Virus record (IMG/VR): IMGVR_UViG_3300049596_000773
Coordinates: 1-51,359 of that record
Source: a virus
Taxonomy: Duplodnaviria; Caudoviricetes
Length of the DNA: 51,359 nt
Strand: one strand, 5' to 3'
In this document: positions 1 through 51,359 of the stretch, one piece after another
Numbering within the stretch: the stretch's first letter is position 1
How the letters are laid out: the number at the start of each line of letters is the position of its first letter
The notes under the pieces: generated by a model
What the model was told of the DNA's origin: nothing
Databases searched by the model: none
Seen by the model: only the letters and a program-made list of their open reading frames with translations
Made by a program: the position numbers and the translations under genes

Positions 1-127
1 AGAAAAGGCTCGCTCACTGGCGAAAGAACGCGGATTCCACTTCTGATCCATGCCGGACATCTTCGATACGCTCGAAGCTCCGCCAAAGGGTGATGTCTTC
101 GATCAAATTGCCCCCGAATCCAAGGGC
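1..127. repeat. Terminal direct repeat identical to 51233-51359 (circular assembly overlap)
   Basis: The first 127 nt match the last 127 nt. The length equals a common assembler k-mer, and the ORF ending at 51278 joins the ORF starting at 50 across the junction. Confidence 0.97.
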
Positions 128-3100
128 GACATTTTTGACTCGTTAGCGCCGGAAGCGGTTGACGCGGACGCTCTGGCGGCTGTGGACGAATATCTTGCGG
201 CGTCGTCAAACGTCACGCCAAAGACATCGTTGCCGGAACTCATCACGCCAGCGCAACCCGTCGCCGGGCCAAACATCGAAGGCGCTGGCTACGTGGAAAA
301 GCCGCTGCAATTCACCGCGCCGGAAACGGCACTGGGACAACTTGCGAAAGGCAACATTCCGGGTGCGGTCGGAACTGCGGTCGGAACCGCTGCTGGCGCT
401 GTTCGCGAATCACTGACGCCTATTCTTGGGCCGACCGAGGAACGGATTGCCGCTGAGTCCGTGCCGTGGGGAACCAATCCTGACGGCAGCGTGAAATACG
501 AATACAAGCCGATGGCGGACTTGATGACGCGCAAGGGCATCTTCGCCACGCCGGAAATGTTCGATCTTGCGCCGATTCCGCCCGATCCAAATGATCCTGC
601 GTGGGAGGCTGCACTCAAGGCCGGAACCAATCAGGCGGCGGCGTTTGCAAAGTTTGGCATGAGTCCAGGCGGAGTTTTGATGACGGCTATGGGCGGTGCC
701 GGTGCTCTTGCAAATGCGGCAAAGGGACTGGCTCCGGCTGGGCTTGGAGCGGAGAGCGCGGGCGCAGCGCAGATTGCTTCGACGCTCGCCAAGACAGGAA
801 AGGGTGCCGCTGGCTTCTTCGCCGTGGATATGGCAGCGGCAGCGCCGGAACAATTCGAGCAGGCGTTTAACGCGCCGACATTGCAGGGCAAGATTGAGGG
901 ATGGATTGGGGCGGTGTCGTCACTTGGCTTTTCGGCGCTGGCAACAAAACACGCCCTAGGGAAACCCCTTACTCCAGCTGAAAGCGGAAAGGTGGAAAGC
1001 GTTGCTGAGATAGTAAAGGGAGCGCCGGATGCTGTCCTGGAAGCGGTGGCGCAACCAAGAAACAACTTCGATGTTTATTCGCAAGCCATCGCTCAAAATG
1101 AGCTGATTCGTCGGTTCAAGGAGCAGCAAGCCGCACTCGCGCCGGAAGCCACTGCCGCAGCGGAGGTGGCGGCTACGACGCTGCCGAGTGGCAAGGCTGG
1201 ACCGCCTGACCCGGTGGCGACTGCTGCCGGTGCCGTCAAGACGGCGGAGGCTGCTGCGGCTGCTGGAAAGCCGTTCGCGCCAAACATTGAAGGGCCGATC
1301 ACTGAGGCGCAATACGGGCGCACGTTGGATGCGTTCGACGTGACGGCAAGAATGAAGCGCAAACCATCTTCGCCAGCCCCGTCGGGCACACCCACACCGG
1401 AACAACCGCCTTCGGTGGCTGGCGCACTTTCACCCGAGCCGACACGCACGGAGCCGTCGCCGGTCGCTACCCCGGCGGCGGCTGTGCCGGAAGCGAAGGC
1501 TGCTGAACCTACACAGCAGCAATACGACGCGATGGTTGCGGCTGATCGAGTAAAAAACTTAAAGCGACTCAAAGAGGAACGCAAAGACTTGATTTCGCAG
1601 TATGGAAATCAAGGTGAAAAGCATCCGCTTGGAAGGATGATTGGCGGGCTGAATCCTGCCGCCGTGAAGCTACAATCCATTCGTGGACAAATCGCACAAC
1701 TTGAACGGCTGATTGGCGAAACAAAACCGGAAAAGCCGGTGATGACTCCAATCTCAGGCACGAACGCTAGGCGCGAGATGGGATTGCTTTACGATGTGAA
1801 ATTTGGAGAGCGAACAGGGAAGATTGGAAAAAGCAATTTAGGGAAGTGGTATGCGGTGGAAAACGGCGAGATTGTCACGCAAGATTTCCGCACCGCTGCG
1901 GAAGCGCGTGATGCTTGGGCTAAAGCAGCCACCCCCACCCCCACCCCCGCGCCATCGCCCGCGCCCGCAGCGCAGGCGGCTGTGCCGAAACTCCGCGAAG
2001 GCCAGAAACAAGGTGACTTGCTCGGCGGCAGCGAAGACCTGACGCTGGTTGGCGAGCGCGTGCGAAGCGAAGCGCCCAAACCGAAAGGACCGGAACCGAC
2101 CGTTCAGCAGACCATCAGCGACGCCTTGGACGCCTACGGCGATTTGCCGAGCGCATGGGAGCATCTGGACAATCAGGTGAAGTCGCTGGAAAACAACAAG
2201 GCGAACAAGGCTGCTATCACCCGGCTCAACGCCGCCAAGCGCAAGATTGAGAACACTCTGGAAGAAGAGGCGCGGCGCGCGGAAGTGGAGCAGGTGGATG
2301 CTTTCAATACCGGCCTTTACGAACTGGAAAGCAGCATCAAGGAGCTTGGCGGCATCGCCACTACGACCGGAAAAGGCAAAGGGTCCGGCGGCGAACTGAG
2401 CCGCATCGCAGAGGCGCGGAAAGGCGCGCTCTTGAAGCTGTTTCGCAAGAACGCACCGTCGCATGACACGCTGCGCGAGGGATTGGAGGAACGCGGATTC
2501 CAGTTTTCCACACCGGACGAAATGTTCATGGCGCTGGAAGATTCAATGCGGTCAGGAAAGAAACTTTACGGCAGTCAGTTTCCCGAGGGATACACGGGCG
2601 GACCCGGTGCGATGGGGCCGGTGGAAGCGGCGTATCAGGCGGCGTCACGAAGGATTCTTGGCGGATATAACGCTGAGGTAGAAGCGGCGCAAATCCGGCG
2701 CGGACAGGTGCCGACAGTCAGCGAAGCGCGCAAGGAAGACCCGGTGACATTTGAGAACGCGATGGACGCGATTGAAAAGAATCCGGCACTGCCGGAAAAG
2801 CTGGTCGATGACATTCTCAAAAAGGAAAAGAAGTCCATTACCGATGAGGAGCAACAGATGCTTACCTATCGCCGTGCCGAGCTTGAAAACAAGATGGCGG
2901 CGGAAAGCGAGCGCGCCATTGATCCATCTTTGACACCTGAGCAACAAGCGGTTCACCAGACAAATGCGGAAGTTTTCGAGGCGCAACTGCTTCGCGCAGA
3001 AGAAGCGAATCGCATGGCTGGAACGGCCAGCGGTCGCGCCTTGCGGTCGCGGCAGATGCAGATGAATGACGATTACACCTACGCTGGGCTAATGATGCGC

Positions 3101-6100
3101 GAGCGCCGGGCGACGGGTGATGTTGTTCCAAAGGAACGCGCTGCGGAACTTAAAAAGACCGCCGAGGAATATAAGAAAGCGCAAGCCGAGGTGGACTTGG
3201 AAAGGGAGACTCGTCAAAAGCGGGACGAGGACGCGGTGATGGAAGCCGTAGTGGTCGAGATGGAAAGGGAATTGGAGGCTGCGGCGAAAACCGGAGCTAC
3301 CTATCATCCCAGCGTCATGCAGCACGCCAAGGAAATCGTGGAGCGCGCAAAAGGTGAGGCGGCGGATGCGTGGAAACGAATCCGTAGCCAAATGGGCAGC
3401 GAATCCGGCGCAGTGGGTGGTATTGGCGGACCCAAAGGAGAAGGTAATTACCTAGGCAAACCCACTAAACAGCAAATCGCTGCGAAGAATCGCGCAACCC
3501 TAATAAACGACGTTGCTCTCATTCTAAAGGCTAGGGTCTATGAGTTTGGTGTCAAGATGGCGGAGGCGGCGCAATACGTTCTTTTGAAGTCCGGCGACAT
3601 GGGTGACAGCATCCGTCCGATTCTTGCCAGAGCCGTAGCCAAGGCGAACACGATGATGGAACGGGAGCTTAATACGCGCCCGCAAAAGGTAAAAGAAGCT
3701 GTCAAAACCGGCGCGACGGCACCGGAGAAGCAGCCCAAAGCCAAGCCAACTCCAGAGTCGTATATCGACAAGGGGAAGGCGTCCGTGGTAGCTGGCGACG
3801 ATCCGCTTTACCGGAAGGAAATCGGCGAAGCGATTGATGGTGGAAATGTCACTGTCGAAACGCATAAGCTGATGAGCAGCGCGAGAAAGCTCGTTTATGA
3901 CATCGTGGTGGCGCATTGGGAGAATGGCGTGCGCGGAACTGATGCACTCATGGACGCGGCGCTCAAGACTGTGCAGGAATTTCTGCCAGATGCCACGTTG
4001 CGCGATATTCACCGGGCTTACGGCGAATACGGCAAGGTGAAGTTCCCAAACAAGGACGCTTTGAGCATGCAGCTTTCCGCCGCTTATCGGGAAACGAAGC
4101 TGATGGAGGATATTGCCCGCATGGAGAAGGACGACAAGGATGCGTTGCGTCGCGGATTTACACCGGCAAAGCCAAACCTTCGACAGCGTGAGCTTGCCAG
4201 TAAGCGTGCGGAGTTGCAAAAACTCAGGCAAGGAGAGCCATCTCCTGAAAAGTTGGCAGGAATCCAACAGGCGCGTCAAACCGCCTTGAAGAACCGGATG
4301 GAGGTCTTGGACAAGATGCTCAAGACTGGCGAAAAGCCGCCCAAAGGCCGAAAGGTGCCGGATGATGTTTTTACCGAGCAGTTGAAAAGCGAGAAGCAGG
4401 CAATGCAGGATTTGTGGAATGAAATCGAGGCAGCCAAGAATCCTCCACCACCTGAGCACATTGTTGAACTCGCCAGACTGCAAGACCGCGCCGACATCCT
4501 TCGTGACAGGCTGGCAAGAATGGAGCTGACTCAGCCAAAGGCCGAAGGAAAACCCACTGTGGATACGGCAGAGATTGCCGCTGCAAAGGCTGAAATAAAG
4601 CAGCTTTCCGACACGATGGCAGAGCTTCGCAAGCCCGTCCCGCTCTCCGACGCTCAGAAAGCGCTCGACAGCGCATTGATAGCACGCGAACGCGCCGGTC
4701 AGACCTTGGACGACATATCCACTGGCAAGGTGAAAGACCCGGCGAAGATCAAGGAGGCGCTGACGCAACTGGAAGAGGATGTTCGCCTCGAAACCGATGC
4801 GCTCAAGGCGCTGGCCGCCGAGATGCGCCGGGACGCCAAGCCAAAGAGTGATCCTGGCTATCTGAAAGAGCAGGCGCAAATCAAGGCACTCGAACGCGCC
4901 ATTGCCAGCTACGCCGAGAAAGTGGCGAAAGGTGACTTGGCCGGCAAAGGCAAGGTGCAGGGGCCGGACTCGCGCCGTGTAGCGCAGTTGAAGGCCATCC
5001 GCGATTCGCGCCGTGCCGCGTATCAGGCGGCTAGGAACGCCGGAAAGCCGGTGCTATCACCGGAACAGCGTTGGAACGCCACGCGACTAAAGGCACTGAC
5101 CAAGCGCGAGGCCGACTTTAGGGAGAAGATTCGCACCGGACAGTATGCGCGCCCTCCCAAAAGAGTTCCGCCGAAGATGGATCAAGCCACGCAGGACGCG
5201 CAAATCCGTGTGGATGCGATAAAGCAAAAGTTTCTCAAAGAGCAGTTCGATTACTACCAGAAACAACGCGCCACTAGCAAAAAGATCGTGGACGGCATCG
5301 GGCAGACGCTTCGTGCTGGCATCAATATCGTTTCCTCCACCGATTTGAGCGGATTCCGTCAAGGCATGGGCGCAACCATGATTGCTTTTGGAAAGACCGT
5401 GTTTCCGGTGGATGTCCGTCGCGGAGTTTCTGGCAAAACGCAGGTTGTTCTGACCAACCCGCTTAAATCGGCCATGATGATCCTAAAGCCGACCGCACGC
5501 ATGATTGTGGCCGGAATTTCGGAGCAAAAAGCGAGGCGCATGGAAAAGGCGAGAGAGAACCGGCCAAACGCCAAAAGCGGAGCGTATGACGCGATGGGCA
5601 TTGACCAGACAACTTTGGATACAAAGGTTCGCTCAAAGCATGAGGAAATGATGTATTCCGTTCTGGACGAATGGGCGCAGCTTCCAATACGCACCGGCTC
5701 AACCGGCAAAACCATCATCACGGCACCCGGAAAAGTTGCCGCCAAGGTTGTTCACGCATCCAACCGCGCCTTCAACACGCTGCTCAACGAAATGCGGCTG
5801 GACCTAGCCGATGCGCTTCTCGCGGAAAACTTTAGGGACCGCGCCCCGAGTCCAGCCGAATTGAAGGTGCTTGGAAACTTGGTGAACATATCCACCGGAC
5901 GCGGGAACATCAATCCAACCCTCGCCAGAGGCGCGGGGTTTGTGTTTTGGGCACCGTCACTTTTTGCCAGCCGTGTTAAGGGACTGACAATGGAACCAAT
6001 CTGGAGCATAAAGCAGCCATTCAAAGGAACAGGCCGCGCTCGCGCTGCTATTGCCAAGGACTACGCCCGCGTGATTATCAGCGGATACTTGCTCTGGAAA

Positions 6101-6568
6101 GTTGGGCAGATGTTCAGTGATGACGACGTTGACACCACTAACCCTACATCCAGCGACTTCGGCAAGATCGTTCGCGGCAACACGCGCATTGATCCGTGGG
6201 GAGGACATCAACAAGTTGCAGTTTTTGCTGCCAGAGCAATTACAGGAAAAACCACTTCCATAACCGGCAATGAGAGGGAAAACAACCTTGGCGATGTGAT
6301 TGCGAATTTCGGCAGAAACAAACTGCGACCGGACTGGGGAGCACTTTGGAACGCTTACGAAATTTACCACGACAAGCAAAGACCCGGAAGGCCGCAAACC
6401 TACTCAGAGGTTGTTGCGTCCATGTACACGCCCATGTCACTGCGCGATATTGCCGAGGTAATGCGCGACCGGGGCATGAGCGAAGGAGCGATTATCGAGG
6501 CTCTGGCCATGTTTGGCGCTGGCGTTGCTGTGTATGGCGACGAGGATGAGGCAAAGGCACGCCGATGA
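50..6568 (+). CDS. Giant (2172 aa) probable internal virion / DNA-ejection protein
   Basis: Very long Ala/Lys/Glu-rich helical ORF with three N-terminal D(I/V)FD repeats. On the circular map it follows two other low-complexity virion-type ORFs. Function is inferred from size and context. Confidence 0.65.
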   Translation: MPDIFDTLEAPPKGDVFDQIAPESKGDIFDSLAPEAVDADALAAVDEYLAASSNVTPKTSLPELITPAQPVAGPNIEGAGYVEKPLQFTAPETALGQLAKGNIPGAVGTAVGTAAGAVRESLTPILGPTEERIAAESVPWGTNPDGSVKYEYKPMADLMTRKGIFATPEMFDLAPIPPDPNDPAWEAALKAGTNQAAAFAKFGMSPGGVLMTAMGGAGALANAAKGLAPAGLGAESAGAAQIASTLAKTGKGAAGFFAVDMAAAAPEQFEQAFNAPTLQGKIEGWIGAVSSLGFSALATKHALGKPLTPAESGKVESVAEIVKGAPDAVLEAVAQPRNNFDVYSQAIAQNELIRRFKEQQAALAPEATAAAEVAATTLPSGKAGPPDPVATAAGAVKTAEAAAAAGKPFAPNIEGPITEAQYGRTLDAFDVTARMKRKPSSPAPSGTPTPEQPPSVAGALSPEPTRTEPSPVATPAAAVPEAKAAEPTQQQYDAMVAADRVKNLKRLKEERKDLISQYGNQGEKHPLGRMIGGLNPAAVKLQSIRGQIAQLERLIGETKPEKPVMTPISGTNARREMGLLYDVKFGERTGKIGKSNLGKWYAVENGEIVTQDFRTAAEARDAWAKAATPTPTPAPSPAPAAQAAVPKLREGQKQGDLLGGSEDLTLVGERVRSEAPKPKGPEPTVQQTISDALDAYGDLPSAWEHLDNQVKSLENNKANKAAITRLNAAKRKIENTLEEEARRAEVEQVDAFNTGLYELESSIKELGGIATTTGKGKGSGGELSRIAEARKGALLKLFRKNAPSHDTLREGLEERGFQFSTPDEMFMALEDSMRSGKKLYGSQFPEGYTGGPGAMGPVEAAYQAASRRILGGYNAEVEAAQIRRGQVPTVSEARKEDPVTFENAMDAIEKNPALPEKLVDDILKKEKKSITDEEQQMLTYRRAELENKMAAESERAIDPSLTPEQQAVHQTNAEVFEAQLLRAEEANRMAGTASGRALRSRQMQMNDDYTYAGLMMRERRATGDVVPKERAAELKKTAEEYKKAQAEVDLERETRQKRDEDAVMEAVVVEMERELEAAAKTGATYHPSVMQHAKEIVERAKGEAADAWKRIRSQMGSESGAVGGIGGPKGEGNYLGKPTKQQIAAKNRATLINDVALILKARVYEFGVKMAEAAQYVLLKSGDMGDSIRPILARAVAKANTMMERELNTRPQKVKEAVKTGATAPEKQPKAKPTPESYIDKGKASVVAGDDPLYRKEIGEAIDGGNVTVETHKLMSSARKLVYDIVVAHWENGVRGTDALMDAALKTVQEFLPDATLRDIHRAYGEYGKVKFPNKDALSMQLSAAYRETKLMEDIARMEKDDKDALRRGFTPAKPNLRQRELASKRAELQKLRQGEPSPEKLAGIQQARQTALKNRMEVLDKMLKTGEKPPKGRKVPDDVFTEQLKSEKQAMQDLWNEIEAAKNPPPPEHIVELARLQDRADILRDRLARMELTQPKAEGKPTVDTAEIAAAKAEIKQLSDTMAELRKPVPLSDAQKALDSALIARERAGQTLDDISTGKVKDPAKIKEALTQLEEDVRLETDALKALAAEMRRDAKPKSDPGYLKEQAQIKALERAIASYAEKVAKGDLAGKGKVQGPDSRRVAQLKAIRDSRRAAYQAARNAGKPVLSPEQRWNATRLKALTKREADFREKIRTGQYARPPKRVPPKMDQATQDAQIRVDAIKQKFLKEQFDYYQKQRATSKKIVDGIGQTLRAGINIVSSTDLSGFRQGMGATMIAFGKTVFPVDVRRGVSGKTQVVLTNPLKSAMMILKPTARMIVAGISEQKARRMEKARENRPNAKSGAYDAMGIDQTTLDTKVRSKHEEMMYSVLDEWAQLPIRTGSTGKTIITAPGKVAAKVVHASNRAFNTLLNEMRLDLADALLAENFRDRAPSPAELKVLGNLVNISTGRGNINPTLARGAGFVFWAPSLFASRVKGLTMEPIWSIKQPFKGTGRARAAIAKDYARVIISGYLLWKVGQMFSDDDVDTTNPTSSDFGKIVRGNTRIDPWGGHQQVAVFAARAITGKTTSITGNERENNLGDVIANFGRNKLRPDWGALWNAYEIYHDKQRPGRPQTYSEVVASMYTPMSLRDIAEVMRDRGMSEGAIIEALAMFGAGVAVYGDEDEAKARR

Positions 6569-8391
6569 CCGCCAAAACCAAACCAGCGCAGCGCATCAGC
6601 TACGACAACTTTGCGCTGCCGCCCGGTTATGAGCCGTGGCATCTGTGCCTGACCAAGTTCGGACTCGGCAAAGGCGAGGAAAAGCTGAAATGGTTCAAGC
6701 GTCTCGTCACTGAGCTTTGGCCGGAACCGCTTTTCATGTGGGACCGTTGGAGCGACCTGTTCTTTGGCGCGCTGTGCGGGGCGAAGGAAACCGTGGAGCG
6801 CACCATCGGCACGACGTTTGAAGCGGATTATGCGTGGTGGGAGCAACTGACAAGCACCGGGGCGGCGGGAACGGGCAAAAGCTCAAGGGCTGCGCTGTGG
6901 ATTCTCTGCAACTGGCTGTGCGCCCGCGAGCACACGACCTGCATGCTGACCTCAACCAGCGTCACCGCGCTCAAGCAGCGTATCTGGAGCGAACTGGTGG
7001 ATTGGATACAGAAGTGCAAGCAACCGTTGTCCGACCCGACGATTGGCTGGCTGCAAATCGTGCCGTCCGACACCATCATCCGGTGGAGCGGTGAGGACAC
7101 GAAAAGCGCCATCTTCGGGCGTGCCGTCGATCAGGGCGGTTCCGTGGATAACGCCGTGGGCCGCATCAAGGGTATTCACAACCGGCGCGTGTTTGTCGTC
7201 ACGGACGAAATGACGGCCATGCCCGAGGCGATTGCCAAGGCGTGCCGCAACCTGGACTCAGGCACGATGGAATTTCAGTTCATCGGGCTGGGGAACGCCA
7301 CCGATTACTCAGACCAGCACGGCATCTACTGCGAGCCGGTGAACGGCTGGAATAGCGTCACGGTGAATGACGAGTTTTGGCTGACCAAACTCGGCGGCTG
7401 TTGCGTGCATCTGGACGGGCACAAGTCGCCGTCGCTGGATGATCCGGCCAAGTTCCATTTCTACATCGGGCGCAAGAAGCTGGAAAAGGACGCACGATTC
7501 TTTGGCGGCGAGAACACGCCGGATTACTGGCGTGAGTGCCGGGGCTTTTGGGCACCGTCCGGCCTGTCCACGACGGTCATGGATGCGTTTCTGCTTTCGC
7601 AGTTCAACACCGCCGACAAAGCTGTGTGGAAGGCGCGATGGGAGATGGGCGCGGGCTTCGACGTGGCGTTTGAAGGCGGGGACCGGCGCGTGCTTTACCC
7701 GTTCAAGTTCGGAGAGTTTGCCAGCGGCGTGACGGGCATCGAGTTTCAAGCGCCGGTCATCGTGAACATCGACATGACTCAGGACAAACGCTTCATCCAC
7801 TACGGCATTGCCGCTGCCGTGGAGGAAACGTGCCGGAACTACAAGATCAACGGCCAGTCGCATCCCATCCCGCCGCGCAACCTGGCGTGCGACGTGACCG
7901 GCGAAGGCGCGGGACCGTTTGGCATCATGTCGGGAAGCTGGTCGCGCGACATCATCCCTGTGGAGTTCGGTGGCGCGGCGGAAAAGACGGCGGTATCCAC
8001 GGACAGGCCGACGACGTGGCACGAGCTTTACGGGAACAAAGTGACGGAAATCTGGTATTCAATGCGCCGGTTTATCGAGGGCGGACAGGTGCGCGGGCTG
8101 ACCGACGCCGACACGATCCGCGAGTTGACTTCCCGCGACTACATCCGCAAGGGCAACAAGACGCATGTGCTGCCAAAAAGCGAAATGAAGAAGCTCAAGG
8201 CGCGCAGCCCCGATTTGGCAGATGCGGCCTGCATAGCCGCCTTTGTGCTTCGCAAGAAAGGCATCATGCCGGCGGGCGTGGCGGACAATGTGGTGGTGGA
8301 TGCGACAGCATGGAACACGGCGGCAGAAAAGATGAATATGGAAGGGGATGAATCGGATTACGAAGATTCGACCGCAGCTTTTGCGATATGA
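6565..8391 (+). CDS. terL: Terminase large subunit
   Basis: Walker A GAAGTGKS, Walker B VFVVTDE, coupling motif FIGLGN, nuclease acidic motifs FDVAFEGGD and SPDLADA. Confidence 0.92.
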   Translation: MTAKTKPAQRISYDNFALPPGYEPWHLCLTKFGLGKGEEKLKWFKRLVTELWPEPLFMWDRWSDLFFGALCGAKETVERTIGTTFEADYAWWEQLTSTGAAGTGKSSRAALWILCNWLCAREHTTCMLTSTSVTALKQRIWSELVDWIQKCKQPLSDPTIGWLQIVPSDTIIRWSGEDTKSAIFGRAVDQGGSVDNAVGRIKGIHNRRVFVVTDEMTAMPEAIAKACRNLDSGTMEFQFIGLGNATDYSDQHGIYCEPVNGWNSVTVNDEFWLTKLGGCCVHLDGHKSPSLDDPAKFHFYIGRKKLEKDARFFGGENTPDYWRECRGFWAPSGLSTTVMDAFLLSQFNTADKAVWKARWEMGAGFDVAFEGGDRRVLYPFKFGEFASGVTGIEFQAPVIVNIDMTQDKRFIHYGIAAAVEETCRNYKINGQSHPIPPRNLACDVTGEGAGPFGIMSGSWSRDIIPVEFGGAAEKTAVSTDRPTTWHELYGNKVTEIWYSMRRFIEGGQVRGLTDADTIRELTSRDYIRKGNKTHVLPKSEMKKLKARSPDLADAACIAAFVLRKKGIMPAGVADNVVVDATAWNTAAEKMNMEGDESDYEDSTAAFAI

Positions 8392-9023
8392 ACGAGATGA
8401 CGCTGACAAATAGAACGATGGTTCCGCCCGGTGGATACCCATTCAAGCACCCGATCACCGGCCACAATTTCAACAGCGGCACATACAATTTACTGCTTTG
8501 GCAGGTTCGCGACTACTGCACTGCCAACGGATTTCCGCCCGTTGCCGAGGCGGAAATCGAGCAATATATCTGCGAGCAGCTTGGTCCGCAGACCGCACGC
8601 CGTTTCTGTTCCGGTGACGGAATCTCGGTCAGCGGCGTGGATTTGCAGTGGAGCGATATTTGGGCGGGGACGAAGGTACTGGCGTCATTCATCATCGGGG
8701 GTCGCAAGACGGTGGACAGGGCGGAAGCTGAACGTCGGGCGCAAATTTGTTTTCTGTGCAGCCGCAACGCCCGATATTCCAAACCGTGCGGCGGGGACTG
8801 CCCTGAACTGGCCGACACTGTTGCAGCGATTGTCGGAGGCGAAGGAACCACGCGGGATTTGGACCTGCACGCCTGTTCCGTGTGCAAATGCAGCAATAAA
8901 GCACAGGTTTGGGTGCCGATTGAGCACCTGAAACGCGGCGTGACGCCGGAAATTATGCCGCTTTTCCCGCCGAAATGCTGGAAACGGCAGGGAATTGAGG
9001 AAATGGACGCGGAAACCGTTTGA
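8388..9023 (+). CDS. Cys-rich putative metal-binding hypothetical protein
   Basis: CFLC, CGGDC, CSVCKC and KCW motifs; ATGA overlap with terL. Confidence 0.7.
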   Translation: MNEMTLTNRTMVPPGGYPFKHPITGHNFNSGTYNLLLWQVRDYCTANGFPPVAEAEIEQYICEQLGPQTARRFCSGDGISVSGVDLQWSDIWAGTKVLASFIIGGRKTVDRAEAERRAQICFLCSRNARYSKPCGGDCPELADTVAAIVGGEGTTRDLDLHACSVCKCSNKAQVWVPIEHLKRGVTPEIMPLFPPKCWKRQGIEEMDAETV

Positions 9024-9045
9024 CTATTTACGCAAACAACGTAAA
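9020..9045 (+). promoter_or_regulatory. Putative late promoter/operator (TTGACT plus TTTACG-N7-CGTAAA)
   Basis: TTGACT at 9020, then the palindrome TTTACG caaacaa CGTAAA. The same motif occurs at 17042 and 48439. Confidence 0.7.
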
Positions 9046-9057
9046 AACTCCGCACAG

Positions 9058-11418
9058 ATGACAAACCAAGCTCCTCCAGACGGGAAACTTGCTGACTTAA
9101 CCAAGTCAGGGGAGCCGATTAAATCGCGCGTCTCAGACCCGAAGCACGCGCTGAAAATCTGTCAGCGATTCGTTAATGACGACCGGCTAAGGGCTGCTCG
9201 TCGCGCCAAAGTGCAAGGCGCATTTGACGGCAACGCCCCAAAGGCGCAAGGCGATCTTATCAAGGCCGGACGCGGAAATGACTCCAACTTAAACTTCAAG
9301 CGGCATCGCGGAAACATTATGAACGCGTGGACACCGTTCTTCGATATGGTGTGCGAGGTTCCGCTCTGCATTGACGGCGATCTGGACTACGGCGACGCGG
9401 CTCAGGACGCGGAATTGATGCGCGGGTTTGCCGAGTATTTTCACAGCATGGTTTTCAACTGGCGCGGGTTTGACGATATGAGCCAGCTTTGCGACCTGCA
9501 AATGCTTCTCCACGGTCCCGGCGTGCTGGCGTGGGAGGATTCGCTGGATTGGCGTCCGAAGGCGATTCTGGCGGGGAACATATACTTTCCAGACGGCACC
9601 GAGCTTTCCTTGGACAACTGCGAAATGGCGATGGTCTTTACGCCCATGAGCGCCGGCCAACTCTGGCGCAAGATTGAGAACGAAAAGGCCGCAACGGCAG
9701 CGGGATGGAATGTCGAGGCGGTGAAGCAGGTCATCATGGACAGCGCCACCAACGGCAGCGAAGCCTACGGATGGAATCGCGAGTGGCAGCGGTGGAATCA
9801 GGCGTTTAAGAACGGCGACATCTACGTGACGCAAACGCAGACGAAACGCATCCAGCTTTCCACGTTGTTTGTCGAGGAAATGGACGGAACGATTTCGCAG
9901 AAGATCGTCCCCGCAAAAGAGGGGCAGGCAAATTTCGATTTCATCTTTGACAGCCAAAGCCGGTATGAGGGCTGGGACCAGTGCATCTGTCTGTTTCCCT
10001 ACGACATTGGGGCCGATGGAACGTATCATTCCATCAAAGGACTTGGCACCGACATTTATCCTTTCTGCGCGTTGCTGAATCAGATTGACAACAGCATTGC
10101 TGACCTTGTGGTAACAGGCATCAAGCCGATGTGGCAACCGACCACGAACGCCAAGTTGGAAGACTTCAAGATGGTCAAATGGGGTGGCGGCAACTTCATC
10201 CCGAACGGAATCAACCCGCTCCAGTTGAACATGAGTCAGGGGATCAATCCGGCGCTGGAAGTGTCTGCGGCGTTCACGCAAACGTTAATCCAGAACACCG
10301 CAGCATCCAACCAGAATGACTTGGCCGCGCCGACCGTGGAGGAAACCGCCAAGGGCGCGATGATTCGCGCCGCTGAGCGCGCGAAGGTTTCCAAGGGACT
10401 GCACAACCGATACATGCGATGCAAAGACCGGCAGTATTCGGAGATGTGGCGTCGGGCGACAAACCCTGATTTGAAGCCTTGGCATTCTGGCGCAAAAGAG
10501 GCGCTAAAGTTTCAGGAACGGTGCTACAAACTTTGCGACAAGCTGGGAGTGGAGCATAAAGCGTTGCAGGCTGTGACAGGCATCCGCGCCAATCGTTCGC
10601 TGGGGCTTGGCAGCGCAGCCATGCGAATTGAAATCGTCAATCAGTTGATGGCGAACATAGACCGCTTTGATGAGGTGGGGCAGAACGAAATCAAACGCCA
10701 GTTCGTTTCGGTGATGACGAGCTTCCACAGCGTTGACGCCATTGTTCCAAGTCTCACAACCGGACGGGACGCCACTAACGATGCGGCACTTGCGGCGCAG
10801 GAAGACAATGGCTTCTCGATGCTTGGCGAAGAGGCGGAGGCGATGGTTGTGCCGGGACAAAATCACGTCATTCATCTGGAGGTTCACATTCCGTCTATGC
10901 AGAAAGATATGGCGATGTGCCAAGCCGGAGAGCAGGCACCGGAAGAGTGCGACAAACGATTGGAGGCGAAAGGCAAACACGCGGGAGAACATCTTGCCAA
11001 GCTCGCTGGAAATCCTACGCGCAAACGCGAATACAAGCAGTTCAAGATGGCGTTGGATGAGATGGCTGCGTTCAAGGATCAACTTGAAGCCATGCTGGAA
11101 CAGCAGGCAGAAGACGCGCCTCCGCCGCCTGACCAGCCGACGCCTGAGATGGCGAAGGTGCAGGGCAATCTGGCGATCAAAGCCGAGAAAGAGCAGGCTA
11201 CGATGCAACTGCGCGAGCAGAAGCAAGCGTTCGATCAGCAGATGAAGCTGCAACAAGCGCAATTCGATGCTATTTTAGCCAAGGCGAAGCAGGATGCTAA
11301 AATCGCAATGGAAGACGCTGATACGGCAGCATCCATCAACCGTTCCACGGCAGAGAGTCGCGCCTATACAGCGATGGACATGGAAAAGGCAGCAACCGAA
11401 AAAACCGATGAGAAATGA
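9058..11418 (+). CDS. Portal protein (probable)
   Basis: About 786 aa, located downstream of terL and upstream of scaffold/capsid, with a long Q/E/A-rich C-terminal coiled coil typical of podovirus portals. ATG 9058 follows the promoter motif. Confidence 0.75.
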   Translation: MTNQAPPDGKLADLTKSGEPIKSRVSDPKHALKICQRFVNDDRLRAARRAKVQGAFDGNAPKAQGDLIKAGRGNDSNLNFKRHRGNIMNAWTPFFDMVCEVPLCIDGDLDYGDAAQDAELMRGFAEYFHSMVFNWRGFDDMSQLCDLQMLLHGPGVLAWEDSLDWRPKAILAGNIYFPDGTELSLDNCEMAMVFTPMSAGQLWRKIENEKAATAAGWNVEAVKQVIMDSATNGSEAYGWNREWQRWNQAFKNGDIYVTQTQTKRIQLSTLFVEEMDGTISQKIVPAKEGQANFDFIFDSQSRYEGWDQCICLFPYDIGADGTYHSIKGLGTDIYPFCALLNQIDNSIADLVVTGIKPMWQPTTNAKLEDFKMVKWGGGNFIPNGINPLQLNMSQGINPALEVSAAFTQTLIQNTAASNQNDLAAPTVEETAKGAMIRAAERAKVSKGLHNRYMRCKDRQYSEMWRRATNPDLKPWHSGAKEALKFQERCYKLCDKLGVEHKALQAVTGIRANRSLGLGSAAMRIEIVNQLMANIDRFDEVGQNEIKRQFVSVMTSFHSVDAIVPSLTTGRDATNDAALAAQEDNGFSMLGEEAEAMVVPGQNHVIHLEVHIPSMQKDMAMCQAGEQAPEECDKRLEAKGKHAGEHLAKLAGNPTRKREYKQFKMALDEMAAFKDQLEAMLEQQAEDAPPPPDQPTPEMAKVQGNLAIKAEKEQATMQLREQKQAFDQQMKLQQAQFDAILAKAKQDAKIAMEDADTAASINRSTAESRAYTAMDMEKAATEKTDEK

Positions 11419-11690
11419 CTAAGGCGGATTTCATTAAGGAGTGGGGCGCGGACTGGCGCAAACTGGCAGGCAGACCAATCTTCTCGGCGCTTTTATCAGC
11501 GATAGATGATGAAAGCCCTTCGCGAATCATTGCCGTGCGAAGTGATGCGGACGTTCTGCACGGTGGACCCGTGCTGGCCGCTGAGATTCGAGGGCATGAA
11601 CGGCTGCGCGCCTTCCTCGTTTCACTATCCACCGAGCAGGACAAACATTTTGAGCCGGACGACAAATTCGGAGAACCTGAAAAAATATGA
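11415..11690 (+). CDS. Small hypothetical head-module protein
   Basis: ATGA overlaps with both portal and scaffold. Confidence 0.7.
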   Translation: MTKADFIKEWGADWRKLAGRPIFSALLSAIDDESPSRIIAVRSDADVLHGGPVLAAEIRGHERLRAFLVSLSTEQDKHFEPDDKFGEPEKI

Positions 11691-12853
11691 GCACCACCAT
11701 CGCGGAAGCACCGCCAGCCGAAAACAAGCCAAGCCCGTTTCATGCGGCGCTGGAAAATGCGTTCAAGGGAGACGACGCGCCACCTGTCGAAACCAAACCG
11801 GAAGCAGTCGCCAAGCCTGCCGAGGCTGCTAAGGAAAGCTCTAAGTCGGTTCCTGACACACTGTTCAAGAAGCCGGACGCCGACGCGAAGCCGCCCGAAG
11901 AAGCGCCGCCAGCCAAAGCTGCTGCGGATGAAATCGCCGAGCCGCCAAAGCTGGACGCCAAGGGCAAGGCAGGGTGGGAGGCGTTGAAGAAAACGGCGCG
12001 AGAAGAGGCGACCAAGCGGGCGGAACTTGAGAAGCAAATAGAGGAGTGGAAATCCAAAGGCCGCGATCCTGAGACGCTGGAAAAGCAGCTTGCCGAGCGC
12101 GACAAGAAGCTGTCTGAATACGAGACTAAGGTGGCGCGGGTTGACCTGGAATCGAGCGAGAGTTTCCAGCGCGAAATCGTAGAACCGCGCAACCGCGAGA
12201 TGCAACGCGCCAAAGCATTTGCCGAAGAAATCGACGCAAACCCGGAGGAACTGACTGCGGCACTGTCACTGACCGGAAAGGCGCGGGCCAACGCGCTGCG
12301 CGATCTGGCGCTTGACCTTGACCCGGTGCAAAGCGGTCGGCTTGGCCGCATCATTGAGAAGATGGACGAGTTGCATGAGCGCGCCGAGTCGGAGCGGGCC
12401 AATGCCAAGACGTATTTGGAACAGCGCACGGAACGCGAGCGTCTGGACAAGCTGGCCGAGCATGGCGAGTTCGTAAAAACCAAGTTCTTGCAATTCGAGG
12501 ACACGACCAAGCGGCTCAAGGCGCGGCTGGAAATCCTAAACCAAGTGGACGGTCACGAAGATTGGAACACCAAGTCAAAGGCCGTTGTGGAAAGCGCCCG
12601 CGCTTACATTCAGGAAAATCCCTACGCCGATGTGGAGGCGGTGATTGAGGCGAAGGCCATGCCGGTTTATCGTGAACTGTTTCTGGAAACTCGCGAACGC
12701 GAGGCGGCACTGGAATCAAAGGTTGCTGAAATGGAGAAGGAACTGAAAGCGATTCATGGACGTTCACCGTCTCTGACGCAGCGCGGGGCAGCGGCAGAAG
12801 TTGGCAACAAGAAGCCGTTTAGCTCCATGATTGCGGAGGCGTTCGGGCAATGA
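11687..12853 (+). CDS. Capsid scaffolding protein (probable)
   Basis: P/A/E/K-rich N-terminus and charged coiled coil; lies between portal and capsid. Confidence 0.7.
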   Translation: MSTTIAEAPPAENKPSPFHAALENAFKGDDAPPVETKPEAVAKPAEAAKESSKSVPDTLFKKPDADAKPPEEAPPAKAAADEIAEPPKLDAKGKAGWEALKKTAREEATKRAELEKQIEEWKSKGRDPETLEKQLAERDKKLSEYETKVARVDLESSESFQREIVEPRNREMQRAKAFAEEIDANPEELTAALSLTGKARANALRDLALDLDPVQSGRLGRIIEKMDELHERAESERANAKTYLEQRTERERLDKLAEHGEFVKTKFLQFEDTTKRLKARLEILNQVDGHEDWNTKSKAVVESARAYIQENPYADVEAVIEAKAMPVYRELFLETREREAALESKVAEMEKELKAIHGRSPSLTQRGAAAEVGNKKPFSSMIAEAFGQ

Positions 12854-12862
12854 ATACTAACG

Positions 12863-12939
12863 ACATACCGACCCCAAGCTCAGCGACTGCGGAGGCGAGT
12901 CCGCGAGCCGAAGCAGTTCGCTGGAGCGCATGGTTGGGC
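12863..12939 (-). mobile_element. attC-like site (attC-a)
   Basis: Minus strand reads GCCCAAC-catgc-GCTCCAGCGAAC...GTCGCTGAGC-ttggggtc-GGTATGT: R'', bulged L boxes and a variant R'. Confidence 0.75.
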
Positions 12940-12954
12940 GACGTTGGATTGCGG

Positions 12955-13284
12955 CTAGAATCCGTCATCTGTAAAAGTGTCTGGAGGATCGCTTTTGTCC
13001 GCAAAGTCGTTCCATCGCTGCTTATCATTATTCGCCTGCGCTTCCTTGAACTTCGCATGTTCTTGTTGAAGCTCCAGATGTGTTGCGAGCAGCGCCGAAT
13101 TGCGAAGTTCTGCCGTCTCAAGGCTGATAACGAGCGATTCATTTCTAGCCTTCAATTCGGAAAAAGACCTGTCAAACGCAGCGGCTTGGTCACGTATGCT
13201 GATAACTTTCGGTTTCCATTCTGAAACAGATGCGCCGCTGGTGAATATACCATCAAGAAAATCAATTAGGTCTGCGGATGTCAT
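12955..13284 (-). CDS. Gene-cassette-borne hypothetical coiled-coil protein (109 aa)
   Basis: The only antisense gene inside the head operon; bracketed by two attC-like sites, with its stop codon 15 nt before R''. Confidence 0.7.
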   Translation of the reverse strand: MTSADLIDFLDGIFTSGASVSEWKPKVISIRDQAAAFDRSFSELKARNESLVISLETAELRNSALLATHLELQQEHAKFKEAQANNDKQRWNDFADKSDPPDTFTDDGF

Positions 13285-13322
13285 AATATGAATAAATCGA
13301 ACGAGATGCAGGGTGCTCAGTC

Positions 13323-13390
13323 GCCTAAAAAACAAGCTCAGCGAATGGCGAAGCGAAGCGGAGCCGGTTCGCTGGAGCGTGCTGGTATGT
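13323..13390 (-). mobile_element. attC-like site (attC-b), degenerate R' (TTTAGGC)
   Basis: Minus strand reads ACATACC-agcac-GCTCCAGCGAAC...TTCGCTGAGC-ttgttt-TTTAGGC. Confidence 0.7.
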
Positions 13391-13403
13391 CTGGAGGAAA
13401 GCC

Positions 13404-14318
13404 GTGATTCTCGTCATTGCGTTCTGCCAGAAAGACAAGGCGACAACCGTTCGTCTTGCCAACTGGATTGCAGAATTAGGTGGCACGTCCCGGCATGATC
13501 TGCTGCTAGCATTTCACGAAGACACCACGCCGGACCCGATTCACGAAATCCTCAAACCGCACTTCAACCACGTCGGCGGATTCAAGATTAGCGACTCGGA
13601 GACGACTTACCCGGCCATTGCCAATATCATGTGGCATGAGTGCGTGAAGACCGTTGCTGACCAGTTCAATGTTCCGTGGTTCTGGATGGAACCGGATGCC
13701 GTGCCGCTGGTGCCGGAGTGGTTGGACAAGATCGAGGACGAATACCTTGCGGCCAAGAAGCCGTTCATGCTGGACAAGGTGATTACGCCTACGCGCTCGC
13801 ACAATAGCGGCGTGGGAGTGTATCCAGGCAGGGTGCGAGACTACACCATTCGCCTGTGGGAGCTTTCAAACATCCCGTGGGACGTATTCTTGGCGGAGGA
13901 GTTCACGCCGTTCACGCATCATACCGCGCTGATTCACGACAAGTTCTATCGGGTGTGGGAAGACCCGAACAGCGGTCCTCCGATTTTTCCTGACGCAGCA
14001 TCGCTGTCCATCATTGAACCGGGTGCCGTGCTTTTCCATCGTAACAAGGACGGCAGCCTAATGGATCGTCTGCGCGAATCGCGGGGTGGTGTAATCGCAG
14101 CACAGCCGCACTCATCGGCGGTAGGAGCTTGTTCAAGTCAAGCCCCCGCAACTGTGGACACGGATGCACTGCTGCGGAGAATCGCGGAACTAGAAGAAAA
14201 GCTGAAATTACAAACTGTAACAACTTCGGTTACAGAAGGAAAAAAACAGCGCACGCTGGAACAGATTCAGGCCGCAAAGGACAGGATGGCGAAGGCGCGT
14301 GCCGGGAGGAAGAAGTGA
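13404..14318 (+). CDS. Putative GT-A-fold glycosyltransferase-like protein
   Basis: WFWMEPDAVPL (ExD metal motif after a hydrophobic strand), SGVGVYP, PWD and a late FH motif. Confidence 0.55.
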   Translation: MILVIAFCQKDKATTVRLANWIAELGGTSRHDLLLAFHEDTTPDPIHEILKPHFNHVGGFKISDSETTYPAIANIMWHECVKTVADQFNVPWFWMEPDAVPLVPEWLDKIEDEYLAAKKPFMLDKVITPTRSHNSGVGVYPGRVRDYTIRLWELSNIPWDVFLAEEFTPFTHHTALIHDKFYRVWEDPNSGPPIFPDAASLSIIEPGAVLFHRNKDGSLMDRLRESRGGVIAAQPHSSAVGACSSQAPATVDTDALLRRIAELEEKLKLQTVTTSVTEGKKQRTLEQIQAAKDRMAKARAGRKK

Positions 14319-15004
14319 ACTGCGACATCTTCATTCGCAGCTACGAAAAGGATTTCGAGTGGTTGAAATACTGCCTTCGTTCCATTCAGAGATTCGCCAC
14401 CGGATTCAGGAACGTAATTGTGGTGGTGCCGAATGGACAAACGCCACCGACCGGGCCAGTCGAAAAGGTGTTCTTTGTGCATGAAGGATGCGACGGATAC
14501 ATGCACCAGCAACTTACCAAGCTGCACGCGGACTGCTTTTCGGACGCTGACGTGTTTCTCTGCATGGATAGCGATACGATATTCACTCGGCCAATCTCGG
14601 CTGGAGATGCGTTTGCGCCGTGGCTTTACACGCCATACGCCAGCCTGAACGATCCGAACACGATGACATGGCGGAAGGTGGTGGAAAAAGCCATTGGGGT
14701 ACTGCCGGACTACGAGTTCATGCGGCGGCATCCACTGAGCGTTCAGCGATGGATGCTGCACGGATTACGCGAGTTCTTCTGGCAAAAGCACGGCATGAGC
14801 TTGGAAAGCTACATCATCGCGCAGCCGGGACATGAGTTCAGCGAATGGAACGTCATCGGCGCTTGGCTGTGGTATTTTCATCGGAGCAAAGTCCAGTGGC
14901 AGAATACGGATGAGAAATTGGGTGTTCCGTTCGTGCATCAGTCGTATTCGTGGGGCGGACTCAACGATGACATTCGCAAGAACATGGAGGCGGCGCTGGT
15001 ATGA
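14315..15004 (+). CDS. Putative glycosyltransferase (GT-A; DUF6492-like)
   Basis: IFIRSYEKDFEWLKYCLRSI start, QQLTKL, CMDSD (DxD) and FSEWN motifs; GTG start overlaps the upstream TGA. Confidence 0.6.
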   Translation: MNCDIFIRSYEKDFEWLKYCLRSIQRFATGFRNVIVVVPNGQTPPTGPVEKVFFVHEGCDGYMHQQLTKLHADCFSDADVFLCMDSDTIFTRPISAGDAFAPWLYTPYASLNDPNTMTWRKVVEKAIGVLPDYEFMRRHPLSVQRWMLHGLREFFWQKHGMSLESYIIAQPGHEFSEWNVIGAWLWYFHRSKVQWQNTDEKLGVPFVHQSYSWGGLNDDIRKNMEAALV

Positions 15005-15756
15005 TTTACACCTTCGACACAAAGCGGTCGCAACTGCGGGAGGGATTCTATCAGACCGGCAGCGGGCCGCGTCGCGTGCTGATTGTCGGCTCCTGTCGCA
15101 CGATGGCGTTCCTGAACTATCTCGCAACGTGGAACGAGATGAGCGGAAACGGACTGACAATCCGTTACATCAACCCGTTTGACTGGCACTGGAACTCAGT
15201 GGACGAACTGGTGGATTTGGAAAAGGCAATTGACGCTCTGGAAATCAACAGCGGAATCCTTTCCGTGATAGGAGACACCGAGATATTCATTCACGAACAC
15301 TACGGAAACTACGGGATGTTCAATACCTCGCGTGAGGCATCCAAGAATATCTACCAGTTCGGGATGAAAGCGGAAACCGACATCAGCATCCCAAACTTTC
15401 ACGATCATTTCATTCTCTACAACGATTTCGCGGCGTTCGGCGAAGTGCCGGAAGATTGGAAGGAGCGTGGATTGGCAGCGGTGGAAAAGTTTTGCGACCT
15501 CTGCGCTAAAACCAGCTTCCCTGAGATGGCTGATTACTTCCGAAACAACTGGCGGCATACGCGCCTGTTCTGGACTCCAAATCATACCGGCGCGCTGTTC
15601 ACGCTTTACCTATTCCGGCAGATGAATGACAAGTTTTTGCATTTTTCTATGGAAAACGAGTTCTGGCAGCAGATTTGCGGTGACGATATGTTCCGCGATC
15701 CACATACTCCAGTCCATCCAAAGGACATCGAAGCCTACGGCCTAACCTGGAATTAA
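15001..15756 (+). CDS. WcbI-like polysaccharide modification (acyltransferase-type) protein
   Basis: LIVGSC near the N-terminus and LFWTPNH near the C-terminus resemble the WcbI-family GNC / LFxTxNH motifs. Confidence 0.45.
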   Translation: MIYTFDTKRSQLREGFYQTGSGPRRVLIVGSCRTMAFLNYLATWNEMSGNGLTIRYINPFDWHWNSVDELVDLEKAIDALEINSGILSVIGDTEIFIHEHYGNYGMFNTSREASKNIYQFGMKAETDISIPNFHDHFILYNDFAAFGEVPEDWKERGLAAVEKFCDLCAKTSFPEMADYFRNNWRHTRLFWTPNHTGALFTLYLFRQMNDKFLHFSMENEFWQQICGDDMFRDPHTPVHPKDIEAYGLTWN

Positions 15757-15760
15757 CATC

Positions 15761-16249
15761 ATGATTGAAACGCTAAATTGGGGGAGTCATCTTCCGGCGC
15801 TTATGGCCTGCGCGGCAGTATGCGAAGGTCCTGTTTTGGAAATTGGATGCGGACACTTCTCAACGCCATGCCTTCACGCAATTTGTTCGGCGCTAAATCT
15901 TCCGCTGGTCACAACTGAATTGGACGATAGCTGGAGAGAACAGTTCACAAGCTATTCCACACACGGACACCAAGTTCTTAAACAAACAGACGCTCTGTTG
16001 CAGGAACTAGCAAAGCAGCAATGGGGATTGGTTTTGGTAGATGACCAAGCGGATACGCGAGTTGACCGACTTAATTTGTTCTTCGATTCCGCTCGGTTTG
16101 TTTTGTTTCACGACGCTAATTTCCCTGAATACAAACAAATTTTGGATGGATGGATCGCGGGTCGCGGATGCTTCAACCGAACTTATACGCGTTACGGCCC
16201 ATTTACTTTAGTCGTATCCAAAACCCATCCAATTCCTGAGTTTGGATAG
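15761..16249 (+). CDS. Class I SAM-dependent methyltransferase-like protein
   Basis: VLEIGCGHFST motif I, LVLVD and VLFHD. Confidence 0.65.
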   Translation: MIETLNWGSHLPALMACAAVCEGPVLEIGCGHFSTPCLHAICSALNLPLVTTELDDSWREQFTSYSTHGHQVLKQTDALLQELAKQQWGLVLVDDQADTRVDRLNLFFDSARFVLFHDANFPEYKQILDGWIAGRGCFNRTYTRYGPFTLVVSKTHPIPEFG

Positions 16250-16252
16250 GCC

Positions 16253-17008
16253 ATGAAAATTGACCGAATAATGCTGGTTTGGGATGGAAACCCATTTTAT
16301 GAGGGTTTTTACGAAATGCACCAGCGTATTTGGGCAAAGCTCGGCATTGAAACGGCCTTGGTATTTGTTGCAAATGGAGAAAACGAACATTTGATCCCGT
16401 CCACCGGGGATGTTCGCGTTCTTTACGACAAGAGCAAAGTTCCGTTCACCCCGCCACCCGGACGCAACTGGAAAGCGACAATGGCAATTATTCATGGGCC
16501 GCGCCTGTTTCCGGGAGAGGTAATTAGGGTTTGTGGAATGGATCAATTTCCCGCCAGCCGACAATTTACTGACGCAGTGGACAAGGTGCCTTATGACGAA
16601 TTAGCAACATCCATCGGAGACATTACCCACGTTCCGACTGGCAGTATTGTTGCTCACCACGATGTATGGACTCGCATAATGAATCCGGCTCCAATGGATT
16701 TCACAGAGCTCATTGAATGGACGTGGGAGCGAAAGCCTGGCGCAAATTACGGATACGCAGAAACCTCTATTGGCTGGGGAAATGATGAGGTGACATTTGC
16801 TAATTTAATGCAGCAATGCCAAGGGCTGAAAGTGCGAACCCTTTTTCGTGACTGCTGGACAGATTGGCTGGATCGCACACTTGGTATTACGCAGATTGCA
16901 CCCGACGATCAATTATTGAAAGAAGGGTACTACACCGAACTTCATGTTCGCCAACCATTGTCGGATTGTGACAAAAAAACATTCGAGAGGCTGGTTGAAA
17001 TACTGTAA
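16253..17008 (+). CDS. Hypothetical protein, possibly glycosyltransferase-like
   Basis: Intact 251-aa ORF within the glycan cluster; MDQFP and WGNDE motifs; AT-richer than its neighbours. Confidence 0.45.
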   Translation: MKIDRIMLVWDGNPFYEGFYEMHQRIWAKLGIETALVFVANGENEHLIPSTGDVRVLYDKSKVPFTPPPGRNWKATMAIIHGPRLFPGEVIRVCGMDQFPASRQFTDAVDKVPYDELATSIGDITHVPTGSIVAHHDVWTRIMNPAPMDFTELIEWTWERKPGANYGYAETSIGWGNDEVTFANLMQQCQGLKVRTLFRDCWTDWLDRTLGITQIAPDDQLLKEGYYTELHVRQPLSDCDKKTFERLVEIL

Positions 17009-17033
17009 TGGCGTGGGGTTTCAAAAATAATCG

Positions 17034-17060
17034 TTGACCTTTTTACGGAAGTGCCGTAAA
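17034..17060 (+). promoter_or_regulatory. Putative capsid promoter/operator (TTGACC plus TTTACG-N7-CGTAAA)
   Basis: TTGACC-17 nt-TAAAAA, with the palindrome occupying the spacer. Confidence 0.7.
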
Positions 17061-17215
17061 AACCTGTTCAGAGGTTCTATTCAGCCGTGCTCCTCCGGTA
17101 AAACTTGGGCTGTATCACAGGGATTGGCCCGCCTGAAACCAAAACGTGCGCCTGCTATCGGCGGGGATTTCGCACGGTTTCACGTCCACACACGCAGTTT
17201 TACCTACCTACTCTC

Positions 17216-18466
17216 ATGGCCTGTCCCAATCCGTTTTCAGCAATCCAAATCGCGACCGAGTATCTCGGCAGAGAAATTTACGGCATCCCCACTCCGGCGA
17301 CGCCTTACTTCAACTTCGTCGAACGCGGCGTGTTCCCCAAGAACGCGGGCGTTACGATGTCCACATTCATCGCCGGTCGCGTCGAACCTGACAGCAAATC
17401 CGCTGGCTGGTCTGCCGTCACTCTTGACGGCGCTGGTTCCGGCACTACCGGGCCGACCATCACTGGCGGCATATGCGCGGACAGCTTTACTGCTGTTCCG
17501 GTCGGCTTCGACACGCTGCAATACTCGCCCCGCAAGCTCCAGCTTCAAGGGCCGTCCATCTGCCGCGACACGCTCACCTTCGCGCATCAGCCGACCAAGT
17601 TCATTCAGCAGCACTACATCCCGTCGCTTGCCCACTACGTGAAGCGTAAGATCGACTTGGAGTTCCGCGACCAGATCATCAAGTTCTCGAACAAGATGTC
17701 CCTCGCTGCGGGCGGTTTCTCCAATGTCGTCACCGCCACCACTAACCCGACCGTGAAGCCGACTTCGCAGTTGAACTGGACTTGGTTGGACGGCGTTGCT
17801 GTTCGCCTAATCGGCGATGGCGCGGCCAACTCGGACGGCGACGTGATTGAGATGGGGCCGGACGGTCCAGTGTTCCCTGCCTTCATCGGCCTGGAGGCGC
17901 TGAATCGCCTGTTTATGAACGGACCCGCTTCCGCTCCTACCGCCTTCCGTCAGGACTTCCAGTATGCCGACATGGGCAAGGGCGCAATGGCCGAAACCAT
18001 GAAGGCAATCGGCGCTTCCCGGCAGATCAAGAACTTCCGGTTCGCTCCAGTCACGAATCCGCCTCGGTTCACTTGGAACAACCAAACTCTCGTCGAGGTC
18101 GAGCAGTTCGAGTTCACGGACGCCACGCACGGTCAGAAGTCCGTGGAAACTAGCGCGTATCAAAACGCGGAATACGAAGCCATCGTCATCCCGCATCGTC
18201 GCCAGTTCAAGGCGGACATCCTAACACCGGACAACGCCGGACTCGACTTCGATCCAGGCATGTGGACTGGCGACTGGAAGTTCGTCACGGGCGGAGAGCG
18301 CATCGTATCGAACAACGTGTGCTTCGACCCGCTGCACAAGTGGGGAGCGCACTTCGCCGAGTTCTACTACGCGCCGGAACCGATCCACACCAACTACGGC
18401 TGGGTGCTGTTCTACAAGCGTTGCCAGAACGATCAAGCCGTGACGGTCTGCACGAGCGGCCTGTAA
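17216..18466 (+). CDS. Major capsid protein (probable)
   Basis: 416 aa with strong C-ending codon bias, its own promoter and a terminator; position downstream of the scaffold gene. Confidence 0.75.
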   Translation: MACPNPFSAIQIATEYLGREIYGIPTPATPYFNFVERGVFPKNAGVTMSTFIAGRVEPDSKSAGWSAVTLDGAGSGTTGPTITGGICADSFTAVPVGFDTLQYSPRKLQLQGPSICRDTLTFAHQPTKFIQQHYIPSLAHYVKRKIDLEFRDQIIKFSNKMSLAAGGFSNVVTATTNPTVKPTSQLNWTWLDGVAVRLIGDGAANSDGDVIEMGPDGPVFPAFIGLEALNRLFMNGPASAPTAFRQDFQYADMGKGAMAETMKAIGASRQIKNFRFAPVTNPPRFTWNNQTLVEVEQFEFTDATHGQKSVETSAYQNAEYEAIVIPHRRQFKADILTPDNAGLDFDPGMWTGDWKFVTGGERIVSNNVCFDPLHKWGAHFAEFYYAPEPIHTNYGWVLFYKRCQNDQAVTVCTSGL

Positions 18467-18486
18467 GCAACCCGCAACCATCAACC

Positions 18487-18518
18487 GGGCGGTCCTGAGC
18501 AATCGGGACCGCCCTTTT
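18487..18518 (+). terminator. Rho-independent terminator
   Basis: GGGCGGTCCTGA-GCAA-TCGGGACCGCCC followed by TTTT, directly after the capsid stop. Confidence 0.85.
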
Positions 18519-18530
18519 GGGTGAAAACCT

Positions 18531-20303
18531 ATGGCGACCATCACCGTAACGACGTTCTGGAACATGGATTCGCGGAAGTGGACGAGCGACCTGCTTGGCA
18601 CCACGGAGCAAGGACCGTTGGCCGGCCTCGTCCAGGGTGACATCGTGAAGTTCGCCGTGCGGTTCGTGCAAGGCGGCGTAGCGGTGGCGCTGACTGCCCC
18701 GGTCTTCACCGCATCTGGCATAAAGGCGTTGAACGACTTCACCGGCGGCTACCTCATCCAGCTTTCCGCGCCTGTCCTGAGCGACACCACGCTCTATACT
18801 TTCACCGTCTCGCCGCTTAACAGCGCGCAACTGAACACGTTTTTGCAGACGTATCGGAATACGTGGTGTGCGCTGGAACTTTACGACAGCGCCAACGGCA
18901 TACTCACGACTCCATTGGAACTGCAAATCACGCCGGGATACAGCCTGAGCGGGACGCCGACGGACAATGTGGATGGCGTAATTGTCGTCGCCGCTGGCAA
19001 GACCGTAACATTCCCGCTCTCGCTCACGTTCCCGAGCGCGGCGGGGACGAATGGCTACAAGCTGACCACCGACGGCGCAACAACGCTGAGTTGGACGGCT
19101 GACAATGCTGGGGCACCCGGAGGCAGTAACACACAGGTTCAATACAACAACAACGGCGCTTTTGGAGGCTATGCCATCAGCGGCACCGGCAGCGTGGCGA
19201 TGACGACAAGCCCGAGTTTCACCACGCCGAGCTTGGGCGCGGCCACGGCGACGAGCATCAATGGTATCACGATCACAGGCTCGGGCACGCTCACGATGGA
19301 GGGCAGCATCAACACCAGCGTCAACGGCGGATATATCAACACTGGTGGCAACGGAAGTGCTTTTGGTGGCAACATTGACACTTCTAGTGATATAGGAAAC
19401 CAAGCTGGCGGCTCCATTAACACCAGCGGCGGCAGCAGCGGAGCAGGCGGCAGCATAAACACCAGCAACGGTGGCGGAAACATTGACACCACGGCAGGCG
19501 GCAGCATCATCACCGGAGCAGGCGCACTGACTGGCCCAGCCGGCGGCGGCACCATCGCGCTGACTAGCGACATCACCGGCGGCACGCTGGCGGGGAGCTT
19601 CACCACGCTGGCGGTCAACGGGAAAAGCCTGACGCTCGGCGCAAACTTAACCACCAGCGGCACCGACCTCCCGACGTTCGCTTTCCCATCGGCGGCAACG
19701 GCGCGCACCTACACCTTCCCGACGACCACTGCGACGCTGGCGCGCACCGATGCGGCGCAGACGCTCACCGCGACGCAAACCATCTCCGAATCAACGGACA
19801 GGAACGGAGCTGCAGCAGGGGCATCACTGACCATTAGCGGGGCGGCATCCGTAGGGCCAGCCTTTAAGATGTCCACCACTGCGGCAGGCACGTTTAGTGT
19901 ATTTGTCCATGCCACAAACGGGCATACATACGTCGGCACAGCATCGGGTTCGCTTATTGTGACGAGCGGAGTCAACAGCAGTGGATCAACCATGTTCTCG
20001 GTCACAAGTGGCGGCGCTTTTTCCATACCTGGCACGCTCGCCGTCACCGGAGCCACCACGCTGACCGGACTGCTTACGGCCAATGGCGGAATCACACTTG
20101 GAGACGCGCAGAACATCGCGGTCAACACCACGACCGGCACGAAGATTGGCACGGCTACCACGCAGAAGATCGGATTCTGGAATGTCACTCCAGTAGTGCA
20201 ACCAGCCGCCGTGGCGGACAGTAGCGGCGTGCTGATGGACCTGACCACGCAATTCAACGCACTACTCGCCAGACTCCGATCCGCCGGAATAATCGCCACC
20301 TAA
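18531..20303 (+). CDS. Tail fibre / receptor-binding protein
   Basis: Gly/Thr/Ser-rich, with repeated GGxI(N/D)T units, an NTQVQYN motif and the C-terminal NALLARLRSAGII typical of phage fibres. Confidence 0.75.
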   Translation: MATITVTTFWNMDSRKWTSDLLGTTEQGPLAGLVQGDIVKFAVRFVQGGVAVALTAPVFTASGIKALNDFTGGYLIQLSAPVLSDTTLYTFTVSPLNSAQLNTFLQTYRNTWCALELYDSANGILTTPLELQITPGYSLSGTPTDNVDGVIVVAAGKTVTFPLSLTFPSAAGTNGYKLTTDGATTLSWTADNAGAPGGSNTQVQYNNNGAFGGYAISGTGSVAMTTSPSFTTPSLGAATATSINGITITGSGTLTMEGSINTSVNGGYINTGGNGSAFGGNIDTSSDIGNQAGGSINTSGGSSGAGGSINTSNGGGNIDTTAGGSIITGAGALTGPAGGGTIALTSDITGGTLAGSFTTLAVNGKSLTLGANLTTSGTDLPTFAFPSAATARTYTFPTTTATLARTDAAQTLTATQTISESTDRNGAAAGASLTISGAASVGPAFKMSTTAAGTFSVFVHATNGHTYVGTASGSLIVTSGVNSSGSTMFSVTSGGAFSIPGTLAVTGATTLTGLLTANGGITLGDAQNIAVNTTTGTKIGTATTQKIGFWNVTPVVQPAAVADSSGVLMDLTTQFNALLARLRSAGIIAT

Positions 20304-20309
20304 AAACCA

Positions 20310-20744
20310 ATGAAAGACCTATTCACAATTCAAACCGAATCCGGCCAGCTATGGCTCGACATCAAAGCGCAGCTTGACGCGAAAGACGCGCAACTCGCCG
20401 ACCAAGCCACTGAAACGAACCTCGCGCGCCAAGCTGCCACCGACGCTCACGCTGCCGCGCTGGCCGCGCTGGCAGACCAGCACGCCGCAGCTCTCGCACA
20501 AGCCGCAACCGACCAAGCCGCCGCTGTGGAGGCCGCGAAGCTCGCAATCCAAACCAACCTTGACGCGCTCGTGACTGCCGCCGAAACCGCACACGCCAGT
20601 GGCGACTTGGATGCCGTCGCAGCGGTCATCGCGCAAGCCCGCTCCTACACCACCGCAGCGCGCCGGGCGAAGATCGAGGCAGACCTCGCCGCCGCACAGG
20701 CCGCTGCCGCCGCACACGCCGCCGCGCTCGCCGCTCTCGCATGA
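20310..20744 (+). CDS. Ala-rich coiled-coil hypothetical protein
   Basis: ATG just after the fibre stop; ATGA overlap with the downstream gene. Confidence 0.65.
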   Translation: MKDLFTIQTESGQLWLDIKAQLDAKDAQLADQATETNLARQAATDAHAAALAALADQHAAALAQAATDQAAAVEAAKLAIQTNLDALVTAAETAHASGDLDAVAAVIAQARSYTTAARRAKIEADLAAAQAAAAAHAAALAALA

Positions 20745-21412
20745 GCGACGAAACCCACATCGGCGACGCAGCGGTGCGCGAAGGAGTAGCCTACGGCGTC
20801 GGACTGCTTCTGTCCGGGATCGTCGCGTGGCTGGCGCTGGCGAGAAAGCGCATCGCGCAATGGTGGAACGCCGGAAAGGTAGAGCGCGCAGAAAGCGCTG
20901 CCGCGATGCGCTCAATCGCGGAATCGCTCAAAACTCTATCCGCCGATTTCCGCGAGAAGTCCGCGAAGGACGATGAGATCATCGCGACGATTCGGGACGG
21001 CTTTCGCGCTCTTCTGGACGGGCATCGCGTGAACGCCAAAATGGCCGAACTGGCTCTCGAAAGCTCGCCAACTCCGATGTGGAGATGCGACGCGGAAGGC
21101 AATGCCGAATGGGTCAATCCGGCATGCGCGACTTATTTTGGTTTGCCAGTGCGCGAAATGCTGGGCAGCGGATACCAGGCGCGAATCCATCCCGACCATC
21201 GAAGGAAAGTCCGCGAGGCTCTTGACCGGACCATTATGTATCACGAGCCGTATAACGTGGAGTATGCAGTGAGGGGGGAACGAAGCTGGAAAAACAGCTT
21301 CGCCAGCGGCAAGCCGATTTTGTCCGAGGACGGCAAGACGCTGCTCGGCATCCTAGGGATTGTGGAGCCGGTGGACGCCACCACGGAGCGACCGGAGGAA
21401 GACGCCGCCTAG
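20741..21412 (+). CDS. Membrane-anchored PAS-domain protein
   Basis: N-terminal TM helix, coiled coil, then the PAS signature WRCDAEG..WVNPA..YFG....MLG.GY...IHPDHR. Confidence 0.75.
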   Translation: MSDETHIGDAAVREGVAYGVGLLLSGIVAWLALARKRIAQWWNAGKVERAESAAAMRSIAESLKTLSADFREKSAKDDEIIATIRDGFRALLDGHRVNAKMAELALESSPTPMWRCDAEGNAEWVNPACATYFGLPVREMLGSGYQARIHPDHRRKVREALDRTIMYHEPYNVEYAVRGERSWKNSFASGKPILSEDGKTLLGILGIVEPVDATTERPEEDAA

Positions 21413-21446
21413 TCTCGGGCCAGGTTCAGCCCGCGAAAACTTTCCG

Positions 21447-21474
21447 TTGACAGGCGCATAAGCGGGGGCAAAGT
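21447..21474 (+). promoter_or_regulatory. Possible sigma70-type promoter driving the cassette array
   Basis: Perfect TTGACA at 21447 with a weak -10 (CAAAGT), upstream of ATG 21485. Confidence 0.4.
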
Positions 21475-21484
21475 GGGGTCACTT

Positions 21485-21865
21485 ATGAGCGGCATTAAAT
21501 CGGGCGACATTGTGAATTGGCGCACAACAAACGGGCGTGGAAATCCATGCTCACGCCGGGCTGAGGTGTATTTCGCGCCACAAAGCGATACGGTCATGCT
21601 TTACGTCTATGGTCTCAAAAAGCTCAAGCGGGTGCCGCTGTCTGAGGTTCGCGCTATACGCACAGCACAGCCTAAAGTGGAAGCCGTCGCGGAAACCGTG
21701 AAGCGAATGGACTGCCCGAGTGTGATGCGCGAGCACCTGTGGAGCATCGAGCGTGAAGGCATGATCGAATGCCTGTGGTGCTTCCAGAGGCGTCGCTCGG
21801 AGGATAGAGAGCGGCATACCGTGCGCGGTCAACGACTGGCGCAAGAGACGCCACCGAATGCCTGA
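21485..21865 (+). CDS. Hypothetical protein ending inside attC1
   Basis: ORF with a CxxC motif; its TGA lies in the attC1 loop. Confidence 0.55.
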   Translation: MSGIKSGDIVNWRTTNGRGNPCSRRAEVYFAPQSDTVMLYVYGLKKLKRVPLSEVRAIRTAQPKVEAVAETVKRMDCPSVMREHLWSIEREGMIECLWCFQRRRSEDRERHTVRGQRLAQETPPNA

Positions 21866-21946
21866 AACCTTTCGCGCCAGTTCGCTGCACCAAGTGGGTC
21901 GGCGTGTCTGGCGCACGTAACCAAACGCGCGAAGAGCCAAACTAAT

Positions 21947-22189
21947 ATGAAGACACTGCAACCAGAAGAAACAATGTATGCCCTCTACTGCCGACTGGAC
22001 AACAGCCGGGAGTGGTGGGCGCAAGAGACGACCAAAAGCAAGGAGGATGCTGAATACTGGCTCAAGCGAAACCGCGAGCGAGAGACCGGGCGGGTGTATG
22101 TGCTCGTGAAGAAAGTGACGACGTTTGAAGTCATCGACGGCGCGGACTCGGAAGCGCCAGATTCGCCGACCGTGGGAGATCAGAGATGA
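21947..22189 (+). CDS. Cassette hypothetical protein (80 aa)
   Basis: Between attC1 and attC2; ATGA junction inside attC2. Confidence 0.65.
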   Translation: MKTLQPEETMYALYCRLDNSREWWAQETTKSKEDAEYWLKRNRERETGRVYVLVKKVTTFEVIDGADSEAPDSPTVGDQR

Positions 22190-22515
22190 TCGCCGTCCAA
22201 GACATTCCAGATTCAGTGAAAGCTCGCCTCGGCGATCATTCTCTGGATCGACTGGGTAGGTATCTGGAGCGGCGCGCTGCTAACTGTGAGACTGGGAGAA
22301 AGGTATGCCGCGACATGGAGCGGCCGTGGAGCCCGCCTGTGCCGCTCACTGACTCCGAAATAATGGAAATATCCTACAACCTCGACAAGGCGGGCGCGGC
22401 GGAGGAACGACGTGAACGGCGAGCCGCGAAGAAAGCTGAGAACCAGCGGCGCTGCGAGGCCGGGAAGATACCTAACGCAAAGATCAGCGGCGAGACGCCG
22501 CGCCAAGACCTATGA
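22186..22515 (+). CDS. Cassette hypothetical protein (109 aa)
   Basis: Starts in attC2 and stops in attC3. Confidence 0.6.
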   Translation: MIAVQDIPDSVKARLGDHSLDRLGRYLERRAANCETGRKVCRDMERPWSPPVPLTDSEIMEISYNLDKAGAAEERRERRAAKKAENQRRCEAGKIPNAKISGETPRQDL

Positions 22516-22745
22516 AAAACACGACAGACTCAAAACGCGGCGACTCGTTCGCTGCATCGCCGGGTTCGGCAAATAACGGTGAATCGAAGTGGGCGTGGAT
22601 GATGAGATGGTGCCGGGAGAAAGGCGTGTCGCCAGCCAACGCAGCCATGTGGGAACTGGCTGAGAAACGGTGGATCGAAGCTAATTCGCCGAACGTCTCA
22701 AGCTCAGCGGCGACGCCGGGCGAAAGGAGCACCGATGTCCGCTGA
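22512..22745 (+). CDS. Cassette hypothetical protein (77 aa)
   Basis: Starts in attC3 and stops in attC4. Confidence 0.6.
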   Translation: MKNTTDSKRGDSFAASPGSANNGESKWAWMMRWCREKGVSPANAAMWELAEKRWIEANSPNVSSSAATPGERSTDVR

Positions 22746-23553
22746 CCTCCCAAGCCCGGAGTCGTCCGCTGGAGCGCGTGGTTATACCCCGTTGGACGTG
22801 AGCGCCGCGTCGAATCGGGAATTGGAGTGGGAGGCAGGTGCGGAGCTTCGTCCCTACTACCATGCCGAAGGCATCACCATCTTTCACGGCGACTGCCGCG
22901 CGATACTGCCGCGCCTCAAAAAGCTCGACCTGCTCTGCACCGACCCTCCCTACGGAATCGGCTTCGCCGCGATGCCAACCAAGTGGCAGCGCCGCGCCGG
23001 AAAGCAGGCCGAAGCGTGGGACGATGACAGCGCCGAGGAATGGCTGATCGGCATGGCTCGCTCAAAAGCCGAGCGGCAAATCATCTGGGGCGGCAACTAC
23101 TACGACCTCCCGCGCGCCCGGTGCCTGCTCTCGTGGTATAAGCCGGACGCGCCGCCGAGCATGGGCAACGTGGAATACGCCTGGACGAACCTGAACCAAA
23201 ACTCCCGGCAAATCTCGCACTCGATAAGCGCCACGAACGCGGAGCGGCTGGGGCACCCAACGCAAAAGCCGCTGCGCGTGATGCTCTGGACGCTCGGCCA
23301 AGTGAGCGAGGTAAAGAGCGTGCTCGACCCGTGGATGGGAAGCGGGACCACGCTGCGCGCCGCGAAAGACTTGGGACTTCGCGCCATCGGAATTGAGCGC
23401 GAGGAAAAATACTGCGCTATGGCTGTCGAACGACTCGCGCAAAGTGTTCTGTCTTTGGGGGCGGGGGTTGGAGAGTGCGACGCGAACGGCAGTGCGGAAA
23501 AGGGGTATAACGAAAAAGCTGAGCCGCACGCTGGGCTAGGAGGGCCATCGTGA
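22735..23553 (+). CDS. DNA methyltransferase (N6A/N4C, beta class)
   Basis: TDPPYG, HPTQKP, LDPWMGSGTT and IGIE motifs in beta-class order. Confidence 0.92.
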   Translation: MSADLPSPESSAGARGYTPLDVSAASNRELEWEAGAELRPYYHAEGITIFHGDCRAILPRLKKLDLLCTDPPYGIGFAAMPTKWQRRAGKQAEAWDDDSAEEWLIGMARSKAERQIIWGGNYYDLPRARCLLSWYKPDAPPSMGNVEYAWTNLNQNSRQISHSISATNAERLGHPTQKPLRVMLWTLGQVSEVKSVLDPWMGSGTTLRAAKDLGLRAIGIEREEKYCAMAVERLAQSVLSLGAGVGECDANGSAEKGYNEKAEPHAGLGGPS

Positions 23554-24482
23554 GCGCGCAAACTATCCCAGCCCAGAGTGTCGGCTCCAGCGCGTGGTTA
23601 GAGCCCATTCGCGGAGACGGCGCGCCGCACGCAGAATCCGAAGGGGTGGGGGGACTTCGTAAATACTCCGCCGCAGGCCTGACCTTGTATCTCGGCGACT
23701 GGCGCGAGCATCGCGACCTGCTCGCGGGCGTGGATGCGGTAGTGACTGATCCGCCGTATGGATTCGGCTACGACCCGGCGCGAAGCCGCAAGGCCGTGAA
23801 CGTGCAAAGGGGACTGGCGCTCGTTGATCGCGATTGGGCGCAGATTGAAGGCGAAGCCGAGGAGTTCGACCCGCGCCCGCTGATTGATCTCGCGCCGGTC
23901 GTGGTGCTCTGGGGAGCGAACCACTACGCGCACCGGCTGCCGAGCAGCAAGCGGTGGTTCGTGTGGGACAAGCGGGATGGGGTGGCGAGCGACAACCAAT
24001 CTGACGCGGAAATGGCGTGGTGCAATGTCGGTGGCTCCGTGCGGCTGCACCGCCAGCTCTGGCGCGGAATCGCGCGGGCGGGCGAGGAGAACATCGCCAC
24101 GGCTGGCGCGAAGCTGCACCCGCACCAAAAACCGGTCGCGCTGATGGCATGGTGCATGGAGCACGCGAAAATCCCGGTCGGCGCGCTGGTAGCTGACCCG
24201 TATTTCGGGAGCGCCTCGACTGCGATTGCGTGCCTTCGTACGCAACGGCGTTTCGTGGGATTCGAGATTGATCAAGCTCACTTTGACACGGCGGTTGCGA
24301 GGATTCACGGCGAGCTTTCGCAACGGGATTTCTTCACGGGCGGCGGGGGTGGATTTTTGCCTTTAACACCGTCGCCCGAACAGCCGCGCTTGGGCTCTAA
24401 CGAAAAGGTCAGCGACTCGCCGCCGCTGGCTTCCAACAACACGAAAACCGCGAACGGCGAGTTCGCTGCACCGCTTGGTTAG
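23550..24482 (+). CDS. Second DNA methyltransferase (N6A/N4C, beta class)
   Basis: TDPPYG, HPHQKP, ADPYFGSAST and VGFEID motifs. Confidence 0.9.
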   Translation: MSAQTIPAQSVGSSAWLEPIRGDGAPHAESEGVGGLRKYSAAGLTLYLGDWREHRDLLAGVDAVVTDPPYGFGYDPARSRKAVNVQRGLALVDRDWAQIEGEAEEFDPRPLIDLAPVVVLWGANHYAHRLPSSKRWFVWDKRDGVASDNQSDAEMAWCNVGGSVRLHRQLWRGIARAGEENIATAGAKLHPHQKPVALMAWCMEHAKIPVGALVADPYFGSASTAIACLRTQRRFVGFEIDQAHFDTAVARIHGELSQRDFFTGGGGGFLPLTPSPEQPRLGSNEKVSDSPPLASNNTKTANGEFAAPLG

Positions 24483-24495
24483 GCGCGATTGACTT

Positions 24496-24813
24496 ATGAT
24501 AACATACGGAACACCAGAATGGGAAAACCGACAGAGATACAGAACGTATCAATGGAACCAACTCAGAAAACGGTTGATTCGCGATGCGTGTAAAACGTGC
24601 CAGCGATGCCGCGAGCGAAGCTACGGATATGCGGCAAAAGCAAATCCATTGCAAGTTCATCACACCTACTACTTGCGCGACAAGAATCATGCGCCGTGGG
24701 ACTACCCTGACTCTTGCTTTTTGGTGCTTTGCAAGAAATGCCACGAACGCGAGCACGCAACCAACTCGGTTCACTATTATGACGCACACCCGCACGCAAG
24801 ACGTATCGCCTAA
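24496..24813 (+). CDS. HNH endonuclease-like cassette protein
   Basis: CQRC...LQVHH...LCKKCHEREH. Confidence 0.8.
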   Translation: MITYGTPEWENRQRYRTYQWNQLRKRLIRDACKTCQRCRERSYGYAAKANPLQVHHTYYLRDKNHAPWDYPDSCFLVLCKKCHEREHATNSVHYYDAHPHARRIA

Positions 24814-24822
24814 CCACAGAAT

Positions 24823-25137
24823 ATGCGAAGAATGAAATCTTTTTGGCAGCGCAAGCGCGTGAAGACATGCGCGAAAATGCAGCGGTGGCGCGATGCCAAG
24901 GAGCGCAAGCGGCTCGCGTCTGATGAACTTGTTCGAGTCGAATGGCGCGGCAGGCTTGAACATTCCATCACCTTCCACAATCGACTGACCGGCGAAATGC
25001 ACACGTTGGACTTGCGACGCGGAAAACGGCGCGACCAATTCGCCGCCGAGGTGGACGGCAAGCCGTGGCGCGTGCTATCAGCAACGCAGCTTGGCAAGCT
25101 GATCCGAGACAAATTCAAACCGCACATAAGAGAATGA
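24823..25137 (+). CDS. Basic hypothetical protein
   Basis: ORF immediately after the array; ATGA overlap with the downstream gene. Confidence 0.55.
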   Translation: MRRMKSFWQRKRVKTCAKMQRWRDAKERKRLASDELVRVEWRGRLEHSITFHNRLTGEMHTLDLRRGKRRDQFAAEVDGKPWRVLSATQLGKLIRDKFKPHIRE

Positions 25138-25292
25138 AAAAAACCCGATACCCCAACAACATCAAACTAGGCGTGACCAAGCCGCAAGCCGCGTGGATAA
25201 AGCGCGAAGCAAAGGCGCGAGCACTCAGCGAAGCGCAGGTCGTCAGAACGGCTGTTGACCACGCTCGCGGATGCGTTACGGTGCATCAGTGA
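25134..25292 (+). CDS. Ribbon-helix-helix (CopG/Arc-like) DNA-binding protein
   Basis: IKLGVT strand followed by helix-helix AAWIKREAK..LSEAQVVRTAV. Confidence 0.6.
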   Translation: MKKTRYPNNIKLGVTKPQAAWIKREAKARALSEAQVVRTAVDHARGCVTVHQ

Positions 25293-25768
25293 ACCGCCTC
25301 GCCCTACTTGCGGCAATCCTCCTTGCATCATGCCAAAGCGCACCCGTAAAAGCCCGCAAGATCATGGCCCCGGTGGCAGCGAAAGCGGCCAAGGCGGGCA
25401 AGATCGTCGCAAAGCAGACCGGCAGCATCGGGCGATTGAAGGCAAGCGTGGCGGAGTCCGTGGAGGTAGCGGAAAAGCTGAACAAGGAACGCCCGGACGG
25501 CGACACAGCGCGGCTAATCCTTTCCCTCCGCATCGCCGCGTCGGAGACGGATGCGCTTCGTGGATCGAATGAAGAACTCAGACTCACAATCAGCGGAATG
25601 GAGGTCGCCATCGCACAAGCCCAGGACAAGATGGCCGTTGAGATCGCCGGGGCTGAGACGTGGAGGACGTGGGCGTGGCGGTGGTGGTGGGCTTTCGCAG
25701 GCACGGTTGCCAGCGTCGCCGCGCTGGTCTATTTTCGCGCTCAAATCCCATTCCTGAAATTCCTATGA
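25289..25768 (+). CDS. Lipoprotein with coiled coil and C-terminal TM (spanin-like)
   Basis: Signal peptide with lipobox LASC; C-terminal hydrophobic helix; lies in the lysis cluster. Confidence 0.55.
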   Translation: MNRLALLAAILLASCQSAPVKARKIMAPVAAKAAKAGKIVAKQTGSIGRLKASVAESVEVAEKLNKERPDGDTARLILSLRIAASETDALRGSNEELRLTISGMEVAIAQAQDKMAVEIAGAETWRTWAWRWWWAFAGTVASVAALVYFRAQIPFLKFL

Positions 25769-25944
25769 AATTCCCAATACTCGCCGCCGCTCTGCTCTTC
25801 ACCGGCTGCTCAAGCCTCACCACGCGCGAAGCCGACCGCACATGGGAAAGCGTCGGCGAGCCGTGGACGCAACGCCCGCCGACCGGGCCCGACACGGAAC
25901 GCACCGTTGACGCGGACGGAAACCCAAATTTCGGACCGCGATGA
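25765..25944 (+). CDS. Small lipoprotein (o-spanin-like)
   Basis: MKFPILAAALLFTGC lipobox and a Pro-rich tail. Confidence 0.55.
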   Translation: MKFPILAAALLFTGCSSLTTREADRTWESVGEPWTQRPPTGPDTERTVDADGNPNFGPR

Positions 25945-26342
25945 AATTCCTAAAGCTGCTATCCGCCGCATTTGTTTCGCGCAAGTTCCTGATGACAATT
26001 TTCGGGCTGTGCGCCTTGTGGCTCGTTTATTGGAAGCAGGTGGACTACCTGTATTCCTTCGTCGGACAAGGGACGGATATTGTCGCCGCATACGTCTCGA
26101 TCACTCGGGATTTCATGCTGGCCTTTACCGCCGCCGTGCTGGCGTATCTAGGCGTCAACGGCGTGGTGGCGTGGAAACACAACACCGAGAGCGTGCTGAC
26201 TCAGGTGGCGGAAAACGTCAAGAGCGAGCACACCGAAAAGCGCGAGGACATTCAGCGTGTAATTCACGAAAGCGCGGAGCAGTTTCGAGACGACCTGAGC
26301 TATCGCCCCATCCAACCCGACACCGAGGAAACATTCCGATGA
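25941..26342 (+). CDS. Holin-like two-TM membrane protein
   Basis: SRKF followed by two hydrophobic helices; overlaps the endolysin start. Confidence 0.6.
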   Translation: MKFLKLLSAAFVSRKFLMTIFGLCALWLVYWKQVDYLYSFVGQGTDIVAAYVSITRDFMLAFTAAVLAYLGVNGVVAWKHNTESVLTQVAENVKSEHTEKREDIQRVIHESAEQFRDDLSYRPIQPDTEETFR

Positions 26343-26806
26343 CCTGGCCAACCGAAGCGCAGTGCCCGAAATTCTACGGGCCGAAGGGCGAGAACCAAAC
26401 CAGCATTGCGCTGCCGTTTCCGATGGTGCTCGATTGGGACAAAACGAAAACCATTCGCACGATTACCTGCCACGAAAAGGTTGCCGCGCCGATGACGCGG
26501 ATTTTTCAAAACCTGCTGGCTCACTACGGTCTGGAAAAGCTGCGGGAGCTTGGAATCGACCAGTTCGGCGGATGCCTCAACGTGCGCCTCAAGCGCGGGA
26601 GCAAATCGTCTTGGAGCATCCATAGCTGGGGATGCGCCGTGGACCTCGACCCCGACCGCAACGGACTACGCGAGACGAGCAAGACCGCCCGCTTTGCCCG
26701 ACCGGAGTATCTGCCCATGTGGAAGATCATCGAAAACGAGGGCGCGGTCAGCCTTGGCCGTGCGCGCAACTTCGACTGGATGCACTGGCAATTCGCCCGC
26801 CCATGA
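26339..26806 (+). CDS. Endolysin, peptidase M15 family
   Basis: SIHSWGCAVD (SxHxxGxAxD) and DWMHWQ zinc-ligand motifs. Confidence 0.88.
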   Translation: MTWPTEAQCPKFYGPKGENQTSIALPFPMVLDWDKTKTIRTITCHEKVAAPMTRIFQNLLAHYGLEKLRELGIDQFGGCLNVRLKRGSKSSWSIHSWGCAVDLDPDRNGLRETSKTARFARPEYLPMWKIIENEGAVSLGRARNFDWMHWQFARP

Positions 26807-27468
26807 TTGCCAACTCTCAATCCTTCGGAGCGTCCTTCATCGGCCTGGTTGCGCTCGTCATTTTCCTCGCCGTGGTCTGGAAAGGGATGCGCGAGTGAAA
26901 GCCCCGGTTTGCGCTCTCGCTTGGGCCGTGGCAACGCTGGCGACGGCGACGCTGTTGCGGTGGCTGACGGGGCGGGCGGATGAAGTGAAATGAGACGCGA
27001 ACCGTTGTCCGCACCGGGAGTATTACCTCTGCGGCTGACCACCAACACGGTTTTCTATGGTCATTTGGAACGGACTAACCAGCACGGCTGCTGATCTCTA
27101 ACTGGCCGTCGCCAGTATTGCCCGCGCCTCAATTCACTTCACCGGCTACGGTTCCGCGCTTGCGACGCTTTGTCAAGCAGCCGCAACGTCGCGGCCTTGT
27201 CCATGCGCCGCACCATCCCGGCGGCTTTTGCGTTCGCACGGCGCAAGGCTTGCGTGCGCGCAGAGAGGGCAAGCTCCCGGTGTAGGAGCTGGAACTCATC
27301 GGCTGCCAGAAGCGTTTCGTTCGCGTTCATGTGCGGATTGCTAGCACATTCAATTGTAACCGTCAAGGTTACGTTTGTTGAGCGTCAACGGGTTGCAAAC
27401 AAAATGCAGGGGACAGCAAAAAAGAATTGGACAACTGCCCCACGTTGCCCCAACGTGCCCCACACCAA

Positions 27469-27639
27469 ATGAGCAAAGCCCGCCACGTCCGAATCCAAGG
27501 ATACATCGCAGACAAGCTGATTTCCTTCTATAAGAACAACCCTTTTGCGCCTTCATTGAGCCAGCTTGTGAATCGTGAGTTGATGGCCGCACTTGGCGCA
27601 AAGCAGAAGTCCAAACGTGGCACGAAACCCGCTAACTAA
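27469..27639 (+). CDS. Small RHH-like regulator at the head of the rightward operon
   Basis: RHVRI strand plus SLSQLVNREL helix; three TGCCCCA repeats upstream. Confidence 0.5.
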   Translation: MSKARHVRIQGYIADKLISFYKNNPFAPSLSQLVNRELMAALGAKQKSKRGTKPAN

Positions 27640-27644
27640 CCGGC

Positions 27645-28783
27645 ATGAACTATCCAAACGCATCCGCCTTCCTTGCCGCCCGCTTTGTTGATCTCGGCAA
27701 GTATCAAGAACTGCAAAAGCAACTCGCCGAGAAAGAAGCCGAGACGACGCGGATCGTGAAGGCACTTGGCGAAGCGGTCAAGCGCCGCAACGACGCCGAG
27801 TCCATGCTGACACGGCTCAAATTCCAGCGCCAAGATAACGGCGTTTGGGTTAACATCGAATTATGAAACCAACAACCCCAGCATACCACCGCGATATAGA
27901 CTCCGCGCACAAGCGCGCGATGGACATGAAACACGCTTGCTACCACGAGCGGATTGACCGTGACCTCGCGCTATTCCGAGCGAAGCTGCTCACGCTTGCG
28001 CTCCTGACCGCGCTCGCCGTTCTCGTCTGGTCACTAGGCAGCACGGAAAACGGGCGCGACGTTTGCCAACTCATTGCCCGACTATTTCAATGAGCCAACC
28101 CGACAATACCCTGCTAAGGCAATTTTGCGATTGCAGCAAACCGGCGACAGTAAAGCGCGGCAACGCGAAGATGTGTCAGAGCTGTGCCGACACAGACAGC
28201 AAATCGCCTCCTTACGTTGCAGGACGCAAACCCAAGACGACCATCGGGACGTTTTCATACATCGAAATCACCCAACGCTGCCGAGAGTTTTTCGAGCGAA
28301 ATGGGCTGAACCAGTTTGGATATTGAATATGAGCACACCACTTACACCGTGGGAGCAGGCTATGGCCGCAATGCGCGAGGATGAGGACATGCGCGCTGGC
28401 AAAGCGGCTGCACTGGAAAAGCAGAACGCCGAAGGATACCGCTACATGGGCGAAATGAATCCGCTCAAGCACATGCTGCCGGACGTGGTGGCAGCGGAAC
28501 AGCGCGCGGCCTGCAAAGTAAGACAGGAGGGAAACAGGTGAGCGCCAGCCTGCCATCCGAAGAACTGCCACGCCGCGTCGCACGCGAGGTTGCGGACGAG
28601 TTGCGCGGACGGCGCGAAATGGACGCCGCCGATATGCGGGCCGAGATGGAAGACTTTCCGCTGCCGCTCGTTGGCCTCGTCAACATTCCGATCAGCAACC
28701 TCGACAACTATCCGCCAGGAGAACTGGCATCCGCATCCGGGAAGACCGATGACAAACAAAAAGAAAGAAACGAAACGAAATGA
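27645..28783 (+). other. Run of five small overlapping hypothetical genes (27645-27866, 27863-28093, 28090-28326, 28329-28541, 28538-28783)
   Basis: Chain of start/stop overlaps; the third gene has a CxC...CxxC pattern. Confidence 0.6.
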
Positions 28784-29181
28784 ACCTAAACGAAGAGTTC
28801 CCGAGCAAGTGGCTGTCTGGTGATGAAATCGAAGACCCGCGCACCGTGATTATTAGCGACGTGGAAATTGTCGAGTTTGACAGCCGCCAACGTCCAGGAC
28901 AGAAAGACCGCAAGGTTGCTCTGCACTTCAAGGGCGAAGACAAAGGCATGATCTGCAACGTCGGCATGCGTAACATCGTGATGGGCTTTTACGGCCCCGA
29001 CACTGATGACTGGATCGGCAAGCGCATCCGCATTATGTCAACGCCGTTCACGAATGACAAGGGCGAGACGAGTATGGTCTGCCGCATCCATCCAAAGAAG
29101 CCCGAGGCGGCAGCGCCAGCCAAGCCTAAGCCTCCGGTCAGCGACAACGACGGCGGGCCTGACTTGCCCGAGGACTTCTAA
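28780..29181 (+). CDS. Putative ssDNA-binding (OB-fold-like) protein
   Basis: FPSKWL N-terminus, beta-rich core, Pro/Ala linker and acidic tail ending DF. Confidence 0.5.
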   Translation: MNLNEEFPSKWLSGDEIEDPRTVIISDVEIVEFDSRQRPGQKDRKVALHFKGEDKGMICNVGMRNIVMGFYGPDTDDWIGKRIRIMSTPFTNDKGETSMVCRIHPKKPEAAAPAKPKPPVSDNDGGPDLPEDF

Positions 29182-29234
29182 CCCCCTGTTCACACACCCG
29201 ACGCCGGGCGGGAGAATCCCGGCACTACTTTCCA

Positions 29235-29687
29235 ATGCCCGAGCAAGACCGATGGGACGCGTGGTGGGAAACGGACGAGGGGAGCGCCGAAGAGGCTAGG
29301 GCTTTCGACAAACTTATGACCGAAATGACAGACGCAATGCGGCGCTGTATGCACCGCGAGCCCGCGCTTAGAAAACCAAATGCTAATCCTCAAACTAATA
29401 ATACCGGGACGACTCCCAAGCTGGAACAAGATACTCAGCATGGGCCACTGGCAGAGGGCCAAGCTAAAGAAATGGCAGCAGACCGAGTTCATATCCGCTT
29501 TGAGTCTGTCCGAAAACGCCTGCTCGATCCCGACAATCTGTGCGAAAAGTGGACTCTCGACTGTCTCCGATATATCGGCGTCATTCGCGGAGATGAGCCG
29601 GACAAAATCACACTCGAAACAACGCAACGCAAGGCCGCGAAAGGCGAAGCGGAGCACACGCTAATAACCATCACTTACCCATTATGA
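29235..29687 (+). CDS. RusA-like Holliday junction resolvase (catalytic half)
   Basis: RLLDPDNL..K..LDCL...GVIRGD motif. Confidence 0.7.
   Translation: MPEQDRWDAWWETDEGSAEEARAFDKLMTEMTDAMRRCMHREPALRKPNANPQTNNTGTTPKLEQDTQHGPLAEGQAKEMAADRVHIRFESVRKRLLDPDNLCEKWTLDCLRYIGVIRGDEPDKITLETTQRKAAKGEAEHTLITITYPL
29380..29664 (+). CDS. Nested out-of-frame ORF with a RusA-like N-terminus
   Basis: LIIPGRLPSWN...HWQRAKLKK matches the usual N-terminal motif of phage RusA-like proteins. Confidence 0.5.
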   Translation: MLILKLIIPGRLPSWNKILSMGHWQRAKLKKWQQTEFISALSLSENACSIPTICAKSGLSTVSDISASFAEMSRTKSHSKQRNARPRKAKRSTR

Positions 29688-30453
29688 AAGTAGAAAAGCA
29701 CATTACGATCCACCTGAACGAAGCCGAGGCCGACGCGTTGACAAAGCTACTCGGCTCACACAGCGACACATTCAAGGTGAAGCTGGGCTTGACGCTGGAC
29801 GAAGCGAAACTGATAACGCAGATGTGGAAGAAGCTGCCGCACCCGGAGGAACAAGAATGAGCGAAGAACTGCAAACCCTGCTCGAAGCCTCGCGCCGCAT
29901 GGTCGAGACTCGCGACCTGATTATTGCCGACCAGGAGCGCGAAATCCGCGAACTGCGCGAGGCGTTGCACGGCAGACCCGACCCCGAGTGGGACGGCTCG
30001 CGGGCATTGGAGGTGACGACGTGAACCTTTTCGACATACCAGAAACGCCGCTGCCGCCGCTGGAAGCCGCGCGCAAACGGCTTGCAAAAGCGATTGAAGC
30101 GGAACGCGAGGCGGAGCAAGCGGACAGGAACCGCGACAACGGGCCGGAGCCGTGTCCGGCGCTGGAGTATGCTCGGCAGCAACGGATCGTCACCGAGCAG
30201 GTTGTTGCGGCGTTAGAACGCGAAACAATCAAAGGAGCCAATTTGTGAACACACCCGAAGAACAAGCTATGCGGATGCTATTGGCTGAGCGGGATGCCGA
30301 GCGCACGGCGCGTCGGGCGCTGGCCGAGGCGCTGCAAAACCTCCTTGAGTGGGCGGAGTGCGTTGCACCTCGGGCCGGAGTGAGGATGGGCGACAAAAAC
30401 ACCGCAGCCGCTACGGACGCTAAGGCCGCGCTCGATCTCGCCGCCAAGCTGCC

Positions 30454-30759
30454 ATGACCGACGACCTGTTCACTCTCGCAGCCCGCTACCCGTCCGCGCC
30501 GGGACACCGCGACACGGACACCAGCCGCGAGGCCGCGAAGGACATGGCCAGCCGCGTCACAGGGCTGCGCTTGGCGGTCCTTGGCGCGCTGGCGCAGGAC
30601 CGGACAGCGGACGAGTGCGCCGCCGTGCTTGGCGAGTCTGTGCTCGCTGTCAGGCCGCGTACTACGGAGCTAAAGCGGCTCGGCCTTATCACCGACACGG
30701 GCGAGCGCCGGCCAAACGCGAGCGGGAAACGGGCGATTGTTTGGAGGCTGACCCTATGA
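30454..30759 (+). CDS. Winged-helix DNA-binding protein
   Basis: DTSREAA...TADE.A..L......VRPR.TEL...GLI.DTGERR pattern. Confidence 0.65.
   Translation: MTDDLFTLAARYPSAPGHRDTDTSREAAKDMASRVTGLRLAVLGALAQDRTADECAAVLGESVLAVRPRTTELKRLGLITDTGERRPNASGKRAIVWRLTL
30700..30747 (+). repeat. 48-bp perfect direct repeat (second copy 32068-32115)
   Basis: GGCGAGCGCCGGCCAAACGCGAGCGGGAAACGGGCGATTGTTTGGAGG is present twice. Confidence 0.95.
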
Positions 30760-31712
30760 CAACCACTGAACGAACCGAATACGACGCCCTGTGCCTGCTC
30801 TGGCACGCTACGGAACCAATGACGGCGGCGCAGACCGCTCGAATGGACGAGCTGCACGCGATGACATTAAAAGCACCGCCAGTTTATCCACTTTCGGCTG
30901 AGCCAATTCACATAATCAGCCTTGGCGCAGGCGTGCAAAGCAGCACGATGGCGCTGATGGCCGCGCGCGGCGAGATTACGCCAATGCCGTCTTGTGCGAT
31001 CTTTGCCGATACGCAGGCGGAGCCGCAGAGCGTTTATCGCTGGCTTGACTGGCTGGAAAAGCAACTGCCGTTTCCAGTGCATCGGGTGACGGCTGGAGAC
31101 TTGGCTGAAACCTCAACGCGGGTGAGGGAATCGTCCAGAACGGAAGGAGCAAAATACCTTTCCCACCTTGTTCCTGCCTTCACTCTTTCCGCCACTGGCG
31201 AGCGCGGCACTTGGTTTCGGCAATGCACGGATAAGCACAAATTGACCCCGTTACGCAAGGCGATTGACCGCGAACGCGGAACGTCCCAGGCAATAGTTTG
31301 GATTGGAATTTCAAGTGATGAGGCGAGCCGAATGAAGCCAAGCAGAATCGCCGGAATCAGCCACATTTTCCCGCTGATTGACGGGGCGAAAACTTTCAGC
31401 CGCCGTCAATGTCTGGCGTGGATGCAGGAACGCGGTTTTCCGACGCCGCCGCGTTCAAGCTGCTCATTTTGCCCCTACCATTCAGACAACGAATGGCGGA
31501 GGTTGCGCGACACCGAGCCGGAGGCGTTCGCGGCGGCAGTCGTCTATGAAATGCGGATGCAGGAGGCGGCGGAAAAGATAGACCGTCTTGACTCAGTTCC
31601 ATACCTGCATAATTCGCGGGTGCCTTTGTTGGACGTTGATTTCTCCACCGATGAAGACCACGGCCAGCAAGTCATGTTTCAAAACGAGTGCGAGGGAATG
31701 TGTGGAGTATGA
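30756..31712 (+). CDS. PAPS-reductase-like (PP-loop, Fe-S) protein
   Basis: ISLGAGVQSS, FADTQAE, CT..HK, WIGISSDE, SSCSFCPY and terminal ECEGMCGV. The start could instead be 30861. Confidence 0.8.
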   Translation: MTTTERTEYDALCLLWHATEPMTAAQTARMDELHAMTLKAPPVYPLSAEPIHIISLGAGVQSSTMALMAARGEITPMPSCAIFADTQAEPQSVYRWLDWLEKQLPFPVHRVTAGDLAETSTRVRESSRTEGAKYLSHLVPAFTLSATGERGTWFRQCTDKHKLTPLRKAIDRERGTSQAIVWIGISSDEASRMKPSRIAGISHIFPLIDGAKTFSRRQCLAWMQERGFPTPPRSSCSFCPYHSDNEWRRLRDTEPEAFAAAVVYEMRMQEAAEKIDRLDSVPYLHNSRVPLLDVDFSTDEDHGQQVMFQNECEGMCGV

Positions 31713-32047
31713 AGCCGCCCGTCCCGCTTACGCCAGACGAGATGACGGAGCTTGGCTCTTTGCTGATGCCGCAAAGCGCCTGCAACCACGCATGGGAGAC
31801 GATGGAGCAATGCTTTGAGTGCGGGGCGATCCGGCCCGCGCAGGATGAACCAACGCCAATACTGGACGACGAAATGAAAGGATGCCCGATGAAAACCAAA
31901 GACGCCAAGGAAGAACTCGAAACGCTCCGCCGCATGATCCGCGAACTCGCGGGCTGTGAATGGCAGGGAAAGGACGTGACCACAAAGCGCCTGATATTTG
32001 AGGCGCGCAAAGCAGCCGGGTGGAAGCGAACCGACTGGACGAAATGA
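31709..32047 (+). CDS. Hypothetical protein
   Basis: ATGA overlaps on both sides; CNH...CFEC motif. Confidence 0.55.
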   Translation: MKPPVPLTPDEMTELGSLLMPQSACNHAWETMEQCFECGAIRPAQDEPTPILDDEMKGCPMKTKDAKEELETLRRMIRELAGCEWQGKDVTTKRLIFEARKAAGWKRTDWTK

Positions 32048-32246
32048 CTCGCTACACGACGACCAGCGGCGAGCGCCGGCCAAACGCGAGCGGGAAACGG
32101 GCGATTGTTTGGAGGTTGCGGTGAATCGTTCTGCCGACGCCGGGAAAACGATCAGAGGCGAAGAAAACCGCTTGCAATCGGCGCGGGGGTGATGCGCCGT
32201 TAAACTCTTTGTAAAACAACGCTTTACAGTTAACTTAACGTAGTTT

Positions 32247-33056
32247 ATGATTCCTTCCATGTATGCCAAACTGTTTTCCCGAATTGCTCAAAGCTCTCTG
32301 ATGGAAGAGGACGTTGAGGTTCGCTACTGCTTTATGATGCTGCTCGCCATTGCCGACTCGACCGGCGACGTGATCGGCACCGACATCGCGCTTGCCCGCA
32401 CTGTCAACCTTCCGCTGGATACGTTTCGCCGTTGCATCGCAGAATTGATGGAACCAGACCCCGACTCAAACTCACAGGTTTTTGAGGGCCGAAGGATCGT
32501 TTCGAGCGAAAACGGGCGCGGCTATCGCGTGGTTAACTACATCACCTATCGGCAGATTAAGACGAATGACGAGAAGCGCGCATACATGCGTGAGTATATG
32601 CAGCGGCGTCGTAAAGGGCTGAAAGCTAACGATGTAACCCCATGTAAAACTCTGTTAAGCGATGTAACACATTCAGAAGCAGAGGGAGAATCAGAAGAAG
32701 AAGCAGATACAACCCTACCACCTTCCCCGCCGCAAGCGGCGAAGAGGACAAGGAAAGTGGTGCTTCGCTTGGAATGTCCGGCCTTTCGAGAATTTTGGAC
32801 AGCCTACCCGAAGAAAATCGCAATTGCTAACGCGGAGGCCGCTTGGATGAAAAACGGATGCGCTCAATTCCTCCCAAAGATTTTGACAACTGTTCGGGCG
32901 TTCAAAACATCCGATCAATGGACGAAAGACGGCGGGCAATTTATTCCAAACCCGGCAACGTGGCTGAACCAAAGACGATGGGAGGACGAGCTTTCGCCTG
33001 TAAACTCTCGCTTTATGACTGCCGACACCGTGGCCGACCCCGACGAGAAATTCTGA
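32247..33056 (+). CDS. Phage replication initiator (replisome organiser)
   Basis: N-terminal helical DNA-binding domain, purine-rich linker and C-terminal FREFWTAYPKK...FIPNPATWLNQRRWED; directly upstream of the DnaC-like gene. Confidence 0.8.
   Translation: MIPSMYAKLFSRIAQSSLMEEDVEVRYCFMMLLAIADSTGDVIGTDIALARTVNLPLDTFRRCIAELMEPDPDSNSQVFEGRRIVSSENGRGYRVVNYITYRQIKTNDEKRAYMREYMQRRRKGLKANDVTPCKTLLSDVTHSEAEGESEEEADTTLPPSPPQAAKRTRKVVLRLECPAFREFWTAYPKKIAIANAEAAWMKNGCAQFLPKILTTVRAFKTSDQWTKDGGQFIPNPATWLNQRRWEDELSPVNSRFMTADTVADPDEKF
32626..32711. other. Candidate replication origin inside the initiator gene
   Basis: Repeated (CG)ATGTAA(C) iteron-like units followed by a CAGAAG-rich purine tract, as in lambdoid origins. 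Confidence 0.45.
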
Positions 33057-33057
33057 C

Positions 33058-34002
33058 ATGGAACACGACTCCACTGAAACCAGCCGCGCCCGCCTCGAAG
33101 CCGAAGTCGAAGCGTTCAAGACCCGACAAGCCGAAGCTGACGCTCTGCTAGCAGAGCGCGCAACCTCACGCGACAGCCGACGCAGAGACAGCCTTATCGG
33201 ACTCGACAACGTGGTGGAAATCGGTTCTTTGATGCCGGAAATTGTTGGCGTTTTCGAGCGGACAGCGAAAAGGGCTGCGGAGTTTCGGGACTCTTTGCGT
33301 CCCATGTTTTCCGATCTTCGACCGAAACCTTGCCGACATCATCCGCTAGTCATGCGGGAACCGGCATGGGACGAGACGATTGCCCGCTCACGCGACAGCG
33401 GAACATTTACGCCAGCCTTTGCGCCGTGCTGTGAGTGTCGGGACGAAAAGACCAGCGAAGCGCGCCGAGCGTTTTGGCGTAGGCGCGGAGTGGAGGAACG
33501 GAACATTGACGCTAGCCTAGACAACTTTTTTCCGCTCGGTGATGCCAAAAAGACCGCTGTTCTCGAAAAGGTCTGCGCGTGGCAGGCCAAAGGAACGGGC
33601 TTTCTGCTGCTCTACGGTTCTCCGGGGACCGGAAAGGGACATCTCGCAACCGGATGCCTTAAAGCACACGGTGCCGGACTTTTTGTGAAGCAAGCGGACA
33701 TGCTGCGCGACCTGCGCGACAGCTACGCAACCAATTCGACCACGGCATGCGTGTCGGCATGGCAGGATGCCGGGCTGCTGGTAGTGGACGAGTTCGGACT
33801 CAGCGGCGGAGGGAAGGACGAGGAGCCGATGCTTTACCAAGTTCTCGCGCACCGATACGACCACCGCCGGCCAACCGTCATTACAGCAAACCTGAATCTG
33901 GACGAGCTAAAGGCGCGGCTTGGCGAACGGCTGGTTGACCGCATCCGCGAGGACTGCACACACGCCCCGATGACGTGGGAAAGCTACAGGAGGTCCGCAT
34001 GA
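33058..34002 (+). CDS. DnaC/IstB-like helicase loader ATPase
   Basis: GSPGTGKGHLA, LLVVDEFG, RY...RPTVITAN and GERLVDRI motifs. Confidence 0.88.
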   Translation: MEHDSTETSRARLEAEVEAFKTRQAEADALLAERATSRDSRRRDSLIGLDNVVEIGSLMPEIVGVFERTAKRAAEFRDSLRPMFSDLRPKPCRHHPLVMREPAWDETIARSRDSGTFTPAFAPCCECRDEKTSEARRAFWRRRGVEERNIDASLDNFFPLGDAKKTAVLEKVCAWQAKGTGFLLLYGSPGTGKGHLATGCLKAHGAGLFVKQADMLRDLRDSYATNSTTACVSAWQDAGLLVVDEFGLSGGGKDEEPMLYQVLAHRYDHRRPTVITANLNLDELKARLGERLVDRIREDCTHAPMTWESYRRSA

Positions 34003-34460
34003 CCGACCCAGCGGAAGCCGAGCGCATCGCGGCGGCGGCTAGGGAGGCGGCGGCGCGGTTTCGGGAGGGCATGGGGCGGTGACCACCCTCGCCGACATCC
34101 TCGCGCGCCTTAACGCCGCCGTGCGCGCTGGCGAGGAAGCGGGCGATGCGATCTCCGACCACTCCGACGATCCGTTCGCTCGGATACTCCTGCAACAGAC
34201 GCGGCTTGCGACCGCCCGGCACCGGGAATCTAGGGACATGCTCAGGGCGGCGATCAGGGCGACGAAAAAAAGTGCGACGCATGAGTGAAACCCTGACACG
34301 ACAAGCTCTTTCCCATCGCGCCAAGCGCGCCGCTGGTCTGTGCCGCTGCGGAGCACCGTCAGAAACCTCGCGCTGTCCGTCCTGCTCCGAGCGAGAGCGC
34401 ACACAGGGAAGCCGTTATGCCAAGCGGAGCCGGGTGCGAGGCCGTCCCACGCAAAAAGAT

Positions 34461-34615
34461 TTGACGAAAGGCCAGCTTTAGCATAAATACATCGTGCCGA
34501 GTGAGCCCCGGCACAGAGAAAGCATTACATGAAATCAAACCCAAAAACAGACGCCTCAAGTCTATTCGCCGCCGTAGTAATGCACGGGCTCACGGCGGAT
34601 AGTCTTGAGGTTTTT
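34461..34615 (+). promoter_or_regulatory. Promoter and structured attenuator-like leader
   Basis: TTGACG-17-TAAATA, a small hairpin at 34494-34514, and a large hairpin at 34554-34610 followed by TTTTT. Confidence 0.55.
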
Positions 34616-34620
34616 GCTGT

Positions 34621-35385
34621 ATGAGAACCAAAGAACAGTTGCGAGCCAGTCAGGCCGCGTATTGCGCCAGACATCCAGACAGAGTGCGCGCCACAAGGGC
34701 GGCATACGCGGCCCGCAACAGAGACAAAATACGCGCTAAAAAATCCGCTCGCAGACTTGAAAATTTAGAAAAGGCCCGCGCCGATGATTTGAGGCATCGC
34801 TCCAAAAATCCAGAAAAAACGCGCGCCAGCCAATCCAAATGGAGGAATGCAAATAAAGAAAAGGTGCGAGCAAGGAGGGCTAAATACAACGCCAAAAATG
34901 CGCACAAAGCCCGTGCTTATAGTAAGGCTTATCACTGGGCAAACAGAGAAAAAGCTTTAGCCTATAACAAGGCTTACCGGGCCGCAAATGTAGATAAAGA
35001 GCGAATCAGGAAAGCTGCATATCGCATCGCAAATATAAAGCATGTTCGCGCTAGGTGGGCGGCCTACTACGCCACAAATCCAGAGGCTCAGATAAAAGCC
35101 CGCCATTTGCGACGAGCTAGGGTGATGAACGCCATCACAGGAAACCTTAAAACCATTGCAGCGTGGGAAAAATCTTGGAAATCAAAAAAGTTTGCCGTCT
35201 GCTATTGGTGTTCGGTCCGTGTTTTAAGCAGAAAATGCCATGTTGACCACATTCATCCCATCTCCAAAAACGGCGCGCACAGCATAGAAAACCTCTGCAT
35301 ATCGTGCGCCCTGTGCAATTTAAGAAAAAGCGCAAGCACAATAGACATCTGGAACAACCAGATCAAGCAGCCCGTATTACTATAA
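34621..35385 (+). CDS. HNH endonuclease with a basic repetitive N-terminus
   Basis: CYWC...HVDHIHPISKNGAHSIENL..SC..CN..K; AT-rich relative to its flanks. Confidence 0.88.
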   Translation: MRTKEQLRASQAAYCARHPDRVRATRAAYAARNRDKIRAKKSARRLENLEKARADDLRHRSKNPEKTRASQSKWRNANKEKVRARRAKYNAKNAHKARAYSKAYHWANREKALAYNKAYRAANVDKERIRKAAYRIANIKHVRARWAAYYATNPEAQIKARHLRRARVMNAITGNLKTIAAWEKSWKSKKFAVCYWCSVRVLSRKCHVDHIHPISKNGAHSIENLCISCALCNLRKSASTIDIWNNQIKQPVLL

Positions 35386-35414
35386 CAACCCAGCCAACCC
35401 GGAAAAAGACTAAA

Positions 35415-36296
35415 ATGAACATGACACCAGACCAAATCGAACAATGGAAGGACGCCTGCAACGCCCTTCGAGACGGCGAGCGAATCCAAGTGCAACTCCT
35501 GAGCGGCGAATGGTCCGATACGGCGATCTTCGATCCGCGCCTGCCACACCGCCGCAAGCCCAAGCCTGCCCCGTGGTCCCTTGCCGACCACATGCGCCGC
35601 TTTTTCCCGACATGGGACGAGGCGACGATGCCGTTGCACCGCACGGACTGGACTGAGGACATGCTGCCGGATGGGTGGAGGCCGTTGCTGAAAGGGGAAG
35701 CCTACAAAAATGGAGATGAATTTAAGCTCGGGTCAGAATGGAGAGTAGAAACCAACGTAAGCTCTTATCAGACGACCGATTACTGCCACTACCACACCCG
35801 CACCAGACGCCCGCTACCCAAGGCCGCCCCGTGGACGCTTCCGCCACCGCCCGCCGGCCAGCAATGGCATCGCACGGATTGGACGGAGGACATGCTGCCA
35901 GAGGGGTGGAGGCCGCTTCTGTATGACGAAATACCGCAATTCGGAGATCAGGTGTGGGAGTTCGGGAAAGGGCCGTGGGGAAAATATGTGACCGCCGAAC
36001 CGCGTCACTCCGCACACAACCACACGCGCACGATGCGCCCGGTCCCATCGCCGCCGCGCATGGTGCCGTTGACGCGCGCAGACGTGCCGTTCGGCAGCGT
36101 GTTCCGCGCGCTGTCCGGCAGCGATTTCCTGCCGGTGCAGACCTCAGATCACGGCATTACACTGGCGTTGCATGGCGAATCCGGCTTCCGAGGGTGGACG
36201 CAACTGCAAAGCATGGGCTGGCTCATCCACCGTCCAGGCGACAACGACGCAGACGGCAAGCCGGTTTGGCGCAAATGCGAAAAGGAGGCGAAGTGA
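35415..36296 (+). CDS. Hypothetical protein with a duplicated ~77-aa domain
   Basis: HRTDWTEDMLP(D/E)GWRPLL...HTRT.RP occurs twice. Confidence 0.7.
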   Translation: MNMTPDQIEQWKDACNALRDGERIQVQLLSGEWSDTAIFDPRLPHRRKPKPAPWSLADHMRRFFPTWDEATMPLHRTDWTEDMLPDGWRPLLKGEAYKNGDEFKLGSEWRVETNVSSYQTTDYCHYHTRTRRPLPKAAPWTLPPPPAGQQWHRTDWTEDMLPEGWRPLLYDEIPQFGDQVWEFGKGPWGKYVTAEPRHSAHNHTRTMRPVPSPPRMVPLTRADVPFGSVFRALSGSDFLPVQTSDHGITLALHGESGFRGWTQLQSMGWLIHRPGDNDADGKPVWRKCEKEAK

Positions 36297-37009
36297 ACCC
36301 GGCAATCTCCCGATGCTGCACATGCGGAGCTGAATGGCTGACCGGAGAGGACGGCTCGCACTCGTGCGCCGTGCATCTCAACCGCAAGCTCGCCAAGTGC
36401 CGGTCGGGGCTTGAAGACGCCAAAGAGATCGTGGAGCACGCCCAAAGCTACGCGCTCACGCGAGAATCATACCCCGACGCCGAATTTTACCGGGAAGCCG
36501 GAGAGCGCATCCGCGAAACCCTCGACGCCATCAAATGACCGCCGCCGACCGCCTCGCCACCATCCGCGCCCGTTGCGTGCTTTTTTCGCGGCAGGATTAC
36601 CGCCCTGACACGTCACTTCCCGCTAGCCTACCCTCGACCACGGTCGCAATGGCGCTGACCTGCATCGCCGCAATCGACACCTGCCAGCCAATCACAAAGG
36701 AAAATCTGCCGCTCGTGCAGTCCATCCTCGACGCCTGGACATGACCCGCTCCCACCCGGTTTTCGTCACGCCCTTGTTCGCCGAGCTGAAAGCGGCGGTC
36801 GCTGGCGTTGCGGATATGCCCCTAGAATCGCCAGAAATGCCCGCTGGCGCGGTTTTGGTTGCGAAACGTGCCGACATGCCAGACCCACCCTCGGCGCTGG
36901 AATTGGCTGAACGGGCAAAAAACCGCTGCCAGAGAGGAAACTTACTCTGGCAGCGGCATAATTTTCCGGGCATCTTTGCGCCCTGCACCCAATGCGGGCA
37001 AGTGCGCGG

Positions 37010-37216
37010 TTAGGCTTTGGTTTCGGTTTCCCCCTCGGCGCGCACCCTCGGTGTCCAGTCGCGCCGTTTGCAAGCGCCGCGCCCGGCGCGCCCGGCTTTC
37101 GAGCGTGCCTTTCGGGCTTTCACGGTCATCGCGTAAGGGCTTTTAGGGTCGCCCGGCTGCTTGCGCGGACGGCCACGGCCTCGGGTCGGTTTTGGTTTTG
37201 GTTCGGTGGTGGTCAT
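37010..37216 (-). CDS. Small basic AT-hook-like protein
   Basis: RGRGRPRK motif. Confidence 0.5.
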   Translation of the reverse strand: MTTTEPKPKPTRGRGRPRKQPGDPKSPYAMTVKARKARSKAGRAGRGACKRRDWTPRVRAEGETETKA

Positions 37217-37220
37217 GGGA

Positions 37221-37673
37221 TTAGGCGGCGAGGGCTGCATTTCTGATCTTGCGAACGGCCAGCATGGCGCTGCCGTCGTCATACGAGCCGACAATGGCGA
37301 TCTCCAGCTCCGGGTTTTCAACGTCCAGCTCGAATGGACCGGCGCGCAGCCAGTCGCGCACGCCGCCCCAGGATTGCGTTTGGATGTGGGCAACGGCTGG
37401 CGCGCCAATCTCCCGACGGCACGTCGTGGCGGTCAGCGTGCCTTTGAATTGCGCGCAAAGCCAGTAGTCGTCTCCGTGCTGATAAACCGGGACCTTCTGC
37501 GGCGCGCAGGTCACATAGTCCGTGTCGGCGGCGTTGTTGCCGTATTGTGTGAATACGTGCTCGGCCTTCAAGGTGAGCGTCCCGACAAGCCGCGAGTGCC
37601 TGCCGTGGGCGTTTGGTTTCCATGCGTATTTTTCCGCAAGTGCGGGCGTGGTTTTGGTTTCGGTAGTGTTCAT
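37221..37673 (-). CDS. Hypothetical early protein
   Basis: ATG directly after an (AAAACC)n leader. Confidence 0.65.
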   Translation of the reverse strand: MNTTETKTTPALAEKYAWKPNAHGRHSRLVGTLTLKAEHVFTQYGNNAADTDYVTCAPQKVPVYQHGDDYWLCAQFKGTLTATTCRREIGAPAVAHIQTQSWGGVRDWLRAGPFELDVENPELEIAIVGSYDDGSAMLAVRKIRNAALAA

Positions 37674-37894
37674 CGGTTTTGGTTTTGGTTTTGGTTTGCG
37701 GTGCGGCGGAATTGCCGTCCCCGTCGCTCCCCGACACTTGCCGGGAAGCGCGTGGGGGCGTCACTTGCGCGTTGCTCTCAGTGTTTTCCAGTCGCACCCT
37801 CGGAGGTCGTGTGCGGCGGCGTAGTCAATCGCATCCTCGGCGGAATCGGCACGCACCACGCACCGAAACCAGCCATCCGTTACAGTCCAGAGGC

Positions 37895-38239
37895 TCATTT
37901 CGCTCCTCCCCTCGCCAGTTGTAGCGCCGCGCGGGCTTCTTCGACCCGCATCTCCACAGACCGGCGCAACGGCTCGCGCAACTGCGCGCTTTCCTTTGCC
38001 CAATCTTCCCACAGAGAAACCACGCTTTCCAGCGCAGCCAGGAGCGCGGGAGCGGCGGCGATGAGCCGGGCGTCGGCGATGCTGCGCGCCGAGTTTATCG
38101 GATGGCAGACTATCGGCTCGCCTCCGCGCCACACAGTATCCACGTTGGCCAGCCAAGGGCCGGGCGTATGCGTTGCAGCCTGCACGGGCTGCGCGTCCGG
38201 CTTTGGTGCCGGGGTCGGTTGGGTTGTGGTCGTGGTCAT
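37895..38239 (-). CDS. HTPGPW-motif phage protein
   Basis: HTPGPW...ADARLIAAAPALLAAL pattern, common in phage accessory genes. Confidence 0.7.
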   Translation of the reverse strand: MTTTTTQPTPAPKPDAQPVQAATHTPGPWLANVDTVWRGGEPIVCHPINSARSIADARLIAAAPALLAALESVVSLWEDWAKESAQLREPLRRSVEMRVEEARAALQLARGGAK

Positions 38240-38433
38240 GTTAGGAGTTTTGCGGGATTTGAACGATTTTCAGGCCAGTGCCGCGCGCGGCACGCTCAAC
38301 ATTGCGCTTTACGGTGTCGCCCCATAACTGCCTGCCATTCGGCCAGATAGCGGCCCAGTAGTGGCCGGGTTTGAGACGTGCCGAACGCGTGCCGCCGGCG
38401 GGCTTGGGAGTGGTGGGTTTGGTTTGCATAAAA

Positions 38434-38772
38434 TCAGGCGGTAACAGGCTCGGCGCAATCGGGCTGCGGTTCCTCGGCGACATTGCAGGCGGCGAGCCAC
38501 ACAAGGCGCGAAAAGTTCGCGTCATCGTCGGCCAGCTCCTCGGCATCCCATGCGCCGTATTCGGACAGCTCGGCTCGGATGCTGTCAGCGGTCGGACTAT
38601 TCGGAAACGCATCCTCGGCGATCTGCGCGCGCACCCTCGGCACCCAGCGGGCAACGTCGGCATCGCAAGGGCCTTGGTGTGAGCAATCGAGAACGCACCG
38701 GCCAGGCAGGCGCAACTCGAAACGATTGAAGGATGCCCAATAAAGGGCGGATGGATTGAGTTCAGTTTTCAT
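38434..38772 (-). CDS. Hypothetical early protein
   Basis: ATG after an AAACCAAAACC leader; ELSEYGAWD...RLVWLAA motif. Confidence 0.65.
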   Translation of the reverse strand: MKTELNPSALYWASFNRFELRLPGRCVLDCSHQGPCDADVARWVPRVRAQIAEDAFPNSPTADSIRAELSEYGAWDAEELADDDANFSRLVWLAACNVAEEPQPDCAEPVTA

Positions 38773-38855
38773 CGGATTTGGTTTTGGTTTGTGCTCGGGC
38801 CGGAATTGACCCGCGCTTGCTCGCCCCCGGACGGCCAGGGGCGAGACGGCGCGGG

Positions 38856-39374
38856 TCAGGCGGCGATTTCCTCCTGCGGCTCGTCCAGCTTTAGCGCCTG
38901 CCAAAGTGGCTTGGCGGTAAAGTGGAGGTCTAGCTCGCCACCCTCGGAGATGATTTCGGCAATGCTGATATAGCCAAGCTCGCCGCCGTCGCCGAAAAGG
39001 TCAGCGTGGCCGAACGCCTGCGACTGTTCGCCGGGCGTGCTATCATCCGGCGCGCCTGCATCGCGCTCGGTGATAAGCCAAGCGGCGCTCCCTCCGGCAA
39101 AGTAGCGCAAGCGCGCCACGGCGCGCATCCCCTGCCCATCGGTTTCGTAGCTTTTCGGCATGGTGCGGATTGTATCGAAAAGCTCGCTGATCTTCGCGCG
39201 GAACCAATCGCCTTCCTCGCCTTTTGCCCCCTCGATCATCGCGGCAAGCTGGCCGTGGCCGATAAAGAAGCGCAAGGCGGAAAGCTGCGCGCTGAGGGTG
39301 GCGGTGCGCGAGGGTTTCGCGCCATCTGTCGGCTGCATCGCGCCGACTGCGTTTTGGTTTGTTGGTGCTGTCAT
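38856..39374 (-). CDS. DUF2958-like protein
   Basis: WLITERD...FG.ADL...ELGYISIAEI...ELDLHF. Confidence 0.65.
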   Translation of the reverse strand: MTAPTNQNAVGAMQPTDGAKPSRTATLSAQLSALRFFIGHGQLAAMIEGAKGEEGDWFRAKISELFDTIRTMPKSYETDGQGMRAVARLRYFAGGSAAWLITERDAGAPDDSTPGEQSQAFGHADLFGDGGELGYISIAEIISEGGELDLHFTAKPLWQALKLDEPQEEIAA

Positions 39375-39380
39375 AAAATT

Positions 39381-40166
39381 TCAGTTGGCCGCGTCCAGCT
39401 CGGCAATCGCCTTTTTCACTTCGCTGTCACTCCCCCAGCGTGTCGCGCTGGTCAGATAGCCTCCGCCTGCATCGTGCTTCGTGTATCCATATTTCGTGGC
39501 GCTGATCTTCGTCACGGCGCGGGCCGGGAAGCGTTCCACAAGGGCGAAAAGTAGGCGGCGGTAAAAGCTGGGGTGTCCGCAAGCGAAAGCGAGGGCGGCA
39601 GGGTGCATCCGGCTCCCGGCTTCCTTCACGCGAATTTCCATCGCGAAAACTGCCGGGCCGTTCTCCTGGCTTCCGATACTCTTTTTCACCCAAAGCTCCA
39701 CGCGATTTCCGCCCGCTTCGATGCGGTTGACAGCGGCACAAACGGCCACGGCATAATCCATAATCGTCTGCCCGCTAACGCCAGACGAAAAGTTGAGGGC
39801 GACATTCACGCGGCGAACGGTTTTTCCTCGAATCATCACGCGCCTGCTTTCCGTCATGTTCTCGGGGTCGCCGCTGCAGAAGCGCGCAACGTCGCAATCG
39901 TCGCCGCTGACATCGTAGCGCGTCACGCTCCGGCGCGTGGCAGTCTTCGCCCCTGCTGCCACCTTGCGAGCCGCTAAAGCCTTCGCCGCCTTTTCCGCGC
40001 CGTCTTTCCATCCGCTGGAAGCGAGGGCCAGCGCGGCAGCAAGGGACGGTGTGCCGAAAAAGCGCTCGTCGCCGGGTCTGTCGCTGGCGCTTCCGGCTCC
40101 GGTCTGCCGGGGCTGCTGGCAGTAGGAAACTACCTCCGCCATGCTTTTTAGGGTGAGCGTGTGCAT
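39381..40166 (-). CDS. vWA-like partner of the AAA ATPase
   Basis: Directly downstream of the MoxR-type ATPase; DVARFCSGDPENM and HPSFYRR motifs. Confidence 0.55.
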   Translation of the reverse strand: MHTLTLKSMAEVVSYCQQPRQTGAGSASDRPGDERFFGTPSLAAALALASSGWKDGAEKAAKALAARKVAAGAKTATRRSVTRYDVSGDDCDVARFCSGDPENMTESRRVMIRGKTVRRVNVALNFSSGVSGQTIMDYAVAVCAAVNRIEAGGNRVELWVKKSIGSQENGPAVFAMEIRVKEAGSRMHPAALAFACGHPSFYRRLLFALVERFPARAVTKISATKYGYTKHDAGGGYLTSATRWGSDSEVKKAIAELDAAN

Positions 40167-40167
40167 T

Positions 40168-41352
40168 TTAGAGAGCCTCCCGGAAAGCGGTTTCAAGGGC
40201 CCGGGCTTCATCTTCCGGCAATCCGCGCGTGATGAGTCCGGGAATCAGCCAATCAATGCCAAGTCCGGCGCGGCAGAGTTTCGCGCCCATAATAGATGCG
40301 CGAGGGGAAACAGTGTGGCGCATCTGGAGCGCTTCGCATTTCGCCCTGGCCGCGAGAACGCCAGCGTGCCACTTCTCCGCGCTCACCACTCCGCCAGCGT
40401 CAAGTTTGCACTCCTGCTGCTGCGGGCCGGCAACGCCTGCGGCTTGCGCCTCCATTGCTTCATCGTAGGGGAACGCGAGGAAAAAGAAGCGGTCGAGCGT
40501 GGAGGCATCTAATTCCATTGCGGCCGTATAGAGATTCGACGCTCCGGTGCCGGCGGTGTTCGCCCCGGCGATGCACCGGAAGTTCTCGTTGCGGGGGATG
40601 ATTCCGGCGGGTGTGCTCATTGAACCGTTGGCAAGCGGTGTGTTGAAGGTGGTCAAGATCGCGCCGTCCGCGCGGTCCATTTCGTCCGCTAGCCACACTC
40701 CGCCGTCCCGATAAAGGCGCACAAGCGAGGTGTCGTGATAGCAGCCGGCGGCGTCGCGATAGCCAAGGAGTTTCGCTTCCGACATTCCTGGGCCGAAAGA
40801 TTGAAACTCGAAGGGCAAAGCAAGGGCGTCCGCTATGGCATGGGCAATGGTGGACTTTCCACCTCCTGCCGGTCCGCACAAGTAGAGCGGGACACCGGAC
40901 GAAACGACAGCACACGCGATAGGGAAAAGCCAATGCTGCCCTTCTACGGTGCGAGTTTGCCCGGCGCTTACTACGTCAACGACAACCCGACGGGGCGCAA
41001 CTTTCGCCGCTTCATCCGCTGCAATGGCGCGCACTGCGTCTTCATCTAGGGGCAAAGCCTGGGGTGTCACACTCTCCATTGCTGCTCTGATAGCATCCGC
41101 CAGCGCTGCGGCGGCATCGCCTCCAGCGCGCACCGTAGCAACGGGACGCGCGGCGGGAAGCGGCAGCAATTCATTCTGTAACGCTGCGAGCAGTTCCGCG
41201 CGGCTCATGGCGGCCACGGTGCTGCTCGGCTCGCCGCCAGCTTCGCGGATGTCTCGGCGAAGATGGGAGCGAAGTCCGGCAACTAGCGCGCTGTCATTCA
41301 CGGCCAAGCGTTCAAGCTCGGCCACGTCGTATGGTTTGGTTAGGTAGTTCAC
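40168..41352 (-). CDS. MoxR/CbbQ/CobS-like AAA+ ATPase
   Basis: GPAGGGKST, WLADEMD, AGANT, LDASTLDRF and SPR motifs. Confidence 0.88.
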   Translation of the reverse strand: MNYLTKPYDVAELERLAVNDSALVAGLRSHLRRDIREAGGEPSSTVAAMSRAELLAALQNELLPLPAARPVATVRAGGDAAAALADAIRAAMESVTPQALPLDEDAVRAIAADEAAKVAPRRVVVDVVSAGQTRTVEGQHWLFPIACAVVSSGVPLYLCGPAGGGKSTIAHAIADALALPFEFQSFGPGMSEAKLLGYRDAAGCYHDTSLVRLYRDGGVWLADEMDRADGAILTTFNTPLANGSMSTPAGIIPRNENFRCIAGANTAGTGASNLYTAAMELDASTLDRFFFLAFPYDEAMEAQAAGVAGPQQQECKLDAGGVVSAEKWHAGVLAARAKCEALQMRHTVSPRASIMGAKLCRAGLGIDWLIPGLITRGLPEDEARALETAFREAL

Positions 41353-41484
41353 AAAAGGAGATTTCCCCGTTTATCTCTACTTGTCTAGCGAATATTTCGC
41401 TGAGTGGATACGATAGTCCACAAGCCGCTGAAACAAAGCCTTTTGCAAGGTCAAAAAAAGTTGCGTTTCGGCATTTTCTGTCAT

Positions 41485-41527
41485 GTGGTCACACGTAGTC
41501 TCGCCCGTGGTCACACGTAGTCACACG
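41485..41527 (+). repeat. Direct repeats GTGGTCACACGTAGTC x2 (GTCACACG x3)
   Basis: Read directly from the sequence, in the divergent intergenic region upstream of the terS candidate. Confidence 0.8.
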
Positions 41528-41563
41528 CTTGCCAAGCTGCCAGTGATGCGCTATCTCACGGCC

Positions 41564-42049
41564 ATGCCAACACCCGCTTCCGCTGTTCCTTGGTCCGATG
41601 TCGAAACTATGGTCAAGGCCGGTATCGGCGTTCGCGAAACCGCGCGCCGGCTCGGACTAGACGAGGAACGGATAAAGCGCCAAGTCTCGCGCAAAGGCTG
41701 GGCTCCCATGTCCCCAGCCGTCAAGCTCCAGCAAGCCGAACAGGCGCTCTCTGTAGTTCGCGAGGAGCTTTGTCCCCAAGTCCCCACGGCTGCCGATATG
41801 CTAGCACAAGCGAACGCGGAGAACTCGCGGCGCGGTCGTGCCGCGCTCCTCCGTGGCGGTGCTGAGGCTGCCGAGGACTGGGCCGCCCTGGACTCGTCTG
41901 AACGCCTGGAGCGCGCTCCACAGGCGGCCAGCCTCACCAAGGTGCTGGCCACCGCTGGCGACTGGGCCAGCAGCCAGCGCGGCAACGTGCGGATCAATAT
42001 CCTGGCCGCTGATCCCTTCGCCCAAGTCCAAATCGAGGCTGATAAATAG
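41564..42049 (+). CDS. Terminase small subunit candidate (N-terminal HTH)
   Basis: W..V......G..VRE.AR..G.....I......KGW HTH pattern, helical middle and C-terminal beta strand VRINIL. Confidence 0.55.
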   Translation: MPTPASAVPWSDVETMVKAGIGVRETARRLGLDEERIKRQVSRKGWAPMSPAVKLQQAEQALSVVREELCPQVPTAADMLAQANAENSRRGRAALLRGGAEAAEDWAALDSSERLERAPQAASLTKVLATAGDWASSQRGNVRINILAADPFAQVQIEADK

Positions 42050-42486
42050 CTAGACCGTAACGTAATAAAACGCCACTCATATAAAGCAGAGGCCAGCTCG
42101 GCACGCGCGAGGGCTGCGCCAGGATGGGTGCCGGTGCGGTGGCAGGGCCGGTGCTAGCACGCGCGGAGAGGGTAAGGAATCCATTATTTTACAGGCCAGC
42201 GCGGAGGGGGCGGGGGAGGGGGCTTTTCCGTGCGTGCGCGTATAGGGGCGTCTCTCCTTCCGTCGAGCAAAATCGACTTTTCTAGTAATTCTAACGGGCC
42301 TGTCCCCGACCGGCACCGTAGCTTCCCCCTGAGCTGCGCTGGTCTGTGAGCTGTCCTGGGGCGTGGGCGGTGGCGGTTGCGAGCACCGTCTAGCACAGTT
42401 TCAACAGTGCCTATTCTTCTTCTTCTGTCTGGGTTGAAAACGCTAAATATGTTGACAAATGTTGAAAGCTGCTATTTACTCTGTAA

Positions 42487-42933
42487 ATGTTCGCTAAAGT
42501 CTTTCAACAAATCTTCGATTCCTCGATTGCCGAGAATTACCGCTATCGGCACATTTTCATGGATATGCTGGTCTTGGCGGACCCGGATGGAGGCATTGAC
42601 ATGACGTTGGAGGCGATAGCGCGAAGGACGAATGTGCCGGTGGATGAGTTGCGGGAGGCGATTACGGCCTTGAGCCTGCCGGATGCGTCGTCGAGGACAC
42701 AGGAGTTTGAGGGGCGGCGGTTGGTGCCGATTGACGCGAAACGAAGCTGGGGCTGGCGGGTGGTTAGCTACGGGCATTACCGGGCGATTCGGGACGAGGA
42801 GACGCGGAGGCAGTATCAGCGGGACTACTACGTTGAGCGGAAGGCGAAGAAGTCGCTGAAAAAGCAGGTTCGGACGGCACGAGACGGCAATCCGCAGGCG
42901 ACCATGACACCGAGGGCACCGCATGAACCTTGA
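42487..42933 (+). CDS. Paralogue of the initiator N-terminal DNA-binding domain
   Basis: Aligns by eye with the 32247 ORF: AK(V/L)F..I..SS, ML..AD..G, PD..S..Q.FEGRR, G.RVV.Y..YR.I. Confidence 0.75.
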   Translation: MFAKVFQQIFDSSIAENYRYRHIFMDMLVLADPDGGIDMTLEAIARRTNVPVDELREAITALSLPDASSRTQEFEGRRLVPIDAKRSWGWRVVSYGHYRAIRDEETRRQYQRDYYVERKAKKSLKKQVRTARDGNPQATMTPRAPHEP

Positions 42934-43279
42934 GGAACGGCAATTCCTGCGCCGGAAACGGCTCTTAAACGCGCCGTTAGGCGTTCCGGGTGGTTGGCTG
43001 AGGGAAGTGAGTGCGGCGGGCAAGGAGGTCCATTCTCTTTACTGCCAGTGCTCGGATTGCTGGAGGCCGGTCACAGATGAGGACAGGGCACGGTGGGAGA
43101 AGAAGCGAATCCACTGAAATTATGACTGCTGAACAGGAAAAACTGATTGAGGACTACATCGCGCATTTCTTCCCTTTTGACGGAAAAAAGTGCGAGTGCG
43201 ACAAGGAGGCTGGCGTAAAGTGCAAGTTTGCCCGATTCACACCGGAAATGTGGGAGCCGCTAACCTCTGGCGATCCAAA

Positions 43280-43537
43280 TCACAGCTTTTCATCCAGCAA
43301 CCGCAGCACGCCGAGCCAGTTCTCGCGCGTCTTGAAATAAATCTCCATCGTGGTCGCGCCGCCCTTCTCGTTCATCAGGTAGATGTCGATGCCGTAGAGT
43401 GAAGTGTCGTCCTTGTAGGCGTAGTAGCCCTTGAAGTCGATCTGGTTGAACGTAAACATCACGTATCCGTCCACATAGACCTTGACCCGCCCGTTGAAGA
43501 TTTTGAAGTCGTAGGTGAATTGAGGCTTGGCTGGCAT
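43280..43537 (-). CDS. Hypothetical aromatic beta-rich protein (85 aa)
   Basis: Good codon pattern on the minus strand; divergent from the gene at 43589. Confidence 0.65.
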   Translation of the reverse strand: MPAKPQFTYDFKIFNGRVKVYVDGYVMFTFNQIDFKGYYAYKDDTSLYGIDIYLMNEKGGATTMEIYFKTRENWLGVLRLLDEKL

Positions 43538-43547
43538 ATCCCCAACT

Positions 43548-43579
43548 CTCCCCTTGACTTTGCCTTTAGTCAAGGGGAG
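43548..43579. promoter_or_regulatory. Perfect 12-bp inverted repeat between divergent genes
   Basis: CTCCCCTTGACT-8 nt-AGTCAAGGGGAG carries TTGACT on both strands. Confidence 0.6.
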
Positions 43580-44039
43580 GTTCGGGCCATGAGCTACGCA
43601 AGAACTGCCAGTCTGCACAGGAATGGCGAAAAATTAGCTGTGCTGGTCGAAGTGGGGGTCCGAGACGAACGCCGCCTGCAAGTCCTGCTGGCTGAAACGC
43701 TCACCGCAATGGCTTCGCTGGAACGGGACGTGGAGAGCATGAGCGATGAGGCTGTCGCCGTGTATCTGGAGCAACGAGCGAGTCAGCATGTGACAATCAC
43801 CCCAAATCCATGACTTCATCACCACTTCCCACCCAAGCCCCCGCCAAGCGCGCCTGGACGCCCCGCCTGAGCGTCGCAGCGCGGTCCCTGACCGTTGGCA
43901 TGTATCTGGACTGCGCTGACCGTGCCGAGGCGCTGTGCGTGCAGGCGTATTGGCGCAATCGTGGTGGCGACACGCGGCGGATGACTGGACCGGACTTTGT
44001 GCGCGTTTGGAGGCTGGCTTGAACGGAATCAAATAGTTG

Positions 44040-44068
44040 TTGCGCGATTGTTTCGCGTGTGTTATACG
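44040..44068 (+). promoter_or_regulatory. Promoter of the RHH-Cas7-like operon
   Basis: TTGCGC-17-TATACG with an overlapping CGCGA-N5-TCGCG inverted repeat. Confidence 0.5.
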
Positions 44069-44076
44069 TTTGTGCA

Positions 44077-44220
44077 ATGAAGAAATTCACTGCCAGTATC
44101 AACACCCGCGTCACTCCGGCGACGCGGGATAACCTCAAGAAAAAAGCGCAACAGCGCAAAATCCGCCTGACCGACATCGCCCGCGAAGCTTTGGAGGAAA
44201 AGGCAAAATCTGACCTATGA
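44077..44220 (+). CDS. RHH-like regulator (47 aa, below the ORF-track cutoff)
   Basis: MKKFTASINTRVTPATRDNLKKKAQQRKIRLTDIAREALEEKAKSDL; ATGA overlap with the next gene. Confidence 0.7.
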   Translation: MKKFTASINTRVTPATRDNLKKKAQQRKIRLTDIAREALEEKAKSDL

Positions 44221-44825
44221 AATCCATCACTACAACGTGGACGGGCATCCGTCCGCTCATCATGTCGAATCCGCAGACCGTGGAAATCGCCAATCCGTTC
44301 GCGGTCAATTCGCGGCGAATCAACAACCTCCTGAAAGCCGCGCGCAAGAAGGGCGACGAAAACCGCATGGCGGAACTTGCCGACGAACAAAAGCGCGGCG
44401 ATTGGGAGGCAAGTGCCTATTGGGACACGAAAGAAAAACGCTTCTTCATTCCTGACACCTGCCTTCTAGCTTGCATCCGCAACGGAGCGGCGGCGGCAAA
44501 GAAGGGCAAGGACATCGACCGCGCCGTGATTATCACGGAAACGGAGGCGATCATCGAAACGGAAATCAAGCACAACAGCCTCGACGCCTACTATGCTGAT
44601 GACGCCTTCCGGCTGGAGTGCCCGGCAAAGGTTCCGCCCAAGACCGGCGCGCTGATATGGAAAGTGCGCTGCATGATGCCGACTGGATGGAAACTCAGCT
44701 TTGGCATCGAGTTTGACGAGAATATCGTCGCCGAGAAGTCGCTCCGCGAGGCGCTGGAATTGGCTGGGCGTCTCAGCGGAATCGGCGGATGGCGTCCCAA
44801 GTTTGGACGATTTTTAGTGAGCTAG
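44217..44825 (+). CDS. Stand-alone Cas7-like RAMP protein
   Basis: N-terminal strand ending GIRPLIM, FIP...L..CI..GA helix, W.LSF.I strand and C-terminal Gly-rich loop AGRLSGIGGWRPKFGRF, matching RAMP/Cas7 topology. Confidence 0.7.
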   Translation: MKSITTTWTGIRPLIMSNPQTVEIANPFAVNSRRINNLLKAARKKGDENRMAELADEQKRGDWEASAYWDTKEKRFFIPDTCLLACIRNGAAAAKKGKDIDRAVIITETEAIIETEIKHNSLDAYYADDAFRLECPAKVPPKTGALIWKVRCMMPTGWKLSFGIEFDENIVAEKSLREALELAGRLSGIGGWRPKFGRFLVS

Positions 44826-45242
44826 GCGAGGTCGGGTTATGCGACGCCTTGCAATGACTGGCCGCACACACCGCGCACGGGAAACCGTGGGCGGCAGTGC
44901 GGCGTGTCATGGAACGGCATGGCGTGGTCAGGCGAAGCGAAGCGGTGACGGGTCCACACACCGCGCTCTTTCGGGAGCGCGGCAGTGGGCGCGGCGCAGT
45001 GGCGCAAGGTGTTGCGTTGCAGCGCATGGCAGCGCGCGGCCTCTCACACCGCATCCGTTCGCGGGTGCGGCAGAGAGGCGCGGATTGGCGCTGCTAGGCT
45101 GGGCGACACATGGCATGCCCCGGCGCGGCGAGGCAAACACACAGCGGCTCACGGGCCGTTGCAGTTTGCCTTGCGCCAATGGGTTAGGCGATGCTGAGCC
45201 ATGACTGGCAATGCACAATCACCCACCTGAGACGTGGGCAGT
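44820..45242 (+). ncRNA. Array of five putative guide RNAs (NGY-NN pentamer tracts plus hairpin)
   Basis: Five units end in an ACACA/AATCA-hairpin-CAG handle (CAG at 44895, 44983, 45071, 45162, 45239). 51 of the 55 pentamers I counted have G at position 2. Confidence 0.8.
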
Positions 45243-45245
45243 TTT

Positions 45246-45713
45246 ATGACAACAGAACCAAACCAAGACAGTTCAGGCGATGCCGTCAGGCTTCCGCTCT
45301 GGAAAAACGCCCTCGACAAAATGCGCGCAACCGGCATCGGCTACGGGGAAGTATTCGACGCCAAGTTCTTCGAGGATGAACTCCGCACCAAACGCGACTC
45401 AATGCAGTTCGGACTCGGCATGTCGGCCATTCGCCGCGAACTGGAAAAGGACGGTTACTACATCACTGGACGCGGACAGAAGGGCAACCAGTTCGTGATC
45501 GTGCCGCCTGAGTCTAACGCTGACGTGATGGGTGGCTACGCCCGGCAGGCGCTAGATTCGCTGAGTCGAGGCTTCATCCTTGGAACCAGCACGCGACTGG
45601 ACACGCTCTCCAAGCGCGACCGCGACCGCCACGAATCGCTGCTGGCAAAAATGGCCACACGATTGGCGTTGCTGAAACTTCCAATTGGAGAAGCGAGAAA
45701 GTTGCTAAAATGA
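45246..45713 (+). CDS. Hypothetical protein downstream of the RNA array
   Basis: ATG directly after the last hairpin; 155 aa. Confidence 0.7.
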   Translation: MTTEPNQDSSGDAVRLPLWKNALDKMRATGIGYGEVFDAKFFEDELRTKRDSMQFGLGMSAIRRELEKDGYYITGRGQKGNQFVIVPPESNADVMGGYARQALDSLSRGFILGTSTRLDTLSKRDRDRHESLLAKMATRLALLKLPIGEARKLLK

Positions 45714-45849
45714 AGCCCCCGCCCATCACCTGCACCCTCTGCGGCGCGCTGGCTCGCCGACATCTGAACCTGTGGCAGTGCCGCCGGAATCCGCGCCACA
45801 TTGCGGACCTGTTGCGCCGGGTCTGGTTCGTGTGCGGAGAGAATGGGAA

Positions 45850-46584
45850 CTAAAGCTCCACCGGGAGCAGCGGCTTGGCGCGGGCGGCGAGTTTCAGCCG
45901 CCAGTAGTTTGCAGCGGTGGCGAACTGCTCGGCTGGAGTCACGCCACGGTTCGTCTCGTGCGCGGAAATGTGCGCGTCGCCGATGCGGTCCCAATGGTAG
46001 CTAGGCTGTCCATCGAAGTCGCGGCGGTCGAAATATGAGTTCCCTGCAATCCACAGGTCCGACCCCACCACCACGTCCGGCGTGAACAGCTTAAAGCACA
46101 GGTCCACTTCGGCGGGAGTCAGTGTCTCGAAAAGCGTAACTTGCCATCCGTGGTAGCTGATCTTCTTGGTGTGATCTGCGTAATGCGCCGTGTAGTTCTG
46201 ACCGCACACGGACAGCGGAAACTCGTTGCGCTCGTTGACGCGATTCCAAGCCGCGACCATTTGCGTGATGTGCTGCGGGTCAATCCAATCGTCGTCATCG
46301 AGGATCGTCCAGCAATCCGTCCGCACCATTTTCAGGTTGGCGACGTGTTGATAGACCGGGCGCAGGTAGGTGTCCTCGTCGTTGACGACTTCGGTGCGGA
46401 GCCGGTGCGAGTCCGGGACGTTGAGCAATCGGAGCGGCGTCGGATGGCGGTTGATGATGAGCAGACGCGCCAACGGGTAATCCTGCGCCATGAACGAGCG
46501 GATGGCGCGAGCAATCTTGTCGGGGTGCCCTCCCACGGTTTCCATGATGACGGTGACGGTCGGGTTCTGGACGTGTGTTCTCAT
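45850..46584 (-). CDS. Glycosyltransferase family 2-like protein
   Basis: RAIRSFMAQDYP..RLLIIN and ILDDDDWI (DxD) motifs. Confidence 0.75.
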   Translation of the reverse strand: MRTHVQNPTVTVIMETVGGHPDKIARAIRSFMAQDYPLARLLIINRHPTPLRLLNVPDSHRLRTEVVNDEDTYLRPVYQHVANLKMVRTDCWTILDDDDWIDPQHITQMVAAWNRVNERNEFPLSVCGQNYTAHYADHTKKISYHGWQVTLFETLTPAEVDLCFKLFTPDVVVGSDLWIAGNSYFDRRDFDGQPSYHWDRIGDAHISAHETNRGVTPAEQFATAANYWRLKLAARAKPLLPVEL

Positions 46585-46586
46585 GG

Positions 46587-47345
46587 TTATGGTCCGCTGG
46601 GGCCGGTAGGCCCCGTGGGTCCCGTGGGTCCCGTTGGCCCCGTGGGTCCGGTAGGTCCGGTAGGGCCAGTCGGCCCCGTTGGGCCGGTTGGGCCTGTCCC
46701 CGCCGTCCACGCCCAGTTCGGCACAAGCCCCCAGATCAACTCTCCGCCGGACGTGGCTTTCCGAGCCTTTTGCAGATGGGTGGTGGTAAGCTGGTCGATG
46801 CGAAGGCTTGTTTTCAGGTCCGGGAAATCGCCGGGATCAGGAAACGGCGCGTCCGGCATACCATTGACCGTGCTCTTTCCGGTCTGGCAGGCGCGAACGT
46901 AGGCAATGGGTTGTCGCCAGACGTTGCTTACCCCGGCGTTGTTCGTGAACATCGAGTTGCCCATTGTTGCGCTCGGTCCCCACGTAAGAGTTGGGCCTGC
47001 GGTGATTGCTCCGGCGAAGCTAAACGTCATCTCCAGCCACACCCAATCCCCGCTCGTCAGGGTCATCCGGTTGTCGATGTTGGCGATGGCGGCGGTCTGT
47101 GTCAGGTCGGCTTCATCGAGGAAAATCCATCCGCGCCGCACGTAGGCGTAAGCGGTCGTCTCGGCATTGGACGTGAAGCCCGCGCCATACACCTCGAACG
47201 GGTGGAGCTTGAGCAGCGCCGGGATGCGGGTGAGAGAATCGGGGTTGCGCCCAGGATATTCGGACGCGCCTCCGGCATCCGGCTCCGGCAGTCCGGCTGG
47301 AATGACTTCCCGGATACGGGCCAGCGTGGCGTCAAGTTCTTCCAT
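46587..47345 (-). CDS. Virion-type protein with a C-terminal collagen-like (GPT)n tail
   Basis: 12 Gly-Pro-X triplets (10 of them GPT) encoded at 46590-46694. Confidence 0.75.
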
Positions 47346-48427
47346 CAGAACGTATCAGCTTGAATCTTGGTCAGCCGCCAGAGGTTGTATTTCCAGTATT
47401 CAACCACTGCGGAAAGCACCACTCCGGTTCTTCCCGGATAGGCGCTGGCTGTCGGCGAGGTGTTTCCCCACGAAACGGATTCAACGATGTAGGGCCACTT
47501 TGGGTTTTCCGTGCCGGTGGTGTATGGCCCCAGCGTCACAGCGTTGGTCAGCACGTCGCTTTCGCGGATGGCCGGGATAAACCACGGGTCACGGACGAGA
47601 TCAATGGTGCCGGGATTTTCCAGCGTCAGAGCAGCTTGTGCCGCCAGCATGTTCGCCTGGGTTCCGAATGTCTTGGTGCGCGTCATCTTGACTTCGCGAG
47701 TCATGGATGCGCGCTTTGTCCACACGATGCTCAAAGCCGGGGTGCCGTCACGGGCTGTTGTCGAGTTCAGCACCGCATTTGTAATCAGCGCCGGAGCCTT
47801 CATCTTGCCGGTCGGGTAGTCCACCACCGACAGGGCCGCAAAGCTGGAAAGCGTCGTGGTGACTTTCATGCCGTGAACGGCTGAAATCGGCTGATAAGTG
47901 ATTTCGCTGCCTGCAACCTGCGTGAATGGCAGGGTTGGCTTTGCGATCATCTGCATCGTGACAGTGACTTCGGTGCCAGTGTCTCCGTCCACTTCGGCCC
48001 GTATCATTTCCGTTCCCGGCAAATCTCGGGTTTCGTTGATTTCCGTGGCGATCAGGTCGTCGTTTTCCTGCTCGTAAAAATTGCGAATCAACACGCCTGA
48101 ATCCACCGTTTCAGAACTGGCAATGTTGGCTTTGATATTTCTGCGGCGCTTAACCGTGACGATTTCGCTGTCGCGATCAATCCGGGTGCTCGTTACCCAC
48201 GGGCCGGGAAAAATCGAGTAGGACCACATGACGCGCCCATCGTTTTCTGCGGGAGCAGCGCCATGAAAGACGTGATTCGGCCAATTTACTTCGTCGGGAT
48301 GCGGTGCAAGGTCGGCTGGAACGGCGTAGCCGGGGGCGCGCGGGTCGCACAGGATGCCGAGAATCGGGTAGTCCGTGTTGTCGGCGTCATATCCGGTAAT
48401 TACCGTTAATTTACCAAGCTGGGGCAT
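47345..48427 (-). CDS. Probable virion structural protein
   Basis: Thr-rich beta-type 360-aa ORF preceded by the same operator as portal and capsid. Confidence 0.55.
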
Positions 48428-48438
48428 GTGGCGCACTA

Positions 48439-48489
48439 TTTACGTGAGTTGCGTAAAAAGCAATTGCCTTTTTGCTGCATCCGTGTAAA
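48439..48489. promoter_or_regulatory. Back-to-back late promoters/operators
   Basis: TTTACG-N7-CGTAAA at 48439-48457 with TTGCTT on the minus strand; a degenerate plus-strand copy TTGCCT-t-TTTGCT-N7-TGTAAA follows. Confidence 0.6.
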
Positions 48490-48498
48490 TCGGGAGTC

Positions 48499-49197
48499 GT
48501 GTCCTTCACCATTGCCAATGCCGTTGCGCGTCTCACAGGGTCGAGGTTCAACCTCTTCCTGACGCAAAACGGGCAGATGAGCAACGTGCAGCAGCTCCAA
48601 CGCATCAATCAGGTGCTCGAACAGTTTTGGCTGAAAGGCTCGTGGCCGGGGCTGCACACAGAGGCAACGGTGACATCATCCGGTGGCGTGATTACTCTGG
48701 ACGCCTCGTATTTGCGGCTGGACGGACTGGCCGCATCCAATGACTTCACCGCGCCGGATACCGGGTGCTGGACGAACATTGCCATCAAACCGATGCAATA
48801 TCGGTGGCAACCGGGCGGGCCGGGCTATTTCGATCCGACCGACGTTTGCGGCGTGGTTGCCTACGATCTTGGCGATGTCGGCGGGGTGCGGAAGTATCAA
48901 CTGACCGGGGACGCGGCGACGCTCGACACCTACGAATACAGGGGTTTTGCCCGCAAACGCTACGTGTGGGCGACGGCTGACAGCACGGTTGTTTCACCAG
49001 ATTGCTACCCGGCGCTGGAAATGGGCGTGCGCGCCTACAACGCCGAGGATGAGCAGGCCGACAACGCGGATGCGCTATGGGCGAAGGCGTTTCAGGCGTT
49101 GAATGATAGCATGGGACAGTTCAATGAGGGAAATGAATACGGCGTTCTCCAAACCGATCCTGCAATCAGCATGGGGCAGGTCGCGAACCTGATCTAA
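48499..49197 (+). CDS. Head-tail adaptor / tail tubular protein-like
   Basis: About 232 aa with a helix-beta-helix layout (RINQVLEQFW..GSW); precedes the internal virion genes. Confidence 0.45.
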   Translation: MSFTIANAVARLTGSRFNLFLTQNGQMSNVQQLQRINQVLEQFWLKGSWPGLHTEATVTSSGGVITLDASYLRLDGLAASNDFTAPDTGCWTNIAIKPMQYRWQPGGPGYFDPTDVCGVVAYDLGDVGGVRKYQLTGDAATLDTYEYRGFARKRYVWATADSTVVSPDCYPALEMGVRAYNAEDEQADNADALWAKAFQALNDSMGQFNEGNEYGVLQTDPAISMGQVANLI

Positions 49198-49200
49198 ACT

Positions 49201-49965
49201 ATGGCACGCTGGCAACCATCCTACTTCCAAACCCCGGACGAAAAACGAATGGCGGCAATTCGCGCCAATCCCACAAACCTGCCGACGCGACAGGTCCGCC
49301 CGATGCTGCCGAATAATTACGACGCCACGGGCGGGACAAACAAGTGGGGCGCGCCCAACGCCAGCATCCCGCAGTATTTGGAGAACAACCGGAAAATGTA
49401 CACGATGGAGGATGTGCCGAAACCCGGAGGTGCTACCGGATCGCCTGTTTCACCCAATGCGCCCGATGGAAGACCGTTGACGCAAGTGCGAACAAGCAAC
49501 GGCTGGCAAACTCCAAACCAGCAAACATCAGTAGATATTGCACGCCGATACGGCGGAGGCGCACAGGCGCAAAACACAGCCGTTTATGCACAGCGCGGTG
49601 TGTGGGGAGCGCCTGACACCACCGTTGGAACCGGACCATCGCAAGGCGATGTCATGGATATGGAACGGGCCGGTGCGGTTGGTCCTGTTGCTCAATCATC
49701 CAAAGACGCATGGCAGCGCAAAGAACTAAAACCTGCTTTAGCCCGGCTTTCGGCGCAGCCAAATGCGGCGCAAAGATGGGGCGGATTAACCGGCGAGTTG
49801 AACCGACCAATGGGACAAGGCGCGCTCGACATGACTCCCGAGAAAAGAATGGCTGCGGCCAATGATTCTGCCAGGCAGTCGTATGACTACTATGCACGAA
49901 GGGACGCCCGCAGGTTTGGCGGAGGCGGTCAAGGCCGTTCCAACCGTTCTAACATGGCTTTCTGA
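49201..49965 (+). CDS. Probable internal virion protein
   Basis: Low-complexity G/Q/A/P-rich ORF in the run leading to the giant protein. Confidence 0.5.
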   Translation: MARWQPSYFQTPDEKRMAAIRANPTNLPTRQVRPMLPNNYDATGGTNKWGAPNASIPQYLENNRKMYTMEDVPKPGGATGSPVSPNAPDGRPLTQVRTSNGWQTPNQQTSVDIARRYGGGAQAQNTAVYAQRGVWGAPDTTVGTGPSQGDVMDMERAGAVGPVAQSSKDAWQRKELKPALARLSAQPNAAQRWGGLTGELNRPMGQGALDMTPEKRMAAANDSARQSYDYYARRDARRFGGGGQGRSNRSNMAF

Positions 49966-49967
49966 TT

Positions 49968-51278
49968 ATGGCTGCACTTGACGAAAAACCAATTAGCGCA
50001 AGGTCTGGGCGTTCCGCCTACTACGGAGGAGGCGCTAGTTCCGCTGGTGGCGACATGACGGATTACCAGCGGCAATCCTTGGAGATGCGGCAGGCTGCGA
50101 CCAGCAGCAATGAGGCTTTTCGGCAGGCTGAAGCAATGCGAAGGGCAGAGGAAGCGGCGCAAAAATCCACCACCGCAGACTCACGTTTCCGCGACACGAT
50201 GAACTACAGGCGTGGAACACAAGCCGCCGCAGAATCGCGTTTTCGTGACACTATGGACTACCGGCGTAGTGCACAGGCCGGGGTGCAATCGCGCTTCGAT
50301 CAAGCACAGGCGCTTCGCGAAGAAATGGAGGCGCGTCGGCAGGAAAACGATGAGCGAACCGCACTGCAATCCGCCCGCAGACTCAAGCTGGACGTGGATA
50401 AGGATGCGCGCGCCATTGAGTTTGAGGAAAAGAAATTCCAAAACGTCGAAGGCTTCGACAGGGAGGTTTCGCAGATTGAGGCAATGTGGGGCGACGATCC
50501 GGTGAGGGTTGCCGCAATGACTGTTTCCGCAGCGCGAAAGTTTCCGCTTGCCACAGAGGACAAAAGGACATTTTCCCAAGTCGAACACTCCCGCAAGTTG
50601 CTGGAAAAGTGGCAGGTCCATCCAAAGCTGCCTACGGCATTATGGGAGGCTAGCGAGTTTGATCCGCGCACGATGGGTGCTGCTGACGCAAGGCAGTATC
50701 TCGGAACGATTGCGGCCAAATATCCAGAGGTCGCAAACGATCCCACGCTGGCCGCGACGTTGAAGGCCAAGATGGAACAGGTGGATATGATCGAGTCCAG
50801 GGCAACAAAGGTTCCCGAAGGATTGGAGCCGTCCAGCGCCACCATTGGACCGGACGGAAAGGTTTCCAGAACGTATCGCGCCCAAAAGGAGGCAAAGGAC
50901 ACCACGGCAAAAGCCACACAGGAAGCCTACAAAATGGCGGCTGACAATCTCGCCAAGGCACAGGACGACCGGAACGCCGCCGCCAAAGTGATGCAAGCCA
51001 TAAAGCTCAAGGTCACTACCAATAATCCGAACGCGGCACAGATAGCGGCAATTAGCGAAGCGCAGAGCGTCATCGACAAGCAGGACAAGATTGTTGAACG
51101 CTGGCAGAAACGCCTTGATAAGGAGGAGGCAGCATGGGACGAAAACAGGGGCGTGGCATCGCCAGTGCCGACCACCAAACCAATCGACGTTGACAGCGCA
51201 AAAGCTCTGCTGAAAGAAGCTGGTGGAGATAAAGAAAAGGCTCGCTCACTGGCGAAAGAACGCGGATTCCACTTCTGA
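49968..51278 (+). CDS. Probable internal virion protein (coiled coil)
   Basis: Helical A/Q/E/R-rich ORF with an 18-aa tandem repeat SRFRDTMxYRRxxQAxxx; stops 3 nt before the giant ORF start. Confidence 0.55.
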   Translation: MAALDEKPISARSGRSAYYGGGASSAGGDMTDYQRQSLEMRQAATSSNEAFRQAEAMRRAEEAAQKSTTADSRFRDTMNYRRGTQAAAESRFRDTMDYRRSAQAGVQSRFDQAQALREEMEARRQENDERTALQSARRLKLDVDKDARAIEFEEKKFQNVEGFDREVSQIEAMWGDDPVRVAAMTVSAARKFPLATEDKRTFSQVEHSRKLLEKWQVHPKLPTALWEASEFDPRTMGAADARQYLGTIAAKYPEVANDPTLAATLKAKMEQVDMIESRATKVPEGLEPSSATIGPDGKVSRTYRAQKEAKDTTAKATQEAYKMAADNLAKAQDDRNAAAKVMQAIKLKVTTNNPNAAQIAAISEAQSVIDKQDKIVERWQKRLDKEEAAWDENRGVASPVPTTKPIDVDSAKALLKEAGGDKEKARSLAKERGFHF

Positions 51279-51359
51279 TCCATGCCGGACATCTTCGATA
51301 CGCTCGAAGCTCCGCCAAAGGGTGATGTCTTCGATCAAATTGCCCCCGAATCCAAGGGC

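What the first reader, a model, noticed from the sequence alone, without database searches (positions are those of the whole stretch)
12862..13391. Conventional cassette captured in a solo, self-complementary attC within the head operon
Seen: an antisense 109-aa gene sits between attC-b and attC-a in normal cassette orientation, and its ends pair (GTTGGGCGAC / GTCGCCTAAA, 8/10). The outer ends, GACATACC (12862) and GGTATGTC (13384), are perfect complements, so removing the cassette leaves one attC with matching arms, as in a free circular cassette. Inference: a host integron cassette was inserted here. More speculatively, this attC could let the integrase-less phage circle integrate into a host integron. 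The altered core (TTTAGGC) may now lock the cassette in place.
Basis: partly seen in the sequence, partly recalled or inferred. Interest (0 to 1): 0.75.

Follow-up and report, generated by a model that had tools for sequence, protein, structure and literature searches.

The report
Integron cassette array in lake phage
A lake-water phage with no integrase carries a small gene flanked by two bacterial-type integron recombination sites, and its close relatives have none, a different one or two such cassettes at the same spot, so phages can carry and apparently swap integron cassettes.

Summary
The repeats are attC-type sites. Outside the pattern I searched with, they match attC sites of bacterial cassette arrays, mostly Verrucomicrobiota; 5 of 9 such genomes tested encode an integron integrase. 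ORF orientation matches a bacterial array.

The whole 554-bp block is an insertion. In 10 of 13 close relatives the two flanking genes overlap directly, with no attC. Three have other contents: a different cassette, a deletion remnant, and (metagenome contig L153) two cassettes with three attC sites, the middle one canonical. Empty and filled alleles coexist in two lake metagenomes. One contig leaves the window sequence exactly at the predicted G|TT cassette boundary.

The outer boxes are non-canonical but pair perfectly through three compensated changes. This fits a former solo attC, but no solo allele was found.

No tyrosine or serine recombinase is encoded, and no prophage form was found.

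Best reading: a phage-borne attC cluster without integrase (CALIN), loaded by a host integrase. CALINs in virulent phages are published (Qi et al. 2023), so this is a new member of a known kind. The natural allele series is the new angle.

The parts
12850..12853 (+). ATGA overlap. TGA (12851-12853) stops the 388-aa upstream gene. ATG (12850-12852) is the relic of the original overlapping start of the 304-aa gene; it now opens a probably spurious 124-aa + strand frame across the cassette.
   Evidence: The empty alleles read GGGCAATGATTCTCGTC.
12854..13407 (.). 554-bp insertion relative to the empty allele. The placement is ambiguous by 3 bases, so 12851-13404 is equivalent.
   Evidence: 10 of 13 relatives have 0 bp here; contigs in X15 and X19 join 12850 to 13405 ('skips 554', 3 letters fit on either side).
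12862..12942 (-). attC-b, the cassette's own attC (top strand = minus strand). On the + strand: outer box GACATACC 12862-12869, L box AAGCTCAGCGA 12876-12886, loop, L box TCGCTGGAGCG 12918-12928 with a bulged G, spacer CATG, core GTTGGGC 12933-12939, GAC 12940-12942.
   Evidence: Homology to bacterial attC sites.
12869..13328 (-). The cassette as delimited by the standard G|TTRRRY crossover model: TTAGGC, 5' leader, ORF, attC-b up to the first base of its R' box.
   Evidence: Inference from the junction sequences. The 13328 end coincides with the point where an X22 contig leaves the window sequence.
12958..13287 (-). 109-aa ORF (stop 12955-12957). A predicted coiled-coil protein of unknown function.
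   Evidence: Relatives: a 70%-identical 109-aa protein without indels and two further ones at 43%. No Pfam, PHROG or PADLOC family.
13288..13322 (-). 5' leader of the cassette gene. It is shared with two other, unrelated cassette ORFs in relatives. The start context TTCATATTATGA (13281-13292) runs from the leader's last nine bases into the ATG.
   Evidence: The start motif has no other exact match in the window: besides the exact minus-strand match, one overlapping plus-strand match with 2 mismatches at the same place; two or more matches arose in 26 of 100 shuffles.
13320..13391 (-). attC-a, the body of the inferred landing attC. On the + strand: GTCGCCTAAA 13320-13329, L box 13334-13344, loop, L box 13369-13379, outer box GGTATGTC 13384-13391.
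13393..13406 (+). GGAGGA (13393-13398) plus the GTG start (13404-13406). They came in with the insertion and restart translation of the 304-aa downstream gene.
   Evidence: Conserved in the window, L017, L022 and L153.

Best explanation
The locus is a small integron cassette array without an integrase (a CALIN). It sits between the scaffold-like gene and the next gene of a 51-kb phage that has direct terminal repeats and no recombinase.

Shown:
- The two repeats are homologous, box by box, to attC sites of bacterial cassette arrays, chiefly Verrucomicrobiota.
- The 109-aa gene lies in the normal cassette orientation.
- The whole block is absent from most close relatives.
- In other relatives it holds a different cassette, two cassettes or a deletion remnant.
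- Filled and empty alleles coexist in the same lakes.

Inferred:
- An ancestor of these phages acquired one attC-like hairpin with unusual but perfectly paired outer boxes, together with a ribosome-binding site for the downstream gene.
- During infection of hosts that express an integron integrase, the folded bottom strand of this site recombined with circular cassettes at the usual position, after the first base of the R' box. This split the site into today's outer halves.
- Later events added or exchanged cassettes, and homologous recombination between co-infecting phages spread both filled and empty alleles.
- The cassette gene would be transcribed against the late operon from its own conserved leader. 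Its function is unknown.
For: (1) attC identity.
By my reading of the flanks, 15 matches in 14 loci are hairpins flanked by RYYYAAC/GTTRRRY-type boxes.
- Of the 12 of those loci that carry names, 8 are Verrucomicrobiota.
- The likeness extends beyond the pattern: GCCYAAC-CATG-C on one side and the GCATGGTTAGGC spacing on the other.
- The long loop of L153 attC-2 is also homologous to bacterial sites, at 74% over 119 nt in G165 and 87% and 95% for the two arms in G304.
- 20 of 401 Verrucomicrobiota genomes matched (best E 2e-15), against 8 of 401 Pseudomonadota, all weak (best E 1.5e-4).
- An integron integrase above the TIGR02249 cut-off is present in 5 of the 9 genomes tested that hold such sites.

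(2) Orientation. In the bacterial array L091 the ORFs lie on the strand opposite to the AGCTCAGCGA..TCGCTGGAGC reading, as in the window.

(3) Allele series.
- 10 of 13 relatives are empty; L022 has a different cassette; L017 is a remnant.
- L153 has three attC sites and two cassettes. Its middle site has a perfect GTCGCCTAAC/GTTAGGCGAC pair and a compensated L-box change.
- The four cassette ORFs are unrelated to each other.

(4) Junction logic.
- The outer boxes ACATACC/GGTATGT differ from GCCTAAC/GTTAGGC at three positions, and all three are compensated.
- A computed rejoined site folds as one hairpin with a 7-bp terminal stem, dG -16.2, z -4.4.

(5) Natural populations.
- Contigs with the exact 554-bp skip (depth 24 and 32) coexist with the filled allele (depth 3.9 and 6.6) in X15 and X19.
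- In X22 one contig shares the cassette up to 13328 and then continues for 203 unlike letters. Its first letter restores a canonical GCCTAAC.
- P0001, which is 99% identical, has an N-terminal extension that reads L-S-F-Y-V-R-R where the window reads L-S-L-F-F-R-R. This fits a different upstream attC with a G at the crossover; it is a back-translation inference.

(6) Foreign composition and no recombinase in the phage.
Against: - No solo-attC allele was found among the window, 13 relatives, L005, L153 and L154, nor in four runs.
- The outer boxes lack the AAC/GTT triplets. As I recall the integron literature, these are the main sequence requirement for integrase cleavage, so the first insertion would have been inefficient or not integrase-made.
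- The site also does not fit the GWT core of genomic secondary sites.
- Three different ORFs share the same 5' leader and nearly the same attC-b. Gene replacement by homologous recombination between conserved flanks would produce the same picture.
- That leader was not found in the 401 Verrucomicrobiota genomes searched; no match reached query positions 137-181.
- The 109-aa family was not found in those genomes, where 4 of 401 gave only chance-level matches, nor in about 1 Mb of fetched bacterial loci.
- The second context of the cassette rests on one Logan contig and one protein record.
- The host is inferred from attC likeness only.
- No integrase activity was or could be tested here.
Confidence: 0.68

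Rival explanations
1. Captured relic. A stretch of a host cassette array (attC, cassette, attC) entered the phage once by illegitimate recombination, like any moron. The attC sites are inert in the phage. All later variation (other cassettes, two cassettes, empty alleles) comes from homologous recombination with host arrays or between phages, and from deletions.
For: - Different ORFs share the leader and attC-b, which would serve as homology arms.
- L017 is a plain internal deletion of an L153-like array, not at attC cores.
- Filled and empty alleles are scattered over the flank-gene trees: the window is sister to the empty L012/L013, and L017 is nested among near-identical empty loci. This needs homologous exchange in any case.
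- The outer boxes lack AAC/GTT.
Against: - In a piece copied from an array, the outer boxes belong to two different neighbouring cassettes. They have no reason to be perfect complements of each other through three non-consensus, compensated positions.
- The junctions fit the canonical crossover position.
- The X22 contig diverges exactly at that position.
Confidence: 0.24
2. Phage-own regulatory hairpins. The repeats are terminator, attenuator or leader-peptide elements of the phage that merely resemble attC sites, and they flank a hypervariable moron slot.
For: - The first repeat starts at an ATG overlapping the upstream stop, and it is in frame with + strand ORFs in L022 and L153 (a Zn-ribbon-like and a membrane-helix ORF).
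- Both repeats form hairpins.
Against: - That ATG is the relic start of the displaced 304-aa gene.
- Single-site folds are not better than shuffles, z -0.6 to -1.2.
- No terminator-like site was scored.
- The box-by-box and loop homology to bacterial array sites is far beyond convergence.
- Most relatives do without the elements.
Confidence: 0.04
3. Assembly chimera of phage and bacterial integron DNA.
For: The record is a metagenome assembly and the block has a lower GC than the genome.
Against: - The same 1.1-kb stretch is held at 0.8-1.0 of sampled words by 24 runs listed under 24 coded studies from 2016 to 2024. Of these, 9 may be the source, and studies of one year and habitat may belong to one campaign.
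- An independent contig, L154, is identical over 800 bp.
- Contigs bridge both junctions.
- Relatives carry the same junctions with other contents.
Confidence: 0.01

Closest known systems
CALINs (clusters of attC sites lacking an integron integrase) in phage genomes: Qi, Rajabal, Ghaly, Tetu and Gillings, Front Microbiol 2023, PMC9892861. I read the abstract, the outline and section 3.4.
   Same: Two or more attC sites with cassettes in a phage without intI, including virulent phages. The paper reports 17 phage CALINs, and 5 of 6 tested phage attC sites were recombined by IntI1 at G|TTRRRY.
   Different: - This is an uncultured lake phage with attC sites of a Verrucomicrobiota type.
- A natural allele series exists at one fixed site: empty, one cassette, another cassette, two cassettes, remnant.
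- The outer boxes are non-canonical and compensated.
- The terms 'closely related', 'single attC', 'solitary' and 'Verrucomicrob' do not occur in the paper's main text.
Sedentary chromosomal integron arrays, here those of Verrucomicrobiota genomes (for example G001:C69, G304:C253, G165:C42)
   Same: The same attC family: R'' GCCTAAC, spacer CATG, L boxes CGCTCCAGCGAA/TCGCTGAGCTTG with one bulged base, R' GTTRRRY. Short and long loop types occur within one array. Small ORFs lie on the top strand.
   Different: - No intI or attI in the phage.
- At most two cassettes.
- The first and last R boxes are non-canonical.
- The shared cassette leader was not found in the bacterial genomes searched.
Cassette insertion outside att sites (attG sites, isolated cassettes): Loot et al., bioRxiv 10.1101/2022.09.11.507474. 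I read the abstract, the outline and one results section.
   Same: The integrase can place cassettes at non-att sequences and excise them again, so a non-canonical target is not excluded.
   Different: - attG sites keep a GWT core and are recombined as double strands.
- Here the target is a folded attC-like hairpin whose crossover reads T|GT.
- An attG insertion leaves one attC, not two.
PeSL (promoter-early stem-loop) mobile cassettes of T4-type phages. This is recalled from memory and was not looked up.
   Same: Repeated stem-loops flank small, variable genes in phage genomes and are thought to mediate shuffling.
   Different: As I recall them, those elements are phage promoters plus terminators and work by homologous recombination. 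They have no homology to integron attC sites.

Membership tests
Integron attC recombination site | Inverse core boxes R'' (RYYYAAC) and R' (GTTRRRY) that pair with each other | tested here: inconclusive
   The inner boxes meet it or nearly so. On the top strand, attC-b has R'' GCCCAAC and attC-a has R' TTTAGGC, one base off. L153 attC-2 has both boxes canonical, with a 10-bp perfect pair. The outer boxes ACATACC/GGTATGT pair perfectly but lack AAC/GTT.
Integron attC recombination site | Imperfect inner inverted repeats (L'', L') with extrahelical base(s) that mark the recombinogenic bottom strand | tested here: met
   AAGCTCAGCGA pairs with TCGCTGGAGCG with one bulged G on the + strand. The same bulge occurs in 10 of 10 aligned bacterial sites. 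That a bulged G marks the bottom strand is recalled from the literature.
Integron attC recombination site | Sequence homology to sites of bona fide cassette arrays in genomes with IntI | tested here: met
   IntI is above the cut-off in 5 of 9 such genomes. In these fragmented assemblies the matched sites are mostly not on the IntI contig. G002 has attC-like hairpins about 1-1.3 kb from intI, but my finder is crude.
Integron attC recombination site | Cassette ORF upstream of its attC on the top strand | tested here: met
   The window ORF is on the minus strand, which is the top strand by comparison with array L091.
Integron attC recombination site | Recombined by an integron integrase at G|TT | not testable with these tools
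   Indirect evidence only: the junction words fit that crossover, and one contig diverges exactly there.
CALIN (cluster of attC sites lacking integrase) | At least two attC sites close together with no intI nearby | tested here: met
   Two sites lie 458 bp apart. TIGR02249, PF00589 and PF00239 are all absent from the complete record. I did not run IntegronFinder's own model.
Complete integron | intI gene, attI site and Pc promoter | tested here: not met
   No integrase of any kind. No sigma-70-like promoter was scored in 12400-13900.
attG / secondary-site cassette insertion | A single attC at one end, and a target with a GWT core | tested here: not met
   There are two attC bodies. The empty target reads CAATGA|TTCTCG, and the insert ends do not match a cassette joined to that target.

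The most novel reading that the evidence does not exclude
The phage keeps a working landing pad: an attC hairpin with its own non-canonical core. Host integron integrases load it with cassettes and swap them during lytic infection. That would make a virulent phage of lake Verrucomicrobiota a shuttle that samples the hosts' cassette pool and carries cassettes between cells. The same 109-aa cassette would then be circulating in at least two or three attC contexts in the same waters.
Probability: 0.4. Interest if true: 0.7.

Novelty: new member of a known kind. Interest (0 to 1): 0.55.

Why it matters
Integron components in phages were reported only recently, from isolated genomes. Whether cassettes actually move in and out of phage genomes in nature is open.

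This lineage offers a natural before-and-after series at one nucleotide-defined site. Empty and filled alleles coexist in the same lake samples. The filled allele was recovered in runs dated 2016 to 2024.

It gives concrete substrates for recombination assays: attC-a, attC-b and L153 attC-2. It gives a testable prediction about a non-canonical core. It gives a host lead (Verrucomicrobiota) for an otherwise unassignable phage. It also points to four small cassette genes worth testing for roles in phage-host conflict.

Tried and rejected
- Covariance model. I aligned 10 bacterial sites but did not build the model. The sites had been chosen with the phage's own L-box pattern, so a model score would have been circular.
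- My own crude attC finder (AAC/GTT pair plus fold) gave dozens of hits in any GC-rich DNA. I use it only for the two hairpins near G002 intI.
- A relaxed pattern with 3 mismatches in five genomes did no better than its reversed control.
- L152 was a chance hit in an unrelated AT-rich phage. L003, L004 and L009 were chance hits in coding DNA.
- Function of the 109-aa protein. Pfam gave only a sub-threshold coiled-coil match. PHROGs and PADLOC gave none. The ESM Atlas gave scores of 0.89 or lower with no family. A full phmmer search gave 5 proteins, 3 of them credible relatives. I predicted no structure, because a coiled coil would not have been informative.
- The other cassette ORFs had no Pfam or PADLOC family. 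The L022 ORF has one relative, at 90% identity.
- A family profile of the 109-aa protein found nothing credible in 401 Verrucomicrobiota genomes and nothing in viral contigs.
- The portal-like protein gave 1 distant match in 401 Verrucomicrobiota genomes. That is not enough for a prophage or a host claim.
- The start-context motif is not a general phage signal.
- Which strand codes in L153 cassette 2, and in the 3' parts of the L022 and L153 cassette 1 inserts, stays open.
- Not examined: Qi et al.'s methods section and supplements, so I cannot say whether this lineage is among their 21 phages.

Full report
**What is in the sequence.** The window is a complete 51,359-bp IMG/VR virus record with direct terminal repeats. 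At 12850-12853 the stop of a 388-aa ORF overlaps an ATG. At 13404 a 304-aa ORF starts with GTG behind a GGAGGA. Between them lie two about 75-nt direct repeats that share AAGCTCAGCGA ... GTTCGCTGGAGCG. The gapped pattern occurs twice in the window and never in 100 shuffles. Between the repeats, on the minus strand, is a 109-aa ORF (12958-13287). Upstream, only the large terminase is identified (phrog_2, E 1.3e-10). The 807-aa and 388-aa ORFs match no family, so 'head operon' is a reading by position.

**Are the repeats attC sites?** I scanned one genome per prokaryote species with the L-box pattern. Most matches lie in GC-rich coding DNA. By my reading of the flanks, 15 matches in 14 loci are hairpins with RYYYAAC and GTTRRRY-type boxes at the expected spacing. 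Twelve of these loci carry organism names, and 8 are Verrucomicrobiota. The others are labelled Planctomycetota, Limnocylindrales, Acetothermia and Bifidobacteriaceae.

The likeness goes beyond the 20 bases I searched with. Written on the top strand, the bacterial consensus is GCCTAAC-CATG-CGCTCCAGCGAA-loop-TCGCTGAGCTTG-spacer-GTTRRRY. Window attC-b reads GCCCAAC-CATG-CGCTCCAGCGAA-loop-TCGCTGAGCTTG-GGGTC-GGTATGT.

A BLAST search with the long-loop site of relative L153 found matches in 20 of 401 Verrucomicrobiota genomes. The best covered the loop as well: G165 at 74% over 119 nt, and G304 at 87% and 95% for the two arms. The same query in 401 Pseudomonadota genomes gave 8 weak, short matches, the best at E 1.5e-4. 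An integron integrase above the curated TIGR02249 cut-off is present in 5 of the 9 genomes tested that hold such sites. A sixth has a truncated copy.

In array L091 the cassette ORFs lie opposite to the AGCTCAGCGA..TCGCTGGAGC reading. The attC top strand in the window is therefore the minus strand, and the 109-aa ORF is in normal cassette orientation with attC-b as its own site.

**The block is an insertion, and the site is polymorphic.** The 304-aa protein retrieved 13 close relatives from IMG/VR. In 10 of them the upstream stop and the 304-aa start overlap directly (GGGCAATGATTCTCGTC), with no attC at all. L010/L011 are identical to each other, as are L012/L013.

- The window has 554 extra bases.
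- L022 has 681, with the same two attC sites but an unrelated 102-aa minus-strand ORF.
- L005 shows the same left end as L022 before its contig stops.
- L017 has 320 bases.
- A metagenome scan with the right junction found L154, which is identical to the window over 800 bp, and L153.
- L153 holds three attC sites and two cassettes. Its middle site is fully canonical, with a perfect GTCGCCTAAC ... GTTAGGCGAC pair and an L-box change compensated on both arms.
- L017 is an L153-like array with an internal deletion.
- The four minus-strand cassette ORFs are unrelated to each other.

In trees of both flanking genes the filled loci are scattered. The window is sister to the empty L012/L013, and L017 is nested among near-identical empty loci. 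Both alleles must therefore be exchanged by homologous recombination among these phages.

**Natural populations.** The 1.1-kb stretch is held at 0.8-1.0 of sampled words by 24 coded freshwater or lake runs dated 2016-2024, each under its own coded study. Nine may be the source, and studies of one year and habitat may be one campaign. Laying Logan contigs of four runs gave two results.

- In X15 and X19 a contig joins 12850 to 13405, skipping exactly 554 bases, at depth 24 and 32. Filled-allele contigs sit beside it at depth 3.9 and 6.6. The skipping contigs differ from the window at 8 of 551 and 18 of 592 flank positions.
- In X22 one contig matches the cassette up to 13328 and then continues for 203 unlike letters. 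Position 13328 is the predicted cassette boundary, and the first unlike letter turns GCCTAA-A into the canonical GCCTAA-C.
- Unitigs over 13202-13328 have higher depth than their neighbours, and two SNP variants of the ORF are present.
- These are contigs, not reads, and the X22 evidence is a single record.

A protein record, P0001 (99% identical, 131 aa), carries an N-terminal read-through. Just upstream of the shared leader it differs from the window: L-S-F-Y-V-R-R against L-S-L-F-F-R-R. By back-translation this fits another attC of the same family with a G at the crossover. Its DNA could not be fetched.

**The solo-attC idea.** The outer boxes ACATACC and GGTATGT differ from GCCTAAC and GTTAGGC at three positions each. 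The changes mirror one another, so all seven pairs are kept. In a piece copied from an array the two outer boxes would belong to different cassettes and would have no reason to match in this way. The pairing must therefore predate the split. A rejoined site computed in a script folds as one hairpin with a 7-bp terminal stem (dG -16.2, z -4.4), while attC-a as it stands has no terminal stem.

The junction words fit a crossover after the first base of R'. The landing site contributes T and the cassette TTAGGC on one side. The cassette contributes G and the landing site GTATGT on the other. L017 keeps TTTT-GTATTTC, which looks like an unrecombined 3' end. Complementarity of the outer words is 8/8 in the window and L022, 7/8 in L153 and 6/8 in L017.

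Against the idea:
- No solo allele was seen anywhere.
- The core lacks the AAC/GTT triplets, and it also does not fit the GWT core of genomic secondary sites.
- How the first hairpin entered, together with its ribosome-binding site, is unknown.

**What speaks for plain homologous exchange.** The window, L022 and L153 cassette 1 share about 45 nt of 5' leader, including the start context, and nearly the same attC-b plus 8 further bases. Only the ORFs differ. Such shared ends could be homology arms. The leader travels with the ORF rather than with the upstream attC: in L153 it follows attC-2. This fits cassette boundaries, but it does not exclude homologous replacement. The leader was not found in the Verrucomicrobiota genomes searched.

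**The phage and the cargo.** No integron integrase, other tyrosine recombinase or serine recombinase is encoded. The insert is GC-poor: 0.51, and 0.47 for the ORF, against 0.58 for the genome.

The 109-aa protein has a 70%-identical, equally long relative whose conserved core looks like a coiled coil. Two further relatives lie at 43%. It has no family, defence or phage annotation. Its family was not found in 401 Verrucomicrobiota genomes or in viral contigs.

No prophage form was found: only 1 distant portal match in 401 genomes. The idea that the phage circle integrates into a host integron therefore has no support here.

**Comparison with what is known.** Qi et al. [quoted passage not shown] They showed that IntI1 recombines 5 of 6 tested phage attC sites at G|TTRRRY. 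The kind is therefore known. This case adds three things: an uncultured lake lineage with Verrucomicrobiota-type sites, a nucleotide-defined allele series in nature, and a non-canonical, compensated landing site. Loot et al. (bioRxiv 10.1101/2022.09.11.507474; I read the abstract, the outline and one results section) show that integrases can use non-att targets, but with features not met here. Two literature searches turned up no report on phage cassette polymorphism or on Verrucomicrobiota phage CALINs. Supplements were closed.

**Verdict.** The core interpretation (an integron cassette between attC sites in an integrase-less phage) is well supported. The solo-attC ancestor is a reasoned inference. 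The locking and phage-integration ideas are unsupported.

Noticed in passing
window 13404-17008: Five consecutive + strand ORFs lie between the scaffold-like gene and the 453-aa ORF at 17105-18466. They give only sub-threshold matches to sugar-modifying families: Stealth CR2 and DUF6492 for 14129-15004, and WcbI for 15001-15756. This may be a glycan-modification module inside the structural region.
   Followed up: partly
window 50-6568: A single 2,172-aa ORF opens the genome, directly before the large terminase gene (6565-8391). It was not analysed.
   Followed up: no
L006 12405-12505 and about 300 bp upstream (IMG/VR contig of 13,087 bp): An unrelated viral contig has an attC-like site of the same family with a perfect GGCCGAAC/GTTCGGCC pair. 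Its loop holds GGGAGGAGCC plus ATG, the ribosome site and start of the next + strand gene. A second, similar unit lies upstream.
   Followed up: partly
L005 (reverse complement) about 9270-9320; L022 3320-3335: The left junction carries tandem copies of the 9-nt unit ATGAACACA (translated MNT): five in L005 and one in L022. This is a microsatellite expansion at the relic start codon.
   Followed up: no
L022 3320-3784 (+); L153 reverse complement 1312-1626 (+) and 1784-2245 (+): Plus-strand ORFs start at the relic ATG, read through attC-b and continue into protein-like sequence: a Zn-ribbon-like CxxC motif pair, a membrane helix and a Cys/Trp-rich segment. Some cassettes may hold a second, convergent gene, or the attC may be translated as a leader.
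   Followed up: partly
window 18424-18560 and 35994-36095: Two strong hairpins: dG about -64 to -67 after the 453-aa ORF, and about -50 to -56 at 35994-36107. My crude scan picked them up. They are probably terminators and have no attC L boxes.
   Followed up: no
G359:C25:117177-119357 (L167): One Verrucomicrobiota genome encodes a 775-aa ORF that is 22% identical to the window's 807-aa portal-like protein (E 8.7e-20). It may be a distant prophage or phage contig.
   Followed up: no

What the first reader, a model, noticed from the sequence alone, without database searches (positions are those of the whole stretch)
21814..24814. Integron-like cassette array in a phage, with no integrase and genes inverted relative to attC
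Seen: six attC-like hairpins. The ends of each unit pair with each other as expected of true cassettes: GGTCGGCGtgTCTGGCG (21897) / CGCCAGAttCGCCGACC; GgTAGGTATCT (22255) / AGATACCTAAC; GTTCGGC (22564) / GCCGAAC; GTTATACCCC (22781) / GGGGTATAAC; GTTAGAGCCCA (23597) / TGGGCTCTAAC; GTTAGGCG (24478) / CGCCTAAC. Bulge placement makes the minus strand the conventional top strand (e.g. GCCGAAC ccggc GATGCAGCGAAC...GCCGCTGATC tttgc GTTAGGT), yet all six genes are on the plus strand. Cargo is phage-type: two DNA methyltransferases, an HNH nuclease and small ORFs. No tyrosine recombinase is visible. Inference: the phage borrows a host IntI to shuffle its own accessory genes.
Basis: partly seen in the sequence, partly recalled or inferred. 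Interest (0 to 1): 0.9.

Follow-up and report, generated by a model that had tools for sequence, protein, structure and literature searches.

The report
Integron cassette array inside a phage
A complete phage genome with no recombinase of its own carries a string of genuine integron gene cassettes, of the same type as in Verrucomicrobiota chromosomes but with the genes facing the opposite way, which suggests that these phages use a borrowed integrase to swap DNA-modification genes.

Summary
Six hairpins (J0-J5, 21813-24484) have exact attC geometry on the + strand: a ...TAAC box, a 5-7 nt spacer, an L stem with extra bases at positions 16 and 23, and a GTT... box. Each unit's two ends are complementary. 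I found two more sites (K1, K2) at 12859-13395.

A covariance model built only from bacterial attCs lying beside integron-integrase genes finds all 8 sites (E 4.5e-14 to 6e-5). The same attC family fills Verrucomicrobiota chromosomal integrons, the likely host.

The window is a complete DTR phage with no tyrosine or serine recombinase.

The + strand is the recombinogenic bottom strand, yet the genes (two MTases, an HNH, small ORFs) lie on it. Ribosome-binding sites and start codons sit inside the attC loops. This is enriched in phage copies (17 of 34) over bacterial copies (31 of 295).

Related phages share whole units with different neighbours. Homology breaks at the AA|C core. One relative lacks the whole array exactly between two core sites.

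Cassette arrays without an integrase (CALINs) in phages, with MTase cargo, were published in 2023, so the kind is known. The reversed, coding-embedded form and the evidence of turnover appear new. Integrase action in trans is inferred, not shown.

The parts
21692..21819 (+). Unit Y: a cassette body fused into the 3' part of ORF 21473-21865. In this phage its left attC is missing. It ends in the core box GGCATAC.
   Evidence: Whole-unit homologs (94-98%) lie in L013, L079 and L001, flanked there by attCs and with complementary ends GCTAGGCCGCT / AGCGGCCTA(A/G)C.
21813..21903 (+). attC J0, with + as the bottom strand. Boxes are GGCATAC ... GGTCGGC, which is degenerate (no AAC/GTT).
   Evidence: R1 scores 76 bits, by construction. 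The independent bacterial model R2 scores 27.2 bits, E 6e-5. Fold z is +0.41.
21947..22189 (+). Unit 1 gene (80 aa, no family). Unit ends are 21897-21914 / 22154-22171.
   Evidence: Inverted repeat I5, 18 nt at 89%. The same unit is 98.5% identical in L079 and is followed there by a different hairpin. No Pfam, PHROG or NCBIfam hit.
22165..22261 (+). attC J1. Boxes are GCCGACC ... GGTAGGT (degenerate). The stop of the upstream gene and the start of the downstream gene overlap inside it (ATGA at 22186).
   Evidence: R2 scores 39.9 bits, E 3.7e-8. Fold shown.
22186..22515 (+). Unit 2 gene (109 aa, no family).
   Evidence: ORF list. No family hit. No homolog in any fetched locus.
22470..22570 (+). 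attC J2. Boxes are ACCTAAC ... GTTCGGC.
   Evidence: R2 scores 42.1 bits, E 1e-8. Fold z is -2.99.
22512..22745 (+). Unit 3 gene (77 aa, no family).
   Evidence: 84% identical over 50 aa in L001, upstream of the same J3-type hairpin.
22688..22787 (+). attC J3. Boxes are GCCGAAC ... GTTATAC. The loop carries AAGGAG (22724-22729) and ATG 22735. This hairpin type is shared by many related phages.
   Evidence: R2 scores 63.1 bits, E 4.5e-14. 98% identical to L013 11241-11340. Extra bases are G16 and T23.
22735..23553 (+). Unit 4 gene: DNA methyltransferase. Its N-terminal leader MSADLPSPESSAGARG is encoded by the 3' arm of J3.
   Evidence: PF01555 2.9e-17; phrog_67 1.7e-36.
23505..23603 (+). attC J4. 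Boxes are GTATAAC ... GTTAGAG. The loop carries AGGAGG (23538-23543) and GTG 23550.
   Evidence: R2 scores 32.1 bits, E 3.6e-6. Fold z is -3.24. Its L box differs from J3 by compensatory changes.
23550..24482 (+). Unit 5 gene: second DNA methyltransferase. It reads through the whole of J5 and stops in its GTTAG box.
   Evidence: PF01555 6.1e-16; phrog_67 5.3e-29.
24395..24484 (+). attC J5. Boxes are CTCTAAC ... GTTAGGC.
   Evidence: R2 scores 41.2 bits, E 1.7e-8. Fold z is -3.57.
24496..24813 (+). Unit 6 gene: HNH endonuclease. Its stop codon is the TAA of the terminal core box.
   Evidence: phrog_119 3.4e-10. Pfam HNH scores only 16.6 bits, below the cut-off of 21.4.
24808..24814 (+). Terminal core box GCCTAA|C with no hairpin after it. 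This is the array's right end, at the position an attI-type junction would hold on the top (minus) strand.
   Evidence: L001 has ..GGCCTAGC|CACAGAATATGCG where the window has ..CGCCTAAC|CACAGAATATGCG. Arrays in L013 and L097 also end in a lone box.
24823..25137 (+). Conserved right-flank gene (104 aa, basic, no family).
   Evidence: 97% identical in L001, next to that array's end. No family hit.
12859..12944 (+). attC K1. L box 12878-12887 / 12916-12927; right box GTTGGGC 12933-12939; outer box GACATACC 12862-12869.
   Evidence: R1 scores 36.2 bits, E 5e-9. R2 scores 49.6 bits, E 1.2e-10. Fold z is only -0.6.
12955..13284 (-). K cassette ORF (109 aa, coiled-coil-like). It lies on the minus (top) strand, which is the canonical cassette orientation.
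   Evidence: ORF list. Only 2 homolog clusters among 5.8 billion proteins. Unit ends GTTGGGCGAC / GTCGCCTAAA match 8 of 10.
13319..13395 (+). attC K2. Left box GCCTAAA 13323-13329; right box GGTATGT 13385-13391, followed by GGAGGA and the GTG start of the next phage gene.
   Evidence: R1 scores 19.2 bits, E 9e-4. R2 scores 28.6 bits, E 2.8e-5. The whole 12854-13403 module is absent from L002, L003 and L004, where the two flanking genes overlap in ATGA.

Best explanation
The region is a true integron-type cassette array without an integrase (a CALIN), carried by a complete, apparently non-integrating phage. The host is probably a freshwater member of the Verrucomicrobiota.

**What a cassette is here.** Each cassette is one attC hairpin plus the gene to its right on the + strand. 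The + strand is the recombinogenic bottom strand. The attC therefore sits at the 5' end of its gene, the reverse of the bacterial layout. In several copies its loop holds the ribosome-binding site and start codon of that gene, and the stop codon of the gene before it.

**Proposed mechanism (inferred).**
1. The + strand becomes single-stranded and the hairpins fold.
2. An integron integrase supplied in trans binds them. It could come from the host's chromosomal integrons or from a co-infecting phage that carries its own intI.
3. The integrase cuts between A and C of the ..TAA|C box.
4. It excises, inserts or exchanges whole cassettes.

The cargo is mostly DNA-modification genes, so the array would work as a swappable anti-restriction kit, expressed by read-through from phage promoters.

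**Shown:** attC structure and family identity, strand, absence of a recombinase, gene orientation, cassette-wise differences between relatives.

**Inferred:** integrase action in trans, expression, and the role of the cargo.
For: **1. Geometry equals the published attC bottom strand.** Nivina 2016 gives the AAC box on one arm, a 5-6 nt spacer, extra bases on the other arm at position 16 (usually G) and 23/24 (T), a 6-bp stem between them, and a length of 57-141 nt.
- The window sites have a 7-nt box, a 5-nt spacer and 3 bp, which puts the first extra base at position 16. It is G in J1 and J3, and C in J0, J2, J4 and J5.
- Then come 6 bp and T23.
- The predicted spacer 'helix' is paired in only 41.7% of cells, while the L stems are 98.6-100% paired.

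**2. An independent model finds the sites.** R2, built from 25 attCs of bacterial arrays beside intI, finds 8 of 8 window sites, all on +.

**3. The same family fills bacterial integrons.**
Most are labelled Verrucomicrobiota, Chthoniobacterales or Verrucomicrobiales, and up to 13 lie in 8 kb.
- 3 of 4 such genomes have TIGR02249 matches over the 265-bit cut-off, against 0 of 14 control genomes.
- In 4 of 4 intI-array pairs, the phage + strand corresponds to the strand expected to be the bottom one.

**4. Cassette signature.** A unit's own ends match at 7.6 of 9 positions, against 4.9 for random pairs.

**5. Turnover between relatives.**
- L001 lacks 21819-24807 exactly between two core boxes.
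- Unit Y has four different right-hand neighbours. Units 1 and X' have two each. All break at ..A(A/G/C)C.
- The K module is absent from 3 relatives and holds other cargo in 2. Its outer ends pair with each other, as expected after a cassette inserts into a resident attC.

**6. Phage-specific adaptation.**
- The longest ORF lies on the bottom strand in 12 of 17 phage units and 41 of 189 bacterial units (146 top, 2 ties). Under the strict criterion the counts are 6 to 0 in phages and 6 to 86 in bacteria.
- A ribosome-binding site plus start codon lies in the loop, on the bottom strand, in 17 of 34 phage sites and 31 of 295 bacterial sites (p 1.6e-7).
- Four cargo genes with family support lie on the bottom strand: two MTases, the HNH, and a Mom-like protein in L099.

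**7. A possible second source of integrase.** Another phage, G006 (TerL 539 bits), carries an IntI-like gene (254 bits against a 265 cut-off) beside attCs of this family.
Against: - **No recombination event was observed.** Read laying had only assembled contigs. Its joints are explained by a co-occurring L013-like phage, not by excision.
- **Degenerate sites.** J0, J1 and K2 lack the AAC/GTT triplets, so they may be dead sites. J0, J1, K1 and K2 fold no better than shuffles.
- **Hairpin-gene linkage is not always kept.** Unit Y has two unrelated left hairpins, and none in the window. The near-identical J3-type hairpin precedes at least four different genes. Some exchange must therefore be homologous, or on the other strand, or that hairpin is added when cassettes are made.
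- **No link to host cassettes.** None of the window's cassette proteins has a homolog in the sampled bacterial arrays (0 hits), so host-to-phage cassette flow is not shown.
- **Host assignment is indirect.** It rests only on the attC family.
- **Counts are not independent.** The phage units counted are related to one another.
- **Partial circularity.** The alignment behind R2 was made with R1, although its sequences are all bacterial.
Confidence: 0.7

Rival explanations
1. The hairpins are conserved linker sequences. Phages swap the modules between them by ordinary homologous recombination, and/or the hairpins act as RNA structures that organise translation of a polycistronic message. No integrase acts on the phage. 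The attC form is only inherited history.
For: - Near-identical hairpins (J3 type, 92-98%) sit between different left and right units, as crossovers inside the hairpin would produce.
- Unit Y has different left hairpins.
- Start and stop codons and ribosome-binding sites lie in the loops.
- The phage has no recombinase.
- Several breakpoints lie away from hairpins: 21557, 21662, 21692, 22600 and 23110.
Against: - Homologous exchange does not create or maintain complementarity between the two ends of each unit.
- It does not explain the nested end pattern at the K site.
- It does not explain arrays that always end in a lone core box on the right.
- The extra bases at positions 16 and 23 and the unpaired spacer are kept across 50 distinct phage copies. 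An RNA or linker role does not require this.
Confidence: 0.17
2. The array is a passive piece of a host chromosomal integron, picked up once by illegitimate recombination and now merely decaying in the phage.
For: - The attC family is that of bacterial integrons.
- Some sites are degenerate (J0, J1, K2).
- Fragments of chromosomal integrons in phages are documented (PMC9892861; heading of section 3.1 seen, not read).
Against: - The genes lie on the opposite strand from bacterial cassettes and carry phage-type functions.
- No homologs were found in the sampled bacterial arrays.
- There are two separate loci in the genome.
- Arrays differ cassette by cassette between phages whose flanks are 90-99% identical.
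Confidence: 0.08
3. An unrecognised phage-encoded enzyme recombines the hairpins. Candidates are the cassette-borne HNH nuclease or one of the many ORFs without a family.
For: Most ORFs in the window have no family, including the conserved 104-aa gene next to the array end.
Against: - There is no positive evidence.
- The sites keep the features that integron integrases read.
- Arrays in relatives lack the HNH and the 104-aa gene (L013).
Confidence: 0.05

Closest known systems
CALINs (clusters of attC sites lacking an integron integrase) in temperate and virulent phages: Qi, Rajabal, Ghaly, Tetu and Gillings 2023, Front Microbiol (PMC9892861; abstract, section 3.4 and term passages read)
   Same: - attC arrays without intI in phage genomes.
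- The cargo includes N6_N4_Mtase methyltransferases, read as anti-restriction genes.
- 5 of 6 tested phage attCs were recombined by IntI1, so use of a bacterial integrase in trans is plausible.
   Different: - That paper describes isolated phages of other hosts. Its two best examples have cassettes in the orientation it calls typical of bacterial arrays.
- In the parts I read, it does not mention genes on the bottom strand, start codons inside attC loops, Verrucomicrobia, or cassette turnover among related phages.
- Its supplementary tables could not be opened and may list more.
Sedentary chromosomal integrons of Verrucomicrobiota MAGs (arrays found here beside TIGR02249 integrases)
   Same: - Same attC sequence and structure family. 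The L boxes (GCTCAGCGAC / GTTCGCTGGAGC) and spacers are near-identical, and the position 16 and 23 extra bases are the same.
- Same complementarity between unit ends.
   Different: - The bacterial arrays have intI next to them.
- Their ORFs lie mostly on the top strand (146 of 189).
- Their loops rarely hold a ribosome-binding site plus start codon (31 of 295).
- Their core boxes are more uniform (CTAA in 276 of all 358 parsed sites, most of them bacterial).
Synthetic attC sites embedded in coding sequence: Nivina et al. 2020, Sci Adv (PMC7439510; only the abstract in the search listing was seen)
   Same: It rests on the idea that attC function depends on structure, so a site can be written into almost any sequence, including protein-coding DNA.
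   Different: Those sites are engineered. Here natural ORFs read through attC arms and start in their loops.
Orientation of attC bottom strands relative to replication: Loot et al. 2017, mBio (PMC5371416; passages read)
   Same: A bottom strand on the lagging-strand template folds more easily and raises recombination. The window's + strand has G over C along nearly its whole length. By that paper's definition this would put the bottom strands on the lagging-strand template.
   Different: - 25 of 30 chromosomal integrons have the opposite arrangement.
- In a phage whose genes all lie on one strand, GC skew may reflect transcription, so this is only a lead.
Boundary or linker sequences for modular exchange in lambdoid phages (recalled, no call)
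   Same: Short conserved sequences at gene junctions where mosaic joints fall.
   Different: Those are not structured hairpins with integron core boxes, and the modules they bound do not have complementary ends.

Membership tests
Integron attC recombination site | Two pairs of imperfect inverted repeats (R''-L'' ... L'-R'), with 5'-RYYYAAC-3' on one arm of the bottom strand and GTTRRRY on the other | tested here: met
   J2-J5 and K1 have ..AAC / GTT.. boxes. J0, J1 and K2 are degenerate (..TAC/GGT..ACC/GGT..AAA/GGT). Over all 358 parsed sites of the family, GTT is present in 337. The purine/pyrimidine pattern is met strictly only by some, for example GTTAGGC in J5.
Integron attC recombination site | Extra-helical bases on the arm opposite the AAC triplet: position 16 (usually G) and 23/24 (T), with a 6-bp stem between them | tested here: met
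   The rule is from PMC5027507. In the 5 nhmmer-parsed window sites, position 16 is G in 2 and C in 3, and position 23 is T in 5 of 5. In 29 other phage sites the counts are G 19, C 10 and T 29 of 29. In 295 bacterial sites they are G 204, C 85 and T 294.
Integron attC recombination site | Unpaired central spacer of about 5-6 nt on each arm; total length 57-141 bp | tested here: met
   The spacer is 5 nt on the 3' arm and 5-7 nt on the 5' arm, or 9 nt in K1. The spacer columns pair in only 41.7% of cells. Site lengths run from about 69 nt (K2) to 101 nt (J2).
Integron attC recombination site | Recognised by a covariance model of attC sites | tested here: met
   IntegronFinder's own model was not available. 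A model built from 25 bacterial attCs beside intI genes finds 8 of 8 sites at E 4.5e-14 to 6e-5. Rfam holds no matching family: 0 hits at gathering score and only noise at E up to 10.
Integron attC recombination site | Recombined by an integron integrase as a folded bottom strand | not testable with these tools
   This needs a recombination assay. The only indirect support is that homology breaks at the AA|C position in relatives.
Complete integron | An intI gene with an adjacent attI site and promoter next to the array | tested here: not met
   PF00589 and TIGR02249 six-frame searches of the complete 51359-bp record gave 0 matches. The array is therefore not a complete integron.
CALIN (cluster of attC sites lacking an integron integrase) | Two or more attC sites close together with no intI nearby | tested here: met
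   There are six sites within 2.7 kb and two more within 0.55 kb, and no integrase in the genome.
Canonical integron gene cassette | A promoterless ORF on the top strand, followed at its 3' end by its attC | tested here: not met
   In the six J units the supported genes lie on the bottom strand, with the attC at their 5' end. Only the K cassette has its ORF on the top strand.

The most novel reading that the evidence does not exclude
A lineage of freshwater phages keeps its own pool of 'reverse' integron cassettes. In these, the attC lies in front of the gene and doubles as its translation start: ribosome-binding site, start codon and a shared leader peptide such as MSADLPSPESSAGARG.

Any cassette dropped into the array would then be expressed at once from phage transcripts. 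The phages rely on an integrase they do not encode, from the host's integrons or from other phages, to exchange anti-restriction genes (methyltransferases, Mom-like enzymes). The bottom strands may be placed on the strand that is most often single-stranded, which would favour fast turnover.

This would be a natural case of attC sites embedded in coding sequence, and of integron machinery used by the predator instead of the prey.
Probability: 0.45. Interest if true: 0.8.

Novelty: new variant of a known kind. Interest (0 to 1): 0.66.

Why it matters
Integrons are usually seen as a bacterial tool. Recent work casts their cassettes as banks of anti-phage defence (title and abstract of bioRxiv 10.1101/2024.07.02.601686, seen in the listing).

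Here the same recombination sites appear on the phage side, carrying counter-defence genes, in a layout re-engineered for phage transcription. Array differences between near-identical phages point to ongoing exchange.

If an integrase in trans does the work, three things follow:
- Host integron activity would drive phage evolution directly.
- Phages would be vehicles for cassettes.
- The rule that cassette genes follow the top strand would have a systematic exception.

The data also link an uncultured phage group to Verrucomicrobiota hosts, and they show that those bacteria hold large and multiple chromosomal integrons.

Tried and rejected
- **Rfam.** No family matches at gathering score in the window. 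At E up to 10 in 21700-24900 there were only four chance-level hits.
- **Folding energy alone is a poor test.** J0, J1, K1 and K2 are not better than shuffles.
- **Search for excision junctions.** 24 lake or freshwater metagenome runs hold the region. All four runs laid were assembled contigs. The joints 21815>22684, 22783>24336, 24356>25134 and 25283>25310 reproduce the L013-like phage, so they show co-occurring variants and not excision.
- **Breakpoint clustering.** 13 of 21 breakpoints lie within 6 nt of a core site, against 5% expected. Hairpin-to-hairpin matches inflate this, so I rely on the individual junctions instead.
- **Cassette flow between host and phage.** tblastn of ten window proteins against all fetched loci found homologs only in viral loci. 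The K cassette protein has only two homolog clusters, both unnamed.
- **Flank genes as hidden recombinases.** 24823-25137 and 25271-25768 have no Pfam, PHROG or NCBIfam hit.
- **L007 as an empty K site.** I first read L007 as a K site with a single attC. It is not: it has other cargo and a truncated second hairpin.
- **tblastx of the window against phage G006** gave only noise, so that phage is not a close relative.
- **Marginal model hit at 36983-37020** (E 0.056). It has a GTTAGGC box but no L stem, and I treat it as chance.
- **Literature.** Three searches and a term search inside PMC9892861 found no description of bottom-strand-coded phage cassettes or of Verrucomicrobia phage integrons. 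Supplementary tables of that paper were not available.

Full report
**What the window is.** The 51359-bp window is a whole IMG/VR virus record with direct terminal repeats, rated 100% complete.
- It encodes a large terminase (phrog_2, 1.3e-10), an endolysin (phrog_17001, 2.3e-72), a DnaC-like loader and an SU10-type adaptor.
- Almost all long ORFs lie on the + strand.
- Six-frame searches for tyrosine recombinases (PF00589), serine recombinases (PF00239) and integron integrases (TIGR02249, E up to 1) each found nothing.

**The observation.** Two of them are reported independently as 18-nt inverted repeats of 89%.
- The pairs tile the region into six units separated by about 85-nt junction elements, J0-J5.
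- Each element reads, on the + strand: a ..TAAC-type box, a 5-7 nt spacer, a 10-nt L arm, inner stems, a loop, a 12-nt L arm with two extra bases, a 5-nt spacer, and a GTT.. box.
- J2-J5 fold clearly better than shuffles (z -2.5 to -3.6). J0 and J1 do not.
- The structure is conserved through compensatory change. On the six sites, 11 of 17 predicted pairs show it.
- On 57 sites from the window and related phages (50 distinct), 14 of 17 pairs show it. 89.9% of cells are paired, against 72.5% in shuffles and 23-42% when the partner is slid. The alignment was fitted to the model.
- The columns of the predicted spacer 'helix' pair in only 41.7% of cells, which fits an unpaired central spacer.

**Comparison with the definition of attC.** Nivina et al. 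2016 (passages read) state the following.
- The bottom strand carries 5'-RYYYAAC-3' on one arm.
- The extra-helical bases lie on the opposite arm, at position 16 (usually G) and 23 or 24 (a conserved T).
- A 6-bp stem lies between them, the spacers are 5-6 nt, and the site is 57-141 bp long.

Counting from the 3' end of the + strand, the window sites have a 7-nt box, a 5-nt spacer and 3 bp. The extra base therefore falls at position 16. Six bp and a T at position 23 follow.

**Independent model.** My first covariance model (R1) was built from the six sites themselves, so its high scores on them prove nothing. It did reveal two further sites, K1 (12859-12944, E 5e-9) and K2 (13319-13395, E 9e-4).

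For a non-circular test I aligned 25 sites from four bacterial arrays that lie beside intI genes and built model R2 from those alone.
- With filters off, R2 finds all eight window sites on the + strand, at E 4.5e-14 to 6e-5.
- The next best match in 51 kb has E 0.056.

**Where else the family occurs.** An exact pattern taken from the L arms matched 27 viral contigs. R1 finds 74 sites at E up to 1e-3 in 26 of the loci fetched from them.
- Most record titles name Verrucomicrobiota, Chthoniobacterales, Verrucomicrobiales, Spartobacteria or the PVC group. A minority name other phyla.
- Many stretches are dense arrays, with up to 13 matches in 8 kb.
- In the four genomes behind five such loci, TIGR02249 matched over its 265-bit cut-off at six places in three genomes. 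None of the 14 control genomes reached the cut-off.
- In all four cases where an array locus lies near an intI, the array is on the side expected of an integron. These are G004:C229, G001:C8 twice, and G001:C7. In each, the strand that matches the phage + strand is the one expected to be the bottom strand.

The phage sites are therefore members of the attC family of Verrucomicrobiota chromosomal integrons. This also suggests the host.

**Cassette signature.** I parsed 358 sites with an nhmmer profile and compared positions 4-12 of each unit's start with its end.
- The five window units match at 8, 8, 8, 7 and 7 of 9 positions.
- 189 bacterial units average 6.4.
- Random unit pairs average 4.9.
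- The two boxes of a single hairpin average 3.8 in the window and 4.9 in bacteria.
- The joint chance for the window is about 4e-8.

This is the pattern left when circular cassettes are inserted by a crossover at one point of the core site.

**Turnover among related phages.** Relatives were fetched with the 590-aa protein at 18531-20303.
1. L001 has flanks 90-99.8% identical to the window. It joins the equivalent of window 21818 directly to 24808. Its junction reads ..GGCCTAGC|CACAGAATATGCG, against ..CGCCTAAC|CACAGAATATGCG in the window. All six cassettes thus lie between unit Y and a conserved flank, at a core box.
2. Unit Y occurs whole in five arrays and has four different right-hand neighbours.
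   - In the window and L011 it is followed by J0.
   - In L079 it is followed by the same hairpin behind a different box.
   - In L013 it is followed by another hairpin.
   - In L001 it is followed by the flank.
   - Unit 1 is followed by J1 in the window and by another hairpin in L079.
   - Unit X' is followed by a hairpin in L013 and by non-hairpin flank in L097.
   - In every case homology ends right after the ..A(A/G/C)C of the box.
3. Arrays in the window, L001, L013 and L097 all end on the right in a lone box without a hairpin. This is expected if each cassette carries its hairpin on its left, that is, if + is the bottom strand.
4. The whole K module (12854-13403) is absent from L002, L003 and L004, where the two flanking genes overlap in ATGA. 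L009 has the same two hairpins with other cargo. L007 has yet other cargo and a truncated second hairpin.
   - In the window the outer boxes pair with each other (GACATACC / GGTATGTC), and so do the inner ones (GTTGGGCGAC / GTCGCCTAAA).
   - This is the nested pattern expected after a cassette enters a resident attC.

**Evidence that does not fit a pure bottom-strand model.**
- Unit Y has unrelated hairpins on its left in L013/L079 and in L001, and none in the window.
- The J3-type hairpin (92-98% identical) precedes an MTase, a zinc-ribbon-like ORF, a Mom-like gene and others.
- Either homologous exchange inside hairpins also occurs, or this hairpin type is attached whenever a cassette is formed.

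**The unusual part: gene orientation.**
- In bacterial arrays the longest ORF of a unit lies on the top strand in 146 of 189 units, on the bottom strand in 41, with 2 ties.
- Under a strict criterion (the ORF covers at least 60% of the unit and is 1.5 times the rival), the counts are 86 top and 6 bottom.
- In the phage arrays it lies on the bottom strand in 12 of 17 units (window 4 of 5, others 8 of 12). The strict counts are 6 to 0 (Fisher p 7e-5 and 9e-7).
- The phage units are related to one another, so these are not independent counts.
- Family-supported cargo agrees. Two N6_N4 methyltransferases and an HNH nuclease lie on the bottom strand in the window. So does a Mom-like DNA-modification protein in L099 (phrog_1384 5e-32, PF25680 6e-33).
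- Only the K cassette has its ORF on the top strand.

**Coding sequence runs through the sites.** Gene starts and stops lie inside the hairpins.
- Start and stop overlap as ATGA at 22186 and 22512, and as GTGA at 23550.
- AAGGAG lies 5 nt before ATG 22735, and AGGAGG lies 6 nt before GTG 23550.
- A ribosome-binding motif plus start codon lies within the hairpin, on the bottom strand, in 17 of 34 phage sites and 31 of 295 bacterial sites. It is never on the top strand in phages (p 1.6e-7).
- Each phage cassette therefore brings its own translation start inside its attC.
- The 3' arm encodes a shared N-terminal leader. The previous gene's tail is encoded by the 5' arm.
- J3 has a stop in only one of the two frames that would need one, so the arrangement is not fail-safe (read).

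**Who supplies the integrase.** The window has none.
- The probable hosts have several.
- Among five long viral records with arrays, two carry a tyrosine recombinase.
- In one of them, G006, the gene matches the integron-integrase model end to end at 254 bits (cut-off 265; Xer models score 104-135). It is 37% identical to a bacterial IntI across the region that distinguishes IntI.
- That gene lies about 1 kb from three attCs, in the canonical geometry.
- G006 is a phage (TerL 539 bits) but not a relative of the window.
- Host integrons or co-infecting phages could therefore act in trans. This step is inference.

**Replication.** Cumulative GC skew rises along almost the whole + strand. By the definition used by Loot et al. 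2017, this would place the bottom strands on the lagging-strand template. That is the orientation that favours folding and excision, and it is the opposite of 25 of 30 chromosomal integrons (passages read). In a phage transcribed from one strand the skew may have another cause, so this is a lead only.

**Population data.** 24 lake or freshwater metagenome runs hold the 3.2-kb region, at 59-100% of sampled words. Contigs of four runs show the window type (depth about 3-6) together with an L013-type array (depth about 13-24). Their loose ends fall at 21692, 21823 and 22783, which are unit or core boundaries, and also at 21557, 23110 and 24090, which are not. Contigs cannot show excision.

**Novelty.** Qi et al. 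2023 (PMC9892861; abstract, section 3.4 and term passages read) reported 17 CALINs in phages, virulent ones included.
- They found five MTase cassettes, among them N6_N4_Mtase.
- They showed that IntI1 recombines 5 of 6 tested phage attCs.

In the parts I read, and in three literature searches, I found no description of the following:
- systematic placement of phage cassette genes on the bottom strand
- translation starts in the attC loops
- identity with Verrucomicrobiota integron attCs
- cassette-by-cassette differences among near-identical phages

I rate this a new variant of a known kind.

**Limits.** No recombination was observed. The host is inferred from the attC family alone.

Noticed in passing
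G006 (viral record, 58712 bp): L240:413-1480 (-), which is G006:C1:40413-41480; attCs at about 42432-43438: An unrelated phage (TerL phrog_979, 539 bits) carries an integron-integrase-like gene (TIGR02249, 254 bits against a cut-off of 265). It lies about 1 kb from three attCs of the same family, in canonical integron geometry. This looks like a near-complete phage-borne integron.
   Followed up: partly
window 22735-22785; L099:1386-2306 (-); L001 13533-13760: Different cargo proteins (an MTase, a Mom-like protein and a small zinc-ribbon-like ORF) share the N-terminal leader MSAD(L/F)P(S/N)P..SAGARG. It is encoded by the 3' arm of the J3-type attC.
   Followed up: partly
L013 12702-12942: An attC-like site has L arms that pair with compensatory changes (GCTCACCGAC / GTTCGGTGCAGC) but lie about 220 nt apart, with a gene start inside the loop. 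Both models missed it at default settings.
   Followed up: no
window 50-6568: A 2172-aa ORF at the left end of the genome has no Pfam hit.
   Followed up: no
window 20741-21412: A phage ORF has a PAS domain (PF08447 4.7e-9, PF08448 1.4e-8), just upstream of the cassette region. It is conserved in L001, L011 and L013.
   Followed up: no
window 14080-14152: A tRNA-Glu (CTC) gene lies among the structural genes.
   Followed up: no
window 25755-25776 and 25942-25952: There are three copies of TGAAATTCC(T/C)A, two of them in tandem, around the start of the endolysin gene. A partly complementary copy lies at 26098-26116.
   Followed up: no
window 36983-37020: Both attC models give a marginal match (E 0.056 and 0.84), with a GTTAGGC box but no L stem. 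A terminator-like hairpin lies just upstream at about 36924-36957.
   Followed up: partly
G001 (Verrucomicrobiota-type MAG): C7 and C8: One bacterial genome has four integron integrases over the curated cut-off plus a fragmented fifth, each near attC arrays. It carries multiple chromosomal integrons.
   Followed up: no
window 39381-41352 (-): A minus-strand gene pair, DUF7192 (1.4e-29) plus an AAA_5 ATPase (1e-13), lies in an otherwise + strand genome.
   Followed up: no

Follow-up and report, generated by a model that had tools for sequence, protein, structure and literature searches.

A row of six hairpin sites in a lake-water phage

The stretch of DNA analyzed here, the window (51,359 nt), is the complete ~51-kb genome of a lake-water phage. 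It carries a row of cassettes with six hairpin sites, s1 to s6, at 21813-24486, and a second array of two sites, a1 and a2, at 12864-13392; all eight sites lie on the plus strand, as do all genes described below. A preliminary description of this DNA had placed the larger array correctly but drew it slightly too narrow, at 21858-24484. Scored with a covariance model (CM) of the family built from these eight sites, they reach 52 to 84.9 bits (E values from 5e-15 to 5e-26) versus 13.2 bits for the next plus-strand match in the 51 kb. Two weak matches, at 6575-6634 with 13.2 bits and at 21610-21717 with 9.1 bits, were left out of the site count. Phage sequence is present in 24 listed lake or freshwater DNA sequencing runs, with no RNA runs among those listed.

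Site s1 (21813-21905; 72.7 bits) has its left box at 21814-21820, ending in ACC (21818-21820), and its right box at 21897-21903. Its loop holds the TGA (21863-21865) that ends an ORF at 21473-21865 and the ATG (21858) of a 20-codon mini-ORF, both as first described. The mini-ORF (21858-21920), read directly from the sequence, crosses the 3' arm and right box and stops at a TAA (21918-21920) 27 nt upstream of the ATG at 21947; in the locus L095, a comparable short leader ORF follows an s4-like hairpin. At 21947 begins the cassette 1 gene (21947-22189, 80 aa, no family), whose last five codons, after the ACC at 22169-22171, belong to the next cassette. Its stop overlaps the start of the cassette 2 gene (22186-22515, 109 aa, no family) in an ATGA at 22186, confirming the earlier claim; this junction lies inside the long stem of s2 (22163-22263; 82.4 bits, and evident from its fold; boxes at 22165-22171 and 22255-22261).

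The other reported junctions, an ATGA at 22512, an ATG at 22735 with a TGA at 22743-22745, and a GTGA at 23550, are likewise all present and inside hairpins. The first lies in the loop of s3 (22468-22572; 80.8 bits; left box 22470-22476 with AAC at 22474-22476, right box 22564-22570) and starts the cassette 3 gene (22512-22745, 77 aa, no family). The second lies in the loop of s4 (22686-22789; 84.9 bits; boxes at 22688-22694 and 22781-22787), where an AAGGAG (22722-22727) stands before the ATG of the cassette 4 gene (22735-23553). This gene encodes an N6/N4 DNA methyltransferase of 272 aa (methyltransferase 1; PF01555, 2.9e-17; phrog_67, 1.7e-36), with its N-terminal ~18 aa coming from the 3' arm of s4 and its last 13 codons from s5; GTG 22798, downstream of s4, is a possible alternative in-frame start. 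In the loop of s5 (23503-23605; 84.7 bits; boxes at 23505-23511 and 23597-23603), a TAGGAGG accompanies the GTGA junction, from which the cassette 5 gene (23550-24482) is read.

The product of the latter, methyltransferase 2 (N6/N4 DNA methyltransferase, 310 aa; PF01555, 6.1e-16), is a paralogue of methyltransferase 1, the two genes sharing direct repeats D3, D4, and D7 at a spacing of 806-824. Its last 26 codons span the whole of s6 (24393-24486; 79.7 bits; left box 24395-24401). The gene had been said to read through this site and stop in its core; the TAG (24480-24482) does lie in the right box, GTTAGGC (24478-24484), but this GTT box is predicted to be the non-crossover box (see below). 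The junction is in the loop in s1, s3, s4, and s5, in the stem in s2, and in the right box in s6. The s6 loop has no start codon, and the last unit, 3' of s6, is an HNH endonuclease gene (24496-24813; phrog_119, 3.4e-10). Between this gene and 25134, where homology of the backbone starts again, no left box closing the unit was found.

In the second array, an ORF at 12850-13224 starts upstream of a1 (12864-12941; 55.8 bits) and reads across it. The interior of the a1 hairpin recurs in L030 at an identity of 1.0, between flanks that are unrelated. Site a2 (13321-13392; 52 bits) lies in an intergenic gap before GTG 13404, and its left flank is complementary to the right flank of a1.

The hairpins have the anatomy of attC sites

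The consensus fold of the sites (RNAalifold) has 23 pairs, and compensatory changes occur in 17 of these. Paired cells amount to 90.1% versus 66.6% in shuffles, 0 of 500 of which reached the observed value, and pairing drops to 28-42% when the hairpin partners are slid. Folds of individual hairpins were computed with RNA rather than DNA energy parameters. A search of the whole 51-kb window against Rfam at gathering thresholds gave no match.

The attC sites of integrons end in two boxes, RYYYAAC and GTTRRRY, that pair with each other. Left boxes in the window end in AAC (4), ACC (2), GAC (1), or AAA (1), and right boxes start with GTT (5) or GGT (3); across the family, the exact AAC is found at 106/119 viral and 119/134 genome sites, and at four of the eight window sites. 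Between the R and L boxes, attC sites have an unpaired central spacer of ~5-6 nt, and here the 3' side of the spacer measures 5 nt in 8/8 window sites and the 5' side 5-7 nt. Known sites are 57-141 nt long with a variable terminal structure; those in the window measure 67-101 nt from box to box, with loops of 12-46 nt. On the strand that is recombined, Nivina 2016 (PMC5027507) describes extrahelical bases opposite the AAC, at position 16 (usually G) and as a T at position 23 or 24, with a 6-bp stem between them. All eight window sites have two bulges separated by 6 bp, which fall at positions 23 and 16 when counted from the plus-strand 3' end; a T is bulged in every site, and the second bulge is a G in four and a C in four.

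Complementary boxes at the two ends of one cassette indicate that it was once circular. In the phage, the right flank of each site matches the left flank of the next, and cognate flanks share more complementary positions out of 16 than random ones do in the window (11.8 versus 7.0), in viral arrays (10.6 versus 7.4; sd, 1.9), and in genome arrays (9.3 versus 7.4). Inverted repeats I1 and I3 of the window extend over 18 nt at 89%. We rejected the reading of the repeats as mere remnants of the methyltransferase duplication (D1 spacing, 816 nt), because the two paralogues read the motif in different frames and because it also occurs at unrelated genes.

The family occurs beside integron integrases

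In three metagenome-assembled genomes (MAGs), the 5' end of intI and an array matching the CM are 542-865 nt apart, with matches on the intI strand only and none on the intI 3' side. Two of the integrases score 473 and 440 bits with TIGR02249 (cut-off, 265); the third intI is split. By this association, the site family of the phage hairpins appears to be used by an integron integrase as well, and this, together with their anatomy, bears out the original assignment of the hairpins as attC sites. Titles naming Verrucomicrobiota lineages are carried by two of the three intI-bearing MAGs and by 33 of the 44 genome loci with CM matches. Phage and bacterial hairpins form nine pairs with an identity of 93% or more. 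The phage probably infects a member of the Verrucomicrobiota. The viral loci represent one attC family, since the motif used to retrieve them comes from this window.

The phage itself has no match to PF00589 or TIGR02249 at E values up to 1 anywhere in its 51 kb, nor was TIGR02249 matched in five other array-bearing virus records, three of them at least 98% complete. No intI with attI adjoins the phage array. Given that the phage lacks a recognizable tyrosine recombinase, its array is a CALIN (cluster of attC sites lacking integrase) rather than a complete integron.

Phage genes lie on the predicted recombinogenic strand

In classical cassettes, the ORF is on the top strand with attC at its 3' side. 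The phage arrays depart from this arrangement, as their genes are on the CM strand, which corresponds to the bottom (recombinogenic) strand of attC. Among 98 bacterial intervals, 49 are open only on the opposite strand and 3 only on the CM strand; among 80 viral intervals, the counts are 3 and 20. A test for fully open frames on the opposite versus the CM strand gave 24 versus 1 in bacteria and 4 versus 20 in viruses. Bacterial genes thus occupy the top strand, with most starts and stops in the intervals between sites, whereas phage genes, on the bottom strand, extend from one loop to the next.

The identification of the coding strand with the bottom strand follows from the bulge geometry, from the polarity of the arrays relative to intI in the three MAGs, and from the polarity of the bacterial ORFs. 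The predicted crossover is therefore in the left box, at AA|C, and not in the right GTT core. The preliminary description had equated the coding strand with the usual cassette strand and put the core at the right GTT end, which the same three observations argue against. A cassette is then predicted to consist of a hairpin, with the start codon inside it, followed by the gene body, with the last 5-26 codons of the protein residing in the next cassette. The proposal that protein termini are encoded by recombination-site arms is supported, and so, as a prediction, is the swapping of C-terminal tails by recombination.

Reading frame is locked at the left box

The AAC is an in-frame codon at 64/70 informative junctions from 28 viral loci, where 50-54 of the 119 viral sites were ambiguous in phase and excluded and where ORFs are open frames rather than gene calls. 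Counted over clusters of distinct upstream sequence, the AAC is in frame in 62/68, and in the window the left-box codon is in frame in 6/6 cases. Only 9-11 nt beyond the AAC, at the L arm of the stem, the phases are already spread (32/14/24), and at the GTT box they are random (27/25/23). The suggestion that the frame at the core would be nonrandom in related phage arrays is thus correct for the AAC and incorrect for the GTT box.

Stops within the phage hairpins favor this frame. A first phase-0 stop occurs before the right box in 102/119 viral hairpins, compared with 62 and 57 in the two remaining phases; the corresponding counts for the three phases in bacterial arrays are 57, 61, and 43 of 134. 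Stop/start junctions inside hairpins recur in related phage arrays, as had been proposed, with a stop inside the site in 59/119. In these 59, stop and start form an NTGA overlap in 30, overlap at -1 in 1, and lie within 12 nt in 15. The window itself has three NTGA overlaps and one 11-nt overlap, the overlapping or abutting arrangement expected of coupled genes. Shine-Dalgarno (SD)-like motifs precede only 18/53 viral loop starts. From these arrangements, it is reasonable to infer that translation may be coupled across the hairpins by a relay of ribosomes.

Cassette turnover and alternative explanations

Cassettes turn over between related phages: six related phage contigs have their flanks in common at 87-99% identity but not the array, and homology to L017 stops right after the s1 left box. 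In three lake metagenomes, read depth is 14-27 over the flanks versus 3-8 over the array, and in contigs of four runs the joints mirror an L017-type variant array. No recombination event was observed directly, and no clean cassette deletion at AA|C was seen in the contigs of these four runs, an observation without bearing on excision or expression. Two mosaics are more complex. L017, L054, L088, and L095 have the s4 hairpin at 98% identity and L082 has it at 95.8%, each time between stretches of unrelated DNA, and L014 and L043 have one body in common, bounded by its own two boxes, between neighboring hairpins that both differ. Neither mosaic fits a pure AA|C model. A comparison of upstream flank, hairpin interior, and downstream flank gave a mixed outcome, with four informative pairs only, and a megablast survey of alignment-block ends found 14 events, all more than 8 nt away from the nearest box.

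It is conceivable, if unlikely in our view, that the hairpins are relics of attC sites acquired from a host integron and inactive with IntI, that cassette exchange between phages proceeds by homologous recombination in their conserved arms, following the classical linker model of phage mosaicism, and that the gene overlaps merely reflect operon compaction. Near-identical hairpins with unrelated flanks are indeed common (71 pairs with at least 93% identity), the L014/L043 breakpoint falls inside the conserved 3' arm and not at a box, an integrase was found in 0/6 of the phage records searched, and 4-nt overlaps are common in phage operons. Yet the phase lock holds specifically at the AAC and has disappeared 9-11 nt downstream, at the very arm where homologous exchange would be expected; cognate box complementarity is as strong in phage as in bacterial arrays; and homology to L017 ends at the left box. 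Moreover, the inverted polarity and the phase-0 stop in the hairpin are specific to phages and extend over many unrelated cassettes, which argues for long selection within phages rather than accidental capture.

We regard it as more improbable still that the coding strand is the top strand after all, with crossover at G|TT in the right box, so that a unit would comprise a gene body and its downstream hairpin and N-terminal heads would be swapped. The flank complementarity between successive sites fits either geometry, and both mosaics can be cited in favor of this arrangement: the right box and body that adjoin the s4 hairpin differ between L017 and the window, and the block common to L014 and L043 starts ~10 nt before a right box. 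However, the bulges are on the arm opposite the AAC, a mark of the bottom strand; in the three integrons, intI lies on the CM strand and has the array at its 5' side; and bacterial arrays of the same attC family code on the other strand. The phase is locked at the AAC and random at the GTT, and since the ORFs start in the loops, two-thirds of swaps at the GTT would cause a frameshift.

That the hairpins are mainly RNA-level elements for processing, stability, or translation control, with a secondary likeness to attC, is very improbable: all sites are on the transcribed sense strand, and folds predicted with RNA parameters bury the s4 SD and the s2 start codon in stems, but the same family lies on the antisense strand of cassettes in bacterial integrons beside IntI, box complementarity across gene bodies has no RNA-level rationale, and no Rfam family matches.

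A model for frame-preserving cassette exchange

We consider it likely that the sites of the phage region are genuine integron attC sites, clustered without an integrase, and that they belong to frame-locked cassettes written on the recombinogenic strand. Besides the two mosaics, points against this reading are that a G is bulged in only 4/8 window sites and that the exact AAC is likewise present in only 4/8. From the sequences, we further infer that IntI may act on the phage sites, with crossover at AA|C, and that translation is coupled. On the coding strand, the mobile unit would start with the C of the left box and continue through the spacer, 5' arm, loop, 3' arm with its two bulged bases, second spacer, right box, and gene body, to end six bases (..AA) into the next left box. 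A host integron integrase cutting at AA|C could excise or insert such units or exchange them between phages. A ribosome translating one gene would cross the junction, reading the AAC as an in-frame codon, would then melt the 5' arm of the next hairpin, and would stop in the loop, where the stop overlaps or abuts the start of the following gene and would allow restart there. Because the units have a common end phase and the phage hairpins an in-phase stop, any unit could follow any other, and only the C-terminal tail (5-26 codons in this phage) would change upon exchange.

More tentatively, and with rather more doubt than conviction, we suggest that Verrucomicrobiota phages keep their own plug-and-play class of integron cassettes, in which a borrowed host IntI shuffles counter-defense genes such as those for DNA methyltransferases and Mom. 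As the recombinogenic strand is the nontemplate strand, phage transcription could then expose it and thereby drive shuffling. In such a class, attC would be the 5' module of its gene, holding both the stop of the preceding gene and its own start, and cassettes would end with AA in codon positions 1 and 2, leaving their order free.

Relation to known systems and significance

That phages carry CALINs with methyltransferase cassettes has been published. Qi 2023 (PMC9892861) described such arrays without intI in virulent and temperate phages, with N6_N4 DNA methyltransferase cassettes that were read as anti-restriction genes, and found that phage attC sites were recombined by IntI1. The absence of intI and the N6_N4 methyltransferase cassettes are features that our phage has in common with theirs. 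Differences are that their hosts belong to other phyla, that their cassettes have the orientation typical of bacterial arrays as opposed to the bottom-strand coding here (the supplementary tables of that paper may bear on orientation), and that section 3.4 of their paper mentions neither bottom-strand coding nor loop start codons nor a frame rule. In the literature, supplementary files apart, we found no report of bottom-strand coding or of a frame rule at phage attC sites. A second comparison is with sedentary chromosomal integrons, which have IntI, attI, and homogeneous attC sites such as the Vibrio repeats (Cury 2016, PMC4889954). The likeness lies in near-alike hairpins attached to unrelated cassettes, with complementary boxes across each, and in the presence of the same attC family beside IntI in three MAGs.

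Closer to the present observations is ORF-11 of attI1 in class 1 integrons, a short ORF that spans the crossover and drives the next gene by coupling, its in-phase stop (the TAG in GTTAGGC) being supplied by the neighboring cassette (PMC8876359). The s6 TAG and the s1 mini-ORF of this phage resemble it. As described in that source, ORF-11 is a single case at attI, a top-strand leader peptide; in the phage, by contrast, full-length genes cross attC x attC junctions on the bottom strand under a family-wide phase rule. Finally, synthetic attC sites have been built into coding sequence, as their function depends on structure and the site can be placed within other sequence (Nivina 2020, PMC7439510). 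Those sites were engineered, and the phage case would be a natural and systematic use of the same freedom.

In conclusion, the phage arrays point to an unusual use of a familiar element. Integrons are known as a means of gene capture in bacteria, the recombination site forming an untranslated tail of each cassette. In these phages, the same site family is reversed: it leads the gene, it is translated, and its predicted swap point is phase-locked over dozens of unrelated cassettes. If this is true, a virus could swap its anti-restriction genes and leave a tightly coupled operon undisturbed, and the arrays would provide a natural precedent for frame-preserving, structure-defined recombination sites within coding sequence. 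The phage cassette pool would then be antisense to the cassette promoter when placed in a host integron, which may offer a new angle on how attC sites become attached to genes and on what sets cassette polarity.

Results

The hairpins are attC sites. The repeated motif of approximately 26 nt occurs six times in the array stretch (s1 to s6) and twice at 12.9 to 13.4 kb (a1 and a2), always on the + strand, and its frame differs between the two methyltransferases that it touches, so its conservation is at the level of DNA rather than of peptide. The complement of the motif is found 5' of each copy, and the eight sites share one hairpin fold. A 7-nt left box ending in AAC (or ACC, GAC, or AAA) is followed by 5 to 7 unpaired nucleotides and by a stem with two bulged bases in its 3' arm, a T and a G or C, always 6 bp apart; the loop is variable (12 to 46 nt), and after the stem come 5 unpaired nucleotides and a right box starting with GTT or GGT. 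RNAalifold on the eight sites returned 23 pairs, with compensatory changes in 17. By pair count, 90.1% of cells were paired, versus 66.6% in shuffles (none of 500 equaled the observed value) and 28 to 42% with slid partners. The covariance model built from these sites scores them at 52 to 85 bits and the rest of the phage + strand at 13.2 bits or less. Counted from the 3' end, the bulges are at positions 16 and 23. This is the geometry of the attC bottom strand, for which the section of Nivina et al. (2016, PMC5027507) used here gives extrahelical bases G16 and T23/24 opposite the AAC arm with a 6-bp stem between them. We hold these structural claims with good confidence.

The array is set among co-directional small ORFs, with an HNH gene and two paralogous N6/N4 DNA methyltransferases (22735-23553 and 23550-24482, both + strand). 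Just 5' of it lies a PAS-domain protein (20741-21412; PF08447, 4.7e-09) that is kept in related contigs and is unusual for a phage. The second, two-site array (12864-13392) bounds a single cassette with an ORF of 124 aa without family (12850-13224), which starts 14 nt 5' of the a1 left box and reads through the entire a1 hairpin. At the left genome end, an ORF of 2172 aa (50-6568) is without PHROG match; directly past the ATGA junction between this ORF and the large terminase gene is a weak attC-like match (6575-6634; 13.2 bits, E 0.05).

The record itself, 51,359 bp long with direct terminal repeats and a completeness rating of 100%, has genes for a large terminase, an endolysin, a DnaC-like loader, and a replication initiator, and a search of it for a tyrosine recombinase with PF00589 and TIGR02249 gave zero candidates at E up to 1. 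Likewise, TIGR02249 at E up to 0.001 found none in five other array-bearing virus records, three of which are at least 98% complete and three of which have a large terminase. The phage array is thus a CALIN, a cluster of attC sites lacking an integrase.

Scanned as a pattern, the motif occurs in 97 stretches of viral DNA and in at least 120 of GTDB genomes. With a limit of 1e-5 on E, the model gave 129 matches in the viral set (38 sources searched, namely 37 viral loci and the window; up to 8 matches per locus) and 134 in the genome set, distributed over 44 of the 80 loci searched. By a count of titles, 33 of these 44 carry names of Verrucomicrobiota lineages. Verrucomicrobia are listed among the integron-bearing phyla in the part of Cury et al. 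(2016, PMC4889954) that we cite. Long arrays of this attC family (10 to 14 sites per 8 kb) occur in Verrucomicrobiota-type MAGs (L105, L180, and L230). Three contigs with the family (L168, L137, and L151) are binned in MAGs titled Klebsiella, Bifidobacterium, and Gloeobacterales, probably in error.

In three MAGs an integron integrase lies 542 to 865 nt from an array. Two of the intI genes score 473 and 440 bits with TIGR02249 (cut-off, 265), the latter with a single TGA inside the match; the third gene is broken into two frames, and its MAG (G002) holds another array some 770 kb from that gene. Each of the three arrays lies 5' of intI, with all model matches on the intI strand, and the model gave zero matches in the 20 kb 3' of the gene. 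Together with nine phage/bacterium hairpin pairs of at least 93% identity, this places the phage sites in a family of attC sites that adjoins real IntI genes.

The preliminary description had taken the coding strand for the usual cassette strand, which is contradicted by three independent lines of evidence: bulge geometry, array direction relative to intI, and the strand of bacterial genes. The top strand is directed away from intI and attI in the arrays of the three MAGs. Bacterial inter-site intervals are open on the opposite strand only in 49 of 98 cases and on the model strand only in 3; among 80 viral intervals, 3 are open on the opposite strand only and 20 on the model strand only. Fully stop-free intervals number 24 on the opposite strand versus 1 on the model strand in bacteria and 4 versus 20 in viruses, and where viral intervals are open on both strands, GC3 favors the model strand (18 versus 2). 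Phage genes thus code on the attC bottom strand, and the phage cassettes are inverted with respect to classical cassettes.

Reading phase is fixed at one point of the junction. AAC or ACC is in frame with the entering ORF at all six array sites. Over viral and window junctions, counting as informative those in which a single frame stays open between -150 and +12 (54 viral and 3 window sites were excluded as ambiguous), AAC was in phase 0, i.e., an in-frame codon, in 64 of 70, with 3 in each other phase (28 loci); clustering of the upstream 150 nt left 62/3/3 in 68 clusters. The left box shuts only one alternative phase, through the TAA in ..TAAC. Since the other stays open, stop codons do not account for the bias. 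At the right GTT box the phase is random (27/25/23, with 44 sites ambiguous), and at the conserved 5' arm, 9 to 11 nt beyond AAC, it is already spread (32/14/24), because the spacer varies in length. The lock is therefore specific to the predicted crossover, between the AA and the C of the left box. The earlier interpretation is supported in part: the attC identity and a non-random frame at a core have stood, its polarity has not.

The far side of the junction is uniform as well. Of 119 viral hairpins, 102 have their first phase-0 stop ahead of the right box, a median of 36 nt past AAC, as against 62 and 57 for the other two phases; the same counts in bacterial arrays are 57, 61, and 43 of 134. 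Viral ORFs of 180 nt or more that end near a site number 107, of which 47 stop in the loop, 12 in the 5' arm, 17 in the left box, 20 ahead of it, 5 in the 3' arm, 3 in the right box, and 3 past the site. At 59 of the 119 viral sites a phase-0 ORF ends within the site and another of at least 150 nt leaves it, with an NTGA overlap of the two in 30; 12 of 134 bacterial sites pass the same criteria. A Shine-Dalgarno (SD)-like motif precedes 18 of 53 such starts in viruses; for the window the figure is 3 of 4. The junctions reported for the + strand of the array were all found in the sequence at their positions: stop/start overlaps ATGA at 22186 and 22512 and GTGA at 23550, ATG 22735 with TGA 22743, TGA 21863 with ATG 21858, the start of a 20-codon ORF that ends at 21920, and the TAG of the second methyltransferase (24480-24482) within GTTAGGC.

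Crossover at the left box predicts + strand units of 21820-22170, 22171-22475, 22476-22693, 22694-23510, and 23511-24400 and one from 24401, each consisting of a hairpin with a start codon inside and a gene body. The last 14, 5, 12, 16, 13, and 26 codons of the ORFs entering s1 to s6, respectively, fall in the next unit. For the unit after s6 (HNH gene and ORF 24823-25137; 24401-25137), a closing left box is absent; backbone homology to relatives starts again at 25134, exactly at an ATGA junction. The 16 to 18 nt 3' of each site are complementary to the stretch ending in the next left box, as in the 18-nt inverted repeats 21897-21914/22154-22171 and 23597-23614/24384-24401 (both 89%). Over 16 nt, cognate flanks match at 11.8 positions in the window versus 7.0 for random pairs, at 10.6 versus 7.4 (sd, 1.9) in related phage arrays, and at 9.3 versus 7.4 in bacterial arrays. 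Units that had once been circles, each closed within a box, would leave such complementarity.

Six related viral contigs (L017, L054, L075, L082, L088, and L095) have parts of the flanks 20034-21557 and 25134-25770 in common with the window (87 to 99% identity), both being spanned by L095 only. Between the flanks they have in common with it just 21692-21821 and the s4 hairpin. Homology to L017 stops directly past the s1 left box, and L095 has the same loop-to-loop ORF chain with different genes. In three lake metagenomes, contig depth is 14 to 27 for the flanks and 3 to 8 for the window array, implying that the same backbone mostly carries a different array variant. Compared with L017, ORF 21473-21865 is a mosaic: the two share its first 28 codons and 21692-21821 but not its middle. 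The model matches that middle weakly (21610-21717, 9.1 bits), which may be the decayed remnant of an attC that the ORF now reads through.

Discussion

Phage CALINs with methyltransferase cassettes that are recombined by IntI1 have been published (Qi et al. 2023, PMC9892861, in the part cited here). One case is known of an ORF that runs across a crossover, ends at a stop supplied by the following cassette, and couples translation, namely ORF-11 of attI1 (review PMC8876359). A literature search of main texts returned no report of coding on the bottom strand, of attC loops that regularly hold start codons, or of a phase lock at AAC.

From the overall pattern we infer the following mechanism, with moderate confidence throughout. 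Host IntI would fold the + strand and cut it between AA and C, and units would thereby be moved among coinfecting phages and prophages and perhaps also into or out of host arrays. The array would be transcribed together with the phage operon; a ribosome would pass the junction in phase, open the next hairpin, stop in its loop, and restart at the overlapping start codon. In folds with RNA parameters, the s4 SD and the s2 start codon are within stems, and initiation there would, on this modeling, need the upstream ribosome.

Two cases fit the proposed cut poorly. L017, L054, L088, and L095 carry the s4 hairpin at 98% identity and L082 at 95.8%, with unrelated DNA on both sides, and two loci (L014 and L043) have one body in common, extending from its own right box to the next left box, with both adjacent hairpins no more than family-similar. 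In bacterial arrays, hairpins of at least 93% identity with unrelated flanks are the rule (58 pairs), a feature in which these arrays resemble other chromosomal integrons. Both cases may reflect concerted hairpin evolution or occasional top-strand events, and they leave homologous recombination standing as a less likely route of cassette exchange beside IntI action.

As to what is carried, Pfam was run on 80 distinct phage-array ORFs, with matches counted per family rather than per ORF; a minority had a match and most had none. The matches were to N6_N4 methyltransferase (4), C5 methylase (2), Mom (2), Methyltransf_11 (2), MT-A70 (1), PAPS reductase (1), a MazG-like family (1), a polymerase-beta-like protein (1, with two domains), and, in 2 more single matches, methyltransferase-domain families. 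We read the content of the phage cassettes as DNA modification and probably counter-defence.

Follow-up and report, generated by a model that had tools for sequence, protein, structure and literature searches.

A lake-water phage locus that very probably encodes a VIPR system with an array of five pentamer-coded guide RNAs

The window analyzed here is a 51,359-nt virus record from a lake-water phage that carries terminase, endolysin, replication and tail genes. Near its end lie a short non-coding stretch, an open reading frame (ORF) for a 47-aa RHH-like protein, a gene for a 202-aa protein, a 420-nt gap without a convincing gene and an ORF of 155 aa, all on one strand (Table 1). These ORF coordinates bear out the gene order of the original prediction, namely an RHH gene, a 202-aa protein, 420 non-coding nucleotides and a downstream gene. 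A promoter had also been placed upstream of the RHH gene; a scan with the sigma-70 consensus found no site. The non-coding stretch at the start of the locus is a possible promoter or operator of the operon. We found no matches to PADLOC models, cas models included, among the 18 proteins tested from the record, and repeat scans found no CRISPR-type repeats in it, in agreement with the absence of both that had been claimed. According to covariance-model and repeat scans, the record holds a single array.

Table 1. Features of the locus, numbered from the first nucleotide of the window
Feature	Position	Strand	Details
Upstream non-coding stretch	44036-44076	+	11-nt direct repeat at 44037-44063 (Tandem Repeats Finder) and a short inverted repeat
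RHH-like ORF, 47 aa	44077-44220	+	stop overlaps the vipr start (ATGA)
vipr, 202 aa, minimal RAMP (Cas7-like)	44217-44825	+	assigned by homology and predicted fold
Array gap, 420 nt	44826-45245	+	without a convincing gene
Putative vrRNA unit 1	44825-44897	+	8 pentamers, 44825-44864; tail element J1, 44861-44904; covariance model E = 1.7e-9
Putative vrRNA unit 2	44896-44985	+	12 pentamers, 44896-44955; J2, 44951-44992; covariance model E = 3.6e-12
Putative vrRNA unit 3	44983-45073	+	12 pentamers, 44983-45042; J3, 45039-45080; covariance model E = 2.2e-11
Putative vrRNA unit 4	45072-45164	+	13 pentamers, 45072-45136; J4, 45132-45171; covariance model E = 5.2e-11
Putative vrRNA unit 5	45162-45245	+	11 pentamers, 45162-45216; terminal 5-bp hairpin, 45222-45238; then CAG and TTTT
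vap-like accessory ORF, 155 aa	45246-45713	+	winged-helix-like N-terminal half, then long helices

We identified the 202-aa protein by comparing it with proteins of known structure. A phmmer search aligned it nearly end to end (query residues 2-201, chain residues 2-187) with the PDB chain 36pp_D, named 'SUSP1 Vipr protein' (E = 8.8e-18, 68 bits). The protein also matches phrog_4652 (E = 1.8e-32), shares ~30% identity with the Ounavirinae proteins and has no family in Pfam or PADLOC. Its AlphaFold model (pLDDT 92.3, pTM 0.85) is predicted to fold like Csm3/Cas7, with the minimal RAMP architecture of a single RRM core. Foldseek returned 53 PDB matches to this model at E ≤ 1e-3 (best E = 8.9e-6), with backbone subunits of Csm, Cmr and type VII complexes at the top; chains of type III Csm complexes lead, and the matches, which share 9-14% identity with the protein, include Csm3 of S. 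epidermidis (5yjd_A). The Cas7-like fold expected from the original prediction is thus recovered in a Csm3-like form. A class 1 CRISPR-Cas effector was considered and rejected; there are no cas matches among the 18 proteins tested and no CRISPR-type repeats, and the locus has just the fold in common with such effectors.

Three residues that contact RNA in SUSP1 Vipr, R138, W178 and R179 (10.64898/2026.04.26.720927), are kept as R151, W192 and R193 in our reading of the alignment. The C-terminal G-loop of the window protein reads G-I-G-G-W-R-P-K-F-G-R-F, and G188, W192, P194 and F196-F199 are invariant across 39 homologues, in which R151, the equivalent of the thumb arginine R138, is nearly invariant. 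In SUSP1 a further residue, D177, recognizes the leading G of the RNA handle, and its substitution by alanine abolished silencing (10.64898/2026.04.26.720927). The equivalent of D177 in the window is Gly191, and the first handle G is weak in every lineage whose Vipr has no Asp at this position.

Of 1019 sliding windows across the record, the 420-nt gap downstream of vipr ranks first in 5-nt periodicity. Its sequence identity is 0.38, 0.375 and 0.355 at lags of 5, 10 and 15 nt, compared with 0.21-0.31 at other lags. The combined lag-5/10 statistic is 0.113, compared with a sliding-window background maximum of 0.053 in the record and with 0.004 ± 0.018 in 2000 dinucleotide-preserving shuffles (z = 6.2), none of which reached the observed value; the periodicity proposed for this region therefore withstands a quantitative check. 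Tandem Repeats Finder did not detect the array at all, ARAGORN found no tRNA-like spacers in it, and Rfam had nothing near any gathering score across 43500-46000. The gap divides into five units that end in CAG at 44897, 44985, 45073, 45164 and 45241, with lengths of 72, 88, 88, 91 and 77 nt. The predicted number of units stands, and unit 1, at 72 nt, falls slightly below the predicted range of 77-91 nt; the pentamer layout given for unit 2 was the same, letter for letter, on recomputation.

Aligning the 56 pentamers in a GGYNN register yields a simple code. A G stands at position 1 in 30 of the 56 and at position 2 in 50, and a pyrimidine occupies position 3 in 47, while positions 4 and 5 are near-uniform (0.08 and 0.02 bits, n = 56). 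The constrained NGY triplet and free NN dinucleotide of the original prediction are therefore correct. The resulting consensus, xGY-NN, is close to the 'YNNNG' alternative in the VIPR preprint (10.64898/2026.04.26.720920). Units carry 8-13 pentamers; the search threshold of the same preprint is at least 4 pentamers, and its characterized vrRNAs have 9-16 (10.64898/2026.04.26.720920). Unit 4 has the cleanest GGY handles of the five, and the degenerate unit 1 may partly be a leader.

Each guide is followed by a tail that forms a two-helix element, in whose outer helix the end of a guide is base-paired with the beginning of the guide that follows. A covariance model of this junction element matches the window 4 times and a set of 72 related loci 144 times, always on the strand of vipr. 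Across the 144 copies, 15 of the 16 junction pairs covary, changing on both sides, and 96.5% of cells are paired, compared with 36-46% when the partners are slid; the alignment was fitted to the covariance model, which favors structure in these figures. The elements fall into several sequence classes with compensatory changes. A hairpin that varies in sequence while its pairing is kept had been described from the window, and that description holds. The minimum free energy fold of 44820-45250 contains all four junction elements and is far better than those of shuffles (z = -6.1). Element J1 extends 7 nt into unit 2. The terminal hairpin of unit 5 has no match to the junction model; together with its TTTT, which lies directly 5′ of the next ATG, it scores as terminator-like, and relatives have another hairpin sequence with the pairing kept at this position.

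We gathered more than 100 related loci of a freshwater clade. Pentamer-periodic DNA lies beside vipr in 138 of 157 distinct homologous loci, where a locus was counted if the lag-5 statistic in a 200-nt window by the gene exceeded the maximum of 2012 background windows; arrays near homologues, another expectation of the original prediction, are thus the rule. The guide content of these arrays changes quickly from locus to locus. Units 1 and 2 of the window are common to 8 related loci at 91-100% identity, the guides of units 3 and 4 are unique among 184 loci and unit 5 is likewise unique. More generally, gene-proximal units are common between the relatives' arrays and distal units are unique, close relatives differ by the insertion of whole units of 72-91 nt, and hypervariable guide cassettes (53 of 64 guide clusters are unique) alternate with conserved tails. 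In a single sample, the points at which metagenome contigs diverge coincide exactly with junction elements. As a separate observation, one contig of a DNA run skips 44967-45033, with a single joint that has a 30-nt side.

The genes on either side of vipr and the array differ in how widely they are distributed. The 47-aa ORF, which has a weak NikA-like match in Pfam (E = 2.4e-4, below the curated cut-off), has counterparts ahead of vipr in no more than 13 of the 184 related loci, and these 13 all belong to the closest clade. The 155-aa gene co-occurs with vipr in 137 of 184 loci by tblastn, and, with the exception of two loci (L086 and L180), its matches follow vipr on the same strand. It is probably a vipr-accessory gene (vap) with a winged-helix-like fold; its model (pLDDT 85.2) has weak Foldseek matches, mostly to winged-helix regulators (best E = 0.027). 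Pfam, PHROG and PADLOC contain no family for the protein, and tblastn found no match to it in 50,697 phage records. A profile of its matches reaches the gene after vipr in the Ounavirinae phage wV8 with an i-Evalue of 3e-5 among 9725 ORFs, which is the fair figure, as a later E of 3e-13 comes from a profile that includes the match itself. Direct comparison with the wV8 protein gp095 was not significant by BLASTP (E = 1.6) or hhalign (probability 0.7%). The link between vap and wV8 is a remote one, resting on one profile match.

We then compared the guides with potential targets. The VIPR preprint searches for natural targets as matches to at least 80% of the NN bases with one skipped base (10.64898/2026.04.26.720920). 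Against 1.1 Mb of related loci and the record itself, the window guides had no convincing target; unit 1 reached 16/18 at best and no other unit exceeded 75%. The best self-match covers 75% of NN bases and there is no self-target, as is likewise the case for the VIPR systems of the preprint (10.64898/2026.04.26.720920). Conversely, 350 guides of relatives reached at most 83% against the window record, with no excess for a skip of one base, and 325 guides searched against all loci, a small local set, were enriched under none of the skip rules and did no better with skip 1 than with skips 0, 2 and 3. Exact-match scans of IMG/VR with units 4, 2, 3 and 5 gave no matches for any of them, and unit 4 with up to 3 mismatches gave none in five related viral records. 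This search space and the exact-match limit are far narrower than the nhmmer searches of the VIPR preprint, and these results do not imply an absence of targets. One metatranscriptome run contained 16% of the words sampled, and its contigs, all short, cover the RHH region (43954-44186), the 3′ end of vipr (44696-44806) and the vap gene (45258-45524), with none over the array. The library may contain DNA, and assembled contigs do not reveal RNA ends; the contigs are consequently evidence neither of expression nor of its absence.

Taken together, these results let us assign a VIPR (Viral Interference Programmable Repeat) system to this lake-water phage with high confidence. The basis of this assignment is the homology to SUSP1 Vipr, the Csm3-like predicted fold, the pentamer code and the arrays beside homologues, which together substantiate the earlier suspicion of a VIPR identity. 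It is equally probable, to our judgment, that 44077-45713 is an operon for an RHH protein, Vipr, an array of five vrRNAs and a Vap-like winged-helix protein. The original picture of a lone Cas7-like RAMP on pentamer RNAs, with an NN guide and a hairpin handle, agrees with the description in the VIPR preprints. Its implied novelty does not hold, as this kind of RNA-guided system has been in print since April 2026 (10.64898/2026.04.26.720920).

By analogy with SUSP1, the array would share a transcript with the genes and be processed into RNAs of about 70-95 nt, each capped at its 3′ end by the hairpin tail. Vipr protomers would line up on each RNA, one per pentamer, holding the xGY triplet and presenting the two free bases. 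The proposal of one subunit per NGY comes near the published structure, where each GGY is held between two neighboring protomers (10.64898/2026.04.26.720927). The concatenated NN bases would pair with double-stranded DNA that reads NN-x-NN-x, with one base skipped, and binding would keep a competing phage, a satellite or another mobile element from being transcribed. We infer transcription, processing, filament formation, silencing, the identity of the targets and the one-base-skip rule for this clade from the VIPR preprints.

The same gap might be read differently. A 121-codon open frame runs across the array (44839-45204, + strand) and could encode a protein, which we regard as extremely improbable: the period is 5 and not 3, with an identity of 0.249 at lag 3 compared with that at lag 5, GC-rich GGC repeats are by nature poor in stop codons, and relatives that differ by whole units and carry mostly unique guide clusters leave no frame that can be conserved. 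The strong fold of the region and the terminator-like last hairpin just before the ATG could instead point to a structured leader or attenuator whose hairpins control or end transcription into the 155-aa gene, with the pentamers incidental. Such an element leaves unexplained the 5-nt code with two free positions at the 138 loci, the homology of the neighboring protein to one solved with such RNAs, and the hypervariable cassettes between conserved tails, and we consider it very unlikely.

A different question is whether this VIPR system is still whole. In a partly decayed or retired system, the protein would be intact while units 1, 2 and 5 would have too few GGY handles left to load Vipr, and the system would be weakened or act just as a decoy or leader. 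Exact GGY occurs in just 26 of the 56 pentamers, several handles in these units are broken, and the NNGGC arrays of close relatives are much cleaner; the searches run found no target for any unit, and the window is missing a second array, which in six relatives follows vap. However, it is precisely units 1 and 2, degenerate as they are, that are conserved across 8 loci, which argues for selection, and where these units differ from relatives the changes affect NN positions or retain the pyrimidine. Moreover, a weak first G is typical of every lineage without Asp at the D177 position, beyond the window locus, and vipr and vap are both intact and 88-98% identical to those of relatives. We therefore judge decay to be improbable and return to a VIPR system with its own variations.

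Those variations suggest, tentatively and with more doubt than conviction, that the freshwater clade has a cassette-like array with its own rules, set by the junction helix, and a tunable handle specificity. The outer helix, in which the final pentamer of a guide is paired with the opening pentamer of the following one, may set the site at which the precursor is cut. It may also provide a short stretch of homology through which entire guide units are exchanged, which would explain why proximal units are common and distal ones unique, why whole units are inserted and why contigs diverge at junctions. Handle specificity may be tunable in that Vipr lineages without a D177-type Asp have relaxed or replaced the first G.

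VIPR, an RNA-guided DNA-binding system described only recently, is proposed to be older than CRISPR, and the window locus leaves this picture unchanged. It adds a well-resolved freshwater clade to a kind already described in the 2026 preprints, and with it several leads: the separation of abutting guide RNAs via a covarying helix across the unit boundary, the turnover of guide sets without Cas1/Cas2, in which entire units act as cassettes and those nearest the gene are conserved, and a residue that may set the handle code, as Asp or Gly before the G-loop tryptophan tracks the conservation of the first G. If true, the co-variation of Vipr and handle could be used for orthogonal VIPR pairs. The leads are relevant to the engineering of such tools and to phage-phage conflict in lakes.

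We finally compare the locus with known systems. Like a CRISPR array, the window array alternates conserved structured elements with variable guides, and its gene-proximal units are common while distal ones are unique. Unlike one, its 'repeats' keep structure and not sequence, its 'spacers' are themselves periodic, and no Cas1/Cas2 acquisition genes accompany it. Csm3 (III-A), Cmr4 and type VII Cas7, the best fold matches of the 202-aa protein in the PDB, share with Vipr the RRM-based RAMP fold and glycine-rich loop, in spite of their low identity to it, the absence of cas matches among the 18 proteins tested and the lack of CRISPR repeats in the window. Published Vipr protomers polymerize along the guide RNA with a fixed periodicity and thumb-mediated base flipping (10.64898/2026.04.26.720927). 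In VIPR the pattern recurs every 5 nt and three bases are sequestered, whereas a Cas7 backbone has a period of 6 nt with one base flipped, and the published VIPR target, in contrast to those of Cas7 effectors, is double-stranded DNA read via a gapped code.

The closest known system is the type II VIPR of Escherichia phage SUSP1 (10.64898/2026.04.26.720920; structures in 10.64898/2026.04.26.720927; PDB 36pp). The window differs from it in an extra RHH gene, limited to the closest clade, and in a weak first handle G with Gly at the D177 equivalent. Its tail is a two-helix hairpin that reaches into the next unit, whereas the tail of the SUSP1 clade is reported as a pseudoknot (10.64898/2026.04.26.720920). 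The order is RHH-vipr-array-vap in the window and vrRNA-vipr-vap-array in the SUSP1-type phage wV8. Both systems, however, are phage-borne without cas genes or a CRISPR array, and the accessory genes that adjoin vipr in the two systems belong to one remote family. Their Vipr proteins are homologous over the full length, with a Csm3-like predicted fold and a G-loop of the form W-R-P-x-F-G-R-F, and their guides are tandem pentamers that combine a fixed G-Y part with two free bases and end in a structured 3′ tail.

The 44040-45713 region carries four features in the same orientation (see table) within a 51,359-base virus record, whose phage genes include a large terminase subunit, an endolysin, two DNA methyltransferases and a replication initiator, together with a DnaC-like loader, an HNH nuclease and a tail-fibre-like gene. 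DNA almost identical to the record turns up in many metagenome runs from lake water; at least half of the sampled words were found in 22 of the 24 runs listed, and five of these runs may be the source. A consensus promoter scan gave no site 5′ of the RHH gene; the repeats on that side are a possible operator for the RHH protein. The Cys-rich ORF that follows the accessory (vap-like) gene had no match in Pfam, PHROG or PADLOC, and none by tblastn across 184 related loci.

Features of the locus and its phage record, and second arrays in related loci (L-numbers)
Feature	Location	Strand	Remarks
2172-aa ORF	50-6568	+	at record start; no PHROG or PADLOC family
tRNA-Glu gene (anticodon CTC)	14080-14152	+	inside the phage's + strand gene block
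Repeats	44037-44063		just 5′ of RHH gene; 11-nt direct repeat, short inverted repeat (5-nt arms, 5-nt spacer)
RHH ORF, 47 aa	44077-44220	+	stop overlaps start of 202-aa ORF
vipr, 202-aa ORF	44217-44825	+
Array stretch, 420 nt	44826-45245	+	no convincing gene
CAG-TTTT, then vap-like ATG	45239-45248		no Shine-Dalgarno sequence
vap-like ORF, 155 aa	45246-45713	+	start is the ATG common to relatives
Cys-rich ORF, 47 aa	45710-45853	+	overlaps stop of vap-like gene
G-P-T triplet-repeat run, long, collagen-like	46587-46726	-	in minus-strand tail-fibre-like gene
Same run	46141-46902	+
Second array	L025:4350-4560
Second array	L035:5365-5560
Second array	L029:5542-5740
Second array	L106:1897-2100
Second array	L030:5520-5720
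Second array	L032:1456-1660

Pfam holds no family for the 202-aa protein, which falls in phrog_4652 (E 1.8e-32), a PHROGs family of unknown function. A search of solved-structure sequences gave a single matching chain, 36pp_D 'SUSP1 Vipr protein' (E 8.8e-18, residues 2-201), from an Escherichia phage with a characterised type II VIPR (Viral Interference Programmable Repeat) system. The AlphaFold model of the 202-aa protein, computed from 39 homologues, is of high confidence (pLDDT 92.3, pTM 0.85) and has 53 Foldseek matches at E ≤ 1e-3 (best E 8.9e-6, TM about 0.5) in a PDB fold library that runs to 8 April 2026 and from which the Vipr entry is absent. The best of these are backbone subunits of type III Csm, Cmr and type VII complexes, S. 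epidermidis Csm3 included, which is the resemblance sought for the Cas7-like protein of the original prediction. Homologues keep the C-terminal loop G-x-G-x-W-R-P-K-F-G-R-F with little or no variation. In the alignment to 36pp_D, the SUSP1 thumb arginine R138 (R151 here) and the G-loop residues W178 and R179 (W192 and R193) are kept, and D177, which is reported to hydrogen-bond the first G and to be required for silencing (10.64898/2026.04.26.720927), corresponds to Gly191.

The array stretch has a clear 5-nt period, as the original reading of its pentamers implied, with an identity of 0.38, 0.375 and 0.355 at lags 5, 10 and 15 versus 0.21-0.31 elsewhere. Its lag-5/10 statistic (0.113) was reached by none of 2000 dinucleotide-preserving shuffles (0.004 ± 0.018, z 6.2), and it ranks first of 1019 sliding windows across the record (background maximum 0.053). 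The best four + strand runs of eight YNNGG-type pentamers all lie in this stretch, and the same scan found no second array in the record. Tandem Repeats Finder missed the array wholly and Rfam had no match for it. The array consists of five units of 72, 88, 88, 91 and 77 nt, each a putative guide RNA (vrRNA) closing with CAG, and the layout first drawn for unit 2 is exact. Across 56 pentamers in the GGYNN register, position 2 is G in 50, position 3 is a pyrimidine in 47 and position 1 is G in 30, while positions 4 and 5 are near-uniform (0.08 and 0.02 bits). Homology to 36pp_D, the Csm3-like model and this pentamer code together show that the tentative identification as VIPR was right.

Database searches returned 129 Vipr homologues at E ≤ 1e-3, and Vipr matched 123 phage records, mostly enterobacterial Ounavirinae at about 30% identity. 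We fetched 184 loci, comprising 24 from genomes, 80 of 126 from IMG/VR and 80 of 300 from metagenomes. When 200-nt windows from -1.5 to +1.8 kb of vipr were compared with the maximum of 2012 background windows, 138 of 157 distinct loci had a lag-5 window above that maximum, downstream of vipr in 103 and upstream in 35; pentamer-periodic DNA of the kind expected beside related genes is usually there. About half of the other 19 loci are truncated contigs and about half are distant chromosomal loci, mostly alphaproteobacterial. In close relatives (74-98% protein identity) the NNGGC arrays are far cleaner, with 3 to 8 or more units each. Six of them carry a second two-unit vrRNA array directly 3′ of the vap-like gene, closing in five of the six with a strong GC, terminator-looking hairpin; the window has a 47-aa ORF at this site instead.

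The first handle base tracks the Vipr residue that precedes the G-loop tryptophan. With Asp at this position (83 loci, 3849 pentamers) it is G in 84.5%, compared to 63.7% with Gly (28 loci), 50% with Asn (one locus), 10% with Ala (one locus) and 7% with Val (two loci). The difference between Asp and the rest (Mann-Whitney p 2e-13) ignores kinship, and related loci share both traits, so that the events are not independent. For 1290 pentamers of close relatives (100 runs, 21 loci), G takes the first handle position in 65%, and the two NN positions hold 0.06 and 0.00 bits; the 90% values of G2 and Y3 are in part a product of run detection. The tracking is consistent with the solved contact between D177 of SUSP1 Vipr and the first G. 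Seen this way, the window's weak first G is a lineage trait and not decay.

Each internal unit closes with a 40-44-nt junction element: a 7-nt arm containing the last pentamer, then ACA, a 9-bp hairpin, CA and a second 7-nt arm, which begins at the G of CAG and extends into the next unit's first pentamer. A covariance model of 15 copies found the four internal elements in the record (E 1.7e-9 to 3.6e-12) with no other match, and 144 copies in 72 related loci, all on the vipr strand. Across 123 distinct copies, 96.5% of cells pair, versus 36-46% with partners slid by 1-3 columns, and 15 of 16 pairs have changes on both sides; no shuffle reached the observed pairing or covariation values, and the margin is large for an alignment whose fitting to the model favours structure. 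All four elements also appear in an unconstrained minimum-energy fold of 44820-45250 (z -6.1). The 5′ and 3′ ends of a unit in the window are non-complementary to each other, and therefore the outer helix forms across the boundary of neighbouring units. This helix may mark the site where a precursor is cut; alternatively, the upstream RNA may carry the whole element as its 3′ cap, with the first bases after CAG included. Arrays whose RNAs abut by a one-base overlap are mentioned in a preprint (10.64898/2026.04.26.720920) and may be the same thing. Unit 5 ends differently, with a terminator-like 5-bp hairpin, CAG and TTTT immediately before the next gene's ATG; its stem sequence is unlike that of relatives, with pairing kept. 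Cleavage after CAG, if it occurs, would leave the vap mRNA with almost no leader.

Units 1 and 2 recur in eight loci (five distinct arrays) at 91-100% identity, and units 3-5 have no match anywhere in the 184 loci. The guides of 17 close arrays fall into 64 clusters, of which 53 are unique and 11 shared. Gene-proximal units set three array groups, some guide units recur in different company, and the difference between two arrays is a single whole-unit insertion. In a lake DNA run (X11), window-matching contigs break off precisely where junction elements 3 and 4 end (45080 and 45169) and continue into other guides, found in two fetched loci, which indicates that the sample contains array variants. 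These patterns point to an exchange of whole units at junction elements, a mechanism that we infer.

Small or exact-only searches found no vrRNA targets, and the record holds no self-target (best match 75%). In the sole RNA library with matching words, contigs cover the RHH region, the 3′ end of vipr and the vap gene and leave the array uncovered; such contigs can show neither transcription nor RNA ends.

Of the 184 loci, 137 encode a homologue of the 155-aa protein, which follows vipr on the same strand with two exceptions; the RHH gene occurs in only 13, all of the closest clade. No Pfam, PHROG or PADLOC family covers the 155-aa protein, and tblastn against 50,697 phage records gave no match. 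Phage wV8, one of the phages that Vipr matches and from the same subfamily as SUSP1 (Ounavirinae), has the order repeat region, vipr, 146-aa gene, repeat region. Direct comparison of the two proteins is not significant; a profile of 140 locus hits reaches the wV8 protein (i-Evalue 3e-5 among 9725 ORFs, model positions 54-138 of 144), and with the concordant gene position we take the two as remote homologues. In the 155-aa model (pLDDT 85.2) the N-terminal half runs helix-strand-helix-helix-hairpin and is followed by long helices at the C-terminus; the model's Foldseek matches are weak, mostly winged-helix regulators (best E 0.027). This predicted fold fits the type II vap genes, described as predicted DNA binders (10.64898/2026.04.26.720920). 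The locus thus looks type II-like.

In three preprints (10.64898/2026.04.26.720920, 10.64898/2026.04.26.720927, 10.64898/2026.10.15.759431), VIPR combines a minimal RAMP protein, Vipr, with vrRNAs of 9-16 YNNGG repeats and a structured 3′ tail, in a mostly viral context and usually with one accessory gene, vap. One protomer binds each repeat and sequesters its GGY bases, the NN bases pair with dsDNA with one skipped base between dinucleotides, and transcription of rival satellites or phages is silenced as a result of binding; there are seven named types, and NNNGG, YNNNG and NNNNG are mentioned as alternative handles (same three preprints). The mechanism proposed from the sequence, Cas7-like subunits on pentamer RNA with NN as the guide, agrees with this account and would by analogy hold here. 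The window locus is a genuine VIPR system, of a kind already described, to which it adds some lineage-specific traits.
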